DNA of 52,665 bases, filler included, from Catajapyx aquilonaris (GCA_000934665.2; 2 parts of 2 records of this genome joined end to end with filler, not necessarily neighbours in it); one strand, 5' to 3'. Shown: positions 1-52,665, counted from the first letter of the whole stretch. Made by a program: numbers and translations. The notes: generated from the sequence alone by a model not told the origin.

Positions 1-397
1 CGACTCTCATACTCTGACTAATTCTTCCCAGCCCCAAAGCACGAATGTTTTGAATTAAATTTGATTATCACACATCCCTATGACACGAACCAACCCCCAC
101 CTATGGACATGTTTCTTACTTTTAATCTCACCCATCAGAGGAAGAATAGTTTTCTGCAGTTTTACTGCCTATTTTTTATTGCATGGCTTCTGTAAAAAAA
201 ATTACAGTTTACATAACATTGTACATTGGTAAGTTTTATGAAGAGATATATTTGGTCACCTTCATTAAATTTGGAGCAATAACAAAGTTAACCAAACTCA
301 AAATTTCTTGCCTGAGCCCTGATCAAGTCACGAATATTTCTCTAGCTAAGAGGTGAGGAATGGATTCTTGGCTTACAGAGTGTATTGTCTCAGTACC

Positions 398-3300
398 CAT
401 CATCATCATCATCCCCATCACCATCACGACATTTCCCTATAAGGGGTAGTCAGCGATGACGGGAGCCACAAGCTAACCAAAAATATGAACTAAATTAAAA
501 CTTGTGAAAATAAACCTATAAACAACCCGTCCCACCCACAACCCCTGCCCATCTCAGACGACAAATTCTCAATATTAAATTTAAATATTACACTATCCAA
601 CGTGGTACTTTGAGAAAACAAGTGTCCCCCACCCCCCTGAAAGAGGAATCAGCAACTGTTAAATTCCTCCAAGTGACTAGAATATTCTCCTCCAAAAGAC
701 CAGAACACCCACAGGCCAGCGAGAAGAACCAGCACACGGAAATCCATACCCGAACTCCAAGTGCTGTGCAGGACAGAGAGAGAGGCAGACACCCTTGCAA
801 GCATGACTACCGGTGTCAACCTATGCATTACTGTGCAAGAGATATTTGCCAAACTTGTAGTTCTGCACAGCACCCCGAGCCCGAGTATGAACCTCCAGAC
901 GCTGACTCCTCCCACCAACCTGCAAACATTACAGCCATTCGTAAGTATTCAATGGACACTGCCATTCCTCACAAACCCGTGAATATCTACCCATTAATTA
1001 ACCTACGCCATTTACACCTGTCCAAACAAACAACCTTAGCCTCAGCCACGTCCATGGTCCTATTGACACATGAACACTTAACACTAGCAACACCCTTAAG
1101 ACACTGACCCACCTGGTCCAACCATGTCTTCCTAGGCCTCCCCTTGCCCCTCTTACCAACTACTCCACCCAAATAAACCTTCTTCACAATCTCCTCCTCC
1201 TTCATCCTCTCCACATGGCCAAACCACCTTAGAGTAGACCTACATACATTATCTTTAACAGTCTCCTTAACATTACACCTCTGCAAAATCTCCTCATTCC
1301 TAATCATATCCAACTTAGTGACCCCACAAACAGCCCGGAGATAACGCATCTCTGTAGCCAAAACCCTACTCTTATGCCTATCTGACCAAACCCACGCTTC
1401 ACTACCATACATAAGTGAAGGAACAATAACGTGAGAATAGACAGACAACCTACAGGCATAAGATAAGTCCTTATTTCTAGAAAACTTACTTGTGGCACCT
1501 ATCACTTTCAACCCAGAACCAACTCTCCTGTCCATCTCCCCATCCATTCTACCATTACTCTCAAGGACACTACCCAGGTATACAAACTGGTTGACCTGCT
1601 CAACCAGCTTTCCTCGTACCTGCAACATACAAGGAGAAACCTGCTGTCCTCTCTCAAATACCAATACCTTAGTCTTATCTACATTAATCCTCATACCCCT
1701 CTTTTCAGAAACATTATCTAACTTGCATAGGATCAACTGTAAATCAGCCTCACTCTACGCCAGAAGGGCAGAATCATCTGCATATAGCAAGTGACTAACT
1801 ATCTCCTCACTAAACTGCACTCCTACACCTTCAACCATAGCTTCCCTTACACATGCATCTAAGTACAAGTTAAGTAACCAGGGAGACATGACACAACCCT
1901 GCTTAACCCCAACACTAATGTTAAACCAGTCAGAGAAACCCCCACTAGTTCTAAAACAAGCTCTACTCTCTTCATACAATGACTTTACAGCCTCCAACAG
2001 GCGACCCTTCACTCCATAGAAACTCAGAACTTCCCACAAACCTTCCGTTAACAGCTAAATACTTTTCTATCACGAGTCTCATACAGAATATCTGATCTAC
2101 ACAACTCTTACCCGACATAAACCCACTGGGTTCAGTGGGGCTTAACGTCGGCCTATTTCTGCCTCTAAGGCTCAACACCGACGCCAGGGGGTGGTCCTCC
2201 TCCTGGAAATTTGGCCATTCTGGGGATCTTTAACGTGCACTCACGCAATGTCACAAGCACACGGGACCGACGGCTTTACTTCCCCTCCGAAGGAAGGCGC
2301 ACTCTCACTTTTCTACCACCCAGTGAAAAGTCACCGACCTCGACCGGGTTCGAACCCACAACCTTGGGACCAGAGGCGAGCGTGCTAACCACTAGTCCAC
2401 CAAGGCCGGCGACATAAACCCACTCTGAATATTCAGTATTCTCTGACTTATCATACACCTTTCCTGGTACACTTAACAAACTAATGCCACGATAATTCTT
2501 GCAGTCACACACATCTCCCTTACCCTTTTACAGAGGTACTATAATAGCATCCCTCCAATCCCTATGAACTACACCATTATCAAAAGAAACCCTACATAAA
2601 TTAGTCAAAAAAGTAACTACATCATCCCCACCACACCTCACCATTTCCAAAGAAATAGCATCAACCCCAGGGGATTTACCTAGTTTAAGTTCTAGAGCAG
2701 CAGCTGCAACTTCCTTCTTACAAATATCCCCACAACAATCATTACTTGGTACATCATCCCCAATTAAGCTTACAGATACATCAACACTAGCCTTATCACT
2801 TGCTGACAGCAAGTCCTTAAAATACTCTTCCCAAAGACCTTTCGCCTCTTCTCCATCCCACAGCATGTCACCCTTCTTATCCTTCACACCCACTACGCTA
2901 ACCCCATGCCCAGTCCTTAACCTCCAGTCAATCAAGGACTTCTGCCCTAATGACCTATTCTCCCAAGTATACTGGTGAATCTGTTTGTGTGGAAACACAG
3001 TATTAGATACATAAAGGCCCCTCTCTACACATAAATCCAATAAACTCACACCGTTTCCATTAACCCTAACATCCCCATAACGACCCAACACTCCCTCATA
3101 CCCCAGGCAAGAGACACTCACCCAAGAGTTAAAATCCCCTGCAAGAATTATCCTGTCATTACCATTGAAACCATCCAACACAGCACTTAAACTATTTCAG
3201 AACCTCTCCTTATCCTCATCCGAAGATGAGTCAACTGGTGCACACACAGCCACACCACAATCCTAGTCTTAACCACCTTCAGACTCACCCACATTATTCT

Positions 3301-3500
3301 CTCACTGACCTGACTATATATATCCTTTCACACAGTGCACCAGCTTAGGACTAATAAGTATACCCACACCTGCACAAGCCCTCTTCCTTTCATCTACACC
3401 AGACCAGAAGCCTGTTAGCCCATTGAAAACACCCCTTCATCTTGGTCTCAGACAAGCACATTATATCTAAACGAGCATCAACAAATGCTTTCCTAACAAT
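398..3500 (-). mobile_element. Decayed RTE-clade non-LTR retrotransposon (APE endonuclease + reverse transcriptase), internally deleted, frameshifted and interrupted by a SINE
   Basis: APE motifs ILAGDFN...NGNG...YTW...SLID (ORF 2528-3181). RT motifs GKSPGVD, NYRGISLLSVPGKVY, GVKQGCVMSP and LLYADD. RTE-type C-terminus YLGS...LRWFGHVERM...GKRGKGRPRKTW (ORF 987-1736). A (GAT)n-like tail lies at about 398-425. Both ends are approximate. Confidence 0.9.
2128..2409 (-). mobile_element. tRNA-derived SINE inserted in the LINE RT region (Nin/Deu-like central domain)
   Basis: Minus strand has A-box-like GGACTAGTGG and B-box GGTTCGAACCC. Flanking duplication cgacataaacccact at 2113-2127 and 2410-2424. 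Confidence 0.85.
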
Positions 3501-3661
3501 ATCACACTTATTATGTATCCCCCTTACGTAAACAATGGAGTCTAACCTCTGCATTTTTCAACCTTTTCTTACTGCCTACCCTGGAACTTCGAACATTCCT
3601 AGTACTCAGTACCCAAAGCGAATATTTTGCAAAATCAGCAATGCATATATGCATCATCATA

Positions 3662-3663
3662 AA

Positions 3664-3709
<46 letters not shown>
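3662..3709. repeat. (ATT)n microsatellite
   Basis: Direct inspection; it produces the poly-Y and poly-I ORF artefacts. Confidence 0.95.
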
Positions 3710-3711
<2 letters not shown>

Positions 3712-3784
3712 GGGTTCTACTACCAACAAAAAATTAAAGGACTGTACTCTCAACATTTTGAAAATATGGTTGGAGTTGATTTCA

Positions 3785-4289
3785 ATGGGGAAGGCGACTG
3801 CAACTTTTCTCCGCTAGGAGCGCCACCAAGCCATGAGACAAGACATGGGTTCACGACTTCACGTTGTGCTGTTGCTCTCGCATCACTGCATAATGCCGGG
3901 CGTACGGCTGCAGTAATTTAGGAGGTCACCAATTCCCAATTGCGACTCCTGATAGTCCTGAGTTCAGTTTATATCTCCTTCACGGACATCTGACGCACAT
4001 CCATTACTGCGCCTGAGACAGTTTAGGGCTTTAGGTGCTGACAAGCAGCAAGCTTTGCCACTACAAACAAAGGGGGTGGGCGGCTGTCCCCGGACCGATC
4101 CGCTCCAAACCCACGGCGAATGGAAGAGTAGGGCTCTCTTCGCCCCCAGAAAAATTAAGGGGCCGGTCTGCCCGGAGTCCAGGCCACCAGCGGCAGATCA
4201 ACAGAAAGGTTGTTGACCAAATCACGGCGACTACGTCTCATGGCTCAGTGCTGCCATCTACGCCCAGCTTTGCCAGTCGCCTTCCCCAT
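3785..4289. mobile_element. MITE-like element with terminal inverted repeats
   Basis: atggggaaggcgactg at 3785 and its reverse complement ending at 4289. Internal agccatgagac is also mirrored. TSD is unclear. Confidence 0.6.
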
Positions 4290-4337
4290 AGGTCCTCAAC
4301 TCTTGGGAACACTTCCCCATGACTCTCTTTCTTGTCA

Positions 4338-6424
4338 TTACCTGTATGCCTGTAGACTTTCGATGAATTGGTTCTGCTCTTCTTGAGGCCAGGTATTGAA
4401 CCAACGTGAAATGAGCCTCAACTGGCACTGCAATACTGTTGTTTCCTTGTTGACTATACTTAAGCCTTGCAGCAGCTGTTGCTGGGATTAGAAGAAAAAA
4501 AATGTGGTGGTAATATAGCAACTCACATTCTTGCACTAAGGTGAAGTGGGCCAAGTCCAAACACTTTCTTGATGGATGAAATTTCCATATTTACTGCCAG
4601 AAAAGAAATTAGTTCGTAATACATGCTCAACGTACATGTCAGTGAAGTCTTCACCTGAGCGTTATTGTTGTGGGATCACATACATTTCTCACATACCACT
4701 CACGTTCACTATTACACAATCGAGGGCAAAGTGCGGCTAAGCACTTCCTCAAAAAACCCCATGTACAGTCCAATGGTAGCCTTTTCCCACGGGATTCCTT
4801 GAACCAAAATTATTGTACAAGGCCATTCACCAGCAATTCCTCCTCTTCCAGACACTCTCGGCCTCATCAAAAAATTTTATGTATGGCAGGAGTTTTTTTT
4901 TTTCCATAGTTGGATGCAAGATGTCTTAAAAATGGGCTCCCATAAATTACTTCATGCAAAATGGGAGAATTTGACTTCAACATTTGGTGACATTATGTCA
5001 AATGTTGATTACAACACAATTTGTAGGAATTCTTGGTTTATTAATCAGAATTAAATTAAGCGTTAACATGACTCTTTTTTAGACTTCATGCAGAACAGCT
5101 ACCTCCTGGAGCAATTCATACCCATGTATAGTTTACAGCCAAGACAATGGTAGTTTGTTCTTTAAGGGTAAATATACAATTACCACATCTTTTCCTCGCA
5201 ACTACTTCCAGAATCATATCTGTGCACAACCAAAAAAAAGTCCACTTAAAGACAACCCCATCATACTCCCGCAGGGAGTTCATTTGCATGCTCCCTCTCA
5301 AAGGAATGACAAATTGAAACCCTACCTTTCTCACAGAATCTATGGAAATAAGATTGGGCATCATGTTATGCTAACTTGATGGCTGGCAGTCACGTTTAAA
5401 CTGAGATATTTATGCAGTTTGGATTTGGCCCACTTCACCATACATTTCACTGTCAACAATATGTCACACTACATTCAATACTGACAAGGGAAGGTCACAG
5501 GGTGATGACGGATCTTGATGAAATTTAACATGCTAATATAGGACAATATATGATACCCAAAAATAAAATATTTCATGCGGAGGCCCATATTTGCAAAAGT
5601 TATGACGTCTTAAAGTTAAAAAAAAAAAAAACATTTTCATTGAGTTCATAATGGGATTACATTAGCGACCACATATAAGACCATATTGAAGTGTGTAATC
5701 AGTTTATACACTTTGTCTCATCGGAAAAAAGTCCTACATAACGGCTCTATATCTCTTACGGTTTAGGCCTTGATACCTGTCCACAGATGGACGGACGGAC
5801 AGAGCCGTTCGGTAGGACTTTTTTCCGATGAGAAAAGGTCTAGAAACCGATTACACACTTCAATGTCATTATGTGTGGTCGCTAATGTAATCCCATTATG
5901 AATGAAAATGTATTATTTTTGGAACTTGAAGACGTCATAACTTTTGCAAATATGGGCCTCCGCAAGAAATATTTCATTTTTGGGTATCATATATTGTCCT
6001 GTATTAGCATGTTAAATTTCATCAAGATCCGTCATTATCACCCCGTGACCTTCCCTTGTGAGTATCATTTTTGGATAAAAAATTATTAATGTTTACCATG
6101 CAGCATAGTACATCATGGTGCACACACAATTGAAACACTAATTAGAGTGTGATGCCAACATGGTGACAAGGTTTCAGCCTATGTCAAAATATATTCAGAG
6201 TCAATTGCGCCAGGGATTACATATTTTATAAAAGTACGTAATCCCTTATTGTGCTTTGCAGTAGGAGCTATCACTTTCATTACCAGCGAAGGCTGATTCT
6301 CAGGTGACTTCAGCAAGTCAATCAACTGCGTGATCTGGCTTGACTCCCACTTCCTGACCCACCAGTTTGCACACCTTTGCTGGTCTTCAACAGGTATGCT
6401 CACTCCACAGGACTCTTCTCCCAT
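4338..6424 (-). CDS. C14orf119-like (DUF4508) small protein, about 94 aa, two coding exons
   Basis: Exons 6424-6284 and 4481-4338, GT-AG phase 0. Product MGEESCGVSIPVEDQQRCANWWVRKWESSQITQLIDLLKSPENQPSL|QQLLQGLSIVNKETTVLQCQLRLISRWFNTWPQEEQNQFIESLQAYR. It matches the remembered C14orf119 pattern (KCILHWFANWS...ECQLHLWDQWFRGWAEQERNEF). A further exon via AG|gtaatg at 4342/4341 is not excluded. Confidence 0.8.
5481..6062. mobile_element. Palindromic (foldback) MITE, TA target duplication
   Basis: Arms of more than 200 bp are inverted copies (acaagggaaggtcac... / ...gtgaccttcccttgt). Flanked by TA at 5479-80 and 6063-64. Confidence 0.9.
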
Positions 6425-6899
6425 CTGAAAGTTGAATAGCAAATGTTAACAAAAGAGAATGACAGACACCTGTCATTGCATAACAAAACCACTGACCCAA
6501 ATGCAAAGCCATGTACAGCTCCTCAACTACAACAGCAACCCTCTTTTTCTTTCTCATTTACTTTTCCCCTTGTCTACCTGCAAAGTCCACTTATCTTCCC
6601 ATACAAGGCTGCAAATGTCAATATCTGATATTCGACATACCTACTCTTGATGAGGAAATTGCTGATTAACTCCCCTTACTAGTTTCGATGCCAAATTAAT
6701 GCCTTTTAAATGCTAGTATCTGGCCAAAAAATCGTACGGAATCCCCTCACTTCTGGTGGAAATATTAAACCAGACGCATCTACTCAGTACTTACTCAAAA
6801 AGGCAGCTTCCTCTCGATTGACATGGGCGACCGGAGATTGGGGGAGGAGGGTATCGGATTTCTCAATCTGGCAACGCCATGAGACAAGCGAACATAAAA

Positions 6900-7207
6900 C
6901 CACAATTAAAAACTACTATTTCCGTATCTAATCGTTAATAATTTGTAATAGTTAATTAGCAGACTAATTTTAACGGTTAAATTATTTCACTGATATAATT
7001 ACCACAAATCTGGTATCCTGTAATAATAATTAAAATATTGACAATGTTTTTGATCACGTGTGTTTGACCAATAACTAGCTTAACACTATTTTTAGCCCGT
7101 TAAATATCATTATTGTCGCTCCTCTGCCAAAAAATTTGCAATCATAACTGGGAGGGGGGAGAAAAGCTGCTACGTTTTTGTGGTCAACACTCAACATGCG
7201 ATTAAAA
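6900..7207. promoter_or_regulatory. Probable bidirectional promoter between the DUF4508-like and GON7-like genes
   Basis: Head-to-head arrangement with a minus-strand donor GA|gtaagt at 6795/6794. E-box CACGTG at 7055-7060, Motif-1-like TGGTCAACACT at 7181, and AAAATGGCG at the plus-strand start. Confidence 0.45.
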
Positions 7208-7555
7208 ATGGCGTCCCCAACAGGTATTCGTGTGGTGGTGTCGGACAAAGGCAAGACTACGACTGATTTCACAGTGTCAATTACATCAAACAGAACAACG
7301 ATGGCCCTTAAAAACCTCATGTTTGGTCTACAGTTAGCACGTGAACGGGTGAACGTGGCGCTCACTGATATGATCGAGTCACAATGTGAAACGGGGACCA
7401 AGCAAGCCGACAAGAACGAGGAGATGGGTAAATATTGCATGATCAATTGAATAAAGCCAAGTTGATAACATTTATTATCAAAATCTACAGATGAAGATGA
7501 TGGTGGCGATGGTGACGATGATGCCAAACCACCTGAACGAAAGCGCAAAAAATGA
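7208..7555 (+). CDS. GON7: GON7-like small acidic protein (candidate fifth subunit of KEOPS/EKC), 94 aa
   Basis: Exons 7208-7427 and 7491-7555; the 63-nt GT-AG intron contains an in-frame stop. Product MASPTGIRVVVSDKGKTTTDFTVSITSNRTTMALKNLMFGLQLARERVNVALTDMIESQCETGTKQADKNEEMDEDDGGDGDDDAKPPERKRKK. Architecture: two beta-like segments, an amphipathic helix with VNxxLTxxI, an acidic tract and a basic tail, as in fungal Gon7 and human C14orf142. Confidence 0.65.
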
Positions 7556-7587
7556 TCCAACAGAAGGGTACGTGAATGCCGACACTT

Positions 7588-10500
7588 TTAATCGTCACTT
7601 TCATAACCTTCCCGGTCCCAGTCTTTGTGCTGCATCATGAAGTCATCCCTCATGACCTTCCACTTAGGCTCCTTGGTTGCCTTCTTAACTTCTGCTTGTT
7701 TTGCAGCCACTTTCAACCTTTCTTTAAATTTCTCCATGCCGTGGGTTTTGTATGCACCATCTGTTCGCCTCTGAGATGCACCTGCTTCGTCCAACTGTGA
7801 TTTTAGCTCCTTCTGTTGTGACTTTACTGCATTGAAAAGCTGCACTACACCCCTGTAACGCAGAAATTATTAGATATTCTACCTATATTTTGGCATAATT
7901 TTAGGCATTTCCCTCATAGATCAATGTAGCCACATAATGAGAAAGTCCTTCAGCTGCTAATGGAAATAAATATCATTTCACTTGAGAAATTTTTCATATG
8001 CTACCGAATAATGGTGAGGATTCTTGCTACCAAGCCGTTTCATTTATCTTTTGCCTGCTCCTCTTCAGTCTCCCCTTTTTGTTCGCCAGTAAAATTTTTA
8101 CAGAGATGGTGAAGCATCTGAAGGAATCTGGTTTAAGGTCGTAGCCATAGCTTGGCTGCTTGGAGATTCACAACTTGAACTGCTGCAGGCTTTGAGCAGT
8201 GCCCATGTCAGGACTGCCATATGTGTAGTCAGACACTGACATGCATCTGTCTCCAACAGTTCAAGTGGAGCGTACTTGAGTATTCTCATTATGGTCCAGA
8301 TATTGCAATGAATGACACCCCCACTTGTTTTGCCACCTCCATAAAAATTTTTGCCAGCAAGAGGCTATAGAGAGCAAAATGGAAAGAATAGGCTTAGTGG
8401 CAAGGGTCCTTGAGAACAGCTTACAAAATATACCAGTTTAAGAATGCTTTGATTGACAGCGTTTGTGAGATGTAGCAGGTAAGACCTGGGACATTATGCG
8501 GCATCATGAAGATGGATCACGCTCGTAGAGCTAACTAGCCTATATGCAATTAAGTGAGACTTCTGTGTCTTAAGATGTTGCTCAGATTAAAATATGATTT
8601 AAAAAAGATGTGGTCTACCTCAGGACTCAAATTTTTCGTTCCTTTTTCAAGATAATCACGTCCTTTAAAAAGGTGGTCAATGAGGTAACAGGCACAAAAA
8701 TGCTGTGATGGGAATTTCAACATGAAAGAAGTACTTTGCAGTCATCATAATCTCCTTTTCATGACACAACTAGATCACACTTTTATCAGTCTGTAGTAAG
8801 AATGATGTGAAATATGCCTCCCTGCAAAAAAGGTTAAGTTTGTTATCACCAAAAGCATGCAAATCACATGCTGGTTTGTAGGAATCACTCTGCCAGCTGT
8901 TCTCACTGCTTCACCCTTCCTTCAGGAACCATACAAATGCACAATGCAATAATTACATGTACTAAACTAACTAAAGTGCAATATATTATTAGCTGTAAAA
9001 CTAAGAAAAATCACAAATTTCAACAATAAATGTGTAAGAAGAAACCCAGTCCACAGCAGCCATAAGAAGTGGCATCAGCTGGCATTTTATTTCATGTCAT
9101 TGTGTGCTTGCTAATTCCAGTAATGCCATGGAATTTTTTTGGAGTGCTTTTCACTGTAGCTTTTTTAAATTTAATTTTTTAATTTAAAAAATTAGTGATA
9201 CATTTTGGCTATTAAATAATTTAATAGCCAAAAAGTATGACTAATTTTTTAAATTTCTACGTCAAGCCATGCAGACCATCACAACACATGGATGCACTTT
9301 TTTGAAGTGGTTAGTGCCACAGCCTTCCACCTCTGAGGCCCTGGGTTCGATCCCCAGGTCGGACGGAGGATACTTATGTGGACAGAGTTTCAATGGGTTC
9401 TCTCCGTGTTCATGTCGGTTTTGTCGGGGTTCTGTTTCCTCCCACAATCAAAATCCATCACAGCGCAGGCAATTATTAAAGACGGTTCACGAAAAGATGA
9501 TCCCCTAAGAGACGCAAGGAGGCTTCATGGGGTATCCATAATACAGGGTGTTTCAGAGTCATGGATCAAGCGCGCGCGAGGGGGTGGGGAAAAATCATAG
9601 GTGGCGACAACCCCAGTCAGTTTTATAAAACAAGTAGAAATACGGCAGTAATCAATTTATTTATTACGGCCGTACGGCGTGAAATCACATCCTTTCTGTT
9701 CAAACTGACTGGCGCAGACTGGCAGGTGCACTAGTGGGTTGAACCTGGTTGAACGGCTTTTTAGCCTTGCGGGTTGCACTGAAAAAGACACTCTCCTGCT
9801 ATACTGGCAGGGTACTGTACACACTACTGTACACTACTCTGTACAGTACCCTACCAGTATAAGCATGAGAGCGCCTTTTTCAGTGCAACCCGCAAGGCTA
9901 AAAAGCCGCTCAACCAGGTTCAACCCACTAGTGCACCTGCCAGTCTGCGCCAGTCAGTTCGAACAGAAAGGATGCCGGTATAAAACGAGGTCGACCAGCA
10001 TGCCGGTATAACCTGGGGGGTGGCCGGCATGCCGCAATAGCCGATGTAGATTTATGTAATTTCGATCCTTGCCAAATATTTTGGAATGCTTCTGGTACCA
10101 TACTAAAATAATGTTATAATGAAAATGGGCAAGTGTACAGGCTGTGAGAATATGTCAGTTCTGTTGCACAGTGCATTTAAAAAATGTAGAGTGTATGACC
10201 AATCCCATCGTCAGCATGCTTTGACAGGGGAACCCCCTGCTCTAACATACTGTTTAGATAGAGATTATTGCCAATTGAAAGCAATATATGGTATGGGTAC
10301 CCTATTTGGAAAATGCGCCTTTTCGATAGCCTTTACGTGAATTTCGATTTTCAGGCAAATGTCAAGTTCAGAAAGGATAATGTAACTTATGTGAAAACCT
10401 CACCTTACACCTGCCTACCTCGCCCTATACCGGCATGCCCGTATAGCCACCAGATCATGCATTTCTAAAAACTGGTCGACCTCGGCTACACAGGCATGCC

Positions 10501-13500
10501 GCTTTATGTGAGGTAATACGGTAATTGTTTTGATACCGTTCAAATCACATTTTAAGTTGCATATTTGATTTCCTCTCCCTCATAAACATACCAATCGATA
10601 TACTACGCCCAATATTCAGCATTAAGGTTTGTAACTTTTTTTTTACAGAGAGCGTTCTTGGCAGTCATTACTTGGATTTGACATATTCTATTCTCAGGTA
10701 CAGTGTTGGACATAATTATCTCGAGGCATACTGCTAGCAACATTTTCCGAAGCAGCAGAAGAAGGAATCTTGCTCGCTCGGCTTGCAGTATCCTTATCTT
10801 CGATTCCTTCTTCTGCCGCTTCGGAAGATGTCACTAGCCACCAGTGCCTCGAATGCCTCGATTAATGTCCAACACTGTACTTCCCCAAGTCAGATTTCAG
10901 TAGACTTTTTAATTTGTTTAGTGGAGGTATGAAAGTGGTGAAATCCGTTGAGAAACCATTTGAAAGAATTTTGGTGAACCTGCATTGGATATTTCTGTTT
11001 AATGACCGGACTACTACTCCTAATTCCAATTACTAACTCTGGTCCATGGAAATGTAGTACCAGTAAGAAAAAAGCAAGATTGAGATGACCACATTATTTT
11101 GAGCTCGAATTCCCACCTCAACAATTTTTTGGGCCCATGAATAAAGCAAAAACCATTTTAAATTGCATTGTGCTACATTTTATAACATTTCCAATTCTTA
11201 AGCAAACTCACAAGCACCATGTAGGTGGCTGATCTATTTTTGCATGTTGCCTTTGATAACTTTGTCTTCAAATTGGAGATATGAATTTTTTACCAAGCAA
11301 TCCTATAATACACATGCAGTTGGCGCCAACTACGAATGTGACATGGCTCTGCTGTTCCTGATCATCCCTCCCAAGATGGCGTTACCACGGACAACATGGT
11401 GCATGGGGGGGAAAGAAGAAAGAGAGCGAGAGCGAGAGAATGCAGCTTGTCCTTGAAATTATTTTGTTATTAAGGGCTACCCCTTTAAATAGGGACAAAT
11501 CATGTATGAAGGATACTCATGCAGTAATGATGGCATTAAGTAAATAAACATTTTCATACTTTACATGTTTCCTTTTTTCCTAAAGAACTACTTAATGCAT
11601 GGAAAATGAGAGAACGATCTGACATCATAAAGGTTTCCATGGAAATACCCTCACAGAACAATAGGAGTAAACAGCGTCAACAAAAAGCAACAATGGAAGA
11701 AAGGTTGACGTCAGATCGTTCTCTAGTGTTCCATACATTATGTGGGAAATAATTGATTTAGTTTCTATTTCTAATTTCAACTGTAGTTTCTCATTTCAAA
11801 ACCATACATTGTGCAAAATGTCCTACTCTGAAGGCTGTTTGGACACTACGAGATTTCCTTAAAGGGACACTCCACTCAAATACAAGTTGGGTTCTAAAAA
11901 TCAGGCAAAAAATCCTGATTCCGAGGGTATAAGCAGTTTTTCTTAGAGACGAACGGTAAGGCCAGTGTGAAAGCTGGAATGTGTCGTTCGAAAACCGCGC
12001 GCGGGGCAGGTGGTGACGCCACCAGAGTGGAACCGGGGGGAACTAGACCAGGGACGCCTGGCGCGGCATGGTGTTTACTGAGCACACTATACTTCTCCGG
12101 TTTGCTGCGGGATGGTGTTGAATCGCCCTTCTTAGCAGACAACGTGTGTAGATATATGATTTTCCGTGTTACCGTTGGGCGTAGAAAAAAACTGATTGCA
12201 CATTCGCAATCAGGATTTTTTTTCCCGATTTTTGGGGGCCAACATGTATTTTGAGTGGAGTGTCCCTTTAACATTGTAACAAGACATTTGATTGTTTTGT
12301 TTTGTCTTTATAATTTGAATGAGTCCGATAGAATGCATTCAAAAATTCCTCCCTCTAGTATAGAACCCATGTTCTCGAGAGGGAGTAACAAATTTGATTT
12401 TATTTGAATTCATTCAAAAACTTTCATACCAAAATCATGAAATGATTTACAGACAGTCCCCGACTTTGTAGTGAATCATTCCATCAGTGGGCAGATTAGT
12501 TGCTTCGGCTGAAATTTAATAATGCTTTTCTTGCTATTGTTGGCATTTTACAGTATCGGTTTGTTCTGTCAATTTGTCATACAGACAATTGATTTTTTTT
12601 GCATAAGTCCAGATATATGCATGTCAGAGCTGCATAAGTCTGGAACTGTCTGTACTGGCTAGCCCTGAGAGGGACATGTCGAAAAAGTGTCTTCATATAA
12701 CAAATAAATGTCCCCAACCCACTCTGGTCTGGCATCTTACCTGCCCAAAATTCTGTTAACCTGCATTCTACACAAACCCTGTGTCCTCTCATTACACTTC
12801 TACTTCAGAGTCATGGGAATGAAACATTATTTTTGCACATTCCTAAGGCCCTGGCCACACTAGGTGGAATCTCCGCGACGGAATTTCTGGCGCGGTCCGC
12901 TCAAACACATGGAAGTAAATGGGATTCCGTCGGGATGAGACACACATGACGGTGTTTTCCGTCGTTCCGTCGAACACCAGCAGAAGACAGCAGAAAAAAT
13001 CAGCTCCGTTTTCCACAGGGGACAATAATCCCACTGCAATACATTGATTCCGCCGGGGGAATGCCACAATACCGACGGAAAAAGTGGGTTTGGTGGGCCT
13101 GCACCAGGGGAATTGGTAGCTGAAAGGGCCGCAAGGCAGCAGCACGGTTGACGGAAATTCCGCGTGACAAAACGTTGCAAAATCAAATCGCGCCGGAGAT
13201 TCCGCCTAGTGTGGCCAGGCCCTAAGCCTAATTCCAACTATTTTAAAATTTCTGTCCATGATGGTATGTACCACTTAAACAACATTATGCCAATGAAGAA
13301 TAACATCTCACTATCAGATGTAAAACTTTACAAAATGTCAACTACGCAGGTCACGGGGTCAGTCAATGTATTCTTGAGGAGTTGACATACAGGGAGTTTC
13401 TGAATTCAGCCAACAAACTCGTAGGGGAAATAGAGGGGGCAAAGACAAATACTTTTCACACAGGACCCATGTCCGGAAACGCCATCTACAGGGGGTTAAT

Positions 13501-16278
13501 AGACAAGGAATGGGTACACTCAGACGTGTCAAGCAGGAGGCGCTTGGCAAGCGGACCTTTTAGTTGCTAGATGGCGCGTGGATAGTAAACAATGGAACAA
13601 TTCACCATAACCTGGCAACAACAGAGCCACCTAGCAACTAAAGCCCACTATCTAGGTAGCCTGTGGATAGTAAACAACGGCTGTGTTGCGATATTTCCAT
13701 AAGTGATGCATCCCAGTACACCACATGACTGCTTCCAAATGAATTAATAACTTGAAACATGATCCTAATTAGCTCCAGACCCATCAAAGAGTACCAGAAC
13801 ATGGTCATAATACTTGAGAACATTAATGTGGCACCACTCACTTTGTGGCAATCTTGTTCAAGGTCCTCTCCTTCTCTCGCTCCAGAATGTTTGGTTTTGT
13901 GCGGCCAACGGAATCCCATTCTTTTTGCTGTAATATAATTATAGTTATTAGTGTATGTTTCAACACTTGTAACCATAACCTTAATCAATACAGCACCTTT
14001 AGCTTCTTTTTGGGCTTCTTAGCAGGAACATCTTCAACTTCTTCTCCAGCAAGGCAAGTAGTCCCATCCTCACCAACAACTTCAAACTGCCGTTTCTTTT
14101 GGTTAGGCTGCATTTTTTGTGAGTCACTTTTATTTGACTTTGATAGGATTGGTGCTGCAGATTCATTGCCTCCCCCTCGGAGAATTCTGGCCATGATGGC
14201 AGCCCAGTTTGAATTGGTGTCATTTGAATTTTCTGGCTTCTCATCATTCTCTTCCTTCACTGACACATCTGATACAGAAGAATCCTCTGAGGACCCTGAA
14301 AAATCATTACAAGTATTAGTAAATAAACATGCCCTACTCATAGCAGCTTGGGCTAGATTCATCAAAACTGATCTTGTTATTCCTGATAAATGCCCTTATG
14401 CATGATCACACTTGATTCAAACAGAAAAATTGCCAGATAATATGTAACTAGGCACCAACTTGCCAAAATTAGGCAAAAAATTAGGTACAAGTGCAAAAGT
14501 GAAGAGAGAGAGAGAGAGAGAGAGAGAGACGAGGTCCAGGCAGCAGCATCGAAGCGACATCCGACGGTGAAGTGCAGAAGTACGTGAGTCGCCACCTAGG
14601 AGGTGGTGTCCCGCACCAAAACAAAAAAAATTGGAATTTCGTGGAAAGGCCGCGGTCAGTTTTTTTTTTTTGCGTGTTTTTCAGTTTGACAAAGTTTCCA
14701 AAAAACAGTTTCTTGCAAATATAGAAAACACTGGCAAAATTTTGACACAGCTCCCAAAGCTGTAGGTCGTATAGTGCAGGAGGAGTTGTTGGAACAGTCG
14801 GCTTTTAATAATATAGATGATGTCATATATACACGGACATAGTGTTGATCTCCACAAGCTTCTACGAGGGGTGTTATATAAGTTCGTGGTTTCGCCTAGA
14901 AGGAGAAGCAAATGCGGAAGCTAAACAGCGCCATTAAATCGAGCCACCCTTCAAACCCCTATATCCACCCAATTGACATAGGTGTCAAAGTCCTTGGGTT
15001 CAGAAATAATTCGGATGTGAAAGGGTGCGCAGCATCTTGTGAAGATGGCGAACATCACACATCGCGCGGTCATCCAGTACCTGGTGGCAAAGGGAATGGG
15101 TGCCAAGGACATCTTTGAGGACATGCAGGATACATTGGCTGGCGATGCACCATCCTACAGCATGATCCAGAAGTGGACTGCCCTCTTCAAACACGGCCGA
15201 GACAGCCTAGAAGACGACCCCCGCTCCGGAAGACCCGTGTGTTCCACCACTGAAGAAAATGTGGCCAAAGTGGAGGAACTAGTGATGGGAGACCGAAGAC
15301 TGACTATCAGGTACCTTGCTGAGGTGGTGGGCATCTCAACATTTTCCATCCACACCATACTACATGACCTCCTGCACCTGTGGAAGGTGTCACCACGATG
15401 GGTACCTCGAATGTTGTTGCCAGAACAGAAGGCGGCGCGTCGGGAGATGTAACAATCAAATTTGGACCTGCTGAATGCTGATGCAGAAGGATTTTACGCT
15501 CGTCTGGTCACACAGGATGAAACCTGGGTACCTCATTATGTTCCCGAACATGAAGAAACACCTGCGGGGTCGACTCCATGGGAGTGACGAAGAGGTCAAG
15601 GCAGCTGTGGAGGACGTCTTGGGGGGGTGGGATTCTTCCTTATACCGGAGCGGTTTGGAGAAGTTGCCACGAAGATGGACAAAGTGTATTGACTGGTGTG
15701 GGGACTATGTTGAGAAATAAAATTGTTTCTTTGTCATGTCTTGCGTACGTCTACTTGAAACCACGAACTTATATAACACCCCTCGTATCTCTCAGGTCCT
15801 AAATTTGATATCTGGATCTGAATGAGGCTTTTCTTACATGTATATGATTTCAATCGGTTCCCTCCATATTCATATGAATTTTTCCGGTCCTCTCCCCTTC
15901 CCTCCCGCTATCAAAATCCATCATCAGTGCAGTGATTTAATAAAGTCAGGAATATGAAACGGGTTCCCCTAAAAGGCCGAGTAACCACCTAAAGATAGAG
16001 ATGTTTAAAATAAAAATGTCATGTTCAGGGCGACACGGTAGCAGAGTGGTTAGCGCCGCAGCCTTCCACTCTAAGGTCCCGAGTTTGATCCCCTGGTCAG
16101 ACGGAGGATACTTATGTGGATAGAGTTGCAATGGGTTATCTCCGTGTTCGCGTGGGTTTTCTCGGGGTTCTCCGTTTCCTCCCGCAATCAAAATCCATCA
16201 CAGCAAAGGCAATGATTAAAGACAGTTATTCAAAAGATGATCCCCTAAGAGGACCAAGGAGACCTATCATGGGGTATC

Positions 16279-16327
<49 letters not shown>

Positions 16328-17980
16328 AATAATAATAATAATAATTAATAAATAAACCAATGGACCTTTTAGCCGTGACGTATTTGTTTACCTTTTTTTT
16401 CGCGGCGGCCATGTTGGTTGGGCAGAACCAGCAATGGCGGCATGCTGAGCGGGTTATTTCTGCAACAATATATCGAGTAAGTAAGCCACGCCGGCCTTTT
16501 TTTCGGTTCCAAATTGATGTGGAGGGGAGGGCCAGATTGTTGGCCGCCGTCAGGAGAGTGGAGAAGGTCGAGAAAAGTTGGTAACCCACCAAACATCGAC
16601 TGATTTGCGGAGCTCACACTTTGCACAGAGTAACCATTTCCCGTGTTTATTTCCCTGCTGGAAGTTGCAGTGTGACTAATTAACCCCGGCGAACCTCACA
16701 CACCGGCACAAACACTGCCAACAACACGAGCAGGAGCGATGATTTACCCACGAGAGTATCGTATCGAGTATCGTATCGCCTCGCCTCTTTGTTTCTCCCG
16801 TAGTAAGCCTTTTCGCGTAGTGCGGCAGTGGTTCCAAAGAGCGGGCCATGTCGGGGAGCCCCGTAGGTAGGCCACGGGCCAACCACGGGCCACAGCAGAG
16901 CTCATAAACCCCGGCAGACCTCAAAAACCATGCCAACAACACGGGTGGGATAGGGGTTTTACCCAACCAACATGGCGGCCGCCTTTGTTGTGATGACGTA
17001 GCGTTAAAAGGCTCATTCATATTATTTCCATTTCTAATAATTGTCTAGAAAATGTGTTATACTAGGAGCGTTCAAATATGAATAGCAATTTAAATTTCTC
17101 GCACAAACAACAATGCATATGCGGAAGCTGTACCCATCAGGTGATGCTCTGGAAAGTGTACAACCGTTTAGCCACCTTTGAGCCACGAGGGTGCAGTACA
17201 GTAGAAGTGGGAGCTATGACTGAAGCAGAAGTTCATTAGTGCGTGGAACAACGCATTATTATCATATTTCTGACCAGGGAAGGATTGAAACCGTCTGATA
17301 TTTGCAGTTGGCAGTATGGTGAAGACATGTTGTCAGGAAGAAGAATTTATACTTGGAGTAAGGACTTCAAGAGGGACCAGAACTCATTGAGAATGAACAG
17401 CATCCCTGGCTCAACAAAGGCAGAGAATGCTTCCCTAGTTGACGAGCTCATTTTGTGATGATCAGCGGATTTCTGTGAGTGATATTGCTTCCACTCTGAA
17501 CATCAGCATTGGTAGTGTGGACACCATATCAGAAACAAACTGAAATATTGGGGAGGTGGGGGGCATACGATGGTGATAATTACCCAAAATTATAAGTGGC
17601 TGTGCTCCCCCATCTCCCATTTTTTTTACACGGAACACATAAGCTACCTCAACTATGGCACTAGTGCATTGCAAAGCAGGGAAACTAGGTTGAATGATGA
17701 TACGACCGACGTAGGTCAGTTTATATTTTTGCTTCTGTAATTAGCAAATTGCTGTTCATATTTGTACGCTGGTAACTAACGAAGTATCCAAAAGTGGCAT
17801 CACAGCATTAACAAAAAAATTCTGATATAAACCTGCCACGCTATAACCTAATGCTGTCCGTCAGTTCCGATAACATATGTTACATTACACTAGCTTACAC
17901 AGCTTACCAGTACTCTCGTCGCTAGAAAGTACTTCTTCCTCAGCATCAGAGCCATGTGATACACGCACGAAAGACGCCAT
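7588..17980 (-). CDS. RRP15: RRP15-like ribosome biogenesis protein, 240 aa, four exons
   Basis: Exons 17980-17908, 14295-13997, 13927-13842 and 7852-7588 have compatible phases and GT-AG ends. Motifs WAAIMARIL...PILSK, EKERTLNKIATKGVVQLFNAV and WKVMRDDFMM...KDWD. Confidence 0.93.
9308..9543 (+). mobile_element. tRNA-derived SINE, family B (V-domain-like), 5' degraded
   Basis: B-box GGTTCGATCCC. Colinear with the copies at 16028 and 21978; shared 3' end gatgatcccctaaga...ggggtatccat. Confidence 0.85.
9544..9974. mobile_element. Truncated Tc1/mariner-type foldback MITE (CAGGGTG terminus)
   Basis: TA|cagggtgtttcagagtca. Near-identical to the complete copy at 24883-25464 but lacks the right end. 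Confidence 0.85.
9972..10521. mobile_element. MITE with CCGTATTA termini, left end missing
   Basis: Colinear with 23668-24225; ends gaggtaatacgg|TA. Confidence 0.85.
10701..10877. mobile_element. Small palindromic MITE, TA TSD
   Basis: TA|cagtgttggacat ... atgtccaacactg|TA, with inner inverted arms gcagaagaaggaatc / gattccttcttctgc. Confidence 0.85.
11593..11740. mobile_element. Degenerate small palindromic MITE
   Basis: taatgcatggaa...gagaacgatctgac is mirrored by gtcagatcgttctc...ttccatacatta. Confidence 0.6.
11863..12267. mobile_element. Kolobok-type MITE
   Basis: TTAA|agggacactccactcaaa ... tttgagtggagtgtccct|TTAA. TTAA TSD with AGG termini. Confidence 0.85.
12847..13222. mobile_element. 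PIF/Harbinger-type MITE
   Basis: TAA|ggccctggccacactagg ... cctagtgtggccaggccc|TAA. Confidence 0.85.
14865..15785 (+). mobile_element. Internally deleted mariner transposon in RRP15 intron 1
   Basis: TA-flanked TIRs cgaggggtgttatataagttcgtggtttc. HTH region SLEDDPRSGRP and WVPRML, first catalytic D in VTQDETW, and C-terminus RWTKCI...GDYVEK. The YSPDLAP segment is deleted and there is a premature stop. Confidence 0.95.
16028..16355 (+). mobile_element. tRNA-derived SINE, family B, full length with (TTA)n/(TAA)n tail
   Basis: A-box TAGCAGAGTGG and B-box GAGTTTGATCCC. V-like core cgtgggttttctcggggttctccgtttcctccc, then a microsatellite tail. A further fragment lies at about 15880-15945. Confidence 0.9.
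16359..17017 (+). mobile_element. Non-autonomous DNA transposon (Harbinger-like ends) carrying a decayed THAP domain
   Basis: Imperfect TIRs aatggaccttttagc...gacgt...ggcggccatgttggttggg versus cccaaccaaacatggcggcc...gacgt...aaaaggctcatt. Internal reading MAAC*AGYFCNN, then after a frameshift FFRFQID...LAAVRR...W*PTKHRLICGAH. Confidence 0.6.
17062..17770 (+). mobile_element. Highly decayed mariner element
   Basis: ORF EQRIIIIFLTREGLKPSDI...YGEDMLS...YTWSKDFK resembles a mariner HTH. Inverted ends agcgttcaaatatgaatagcaatt / aattgctgttcatatttgtacgct. Confidence 0.8.
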
Positions 17981-18425
17981 ATTAGTTCCCACTTCCCAGT
18001 CTTCCCACACCAGCCAGGCAGCGGCCAATTCACGAACTAATTACCGGCCGCATTCCTACCCCCGCCCACTTAACGATTCAATCTATGCTGATCTATACAC
18101 ATTATTATAATACTACAGGGTCTAAAACACAATCTGTCCAAAACACTGTCTCCAACACGGTCTGAAAAACCGGAAAAAACCAAACAGTGAAATGCACCAA
18201 CAGTGCCTTACAACATCTTTGGGCGGACATGTATGACATGGATATCTGCAGGTGGCAGAGGTGGCAGGTTTGCCACCTGCAATCCAAAGCGTAGTTTTTA
18301 TTGTGATGGTAGTGCCATCTACGGGTAAATGGCGCCCTTTATTCATCTTGATCATCATTGTACTTTTGGTGAACGTCTAGTTGAATATTCATTATAAATG
18401 TATACCCTGAGGTGACTCATTCAAA

Positions 18426-21400
18426 ATGGGAGCTGGGCAGGGCCCGAGACACCCGTCGTCTGTTTACATGTTGCCAGGAAAACAAAAGAGTGTGTACCAG
18501 TTTCATTTGATATTGTTCGAAGCGTGTGGGCTCTCCTTCGACACCTTATTTCTCCGAAACAGGTCCACGAAGAACCCCCCCTTCGGTCATGCTGCAGGAG
18601 TCGGCCCACGAACAGAGCCCGCACACCGCGACTACCAAGACCACCGCGGAGCCCACCGCGACTGAGCTCTGGCAGGATGAGGTTACAGGAAAACCACCCA
18701 GACCTCCTAGGAGGCCCAAGACTCCCATCCCGCCAATACCGATAGTGCCCCAACGTACAAGTATGAACAACACAGAACGTATATTGAGCACAGATGTATT
18801 TACTCCAAGTGTAATTTTGACTTTTTGCAGTAGAGGAGAGAAGGATTGCCTTGTTCAAGGAAAGGAAGTTGAAGGCTGCTATGTGTGGTAATTATTCCAA
18901 AGTTATCAACTTATTTGCAATGTTTGACAATGCCAGGGACTGATTTGCAATTATGAACAGCACCGGATTTACGGCAAGGCAACCCAGGCAGTTGCCTAGG
19001 GCGGCAGATTTCAAGGGGCGGCAAATTTAGGCGTACAAAAAAGTAAACGAAAAATTAATAATAAATAATTACGCGACTGGAAGCAGCGACGGATTTACCA
19101 TTGGGCAGAGTAGGAAATTGCCTAGGGGCGGCTGCAAGTTGCAATAAATATTTTTCAAATAGGCTACAATAATAATAAATAAAGGCGAAATCATTAAAAA
19201 ATTGCAAAAATTTTGTCGGGGGGTTGCCATTGGCGGATTTGCCACTAGGCCAGGGGTATTCAACTAGTTTATGACAAGGTCCAGTATTTACCTTTCCTGG
19301 GCCATTGAAGGTCCGGACCCACGGGTTCACATTCGAAAATGTAAACATGTGCAGCAAGGGTAGAAGGGCCTATCAAGACAGGGCATATTAAGACATTTTC
19401 GCCCTTCATGATGTCCTGTAAAGGAGCGTAGGCAGAAGAATTTCGGAGGGAGGGCCATTTTGTAAGCACAAGGTGAACAGGCCGTAATGGACGGGGAAAG
19501 AGCCCGCCGCAGGCGAAATTTCTTGGGGGTTCAAGGTCCCACGAGCTTAGGTGAGATGTGGGAGATTTGAATAGGTGTGTATTTCATGGAATTGGTAGCA
19601 CTTTTTCCAAAAAAAAATCATGAATTAGTAATTTATCATGCTATTTCAAACTCCTGTATATTGTCGCGATCCGGACAAAATTGCGTCGCGGTCCGGATCC
19701 GCCAGTTGAATATCCCTGCACTAGGCAAAAAAACCTAAGGGGAGGGCGGCCATAAGTTTAAAGAGTTGGAATATAAATTGAAATGAAGGAGAGAACTCGA
19801 CAAAAAAAATTGAATTTTTAAGCGGCATTGGGGGGGAGGGAGGGAGAGAGAGAGAGGGAGAGAGGGCTCTCAACTGCCTAGGGGCGGCCAAGGGGGTAAA
19901 TCCGGCACTGATTATGAACCACATGTTTGGTCAAAGCCTAATCCATAGTAAGGCGAAAGGCAAGTGAGAAAAATTCCCCACATTCTTACTATAATTAGAA
20001 TCTAATTTTAAACCAGTACATAGGACTTGAAAAGTTCAAAGATGTTGTGTCTGCTTTGTATTTATCTGTTGAATACTCCATTTCACAAGAGACGATGAGG
20101 CAATTCCACGTGAACGTGATCACCTTTTGCACAAAAAAAATTGCCCGTCGATGAGTGTGAGATATGTTTAGGTCCAGGTCACGTTAGGACCTTTCCCACA
20201 AGGATTTGGTCCTCTGATGCGTGGTTGCCTATCTACAGGCGCTAATTGCACTTGGATCACAGTTAGAGGCGCCCCCCTATTACATTTACATGACAACGTA
20301 AATGCATGATGTAATACATGTTTCATGTGTGAAATTTTCTCCTCTTTCCGACAAAAATAGTCACTTTCCGATAGCTGTGCAAATTCAGGTCAAAATGCGA
20401 CATTTTTGCAAACAAATGACATTTTCAAAAAAGTGCCAAAGTCAATTGTCATCACATTGATATCAAAATACAACTCACAGTGTCCTCTACCACTGATACA
20501 AACGGAATTTTGGAATACGAAATGGTTACGGAGCTATAGGTACTGACGTGGAGTGCTGCGCTAGTGGCCCCCAGAATGAAAAGGAGCGGCCCACCTAGGC
20601 CCGTCTTCATGTCTCAGGTAGTGTACGCTTGTCCTTTGTGTTTAATTCACTTAAGAAAATAGTTCCAAAAAAATAGACCATAGAATAGTAAGAATAAATG
20701 AAAATTCCCTTGTCATGTTCAACAAAGTGTCAAGTATGTGTTAAAATATGCTTGATTATTTAGAATACAGAAACATGTGGCCTACTTTTTATTTTTATGT
20801 TCATTCCTCTGTTCGTTCCTAGTTCACTGTTGAGACCTGTACGGAATTCCTTGCGGTTCCATACGGGCCCCTTGCTTTCACTATAATGGAATATATTGCA
20901 CTCCTGCACCCCTCCACGTCAGTGATTATAGCTCCGTAACCCTTGCGTATGCCAAAATTCCGTTTGTATGGCTGATAAAGGACACTGTGAGGAATTTTTT
21001 GATATCAATGTGATGACTGATGGCATTTAACTTGGCTCACGTTTCAAAAATTTCATTTCTTTGCAAAATTCTCTCTTTTTGCCATGCATTTGCACATCTG
21101 TCAGGAAGTTAGCATTTTTGTCGAAAATAGGAGACAATATCACACGTGAAACTTGTATCACATCAAGCATTTACATTGTCGTGTAAATGTGATCAAAGTA
21201 CAATTTGAGCCTGTAGAGAAGAAACCACGCATCAGCGGACCAAATCCTTATGCGAAAGGTTCTAACCTGGACCTAAACATATCTCACACTTTGACACTTA
21301 TCGACAGTCAAATTTTTTCGTGCAAAAGGTGATCACGTTCACGTGGAATTGCCCAGTAGCGGACCAAATTTATTTGGAACTATATTTCTAGATATACTAA

Positions 21401-23559
21401 AACTATAACTATAATAACTATTTTCTTAAGTGAATTAAACACAAAGGACAAGCGTACACTACCTGAGACATGAAGACGGACCTAGGTGGGCCGCTCCTTT
21501 TCATTCTGGGGGCGTGGCCACTAGCGCAGCGCTCCACGTCAGTACCTATAGTTCCGTAACCATTTTGTATTCCAAAATTTCGTTTGTATCACTGGTAGAG
21601 GACACTGTGAGGTGTATTTTGATATCAATGTGATGACAATTGACTGGCACTTTTTTGAAAATGTCATTTGTTTGCAAAAATGTCGCATTTTGACATGAAT
21701 TTGCACAGCTATCGGAAAGTGACTATTTTTGCCGGAAAGAGGAGAAAATTTCACACATTAAACATGTATTACATCATGCATTTACGTTGTAAATGTAATA
21801 GGGGGCCTCTAACTGTGATCCAAGTGCAATTAGCACCTGTAGATAGGCAACCACGCATCAGCGGACCAAATCCTTGTGGGAAAGGTCCTAACGTGACCTG
21901 GACCTAAACATATCTCACACTCATCGACGGGCAAATTTTATCGTGCAAAAGGTGATCACGTTCACGTGGAATTGCCCGATGGCATGGTGGTGTAGTGGTT
22001 AGCACCACAGCCTTCCTCTTCTGAGGTCCTGAGTTCGATCCCTGGGTCCGATAGAGGATACCGTACTTATGTGGATAGACTTTCGACATATTCTCTCCAT
22101 GTTCACTTGGATGTTTTCAGGGCTCTCCCATTTCCTCCCACAATCAAATCCCATTGCAGCACAGGCAGTGATTAAAGTCGGTTATTGAAGAGATGATCCC
22201 CTAAAAGGCCCAACTAGGCCTATCACAGGGTATCCATTATTCTTGAATACCTTATTTCACAAGAAGAAAAGTATAAGCCAGTTAAAGTTTAAACCTGGTT
22301 CACATTAAACACCAATTAGTCAGAAATGAACTGGGTTTATGTTTCTGGGCAGAAAAGTCATCATGGGAGTGTCCTGGCAGTCTTGAATGATCAAATCAGA
22401 CTCCTTGGATGAATCAAGCACGTCATTTCATTATTGGCTGCAGTCTGGAGTAACAAATCAGGGGCTCTTATACTATTTTTGTTGTGGTTGCAGGTTCTCC
22501 AAAAGGGGTGGGTGGGTCCAGATTCTTGAGTAAATTAGTGGGTGGAATGAAGGAGAATTAATAGGGGCAGGAAAAGAGGAGAAGATGTGAAAAAGGTGAA
22601 GGAGTGGGTGGGTGATTGTCACAGTTTGCAATACAATGAGCGCTTTGAATTCGTGGTTTCAATTATTATCTGTGGTTTGAAAATATGAAATAAAAACACT
22701 GGGTTTTTCGTCTTCCTGCTAAGTCCCCATCCTTGGATCTACTATAATTTTGTGTACATAAAATATGAATAAAACTATGCCTAGTTGTGAGGCATCTCAT
22801 ACCTCCCCTGGAGTCTGTCTACAATCATCTCCCCTGGGGAGGCATACCCCACAGGTTAAGTACCGGTACCCCTGATTTAGGGTCTGGGAACAGATTAATT
22901 CACTTTCCATTATTTCTAATGGGGAAAATTGATTTGGAATTCGCACAATTCAAAGTTCAAACAGCCTCCTGGAATAAATTAAGTTCAAAGTATGAGGCAC
23001 TACTGTATGCTAGGGTAGGTACTATCAGCACGGAAATGGTCTGGACACTTGGGTATAGGCTGAGGGTTATGCTGGCCGCCAATCGAGTGCACTAGGTGAT
23101 GCTTGTGCAAGTGTGAGATTTATAACTTTTTGAGAGAAAAGTGCCTATGATCAGGACACTTAGTAATGCCATAGTAAATAGGTAAAGTTATGACAGGTTG
23201 TAGTATGATAAGTTCACATATAGCTAGGGGACGTCCCCACCAAAATCATCCTGTGCATCAGACACCTTGTAGCTTAACTAACTGCAGGACTAACCATGTA
23301 ACTATAAGAATATGCAATTGTGAAGGTGGTTCAACCTAATGAGATTCATGAATGTACACCTACAATCATTTCCTTTTAAATGGTTATACACTATGAAAGT
23401 CATAATGTGAGCATGACATGAAAGGAGGGTTGGGGACCCTTGTATCATTACTATATTACAGAACCTGGACTCATTGAGGTTAGCTCCAATACAGGAGTGT
23501 TACAGGTGATCCCCACTGATGCCCATGGAATAGAGAAACTACTCGGGCCTACTTTGTAA
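18426..23559 (+). CDS. Putative orphan Pro-rich protein, divergent from RRP15
   Basis: CAAAATGG start context. Candidate exons 18426-18489, 18563-18760 and 18831-18887 are joined by 73- and 70-nt phase-1 GT-AG introns. A tentative last exon lies at 23462-23559. No family recognised. Confidence 0.4.
18958..19910. mobile_element. hAT-type MITE with perfect 8-bp TSD
   Basis: attatgaa|cagcaccggatttac ... gtaaatccggcactg|attatgaa. Confidence 0.9.
19251..19718. mobile_element. hAT-type MITE nested in the previous element
   Basis: cactaggc|caggggtattcaact ... agttgaatatccctg|cactaggc. Confidence 0.9.
20098..21977. mobile_element. Composite long-TIR non-autonomous DNA transposon (Sola2-like), three arms
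   Basis: ggcaattccacgtgaacgtgatcaccttttgcac at the left end, with reverse complements ending at about 21354 and at 21977. 21415-21977 is an inverted copy of 20098-20665. A 4-bp duplication gatg lies at 20094-97 and 21978-81. Confidence 0.8.
21978..22241 (+). mobile_element. tRNA-derived SINE, family B
   Basis: TGGTGTAGTGG and GAGTTCGATCCC boxes; colinear with the 16028 copy. Confidence 0.85.
22885..23007. mobile_element. Tigger/pogo-like MITE end fragment
   Basis: ttccattatttctaatggggaaaattgattt...tatgaggcactactg|TA resembles a Tigger-type terminus. Confidence 0.45.
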
Positions 23560-23667
23560 TGATGCAGGCAGTTCATATGGGCTCCTGCAATGAAAAGTTT
23601 CACAGAGCTATCAGTATCATATCACTTTTCCCAATGCCATTTTGTGCAACAGAATATTCATTCAATG

Positions 23668-24225
23668 CCGTATTACCTCTCATAAAGCGACATCCCGGTA
23701 TAAAATGAGGTCGACCAGCATGCCAGTATAACCCGGGGGTGGCCGGCATGCCACAATAATCAATGTAGATTTCCGTAATTTCGATCCTTGCCAAATTTTT
23801 TAAAATGCTTCTGGTACCATACTAAAATAATGTTACAATGAAAATGGGCGAGTGTACAGGCTGTGAGAATATGCAAGTTCTGTTGCACAGTGCATATAAA
23901 AAATGTAGAGTGTGCAACCAATCCCATGGTCAGCCTGCTTTGACAGGAGAACCTCCTGCTCCAACATACTGTTTAAATAGAGATTATTGCCAGACACTGC
24001 AATTGAAAACAATATATGGTACGGGTACTCCATTAGGAAAATGTGCCTTTTCGATAGCCTTTATGTGAATTTCGATTTTCAGGCAAATGTCAAGTTCAGA
24101 AAGGCAATGTAACTTATGTGAAAACCTCGCCTTATACTGGCATGCCGGTATAGCCACCAGATCATGCATTTCTATAACCTGGTCGACCTCAACTACACCG
24201 GCATGCCACTTTATGAGTAATACGG
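23668..24225. mobile_element. MITE with CCGTATTA termini (complete copy)
   Basis: ccgtattacctctcataaag ... ctttatgagtaatacgg; second copy at 9972-10521. Confidence 0.85.
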
Positions 24226-24525
24226 CATATATTTTCATCTCAACACTTCACCCAAAAAATTTCCTCCCAAATATCAAAGGCCCAGTTGCGGCATTCAGAG
24301 TAGACTGGCTTTATTTTTTCTATCGGTATGTTTATTGTTGACAACGATCAGTAAGAAGGATAAATTCCCTCCCATGGTCCATCTTCATAGCTGCAACTGG
24401 AACTTTAGGCCTGGGACGAACATGTGCACTGGACAAGAATATACCGTCGCAATATATTTTGAGTTGGGGCTGGATTTTGAACCCATACACCAGGGCTTCC
24501 CAAACTTGGGGTCGCAAACTTAATA

Positions 24526-24803
24526 CACTGTACTCCCGATTACCCGGGTGCGGATTATACGTGCATCTCCCAAAAAAAAAAATTTTAAATAGAAGTCCAA
24601 AACAATGGGTGGAGTTTTTGTCCCACTGCTAGTTACTGCTAACTTAGCAGTATCAGTAGTTCTTTTAAAACCTCTGAACAGCTCACTTTTACAGTATCTA
24701 GAACCATTTTTCGTTTATCAGTGTTTTCCGATTATCGACACCCATGCAGTCATTAGCGTGGACAAGAGCTAATAACTTGGCATGGATAATCGGGAGTACA
24801 GTG
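24526..24803. mobile_element. Tigger-like MITE, TA TSD
   Basis: TA|cactgtactcccgatta ... taatcgggagtacagtg|TA. A related fragment lies near 42366. Confidence 0.85.
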
Positions 24804-24882
24804 TATTTGGGGTCATGAACTTAATATTTGGGGTTGCAAGGGAGGATAACAAATTATTTCCACAAAATGATTCTACAGTATA

Positions 24883-25464
24883 CAGGGTGTTTCAGAGTCA
24901 TGGGTCAAGCGCACGCGAGGGGGTGGGGAAAAATCGTAGGTGGTGACAACCCCGGTCGGTTTTATGAAACAATTAGAAATACGGCAATAATCAATTTATT
25001 TATTACGGCCGTACGGCATGACGTCACATCCTACTTTCTGTTCAAATTGACTGGCGCAGACTGGCAGGTGCAGTGGCTTGAACTTGGTTCAACAGCTTTT
25101 TAGCCTTGCGGGTTGCACTGTAAAGGGCGTTCTCATGCTATACCGGCAGGGTACTGTACAAAGTAGTGTACTACTGTACAGTAGTGTGTTCAGTACCCTG
25201 CAGGTGTAGCATGAGAGCGCCTTTTTCTGTGCAACCCGCAAGGCTAAAAAGCTGTTGAACCAGGTTCAAGCCACTGCACCTGCCAGTCCGTGCCAGTCAA
25301 TTCGAACAGAAAGTAGGATGTGACGCCACGCCGTATGGCCGTAATAAATAAATTGATTACTGCCGTATTTCTAATTGTTTTATAAAACTGACCGGGGTTG
25401 TCGCCACCTGCGATTTTTCCCCACCCCCTCGCGTGCGCTTGACCTGTGACTCTGAAACACCCTG
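24883..25464. mobile_element. Complete foldback MITE (CAGGGTG termini), TA TSD
   Basis: Almost perfect palindrome with arms of about 280 bp; TA on both sides. Confidence 0.92.
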
Positions 25465-26129
25465 TATATCTTTAAAATTATTCCCATAAGGTCAGTTACA
25501 GAACAATTCAGATACCCGGCAATAGTTGTCAATGATTTTAATTTCACTGGTTACCTGTCTTTTCATGTTGGGGAATGAAAATTTGCACATTTGGGGTCGC
25601 GAATTTTACGAGACGAATTTTTGGGGGTTGCCAACGAAAAAGATTGGGAATCACTGCCATACAGAGATCAGTGGTGACACTTGAGATGGGACGGCCAATA
25701 AAAGAGTTACAATAAGTAATGGTGGTGTAGGGGATCCTTGGGAGGCCACTGCACTACTGGTGTTAGAGGTTTTGCATACACTGCCACTGGTAGCTATATT
25801 ATTCATTTTAGGCTATTTTCACCCAAGGCCACCATGGCAGCATTGCCGCATAAATTAGGCAGTGCTTCTCTGGCGGCATGCTGCAGATTTGTTCACCACG
25901 ACGGAGGTGCTGCCAGCCGAGCATGGTCTCAAAATGCACGTCTGGCGGAACGAAAAGTCGCACGTCTTGTGTGAAAGGCTTCATATGATTCAATGCAAAT
26001 ACATGGCAGCACAGTCGGCTGGTGGCGCCAAAAATCGCCCTGCCTGCCACCAGTACAGGGTGATTACAAATGAATAGTATAATTACAAATGCATATAGCT
26101 CCGTACCTATCAACCGCACATGAACGTGT

Positions 26130-26283
26130 TATACACCAAATGAAAGAGGAGGTTTTAAAGTTTATTTCGTACCTTATCAATGTTCTATATGACTTCCCTT
26201 GGTCACTCGAGAAACGTCAATCCGATAGTGCAATTCCTCCTATACTCGTGCCAGCATGTCCGTTGTCACTGACTCAACCGCAG
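26130..26283 (-). mobile_element. 3' remnant of a Tc1/mariner transposase, running into the gap
   Basis: Minus strand reads DMLARV*EELHYRIDVSRVTKGSHIEH*, a typical transposase C-terminus. Confidence 0.65.
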
Positions 26284-26383
26284 NNNNNNNNNNNNNNNNN
26301 NNNNNNNNNNNNNNNNNNNNNNNNNNNTTAATTAATTAANNNNNNNNNNNNNNNNNNNNNNNNNNNNNNNNNNNNNNNNNNNN
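26284..26383. other. Assembly gap with artificial TTAATTAATTAA spacer
   Basis: 100-bp block of N runs with ttaattaattaa at 26328-26339, giving stops in all six frames. Confidence 0.9.
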
Positions 26384-26994
26384 TCTACGTATTAATTCCG
26401 TAAGTACGGCATAAACTATTCAAATTCGCGCGTGTTCTTGCCGTGAAGTGCCATGGCCGCCGCCAAAACCATCAAAGATGGCGGACCTTTACGGCCTGCC
26501 TGTACCCTATTTACACCTAGTTGGCCCCGTTTCAAAATGGCCGCCAGCCTTGGCTCCAAACAGAGAGACGCGCGAATCGAATGTTTGCGCCTCTTATGTA
26601 GTATATGCTCCCTGTCCTGGCTCTCCCTTATTATAATCGCCTTTGACTTCAAAGCGTGCGACATGACCCTTCTCCTTCGTGGCACCGGAGAGAGCTACAG
26701 ACGCGGTGAAAGGCGACCGCGACCGGGCAGCCGGGACGAGCGACTCGCGACCGGACGCAGGTGGTGTGGCTTTGGAACATCGCCTTTTGGCTGTATTTTC
26801 ACCCTGCTAACGTGGAAATTAGTAACGAAGGTGATGTTTTCTCGGCACTATAGGCCATGCCGAATTCAAAAATTCAAAAATTTTCAAAATTCAGGAGGGA
26901 AAGAAGAGTCACTTTGGTTGTCAGGACATCAGATTGGGATGAATATCAGGAAATGGCAGTCATAAAGAGAAAAGAGTCAACTGTGTGAAATCTT

Positions 26995-27140
26995 GACCGA
27001 AACAGGTTGGTGTAGTGGATATGGAGTCCGCCTGCTAATCGGGAGGTCCTGGGTTCGAATCCCGGGGCCGGCGACCCTGACCGTGGTTTTCTGTGGTTTC
27101 CCACGGTCCCCCCAGGATAATTCCGGGGTCGTTTCCGTAA
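26995..27140 (+). mobile_element. tRNA-derived SINE, family C
   Basis: TGGTGTAGTGG and GGTTCGAATCCC boxes followed by ggttttctgtggtttcc. Confidence 0.75.
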
Positions 27141-27535
27141 AATTACATTAATCTTATCTATAGTGTCATACATGCATGATGGGAGGGTGGGAGGGACTGC
27201 AAAGGAGATGCATAATTATGGGCGTAGGCAGGGTGGCATGCACCTCCTCCCCATGAAAATGCGAAAAACATACACAAAAAAAGTCCGGATGTAATAATTA
27301 GTAGCTTGCTGGCTTTGGTATAAAAATTTCAATATCAGTAAATTTTTGGTAAATTTTGGCCCCAATCCATCCCTCGACTAAGGTCCTAGCTATGCCAATG
27401 GAGATGCATCCAACTGAAATAATTTATAGACAAGGAAATATTTAATGATAACTTCACTGTTTCTTTACAAGTCAGTAGCAGAGTACATAACCTGATATCA
27501 TAATATATTGATACTACAGGCAGAAGTTAACTTAC

Positions 27536-30500
27536 CAACAAGGTCCTGCCAAGTGAAGAAACGGTCTCTTTTGTACTTGGTGTAGTACATGTCCTTAAAG
27601 AACACGTGTATGACCATACGGGTGTTCACACTGTCATGGAAAGTAACATTAACACTGCTGTGGAGCATGCAACAGGGCCAACATGAGCTCTTGTGAAGGT
27701 ATCATTATTCATTACCTGTCTTGAGGATCAGCAAAAGTGAATTGATCTCCAGGCGATATTTTAGCTTCTGACAGCTCAGAGTAGAAGCTTACTGATGAAC
27801 ATGAGGGTTTGCAATGGCATTTCATTGCACTCACATTCTTATTCATCATGCCTGTTATCTCTACATCGGCAGACATGAGAGAGTTGAATGAAGCTGTAAT
27901 GGAAGAGAAGTGTTTTGATAGCATTTTCATACAAATTGCACATGCATAATGCAATATGCCATTATTAATCTTGCATGCAAAGGCTCTAAATAGAGTATAG
28001 TGTCAACATGTACAAGTACAAGTACAAAATGCAAATCAGATTATTTCACCATATCTGTATACAATATTTGATTCATTCAATGTGATCTCTTGCTATGTTA
28101 TACACCTTTTTCCAAACTTGTGGGAGCTGCTGGATTCCTTCACCTGAGTGTTTCCTATTGATATGAGAAAACGTCCTGTATGCTGATTGAAGAGCTCTCG
28201 CATCACATCATGAACGGCACTATCTATCTTGCGATCGTCAAGTGCAGAGGGATTGGGACCATATGGGCTTCCCAAGGGCCCCAATGAGACATTATTTTGC
28301 AGTTTTACCTCATGCAACCTGGATCTCGTTTTAATTTTGCGAATATGCTTTAGACTGTTGTACACCGAGACGTTGACTTTTGATGACTTTTCCACTAAAG
28401 GGCACTTGTTAGAATGGGATTTGTCGACATCTGAGTACGTACCGTCGTGAATACATCTAGCAGGGGTACCGTTGTTTACATTCATGATATGCTATTATGC
28501 CCGGTACTGTACATACTCGCCGGAAAAGTTAAAACGCCATATTGAGCTTGGCAGCAATTTTTTATCAATGTGACGAAAGAGAGAAGATCGTGCTACTTTT
28601 AGCAGAGTGGGAAAAGGTCATAATGAACGTTTACTTGATTTTGGATATCTCCTGCCACCTGTCCACCTTGTGCTATATATTATTAGAAGCTATTCCGTAC
28701 TTGCCCCATTACCGCACTTGCCCCAACTTACCCTAGATCAGTTGTTCCCAAACTATTTTTCTTTTCTTTGTACCCCTGCACATCTAGCAGTTGTACCCCC
28801 GTTCCGACCTGTTACCTGGAAATAGTATGGGAGAGTGCTGTACCATGGAACACTTTTTCAACATTTATTTTTATTTAGTAAAGTTGTTCATGTTTTTAAC
28901 ATATGAAACTGTCCATGTATACAGGGTGATTCTCTCGAATGGAAACCCAAACATTCCTCAATAACTTTTTAACTATGGTATGGTTCCCGATGAAAATGGA
29001 CATGTAGGCCCTACTTACCTTGTATCATGACAAACAAGGTCTGACTAAGGAATTTACCAAAAGTGGTCCCCTCCAGCATCCTGGAATTTTTTAATCCGAG
29101 TGTGCATATTGCCGAAGACTCCTGCAGATTGAAGACGGCGATCCCATCCCTCTCCCACCTGCCCGCGTGCTTGGCGAGAGGGGATCTCAAGGCAACGGTC
29201 CGTTGCCTTGAGATCCCCTCTCGCCAAGCACTTCATTCTTATTGAAGCATAATAATAGGGTTCCCACAAATGCAGAGATTGGACGCCATGGCACGATGTC
29301 TTTCGCGTCCCCCCAAATTAATTGTGTTGCGTGTACCCAGTTTGAAAACCACTGGGCGCTAGATGAATAAATATTCACGAACACCTTGTATAATAATTAT
29401 ATAAATTGTGTACCATTCTCCTATACTCCTAGAGACTTCGACTATGAAAATATGAGAATGAGGATGCGATACTTACTCACGTTCTCAATCAAGCACTTGA
29501 GGTATTTGGACAAGTCTTCTACGGATTTTGCTTCCGCTTGGTTTTCTGAAATTATAGGAAAGCAGTCATGCCACATTGAGTATGTCCGATAAAAAGCACT
29601 AAATATGACCATTATCTGAATGAATTTGATCATATTTAAAGTCCCGAAACAAGGACCTGTAACTCCCACCTACAATAATTATTTATATGCTTATGAGAAA
29701 CTGTACAGTACTGTACATGTATACTAGAAGGTGGATCTTCTTACCGCGGAGGTTTCCATAGTAGTAAGGCACGTACTTGCACATCTCATCCATGGTTCTC
29801 ACCATGCACTCGACAATGCAGTTTTCATACGTGTACAGCCTGTGATAATTGAGCTGTTTCTCGTTCAAAAAGTAGCATTTGCGATTGTCCGGTGTCAGTC
29901 CACGGGTGCGCTTCTCCGTTTCAATACCGGTTGCCGAGACGGAAATGAAGGCCTCTGTACCTACATTGACTGCAGTTCCTTTTCTCAGGACGAAAGGAAA
30001 CTCAGCAGGATGGTGCGCCAATACCAGGACACCTTCAAAGTCGTGGGTGGTGGCGTAGTAATCGGATACCATGGCATCCACCTCAAGGGTTAGACCCATG
30101 TGCACACCGCATCCGTTCACGTGCTTCATCTTGTGTCGAAGCTGCTCCTCGTCCTCTTTTCTGTCAGAATTAATGACCATATGGTAATACTGTACATACT
30201 GTATAATTATGATGTTGAGGAGAATTACCAAATATGAGGTATAAGATGCAAAGTGATCTACTGTATGTTCAAAAATTAAAATTTCTGAGATACGACTTCC
30301 ATCATGCGAGGAAACTTCCAAGCTAGTGACCCTACTAGTAGTCCATTTTAAGTTGTCCGGAAAATATTTTTGTGCAGAATAAAAAAATTAGTTTTTCTTG
30401 TACGTTCCAAAGTGACCTATATTGGCCAAAGAGCGTTTAATACCCGCAGTAATTTTTGAAGTCATCATCTCACTATTTCTTGCTGATAAAAATAGTCCTC

Positions 30501-33338
30501 TGGTGAACACTGATAACATATCCCGCAGTGGGCACCACAAACAGTACGTAAAGCGAAATGGTCGCATCAGAAAATAAGCTCTCCTGAAATATTCCTTCCA
30601 TCTCGAGAAAGATCACTTTGCCTCTCACCTCCTCATATCTTGTTGTTATCGCTTTAGCAGAAGTACATGGAAAGATCACATTCATGAGCTCTCGTGATGG
30701 AGCGTTGTACTGCTATCCGTTATGCAACAGCAACCTTACCGGGCGTGTAGCATAACGTACAGGCGCAAAAAGGCAAAGCGATGTTGAAAAAAAAATGTTG
30801 TTGAATATAGGTTGTCAGTTCATTGGAAATAAGTCCCCTGTCTCCGAAGGGATAAGAAAAAAAGAAAGCTCGCTGCAGCACCATTAGCATAATTATTGTA
30901 GCTAGACATGACGCGAAACCTACAGGGAGTGATGGAAACAAAAGAAAATAAGATATTGTACTATGATTATAGCGCACTTCTCTGCCATATTCTGATTGTC
31001 GGCTTGATTGTAGTTGAAGGAATAGCACAATCCTGTGTCAGTTTTCGTCATTGTTAATATTTCGCTGCAGTTATCTTTCACTTCGCCGAGCCAGTAGCAC
31101 TTTAAGAACATCTTCTCCTTGGAAGGCATAAGCTGCACGTATGACAAGAAAAAATGAGTCAACAGTTCAATATGTTACAAAGACAGAAAAAATATCCTTA
31201 ATAATTCCAGTCCGTCGTTTCTCCATTATTACTATAATAATCCATTGCAACTTTTTAGCGTACAATGTTAACAGAAATAATATTAAAATCTTGCTTGCTA
31301 GCAAAAAACTGTATATTATGTACAAAATAATATTAACTTCACCGGACCTTAATGATAGGCTATTTCACAATATACCACAAAATCTTACCCATTTTCCTTT
31401 CCTTATGTATATCCTTTCTCCATTATCTAGATCCGGAAAGAGGCAGAGCTTTATGCGAAAGGCTGACCACTACTCTTTCAAGTGCACATCTGATTACGAT
31501 TACTCGCAATTAATTTGAGTAGTCATTTCCCGTATAGGGAAACATCGGAAATCATTTTTGTAATTATGTGAAAATACACAACTAAGTGATTACAAGAGTA
31601 TAGACAACCCTTCGGTTTTGAGCTAATTGCCTGTCTGGCGAATATCCGTCGATATCTGTTGTCGTCTGTTAATGACTTATTTGTGAGCCAGTGACTCACA
31701 AGCAAAAGTACATACACTTTGAGTTAAAGGAATCTTCATTACATTCTTAAATGTAAACGGAAATTTTAATTGTCTTATTTACAATCCATAGAGGATGGCA
31801 AAAAACCTTTAAAACTTTTTAGTGCAGCTAAAAGTACACTCTCTATAAAAATGATGGAGATGAGCCATATACGGACGCAGAGGAGCCAATAACTGATGAT
31901 TTCATTGTAAATCCGGTGACGTGTCTACTCCAAGGCGAATATGCACGGATATAATAAAGTTAACGGACATAACAATCACTGACGTCCTGTATCGTTCCAA
32001 TATGAGCTATTACTGTACTCATACAATAAAATCGATTGGATTACGCACTTACTCTCTGCATAATATCCAAAAAGGGTGCTTCCATCTTCTTTTTAATTTC
32101 AGCGAGTTTCCTTATATCATCATCAGTTTCGTTGCTCTGGGACATAAGCAGCGGAAACTCAGCCATAAAGTGCAATGCTGACTTAAAGGCTGTTTCATCA
32201 TTCTGCAATCTGCAACAGATATTATTTTGCTTGCTTCATTTTCCACGTAGTGATGCAGGGATGAGTCTATTCTCGAAAATTCGTACGTACTTTGCATCTC
32301 GCATGAGCTGCTCTGCAGCTATCTTGGAGACTTTGTTGGTGTTGCAGATGGTCACCGCAGGAAAAGGTATGTCCCAAATTGGTTCATTGGTAGATACGAC
32401 TGTTATCATTATTTGGGCCTGGTTGTACTTCTGCAACATGATGGCAATGAAGTAGCAGGCACCGCATAACGATGCAGCCCAGCACACGAACCATATTATC
32501 CTGAAGCAAAAATGATCCAGATCAATGCAGCCTAAATGCCATTTAACTAAAAAAACTTCCATAGCTTTACCAGTAATTTTGAGATACGGTACGAGCAAGA
32601 ATTTTGTGTGGTACAGTTTAAAGTTCAAGTGTGTGTCTGTGTGTGTGTGGGGGGGGGGGGNGTTGTCTAGATCAGTGTCCTCATAATGTGTCACTAAAAA
32701 TTATAACCCGACTAGGGGCAACCCCCCCCCCCCCCCAATAGGTATGTACTACCTAAGAAAAGGGGTAATAAATACATAAAATACATAAAATAAAGTTTAA
32801 ATGTGGCATTTTACGAATTTATCTGATAAACAATTATCTCCCTGTAATCCTTGCTGAACTATTTATACATGGTGATCCAAAATACTGGTTCTATTGTTGT
32901 GCGATTATTTTTGCACTGATCTGCTTATTATTAAGCGGTTACTTTAGCGGTTATGAAAAGTATTAGCTGATACTATTAGGTTGTAGATACATGAAGTACA
33001 TTCGAGGACTAAAATGTTAAAAACAACATAATTATAACTTACAGTATAATCACGTATGTAATGATGATGCTATTGTTGCAGATTATTATTATAGATGATA
33101 ATTACCTCTCAATAGTCGAATTCTCTTGCAAGTAGTGCATTCCATGGAGCGATGTCGTCTTGAGAAAGTCCCGAAGACTATCTTTACACACTGTTTTCAA
33201 GCTGACCTTCTCCCTGTTGGGATTTCTGGCTATATCCACGTCCTGTTTGACTTTGGGAAAATACCCCTGGTTCTGGTAATATGTTAACCAGTTAGAGGAA
33301 TTGCTGATGTTGCCATGATAGTGGCCCTGCTTGGACAT
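27536..33338 (-). CDS. ppk: Pickpocket / DEG-ENaC channel subunit A; eight exons found, TM2 exon not found
   Basis: Exons 33338-33106, 32500-32291, 32209-32053, 31132-30978, 30160-29745, 29545-29477, 27893-27716 and 27630-27536 join in frame (about 504 aa). Motifs TSLHG, TM1, PFPAVTICN, TDTGLCYSFN, YTYENCIVEC, CHCKPSC and HVFFKD. Confidence 0.85.
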
Positions 33339-34186
33339 TTTGCTGTCGGCTTCAAAGAGCGTCGTTGCAGAAGGGTAAGCGTTGTCCTAGGGCGACGGCT
33401 GGAGGTTTTAGATCAAATATTGATAGTCCTGAGCCTTGGGTATTGAGTGGTTGTGTGTGCATGTAATGGATGAGCCTGTTTTGCGTGATGTGATCCTATA
33501 TTTATTCGTGATGTAGGTTGTCATTTCGGTGAAGACAAGGACCACTTCGTTCAAATTTGCATGAAGGGTATAACGATTAATTGGGAGCACCTACTTATAC
33601 ATCGCGTGCAAGTTGATAATTCGTGCCAACCAACAGGACAGACGTGTGATAGCACAATTCTTGCGCAATTTTTCCGATTAATGTTCTTATATAACGTTAC
33701 ATAAAATGGCGTTAAATTTCTTTTTACATTTTATTTGAAGCTGTACATTATAAACATTCTGAGATAGTATTGCTCAGAGTACAGATTTATATAAAGCGAA
33801 ATTTCGTGGCCATACCTGAGTGAATTACCTGAGCTAATCCAGTGTTTACCACTTTGACATTTAACAAACAACTAGGCCTACAACAATAACAACTTAGCTA
33901 GCATATCTAAGGAACTAGTTTCCATGAGAGTCATTAATGAATATTTGAAATCATTTGGTCTCTCGGTGAAGAACCAACATTTTCCCATGGCCATGGTCAT
34001 CGCTGGCAAGGGCAGGCGAGCTGTTCTGATACGTCGATGACAAAGGATCTGACCAATCGACTAGTGAGGCCGTGAGGGGTGACAATGAACTCCGGTCATC
34101 TCGCTCGGTTGGCCAGAACCAGAGAGCCTTAATTACTGTGTACAGTGCACTACAGTTACAAATACAGTATAATGCACCCAAAAAGG

Positions 34187-37100
34187 TCATGGCAAATAAC
34201 CTGTGAAGGTTGGAGGTGCGTAGATATCCGTTCTTACTAAATTACGAGGTATGTCCGGTTCCAAAACGTGAACTTTGTTCCTAAATCTTTGAAATGCAGG
34301 AGCCAGAATGAAGTGATACAATATTTCAATAAAGCTAATAATACTAAAGCCAATGAAAAGTCCAGTGATTCCTCCAAAGTCAGCTGAAATGTAATGGCAT
34401 GTTACCTTAACAAGCATATATTTTTAGCAACATTGGCGATGTTTTCATTACAGGCCTACCTATAACATTGTTCCAAGTGTACCGTAGATCTCTCTTGTAA
34501 CTGATGAACGAAAAGTCCTTGAAGAAGATGCGAAGTCTCACATAATCAAAACTGCAAGAGAAGGTACGGTAATTCATTTACACAGCAGTAGTCTATAGAT
34601 GTCGCGAATATTGTCACTTATTACGCCAGTATTACGCGATGTCTAGTCCAAGATTACAGCAGATGTTTGATTGTTATGGTAACTTCTCGGAAGCCTCCTT
34701 CGTGATTGGTTGAAACTACAAGTTACCGCCATAACTTCCATTGCTATATATCTTGCAGTAGACACCCCGTAGAATTGGTTCGGCCTATACGCGTAAAATT
34801 CAATGTCGCTTTTTGCGTGTGAACAGATTCAACATGACCGCAACTAAACAATAATGCGTTTGAGCTTGTAGAATGTTACCTTGACGAGTTGTATTTTAAA
34901 TTTATTCCTCTATGATGCTTGTGTTCCGGATCACCCTTGTATTCTCCTAATGATATTTCAGGAATATATGATATCGTTCTGCAGTAGAGAGGGCACCGGC
35001 ATTCCAATCCTTCTGCAGATATGTTGAAATCAGTCATCATATCTGTCCCTCTCACTGTTGTAAAGTGATCTGTAATGTGCACATTGTAAATTGGCGATTG
35101 ACTATGAAAGAAATTTTTTAAATATTCAAACACTACAATCCAGAAACAAAGCACGTTTGCCATATTACACAAACTAACTAGGACAATATTCATTACAGAC
35201 ACATTATACAGTTGCATGTAAACCGAACTCAGCAACAAGCATAAAATTGAGGATACCTTGTGTAACAGAAATTATTGTTGAAGAGTTCGACTATTTTGGC
35301 AAATCCTGATTAAATGCTGTACTCACATTCATGCTCCGCAAGACAAAAGAGCTGGTCAAAGTTGCATATATTGAAAGTATGTCCTGAAAATGGAAAAGAG
35401 TGGGCTATTTTATAAAGCAAGTCCTACTACCTCCATTAGACAGCCTATATTTTCCGCTTATTGTTTGAACACTTGACTTACTGGCAAAGTTAAGCTGGAA
35501 AGGAACGCATCCACAAGTCCTGTTCATTTCCGTGATGCGACATTCCAGAATGCAATTATCGTATGTGTACTTTTTATGAAACTGCAATTTCACGTCATCC
35601 TCCAAAGCGCATTGTCGGTTTTTTTGTGACATTTGTTCAACTTCTGTCACTGGGAATGTTTGCATGGCTGACATTCCGAAGAGTACGTACTTTCCTGGCG
35701 GCACAGGAATTCCTCGCTCTGCTACCAAAGGGAAGGTGTACGGATTATGAACCAGAACCTGTAAGAGCATGTAGCATAATATTATCCGTCTGCAGCGAAG
35801 TCAATGTACTAGTACAGTGAACTACCTTAAATCCGTAGTAGTTCTCACTGCTGAAAACGTAGTTGCTACTGTTTAATTTGAGCAGTACTGCCAGCCCAAA
35901 TGAGGATCCAGCTGAGCCTACATGCCAAACCTTTTTAGCAGACATCTTTAAGAATGGGGCCAAAATTGATGCATTTTGTCCTTCTCCGGGTCTACAAATG
36001 AGCCAAAATAATATTACCAAACTGGAAACCACAAAATTATAAAACATCTGAGGAATATCAGTCGGATATCTTGGTTACCAGTTTTGTCAAATTCGACTTC
36101 ATTGAAGAGCTTACAACACATGAAAGAAGACTCACATGTAAAATCCTCGCCGATTAAATGAAAAGCAATATCCCATGTCGGTAGGGGCCACTTGGAACAT
36201 TGTGCTGCAATCTTGTTCTAATCCCAACCAAGAGCACTTTATAAATGCTGTAGTGATACTCGGCATTATCTATGATTGAAAAATGGACCATACTTGAGAA
36301 ATAACCATTGTTCTTATTATACAGGGTGTGCATGAACTCCACCGCCAAACGTAGTGGAGTGGTAAGGGACTTTGTGAAATAATGAACTTTGCCAGAGTTC
36401 AATGGTTTGAATTTTTTTTTCCAGGCCTGAAAGGGAAGTATGATACAGTGACAAGCATATGAAGACCTCTGGTGCACACTTTCACCGACACGTGACGTCT
36501 GGCTTACCAGAATTGATTTGGCTGGGCCTCTCTGCCATATGGCTAGAGTTGCCGGTGGAGTTCATTAACACCCTGCATAGGGTGTCGCAAAAGTCATCTC
36601 GTATCCGTTTCGGTGGAAATCTCGCCTCCGTAAACAAGTTGTCTAAGAGTTATTCAGACTGTACACTATGCTATATTCAACCAGGATTCCAACATGACTC
36701 GGCAGGCTATGGCTCTGAGCTAGCTTTTGGGACACCAGATAGAGTTTACCTTTTCCATTCCTTCTATCACACTATGAGAATAATTCTCATGAAGTCCTCT
36801 GAGCTCCTCTTGAAAACTCTCGTTTAGAGTTTTTACCAAATTCATAATGTTCACTCTGTTCATTGTTATTGCGGCGTCAGAAAACATCTCCATTGTTTTA
36901 TTCTCGGACAAGTCCTTGTATATTCTGAAAACGGAATGCAGTACTTCTATTATTTCGATTCAACTGGTTTTTCGTCAATATTTAAAATCATTTTTCTTAC
37001 GACTTCTTGCTTTCTATGTACTCCATGAGCTTATCGAGCTCGATCCTATTTGTCGAGCATATTGTGACTGCAGGAAATGGTACTTTCCATAACTCGCGAT

Positions 37101-37486
37101 GAGTGTTGTACACATCGGTTAGTACTTGGTCGGGATAATTCGATTGCATATAACACACCAAGCTGATAAGGGCTATTAATATACCTAAGCAAGACAGGAC
37201 CCAAAAATTTCTGAAACATACGTAGTTATTATTTTCTTGATATGAGATTGGAAGTAGGAAAATAATATAATTATACACAGTATACTAACTTTTCTTGTGG
37301 CGTCCCTCGATGGAGGTACTTAACACCATGGAGTGTTGAAGTGTTTAGAAAGTTATCCAAATGACTAACAACTTTGCGTTCTGTACGTTTTGGGATTTGA
37401 CCAGTACTTCGATTGAGATTAACACCATTTTGATGCACCCAGCCCGATGCCATGTGCCAGATAGGTCTATTGGCTTCTGGCTTCAT
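34187..37486 (-). CDS. ppk: Pickpocket / DEG-ENaC channel subunit B, intact, about 564 aa, ten exons
   Basis: Exons 37486-37290, 37210-37001, 36924-36750, 36269-36136, 35991-35826, 35758-35482, 35383-35327, 35069-34880, 34551-34460 and 34383-34187, all phases compatible. Motifs STLHG, PFPAVTIC, GYCFSFN and ADFGGITGLFIGFS. An upstream ATG at 37522 is possible. Confidence 0.93.
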
Positions 37487-38188
37487 TTTGCGGGCTTTTT
37501 CTACATGCACAGCACGCAACATATTCGCAGTGGCGTGGCATGAAGCGTCCATATTCATACGAACGAAAGTGTTACAGAGGTAGGCTAATGTGATCATTTG
37601 CAACATTTCAGATCCCAGATGTATTGCGCATGACATGCTCTGCAAATTCTCACCTCTGATACAGATGCGAATGTCATATATTATTTATACACATGCCTGC
37701 TCATACATGCTCATCTGAAACTTTATTTACCATGCACGCAGCACAGAGCATGATGAAATGTTTGTCTCTTGGGTGACATACTACATTTGGACAGCAAATC
37801 GACCTTGTAATAAATAAATATTCTTTCATGCGAAGGTGCCTCTATTATTGATATTTATCGTAGCATAAATAATTGAAGACATGAAATGCAGAACCATCAG
37901 AATGGCGTTGAAAATGGTTTTGAGATATGGAGGTTAGAAGTTTCAAAATTTCATTGTGCAATGTGGGGTATTCCTTTTGTGCATTTTCTCTAGGAGGCTG
38001 TAATTTCTCTGGTGGCAGAAAACTTACTTCACTAGCAGAAGTATGTGTCAAGGACTAAGTGATTCGATTACGCAATGCCTATCTCGGTTTCGATCTTTGA
38101 CAACTACAGTAGTTATACTGCAAAATAATGAAGGCTTCAATCATTGTTGATATGCAATATAGAATGCACAATATAATTATTATGAAGA

Positions 38189-38192
<4 letters not shown>

Positions 38193-38254
<62 letters not shown>
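38193..38254. repeat. (TC)n microsatellite
   Basis: Direct inspection. A shorter (GA)n lies near 14504-14529. Confidence 0.95.
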
Positions 38255-38257
<3 letters not shown>

Positions 38258-38916
38258 GGGATTGGAATGTGGAATGAGATAGACGCTTTTATATAAGGAC
38301 GGTGGGCCACTCCAGGGTATTGTGCCATATGACTATACGTATTCCCAGTCAGTTGAATCCGTTAAACGGGTTAAGGCCTGCGCAGGGGTCTCGTGGGGAG
38401 TATATCTGGCTCCTACCTCTACCTACCTGTAACATGCGAGATAAAAGAACAGTGGTATAGATGAGAACTTGTACGGATTTTTCAAATATTTCACCTGGAC
38501 TTATTAGTGACCCTGTTTGCGTACAATAGACTACGGTATCTCACTTCTACGAGTATTAGAGTGGATCTCGCTTCTAGTTCGGATGTAGGCTATACGTACG
38601 TTATGTTTTCTAAAATATATTTCAAAATAGATGATTCCATTTATACCCATACCTCTTTCCACTAAGAGTATGTAGCAAATGTACAGTCGTGTACCGTACA
38701 CTACAGGCTGTGAAAGTAAAGTAATAAGTCACAGCACTTGGGTGAACAATCATATTCTTATTATTACTATGAACTGTATTCCCTAAATCACAATGTTAAC
38801 GTTACCATCTCAACAACTGTATACTTAGGTTAATTCGACATAGGCCTACTTAGTCTTTTGCATGCATAATGTGTAGATAAATAGTCCTTGTCAACTGGAA
38901 ATTTTTGTCCCCCAGC

Positions 38917-41900
38917 TTATACGACACCACGAGGTTCTTCTGGTGGTAACACGTGGACTCTGCTGGTGCTTCCATTTTGCAGGACCGGGACCAGGATGAA
39001 GTAATACAATATTTCTATTAGGCCAATGATACTGAATCCTATGAATAGACCGGTGATTCCTCCAAAATCAGCTGAAAGAAACATTACAGTAGTTAGTAAT
39101 CATGCTCGTCATAATAGTAAAATAATTTTTGGGAACATCCATAAGTGACTTTGAACCGACAATTCAGCATTCCTCTGTCTCTAAAACCGTCTACGTCTGC
39201 TGCGAATGAGACACAAAAATCACTATCCGATTTATGTGCGGTGTTTATCACTTTAAAACTTTAGTGAATTAACGTGTTGATGGATGGTTAAATCTGTTTA
39301 CAGTAGATGACAGACGATTTGAAGAGAAACATTTCAGTTAGACAACTATCTCCAAGAATTCTGCCCTCATTCTTCGTATACCATGTGAGTTCCGCTAATT
39401 GCAGCGTATGATTGTTTCCTGTGTGGCATATCAGCAATGTTCCCTAAGTAGTGGCACTCACAGTATGTACAAAAAAATGTCACTGTTACCGCAATAACTC
39501 AGTGACTGATTGTGCATGACTAATACTGTAAGTAAATATTGCAAATTTTCTCTGTTAAATAAGTTGGAGCCTGTGATATGTAACAGAAGCGCTTATAAAT
39601 TGCAAATATACGAAGGAGTGCAGCATCTACTGGTAAGTACCGGTAGGGTATACCAGAAAGTTAGCTTGTAATAATATGCCAGCACAAAATAATATGTAGC
39701 CACAAACTTAATTATGTCGTATACTTATAACTTACCATATGTTACAGTGGAAATGTAACAGTTAATACGATGAGATTCAAAACTGTGGGGAAATGTACAG
39801 TATAGTAAGCTTACAGTAAAAGATACTTATGTGTGTGAGCTTGCCTATATTGTCTTATCTGCTTTAACCTGTGTATTACAACGCAAGGAATGAATGCCCT
39901 CCGAGTACTTTCACAGGCAACAAAAAGAAGGCATTCAAACGATCAATATTGATATTACCCACTAACCTACTTAAGCTTCTTTACATAATTCAACAACTAA
40001 AAATGCTGCACAAGATCTCTCCCTAACATATAAACCAAACAGATATCGTATTATCAGTCTTTCAAAAAATATTAAAATGATAAAGCATTGACCTTAATAT
40101 CGACATTTTTGTCTCTCGGTTGTCACCTTACACCTTCGATCCGAATGTAAGGCCCTGTTTAATGATGGAAATTAAGGAAAAATATGTTATGTGCAGATGT
40201 GCAGATGTGCAATACTTAATTTAACATAATTGGAAATTTCTTTCCTCATTTGAGCTGATATAACCGGTCCTAAATCTGGGAACATGTCTGGAGCAAAATT
40301 ATAACGTCTCATGATGTTCTTCTGGCTGCTCTCAAAAAGAATAGGTTCAGTAATAAATTATTATTTTCCAGACAAATTAGTATATAATACAATTTAATAT
40401 AAATATAAATCGCAACAACGGCAAAGTTACCAGAGGAAAGATCCTCAGTGTCCTCTTTCTATAGCCTCCTATGTACGAGCCCTTATTATACAGCATAATT
40501 ATAAGGTCATCAGAAATGTTAGCGTACCTATAACGTTGTTCCAGGTGTACCTTAGATCTCTTTTATAACTGATGAAAGTGAAGTCTTTGAAGAAAATGCG
40601 AAGTCTGACGTAATCTAAGCTGTAGATAAATACATCAGGTTAGTGGCGTACGTGTTTATTTGTTATTATTTTTTGTATAAAAAGTAGCCTAATGCATAAA
40701 TATTACTCCCTTCCAAAAGTTACTATAAGTATACCGTTTGAGAGTAGAATTGATTAAGTGAATGTCTCGTACAAATCAACGTAGCCACATGGTGAAGCAC
40801 ATCTTCACTGCACACAAAAAAAAACCGTCCATCGAAACATGTGTAAAGCCGTGGGACCAGATTTTGTAAGCAAGTCAAGTGACTAGCTGACAACCACACA
40901 GACCTACCATGCTTAACACTTAACTGGTGACCTGAGGTCTTTCAACACCCCAGGTTCAATTTTTTTGTTATAAAATGTTTAATTGTAGTTAGGTATATGA
41001 TTTTTTAAATTCCGTTCTACGGCAGCTAGAGAGTTGAAAATTAAACCAAATTGTAGAAAACAGTTGCAGGTGTTGTGTAAAAAAATTAAAAAGCAAATAT
41101 TTATCATTAAAGGCAATTTATATTTAAAAAATTCCCTGGGGTCTTTAAACACCCCAGGTCACCGTGAGTGTTAGGATTTTCCAGGTCACTAGTTAAGGAT
41201 TAAATCAATATAAATTATAATGATTGCGTCAAGTGGTGTAGCCATCATGTGGGCATGTTGATTATTATTGTAGAATATTATTTGAAAATCTGTCCCTGCC
41301 AAATGTACGATACTTTTGGACAGCTCTAATAGACAGGCTGCATACAGGATACACACATCAAAAATTGACCGTACTCGCATTGTATATGCTAACCTTGGCG
41401 ATTTTCTTTGATCCTGGTATCGATATAGTTTTCCTTCAGTTTCGCCGACAAGTTTGACAGACGATATTTCAGAGCTGTATCTGATAGTCCTGCAGTAGAG
41501 AGGGCAGTTGCAATCTATTCCGCCAGTTGATACATTGAAATCTGAGTCCGTAAACTTCGGGGCCAATGAAATAAAGTGAACTATAAAGGAATAAACTTTC
41601 ATAAATGGACTAACTCAGGACGCAATGAAGACGTAATGAGCAAGTATGTCTGCTGTTAAGAGTGCATAAGAAAATATAATTATTTTGTCTTAATTACTTG
41701 TACATGGATACTTAGTCAACCTTATAGTAAGCGCTTAAAACTGGCTTAGACACTGATTTTCTGATTTTTACCATTTTGTGAAAAATTGTAACTGCTGTCC
41801 CATTAAAATATTGTGTCCGTTTTTTTTACTTTGTTGAGAGCTGTGACTGCAAGCATTGTACTGTACAAATGAAGAATGGAAATGATAAAGGGCCTAAGTG

Positions 41901-44900
41901 CAATATTTTTGAAGCTGAGAAAAATCGATTTTTGTGTGTCCTATCCGTAATTCTACTTTCTTGGTGATGATGACTTGGCAGATGCAGCATACAATCAAGG
42001 CACTTGGCCAGATGCAATAGTAGTGAATATATACCACTGCTTTATAATAAAAATTTAAGGCCAAATGTGAGGAAACAAGAAAGTCATATGTGCCATGGGA
42101 CCATTTCCTCATTACGGGCCTAAGTGCCAGAATCTCACACTAACATTATTACCACGTGAATGTTGGCATTTGTGTGGCAGTTATGGATGCCCATAATCAT
42201 TACAGGGTAAAAAATTGATGTGCTCATGATTGTAAGGGTTAACTAGGAGAAAAGGCTCAAAGAATAAAGAGACCCCAAAATACAAGATTTTAAACAACTA
42301 CTGTATTGCTTATTCGCTTGGCACCTCGGACATGAAAAGAAACAAAACCCAACAAAAATGAAATACACTGTAGTCCCGATTATCGGGGCTAATGAATGCA
42401 CAGGTGTCGCCGGATAATCGGAAACCACGGATATCAGGAAATGGTCGTAGATACCGTAAGATGAGCTATTCACAGGTTTTAATGTACTATTGTATGATAG
42501 TGTATGCTGATTTAACTAAGGTTTAATCAAAATATTAAAACTTCCCATATGCGAGTATTTTAATTTTTTTCTAGAAAATGTATGTTATATTTCTTTGTTA
42601 GCGAGACATATTGACATTTTTCGAACTTTAATTTTTAATTGAATATTTACTTCGATCACATTTCTATCAACAACAGAAATTATTATAATAGCAAAAATAA
42701 CATTACATATGTATGTACAGTACATACGTACTGTCCATGCATGCAAGAAAAAAAGCTGCAAATTTTTACTCGCGTACAAAGTGTACCCAATTCAACGTTT
42801 TTCTTTGTCAAAAATTCCGCAACTGTTTTGCACTTTACCACATAGAATAAGAGGTTTTGAGATATGAAAGTTGTTTTGTATTGCTATCTATACACATTTT
42901 ATATCAGAAGTTATAGTGTATCAGAAGTTCTAAGACCCATTGTATTGCTTGCAATACAGTCCTCTAACTCAACAATAGTGCAGAATTCTGAAGAATGTGT
43001 AGGATGGTCTTTTGTTCAGAGTGTGAAATTATACATAGACACAAAATCTGAAGCATGTATGCTGAATATAACTATTTCGGGTCTGAGGAGGCTATCTTTG
43101 GGGAATTCCTGCTATCAAATGAGCCATCTGGGGCATTTGGAGGTTTCGTATTAGTATTAGCCTTGGGCCCTTGGCCCATAGAGCTCTTTTAGTGCATAAT
43201 CTTTAAAAAATTAACAAAAATTGTTGCACTTAGGCCCGTTATCATTTCCACTCTTCAAATATCATTACTGTTAAAGTCTTTCTGGGAAACGGAATCGAGT
43301 GCAGAAGGAGAGATTGAATGACAGGAATATAAAAATTATGACGAAATATTAAACTTACATTCATGTTGCGCAAGACAAAAAAGTTGATACATGTTGCACT
43401 TTTTGAAAATCTTTCCTGAGAAGGAAGACATAAATGACATTATGAAGTTCATGTTTTAAATGTCGGATATAATAATAAGCTTCGCTGCAAGTTCATGCAA
43501 GAGTTACAATCTACAGTATACATCTGTGAGAGATGCAGATCTATGGAATGCTATAAAGTAGTCTATAATTTTAGGCCCGTCTGCGTCTGTGTGTGCTGTG
43601 AACTACTAGGACAAGTTTGGCAATAATACTAACTTGTGCATTCAACTTACTTGCAAAATTCAGTTGATACGGTACGCATCCACAAGTCTTGTTCATTTCC
43701 TGGATGCGACATTCTACAATACAGTTTTCAAATGTGTACTTTTTGTGATATCTCAATTTTACGTCATCTTCTAAAGCGCACTGCCGTTGGTACACAGGCA
43801 TTTTCTCAACTTCTTTCACAGGGAAGGTTTGCTCTGCTGCCATACTGAATATCACATATTGCCCTGGATGCACAGGAATACCACGCTCTGACACCAATGG
43901 AAACGTGTGAGGATCATGTGTCAATACCTGAATGCAAGGAACCATTATTGCAAAAGACTAGTTCACAATATGCTTAATAAATGCATGCGGTATACCTTGA
44001 ATCCGTAGTAGTTTTCATTACTCAAGAAATAATTGCTACTGTTTAACCTGAGCACTACTGCTACTCCAAATGATGATCCTGCAGAACCCACGTGCCAAAC
44101 CCTTTTGGCTGATTCGTTCAAGAACTGGTGTAAAATGGACGTGTTTCGTTCTGGGTCAGGGCTGAAAAAGGACCTAACTATACTCCGGTAGTTTTTGCGT
44201 GTGAACTATCCAATTTTAATAATGTTGAAAATATGGCAATTATGTATATCACCTGACATCCATCAAACGTGATAAGTAATGAAAGCAACTTCTTACTCCA
44301 ATTATTGTGATAATGAAGTGAGTGGTTTAAAATACAGGGATACAATTCAAGTGATCGCTTTATTCTTGATCTCTAATGGTCGTACTTAATATAAAACAAC
44401 AATCATTCTTATCATTAGAGACTCATGGCCATGGCAGTTTAACTCACAAGTAGAATCCTCGTCTATTAAACGAGAAGCAGTATCCCATATCGGTCGGAGC
44501 CATGCTAAACATTTTGTTGCAATCTCGGTCGATACCCATCCAAGTGCATTCCACAAATGATGTGCTTACTTGTGGCATTACCTGCATTAGGTGATATTGA
44601 AAAGAAAGATTAATTTTCTAAAATTATAAGGTACTATAGAATTTATAGCCTATATTACATCACCTTTTCCATTCCGTCCATAACAGAGTCAGAATATGTG
44701 TTGAAACTATGTTCTAGTTGGTCTTTTATGCTCGAGTTCCAAGTTTGTACGACTTTCATTACACCAGTTCTTGTCAGTGCTATTGCAATTTCCTTAAACA
44801 GGTTCGTCGCGTTTTCGTTTTTTGGGATATTTCCATAGATTCTGAAACGCAGAATGAGTTTAACTTATAATCACTTCTTTTATGGGGCCAGAGTGATGCA

Positions 44901-45474
44901 CAATTGCTGAATGCTCCAGTTATGTGCAGCTACATTTCAGGATTCTGAAAAATCTATTCAAATATATTTTTCACACATGGCAGATTAAGTCTACCAACTG
45001 CTGAAGAAATATCGGTAAGTTCTTACGACTTTGTGGCTGCTATGTAGGCTTCCAATTTATCCAACTCAATCCTATTTGCAGGGCAAATTGTAACTGCCGG
45101 AAATGGCACGTTCCATATTTCATTATGAGTGTTATACACATCAGTGAGTATTTTATCTGGATAATTCAGTTGCATGTAGCACACCATACTGATAAGGCAC
45201 AATAATGTAATGATGCATGAGAGAGTCCAAAATTTTCTGAAATATGGATTGAAAAACTTCATCTAATATAATTATAGCAGAGATGGAAAAGGACTGTAAG
45301 TTATACGTACTTCTCCGTAGATGTTCCTTGACGCAGGTATTTTGCCCCGTGAAGAGATGATTTTTTCAAGAAATTATCACAGTAGCCCGTAAATCCGGTA
45401 TTAACGTTGACTTGTCTATTTTCTATGACATTATCTGTCACGTTTTGATTAGGCATAGCGTCTTGATTAACCAT
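38917..45474 (-). CDS. ppk: Pickpocket / DEG-ENaC channel subunit C, intact, about 539 aa, ten exons
   Basis: Exons 45474-45311, 45236-45027, 44841-44664, 44581-44448, 44161-43996, 43927-43651, 43415-43359, 41580-41394, 40619-40528 and 39071-38917. Same intron positions as subunit B. Motifs SSLHG, PFPAVTIC and ADFGGITGLFIGFS. Confidence 0.93.
40917..41199. mobile_element. piggyBac-type MITE
   Basis: TTAA|cacttaactggtgacctg ... caggtcactagttaagga|TTAA. An extra inner right-end copy lies near 41170. Confidence 0.65.
41871..43256. mobile_element. Sola1-like non-autonomous DNA transposon
   Basis: aaat|gaagaatggaaatgataaagggcctaagtgcaa ... ttgcacttaggcccgttatcatttccactcttc|aaat. AWWT-type 4-bp TSD. 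Confidence 0.8.
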
Positions 45475-45885
45475 CTTAATGAGTTAAGATGTTTTGAATG
45501 TCCAAGCCTCTTCTCAAGGGCGACTCATATGTCTCTGGCTTAATGCTCTGAGTTACGCGCGACATGCCTCGCATATTGATTTGCATCAATGATGACTTGA
45601 CATGGCCTACCCCACGAAACGAGTCACGTCAGAATCAAGAATTCAATAAATTAATAATGCGTATAATGGCTCTCAATTATTTTGTGAATGCATTGGCTCC
45701 GTATGGGCCTATATGGAGCATTCTACACGTACAGTATTATTATTTATTCATTCATTCATTTATTTACCTCATGTTACCCTTTCGGGTTTATGGGGGGGAC
45801 GCTCTGGGTATGTAGGCCTACTGTATTACAACATTCAGTCCATCAGTGCATTGCTTATGATTACTTGATAGTAAAACTTTGTGAC

Positions 45886-46065
45886 GACTGTACTTCGGTA
45901 CCGACACCTGGCTAGCTCATGGGTCCAAATACTGGGTTCAGTAAATGATACTCGGACTTGTGATAACAACACCACGTCTATTGCTCTGAGGTTACAGCCA
46001 AGCAGGAGAGGAGCATAAGAGTAAGACTGTAAGAGGGAGGATCTCAGCAGCATCGCTACTTATAT
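45886..46065. repeat. Direct repeat copy 1 (copy 2 at 47914-48329, split by a SINE)
   Basis: cttcggtaccgacacctggctagctcatggg...gagcataagagtaaga...ctcagcagcatcgct occurs twice with very few differences. Confidence 0.9.
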
Positions 46066-46375
46066 ACAGTATTTCAGCCACCAGATGGCGCACAAGGACG
46101 GGGACAATTTCCAAAAGAGGATAAATGCTGTTCTCACATTTCCCCCTATCACAATAGCCTTTCGAGACACCTCGGAAGGGCACAGTCAGAAAATTTCAAA
46201 CACCATGCCAAAGCTGCAAGGAGGGGGAAAAAAACAATCTGCAAACTGCCCCCAAAAGTCAAGTTCATCTGTAAAATCACCCTACAGAGTTCATTCCGGA
46301 CACACAAACATGTACATTGTACACGTATGTTTGCACGCCATAAGCTGTGGGGACATGGCTAACACAACTTTTGAA

Positions 46376-46465
46376 ACCTAGTATATCCTAACATGACCTA
46401 ACCTGACCTAACCTAACATAACCTAACCTAACATACCTAACCTACCCTACCCTAACTAACCTAGG
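46376..46465 (-). repeat. Degenerate (CCTAA)n = (TTAGG)n array
   Basis: acctaacctgacctaacctaacataacctaacctaacatacctaacc... Confidence 0.8.
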
Positions 46466-48065
46466 CTGAGATAAATGATTTTTAAACAGACCCAATTGTG
46501 GGGACATGTCCCCACTATGTATGTACTAAACCGGTCAACTCAATTGTGGGGACGAGAAATGTCCCCACTATTTGAGAATGTCCCCACAGTTACAGTTAAA
46601 AGTCCCATTTCCGTCCCCAGAGCTAATTGAAGACCCGTACACAAGTCCACACACACACAGCCACCGCTGGAACCTAGTTGCGGTGTCCAAAAAGCAGCAC
46701 ACACAGGTCAGCCATGGTCCAGATGTCCAGGCAGCACCACCAAGCACCCACTTCGTAGAAAAGTCCAATCTTCGGAAGCCTCTTCTTCAAAAGCATCCAC
46801 GGTGTCCTTCCGGAACATCGGAAGCAGCAACAGAGTCCAAAGCACCAAGGTCCAGACAAGTGCACACCCACCAGGGCATGTGCACCGGCCAGGAATGTCC
46901 TCCCAACCAAGACAACACGACGAGTGACTCAAACATGTCACCGGAGATCAGCTAGGTCTTGACCCACCCACGTAATCAAGATCAGCACAGCATGCAGCCT
47001 CGCAGCTCCAGGAATTCTTCTCCAGGAGAAGACATCGTCCACGTCTTCTTCCTTCCATCCAGCTGAGCGCAGCCAGACACAGCCAAACAGCACCATCACA
47101 GCATCGGATGGATAACAGCAGGCATCACTGGCGATGACGCAACACTCCAGTTGTCCATCGCAGCCCCCACAGCAGCTGACGACAATCAGACCAGTAATCC
47201 ACCAACCAGGTATTCGTACTTGCTGTCGACTGCCAACAACGGTTCATAGGCCGTATGTGACCTTGAGCCATCAAATAAAAAGTTTCGATGCATGCAGCAT
47301 GCATTGACAACCTATCTTTCCCTCTCTGTACCGGATCTACCGGTACCTCAGAGGTACAGTACGTACAGCTGGTGTGCGCACCAACTCGTCACGCAATTAC
47401 GCCACCTTTACCGCCATTGCATCAGCGATAAGGCAACACCGACGAGGCATCGAGAGTCGTCGTTCCAACAGACACCATCGACCCACGATGTACAGCAGGC
47501 ACCTCGACACGCTGGCATCGAGGTCCGCTCCAACAAATCGGCAGACAACATACTGACCACCGTTATGTCAATCCGACACGCCCGGAAACACACGTTCCAG
47601 GACCGTGTCTCACCTGCTGGACAAGTTTCAAGTACACCCGACACTTGTCCTGCATTGCTGCGGATCACATGCTTGGTCTGTTGAGCGTCAACAACCAACA
47701 TCACGCAACTACTCATCCGGATCGGTACTTTACCGCCTCCAGATTTGCAACAGGGTCATTGAGAACGACTTCGTCCTCCTCAACCCAACGTACGGCGGCA
47801 AGTCAACGTTGACCGCCCAGCCCGTACCTACCCCTTCACCCCTGCTCGACCTGCGAGCAGTGCATGGGCCGCAACCTCGTATCATACCAGTCAACAACGG
47901 AGTCCGTACAGATTGACTGTACAAGCTTCGGTACCGACACCTGGCTAGCTCATGGGTCCAAATACTGGGTTCAGTAAATGATACTCGGACTTGTGATAAC
48001 AACAGCACGTCTATTGCTCTGAGGTTACAGCCAAGCAGGAGAGGAGCATAAGAGTAAGAGGGAAG

Positions 48066-48293
48066 TGCTGAAGGGAGGCGTGGTAGTCTAGTGGTTACGC
48101 CACTGGCTAGCCAAGCGGGAGGCCGGGGTTCAAATCCCGTCACCTCTGCTTGGGCGGGTCTTTTTCCGCTTTTCACCCGACACGTCGGGGGCAGCATTGC
48201 ACTCCCTTAGCTGCCCGGGCCAGAGAAAAGGTCTGGTGTATTTGAGAGAGTCTATAAACCGAGGATGCCCCCCCCCCCCCCCCCCNATAAATA
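48066..48293 (+). mobile_element. tRNA-derived SINE, family D
   Basis: TAGTCTAGTGG and GGTTCAAATCCC boxes. TSD aagagggaag at 48056-65 and 48294-303. Absent from repeat copy 1. Confidence 0.88.
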
Positions 48294-48327
48294 AAGAGGG
48301 AAGAGCTCAGCAGCATCGCTCCTTATA

Positions 48328-50253
48328 TAGCCTGGGGGGGGGGGGGGGCTCCGCCCCCCCACACACCCCCTTGGGGCTGCGCCCCAATTGGCGCGCCTTC
48401 GGCGCTACGCGTCCCCGCCAGGGCATACCCACCACCGCTAGAGAGCTGGCAACAATAACCTGGAGTATGTCGTTAACGAAGTGACCAATGAAGCATGACA
48501 AATTCCAGGACCACCACTACATGGCTGGAACAATATCCTGGAGTCTGTCGTAAACGGAGTGACCAATGAAGCATGACAACAACCAGGACCACCATTACAG
48601 GGCTGGCAACAATAACCTAGAGTATGTCATTAACGGAGTGACCAATGAAGCATGACAAATTCCAGGACCACCACTACAGGGTTGGCAACAATAACCTGGA
48701 GTTTGTCGTCAACGCTTCGCCCCATTAGCGCGCCTTCAGTGCTTGGCATCCCCGCCCAAGCCCACCCACCATGTTACTGGAGGAGCTGCGGGTACACTAT
48801 GTTTTTCACATAGGCCGTGCCTTCAATAATCCGGGCAGGTGAAACAAGGACAAGGATGTGATCTGGTGACCTGACACGACTGAGTGCCACGTACAATTGG
48901 CCGTGGGTGAAGCAGTCTGCATGAGCGCATGTCTAGGCCAACCAGATCAATTGTTTGTTCCTGGCTCTTGTGGATGGACATGGCGAAACAGAGTTTCAGA
49001 GGGAACTGCCTACGGCACATCTGTAGGGGCCTGCCCGCGACCACGGGGTACTTGAATATTATGCGCAGGATGGCAATAAGAGCTCATCCTCCCCGGGGCG
49101 TCGGACAGTGATGAGTCGAGGTGAAATTGTTTCGACTATAACTTTCGTGCCGTTCACCAAGCGGTAACCGAAATTGAGGTTGCGAATGATGAGCGCAACG
49201 CAGCCTTCTTCATTGTCAGCACGAGATCAGGGACACCTTTTCCCGTGGCCAGGTGAAGGGTTTCCACTTGTATGTCGAAAGCCTCTGCATACTCTGTTTC
49301 GTCCATGTATAGTCGGCGCTATACAGCCGATGAGCGTCTCCATCCAGCATATCCAGAACACGCTCGTTGACATCTCTGACGTTACAGTTATGAGTGCAGA
49401 GAACAACCCTCTTTGCAACTTCGTTGGGATCCATCAGCACGTGAGGTGGAAACACGAAACCGATGAGATCGCCAACTGAAGTGCAAGTCTTGAGACCTTC
49501 GAGGGGAATCAACGATTTCGTGTCCCGTCCCTCGCCAAAGAGACGTTCAGACACCTTGCCCTCCCCGACCCGAAGCAGGAACGACGAGTAGGCCGCATCT
49601 CCTCTAGTTCGTTGTGCTGACGTCAACCGGAAGACCTTCATTGTTGGCCACGAGAAGGAAGCCCTGATGGACACCGCAATGACATCGGAAGGGGTCCTCG
49701 CGTCAGGAACAACAGACGGGATCTGCCTGAAGTCACCGGCGAAAATGACAATTTTGCCGCCGAAAGGTTCTCTCGACTGCATGAGATCCCTTAGTGACCT
49801 GTCGAGAATCTCCAGCAGAAACCTGTGCGCCATCGGGGCTTCATCGAAGATTATCAATGAAGCCTGGCGGACAAGTTCAGCACGCTGCGAGCCGTTGGAG
49901 AGGCTCCAAAAACCCGAACCATCACCTAGGTCGAGTGGCAGGCGAAACATGCTGTCAGCTGTGACACCACCCTCAAGGAGCTGGCCACACACAAAACGAC
50001 AGCATTGCGAGATCTGAAGTGAGATGCTACCACTTGCAAAACCAGGCTCTTCCCGTAACCGCATGGGCCGTCAAGAAAGATAGTATATACGAGGGCAACC
50101 GAAGACGGGGCCGGTGTGCTCAGAAAGGGCGCGAACGTAATTCAGAAGGCTCAGCTGCTCGGGCGACAATCGGGGCTCCCATTCCTCTACGAATGCTCGC
50201 AGGCGACCCTCATTTGAGGCATTTCCGTCTACACCCTCTTTTTGAGCATTCAT
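48328..50253 (-). mobile_element. Decayed Helitron 3' part (PIF1-type helicase pseudogene)
   Basis: Motifs LIIFDEAPM, PFGGKIVIFAGDFRQI and RRQFPLKLCFAMSIHKSQ, plus a frameshifted FTHGQLYVALSRV. GC hairpin gggggcggagccccc near the 3' end. No Rep domain is visible. Confidence 0.88.
48446..48713. repeat. About 78-bp minisatellite, about 3.4 copies, in the Helitron 3' region
   Basis: Unit ggcaacaataacctggagtatgtcgttaacg..gtgaccaatgaagcatgacaaattccaggaccaccactac repeated. Confidence 0.9.
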
Positions 50254-51599
50254 TGCCTGGACTAAAAATTCTACAAATATTTACCATTTTTCATAATGTA
50301 GTGCCTGTCCAGTTTAGCTTCTCTTTTTGAGAGAATGTTCCCCTCTTCTGAACTTTTGAAGCCCTATGGGGGGGGGGGGTGAGTTTTGTAAGGAGGTCGA
50401 GGTCACAAAGGATAGGAAGGTCTGTTTTAAGGCAGGGGCCAGTCACAGCTTTGAATTACTACCCTTTTTGGGGGGAGTCTTGCCCTGCTTTTGTGAAGGG
50501 CAGTGGTCACTGACTCAATGGTCAGTTAGATTCAAGAGCTAGAAAGAGAACGGTTGCAGCTGTGTGTACATGGCCCAGCCCCTGGAGTTTTAGTTGTTGG
50601 TTACATCACGATTGTAGACGTGGAATAATAAAGGGTTGGAAAGAAGATAGTGCCAGAGTCATTATCACCCAACCACCTCTCCAGCCTATCATTTGGAGTC
50701 CCATCATCCCAGGAATATCACTGATCCTGCCTCCCTGCGAGCCCACCGAGCCTCGGGCAGAGGATTGGGCAGTACAATAATTATGCTCTGAGCCATGAGG
50801 TAAGCGGAATCCTTAATTTCACTTGATGCATGCAGTGTTATTTCAATCATCACACCATGAGCATAGTATACTGATGATTGTGCCCTCTAACAAATATTAC
50901 ATCATGCTTAAAGTGTAAGTTTGCTTTAAATCACTTTGCAGTAAGGCAGTTTTCTTTAGAGAGCCACTACCCTGATTGTGTCCTTATCACAATGTGCACA
51001 CTTTTTGCACTTTTTGCTAGGGAGGCACAGCAGATGACATGGTGATCATGACATGATCATGACTGTGTTTATCAGTTCACTTATGCTTCATCACATTGTG
51101 ATGAAGCATTTATAAGTGAACTGATAAACACAGCTCATGGTGATATTCAGTCAAGACCATGACTGAAGGAGTACCACACGAATTGAACAGCTAAAAATGT
51201 GATGATGCAAAGTTTAGCTTGCCATCAGTGCTACCGTTGGAGAGGAAATTCACAAGTTACATATTTGGGTGATTCTCCAAAAACTTACCAATACCATGTC
51301 CCAGCATAATAACTCAAAAATGGCTTGACTGAGAGAGTTGATTTTTTAAACATTTGGAGAAGCAGTTGACACCTAGCCATCCCCATGAAAACAAAGAAAA
51401 ATATTAAATTAAGTTTTACTGCAAAAAATGTCAAAGGGCCTAAAATCACTATTCTTGGCATGTCCCGATCTCATTTTAAAGCATGTTATATTATCTTACA
51501 ATTTTATTATTAACATTAGACATGTTTCAATACTACAATTAAATTGTACATAGTTTCAGGTATTAAACAACATTTTTAAAACGATTTATTATTATTATT

Positions 51600-52435
51600 A
51601 CACGCTTTATATTAGCTTCACTTTGTCTGTGAGCAGATTTGTGTGTTTGTCGCTTTGTCTACCCCTCTCTTCGCCATTGCCCCACCATCTATCGGTAGGT
51701 ATTAACGTTAGGAGTGATTTCGCGCCTTCCCACACCATCTATCGGTAGGGATTAACGTTAGGGGTGATTTCGCGCCTTCCCACACCATCTATCGGTAGGG
51801 ATTAACGTTAGGGGTGATTTCGCGCCTTCCCACACCATCTATCGGTAGGTATAAACGTTAGGGGTGATTTCGCGCCTTCCCACACCATCTAGCGGTTGGT
51901 ATTCACATTAGCGCTGACTTTGCAACATCAACGCCAGACGGCGGCAGTAGTCACGAGTTTCGCACATCGCTGCACATCTCCGTCGCTACTTCCCCTACAT
52001 CCTAGTCAGGTAGGTTCGCAACCTCCATGCCATCTAGCAGCAGTAGTCACGTGAGTCGGTGGATTTGCAACTTCCACAATTACCGTTAGGGGTCACTTCG
52101 CAACCTCAACGTCATTTGGCGGTAGTAGTCACTTTAGTTTTCGTTTATGAGGTCGCTTCGTCTTCCACCGCATCGTTTGGGTGTCATCCGCCACTTCCAC
52201 ACCATTATCTGGAGGCAGTCAGGTGAATGGGTGAGTTCGCTACCTCCCTACCATCTGGCGGTAGTAGTCACATGATGGGTGAATTTGCAACTTCCATACC
52301 CACTAGCGGTAGTAGTCACGTGAGTCGGTCTGTTAGCTATCTCCACGCCAGTCACCGGAGTTACTGGCTCTCAGTATCCAGTTCGCTTCCTCCAAACTAC
52401 AGGGCGGGAGTAAATATAGTACTCCAGACTGTTTT
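51600..52435 (+). mobile_element. Non-autonomous Helitron/Helentron-like element with internal 50-bp tandem repeat
   Basis: 5' acacgctttatattagcttcac followed by a (TTGT/CTGT)-like tract. caccatctatcggtagg recurs at 51683, 51733, 51783, 51833 and 51883. 3' ttcctccaaact...ggagta-tactcc hairpin, then a T run. Confidence 0.55.
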
Positions 52436-52665
52436 TTAGTGACAAAGTGAAAAGATTACAAATCACAGTCTGCTAGCACCATTCACCTTTACTCCCCATG
52501 TACTCTCCATCTGTCATTCCTTCCCCTTTATCACTAAAAACCAGTTAAAATAAAAATATATAAAAAATCTTTTTAAGAACACGCTTTATATTTCCAAGTG
52601 CACTAAAAAGTAGAAAATAATTTCTTCCTCAATCTTCAGCTTTCTCTTTTACCTTGAACTGAACA

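Follow-up and report, generated by a model that had tools for sequence, protein, structure and literature searches.

The stretch of DNA analysed here, referred to as the window, comprises 52,665 nt (filler included) from two joined records of the Catajapyx aquilonaris genome (GCA_000934665.2). At the locus of interest a small candidate gene with two coding exons is located on the + strand, and a gene resembling RRP15 runs towards it on the opposite strand. The features of this locus, including those deduced from contigs of a public run (X1), are the following:

7196..7198, + strand: alternative in-frame ATG, 12 nt upstream of the ATG at 7208, which could add four residues

7208..7427, + strand: exon 1, coding (73 residues and the first base of codon 74)

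7428..7490, + strand: intron of 63 nt with GT..AG ends, containing an in-frame TGA (7448-7450) and an AATAAA at 7450

7491..7555, + strand: exon 2, coding (last two bases of codon 74, 20 codons and the TGA stop)

7556..7933, + strand: putative 3' UTR, deduced from X1 contigs at 7490-7852 and 7823-7933; the next AATAAA on the + strand is at 7965

7588..7852, - strand: last coding exon of the RRP15-like gene (Pfam Rrp15p, 3.1e-07), joined to 13842 in X1

The remaining genes and elements that were recognized in the window are:

990-3196, - strand: broken reverse-transcriptase ORFs of LINE type in several frames (RVT_1, 3.2e-06)

15021-15449, + strand: remnant of the N-terminus of a Mos1/mariner-type transposase (HTH_48, HTH_32), just upstream of the RRP15-like gene

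29686-45262, - strand: three tandem genes for amiloride-sensitive sodium channels (ASC, pickpocket-like), with exon ORFs matching PF00858 down to 1.8e-22

49219-50070, - strand: PIF1-like helicase, an ORF of 284 codons (4.7e-35)

A homolog search with a sodium-channel exon gave 56 candidates, none of which reached E <= 1e-8. None of these other genes and elements of the window is related to KEOPS, the complex to which the candidate gene had been assigned.

The candidate gene is a two-exon ORF which runs from the ATG at 7208 to the stop codon TGA at 7553-7555. Its spliced coding sequence of 220 + 65 = 285 nt encodes 94 aa followed by a single terminal stop, and the predicted product has a mass of 10.3 kDa and a pI of 4.94. 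The first exon encodes a predicted beta-hairpin, an amphipathic helix and the beginning of a polar/acidic segment; the second encodes an acidic tract followed by a basic K/R cluster. The start codon is embedded in the A-rich context AAAA ATG G, and the nearest upstream in-frame stop is found at 7145-7147. The intron, with the donor tgg/GTAAAT and the acceptor tctacAG/atg, is AT-rich, with a GC content of 0.25 compared to 0.48 in the exons. If it is retained, the frame ends at codon 81 with the TGA at 7448-7450, which matches the unspliced ORF of 84 aa at 7196..7450. In this respect the original prediction of a 94-aa ORF in two exons, separated by a 63-nt intron with an in-frame TGA, is borne out by the sequence, on which the translations and a script agree. 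A palindromic E-box (CACGTG) is present at 7055-7060, about 150 bp upstream of the candidate ATG. In some animals such boxes are a mark of genes related to growth and translation, but a single hexamer of this type within 200 bp is no rare chance event.

Evidence for splicing was obtained from the public run X1, whose sequence type is not on record and which contains 55% of the words sampled from the window. Four of its contigs could be placed on positions 6500-8500, each with a likeness of at least 99%. A contig of 540 nt with a depth of 29.8 matches positions 7250-7426 and then 7490-7852 without a single differing letter. Between the two parts, 63 nt with GT..AG ends are left out, and the cut can be moved by +1, which yields exactly the 7427/7491 junction that had been proposed for verification in RNA-derived data. 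The candidate intron is covered by none of the four contigs placed on 6500-8500. A loose end at 7852 is followed by 30 letters which match the window solely at 13842-13871. A second intron of about 6 kb (7853-13841), belonging to the neighboring minus-strand gene and with AG/GT ends on that strand, is thereby removed. Because two canonical spliced joints are seen, the X1 contigs must be derived from cDNA, and since GT..AG reads correctly on the + strand only, the spliced candidate RNA is a transcript of the + strand. The contigs hold no 5' ends, no expression level and no direct information on the strand, and their coverage begins 42 coding bases into the coding sequence.

For the RRP15-like gene, three RRP15-like homologs from a beetle, a bee and an annelid (38-41% identity) were the best matches. 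This gene and the candidate converge, with 32 bp between their stop codons, and both are spanned by one cDNA contig, from which it follows that their 3' ends overlap; the putative 3' UTR of the candidate would thus traverse the last exon of the RRP15-like gene. An AATAAA for the minus-strand gene (TTTATT at 7471-7476 on the + strand) sits within the candidate intron, and the + strand AATAAA at 7965 falls within the intron of the RRP15-like gene.

Such an arrangement raises the question whether the locus gives rise to a spliced non-coding or antisense-type transcript over the 3' end of the RRP15-like gene, in which the ORF occurs by chance. The overlap itself, with a single contig spanning both genes, and the missing record of X1 as RNA are compatible with this explanation, as is the outcome of the word search and of phmmer, neither of which returned a protein homolog. 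Moreover, the length of the ORF is unremarkable, as the window contains 68 ATG-initiated ORFs of at least 73 codons. Other properties of the locus are those of a coding sequence. Splicing takes out the sole in-frame stop and preserves the frame, and the start codon context is A-rich. A codon-usage log-ratio, trained on 1,205 codons from Pfam-confirmed exons within the window, amounted to +0.196 in frame and to -0.197 and -0.627 in the two alternative frames; of 59 control ORFs (mean 0.026, sd 0.085) only one reached the value of the candidate. Structure prediction with AF2 without an alignment gave a mean pLDDT of 84.0 and a pTM of 0.50 for the candidate, as opposed to 50.1 and 0.30 for an antisense ORF of 73 codons, which served as a single control. 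Finally, the 'recognition' value in the ESM Atlas was 3238, above the level of 2300 that is reached by 91% of proteins of known families and by 9% of shuffled proteins. Taken together, the locus very probably represents a real, small protein-coding gene, and we consider a non-coding transcript with a fortuitous ORF to be unlikely.

On the minus strand, a stop-to-stop frame of 170 codons (7222-7587) is located antisense to the candidate. It has no family match and a pLDDT of 50, and probably just mirrors the gene on the + strand.

KEOPS is the complex responsible for t6A, a tRNA modification that is universal, and mutations in each of its five human subunits are a cause of Galloway-Mowat syndrome. 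The original prediction regarded the candidate as a diverged insect ortholog of GON7 (C14orf142 in human, Gon7 in fungi), the fifth KEOPS subunit, with two beta-strands, a helix, an acidic tract and a basic tail as its layout. This layout is indeed present. AF2 predicts two strands (residues 5-13 and 17-25) followed by a helix (residues 28-71); aspartate and glutamate make up 12 of the 28 residues from 58 to 85, and lysine and arginine six of the nine residues from 86 to 94.

All searches for homologs and folds were carried out with those 73 of the 94 residues that are encoded by exon 1 and with variants of their boundaries. A phmmer search of 1.84 billion protein representatives returned no relative of the candidate at E <= 0.001. 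Its sole match, a repeat protein of 567 aa, was judged to be spurious. A word-index search with exon 1 yielded no word-sharing candidate of 40-128 aa, none of 340 pattern matches in metagenome contigs was confirmed as a relative, and the whole window had no match in Rfam. As the species' own proteins were absent from the matches in the protein collection, the term "hidden" used for this gene may just mean that the genome is unannotated there.

The failure of sequence searches is to be expected even for a true ortholog, since the human and the yeast protein are only 19% identical, six of 45 ordered residues being conserved, yet bind in a similar manner (PMC6722078). In line with this, the link between the human and the yeast protein was made by proteomics and structure and not by sequence (PMC5314774; PMC6722078). 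Comparison of folds with the AF2 model of the candidate did not return a GON7 or Gon7 chain (6GWJ, 4WXA) either, and the matches are dominated by the straight helix of 44 residues. Foldseek found no match in the PDB at E <= 0.001, with the ribosomal protein eS6 in the top rows, and VIA-align against 48,161 representatives, in a wide and in a second-look search, gave matches to long helices with Z <= 4.7. No pairwise match to a GON7 chain was found among PDB sequences.

With this outcome, the candidate could also be a real, lineage-restricted small acidic nuclear protein without any relation to KEOPS, whose resemblance to GON7 reflects a common style of hairpin, helix, acidic tail and basic end. 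The empty searches of 1.84 billion representatives (E <= 0.001), of the word index and of the metagenome contigs are what such a protein would produce. What bears on the choice between this explanation and a GON7-type subunit are the profile and language-model searches. Three of 24,736 Pfam families matched the candidate at E <= 10, in a search in which few matches above roughly 0.1 pass the HMMER filters:

PF15387 (DUF4611, the family of human GON7/C14orf142): E 0.11, 13.1 bits with a cut-off of 32.1; residues 18-72 aligned to profile positions 12-64 of 96

PF21262 (RRP40_S1): E 0.11, 12.9 bits with a cut-off of 27.1; residues 10-68 aligned to profile positions 10-67 of 83

TTc_toxin_rep (toxin repeat): E 0.2, 12.0 bits with a cut-off of 29; residues 18-31 aligned to profile positions 5-18 of 45

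PF15387 was ranked first at 13.1 bits, which is below its curated threshold of 32.1 bits, and is tied with the unrelated family RRP40_S1; with the upstream start at 7196 the latter outranks it. The match to PF15387 was kept in three of four boundary variants with 12.9-13.3 bits (changed start, read-through into the intron, residues 1-17 removed). PF15387 was not among the matches for residues 1-57, the part expected to fold, which indicates that the score derives in part from the polar, low-complexity segment of residues 58-72/73. None of 66 control ORFs of equal length matched PF15387, and about seven non-genic ORFs among these controls obtained some family at E <= 0.15; for this reason the Pfam score taken alone is at chance level. 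The controls also include spurious matches to membrane-protein families, caused by a trinucleotide repeat at 3535-3756 which encodes about 20 isoleucines or tyrosines, depending on the frame. The alignment to PF15387 has an offset of 6-8, and with this offset the predicted second strand and the helix of the candidate are in register with human GON7. The fungal family PF08738 was absent from the families at E <= 10. Accordingly, of the proposed comparison with profiles of C14orf142 and Gon7, the first half gave a joint-top match far below its cut-off and the second half gave nothing at E <= 10.

That RRP40_S1 scores equally well, and that the sole match in the PDB sequence search was 6dgb_A, an IS607 family transposase, suggests a further explanation, in which the candidate is a remnant or a domesticated piece of another family, either an IS607-type serine recombinase or an S1 domain of the RRP40 type. 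The match to 6dgb_A covers residues 3-54 with E 0.34 in phmmer and E 0.079 with a profile that was built from the candidate alone with its two possible starts; the RRP40_S1 scores were 12.7-12.9 bits. Both matches are at chance level for their libraries. The PDB match spans only 50 residues and no Pfam resolvase family was matched. RRP40_S1, for its part, stays below its threshold of 27.1 bits and vanishes in two of the four variants, and an S1 domain is an all-beta barrel, in contrast to the helix predicted for residues 28-71. An origin from one of these two families is highly improbable.

A search of different kind, with language-model features against the 7.7 million clusters of the ESM Atlas, led to the following matches:

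Rank 1: unnamed cluster of 91 aa, mostly Ascomycota, score 0.85

Rank 2: 'GON7 isoform X2', with PF15387 in 100% of the members, score 0.82

Rank 3: 'GON7', with PF08738 in 74% of the members, score 0.80

Rank 6: 'Gon7 family', with PF15387 in 22% and PF08738 in 19% of the members, score 0.78

Clusters named GON7 or Gon7 thus account for three of the four rows among the matches listed. Scores below 0.9, as all of these are, count as leads only in the Atlas, and one third of shuffled proteins have a first match of at least 0.8. In addition, the rule of the Atlas for four matches of one family among the top ten, with the verdict "probably wrong", counts against GON7, and it may be that PF15387 and PF08738 are counted as separate families by this rule. 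When the search was restricted to residues 1-58 and to named clusters, the one match listed was a cluster of unnamed family with a score of 0.76.

Homology to GON7 is hence suggested, yet unproven, by two sources that support it weakly. Each individual GON7 score is at chance level, but the candidate matches GON7 in size, in predicted secondary structure and in the distribution of charges, and two weak signals that differ in kind, though they are not fully independent, agree on a family that had been named in advance. It is this convergence of a profile HMM and of language-model features on one pre-named family, among 24,736 families and 7.7 million clusters, that speaks against a lineage-restricted protein, together with the absence of PF15387 from all 66 controls and the fit of the predicted secondary structure to the register of human GON7. 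On the other side of the balance, all family matches have chance-level scores and the PF15387 match needs the polar segment of residues 58-72, both of which favor an unrelated protein. We regard a lineage-restricted protein as the less likely alternative, and assign a probability of about 0.5 to the candidate being a GON7-type fifth subunit of KEOPS. The orthology claimed by the original prediction thus finds weak support in PF15387 as the joint-best Pfam family, in the GON7 clusters of the Atlas and in the layout; the scores below the cut-offs and the lack of a homolog in the sequence searches count against it, and the fold matches, dominated by the long helix, add no support.

Human GON7, which has been crystallized with LAGE3 and OSGEP (6GWJ), consists of 100 aa compared to 94 aa in the candidate. 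It possesses a beta-hairpin (Met1-Ser20) followed by a helix (Gly25-Pro50; PMC6722078), and AF2 predicts the same order of elements for the candidate, with the hairpin at residues 5-25 and the helix from residue 28 (pLDDT 84). The strands of the candidate begin about five residues later than those of human GON7. In descriptions of GON7 orthologs, the N-terminal hairpin and helix are structured, and the C-terminal half is acidic and contains few hydrophobic residues (PMC8565320; PMC6722078). The C-terminal half of the candidate is likewise acidic and hydrophobic-poor, as it is in human GON7. By NMR or SAXS, GON7 alone was found to be intrinsically disordered (PMC5314774; PMC6722078). The candidate, in contrast, is confidently folded in the AF2 model. 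For proteins which are disordered on their own, AF2 often draws the bound state.

Yeast Gon7 (PF08738), known from the structure of the Gon7-Pcc1 complex (4WXA), shares the layout of hairpin and helix, and the role proposed here, with the candidate and is about 20 residues longer than human GON7 (PMC6722078). A different solution is represented by archaeal Pcc2, the fifth KEOPS subunit of Archaea, which is a paralog of Pcc1 from within its family and has its complete fold, whereas the candidate is predicted to consist of a hairpin and a helix; the Pcc1 family PF09341 was absent from the Pfam families matching the candidate at E <= 10. The proposed job of Pcc2 is to cap the dimer surface of Pcc1 and thereby to prevent dimerization of KEOPS (PMC9889334), and the job proposed here for the candidate would be the same. 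The supplement of that study contains matches for Pcc1/Pcc2 and no GON7 taxa.

Transferred from the human and yeast structures 6GWJ and 4WXA, a mode of action can be proposed for the candidate as a GON7-type subunit. It would most likely be a nuclear protein of 94 residues and the fifth subunit of the t6A-making KEOPS complex. The N-terminal beta-hairpin (approximately residues 5-25) would add edge-on to the sheet of Pcc1/LAGE3 to form a sheet of five strands, and the amphipathic helix starting at residue 28 would pack antiparallel to the C-terminal helix of Pcc1. In this way the surface used for Pcc1 homodimerization would be capped, resulting in a linear KEOPS of 1:1:1:1:1 stoichiometry rather than a dimer of tetramers. 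The acidic tail would remain disordered, and the terminal K/R cluster may act as a nuclear import signal, an assignment of our own. A modelling study suggests a position of the acidic tail of GON7 near the anticodon arm of the tRNA (PMC13377070). For the candidate itself, both binding to Pcc1 and an effect on t6A are inferred only.

In publications from 2013 to 2026, the KEOPS complex of Drosophila is given as Kae1, Bud32 and Pcc1 only, Gon7/GON7 is reported from certain fungi and metazoans only, and most eukaryotic KEOPS complexes are described as four-subunit dimers (PMC4049849; PMC8565320; PMC9654439; PMC13377070). The statement that GON7 has been considered unidentifiable in Drosophila is consistent with these lists of subunits. 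The literature searched contains no paper on a GON7 from an arthropod or insect, and arthropods may already be included in the ortholog group ENOG503BUEY of eggNOG or in Figure 1 of PMC5314774. The former comprises 60 metazoan sequences and is named in PMC9889334. Tentatively, and with odds that we place slightly short of even, the candidate would be the first GON7 ortholog recognized in an arthropod. The subunit would then be ancestral to animals, kept in at least a part of the Ecdysozoa, and overlooked as a fast-evolving protein that is too small for gene callers; in this sense the gene indicates that very small, fast-evolving subunits can escape annotation.

If this holds true, the sequence provides a seed, and its position beside RRP15 a possible synteny anchor, for finding the missing subunit in insects including Drosophila. 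The picture of KEOPS would be altered for a major animal phylum, with consequences for the question whether the five-subunit complex is ancestral, and it could be tested directly whether KEOPS forms a monomeric pentamer or a dimeric tetramer in arthropods. The interest of the finding, once confirmed, would be real but specialist.

Elsewhere in the window, the first 4 kb show a strong GC skew of -0.37 to -0.38, and a GC-rich block is present at 46000-50000, with a GC content of 0.51-0.55 compared to about 0.40 elsewhere. The latter contains the PIF1-like ORF, which probably belongs to a Helitron-type element.
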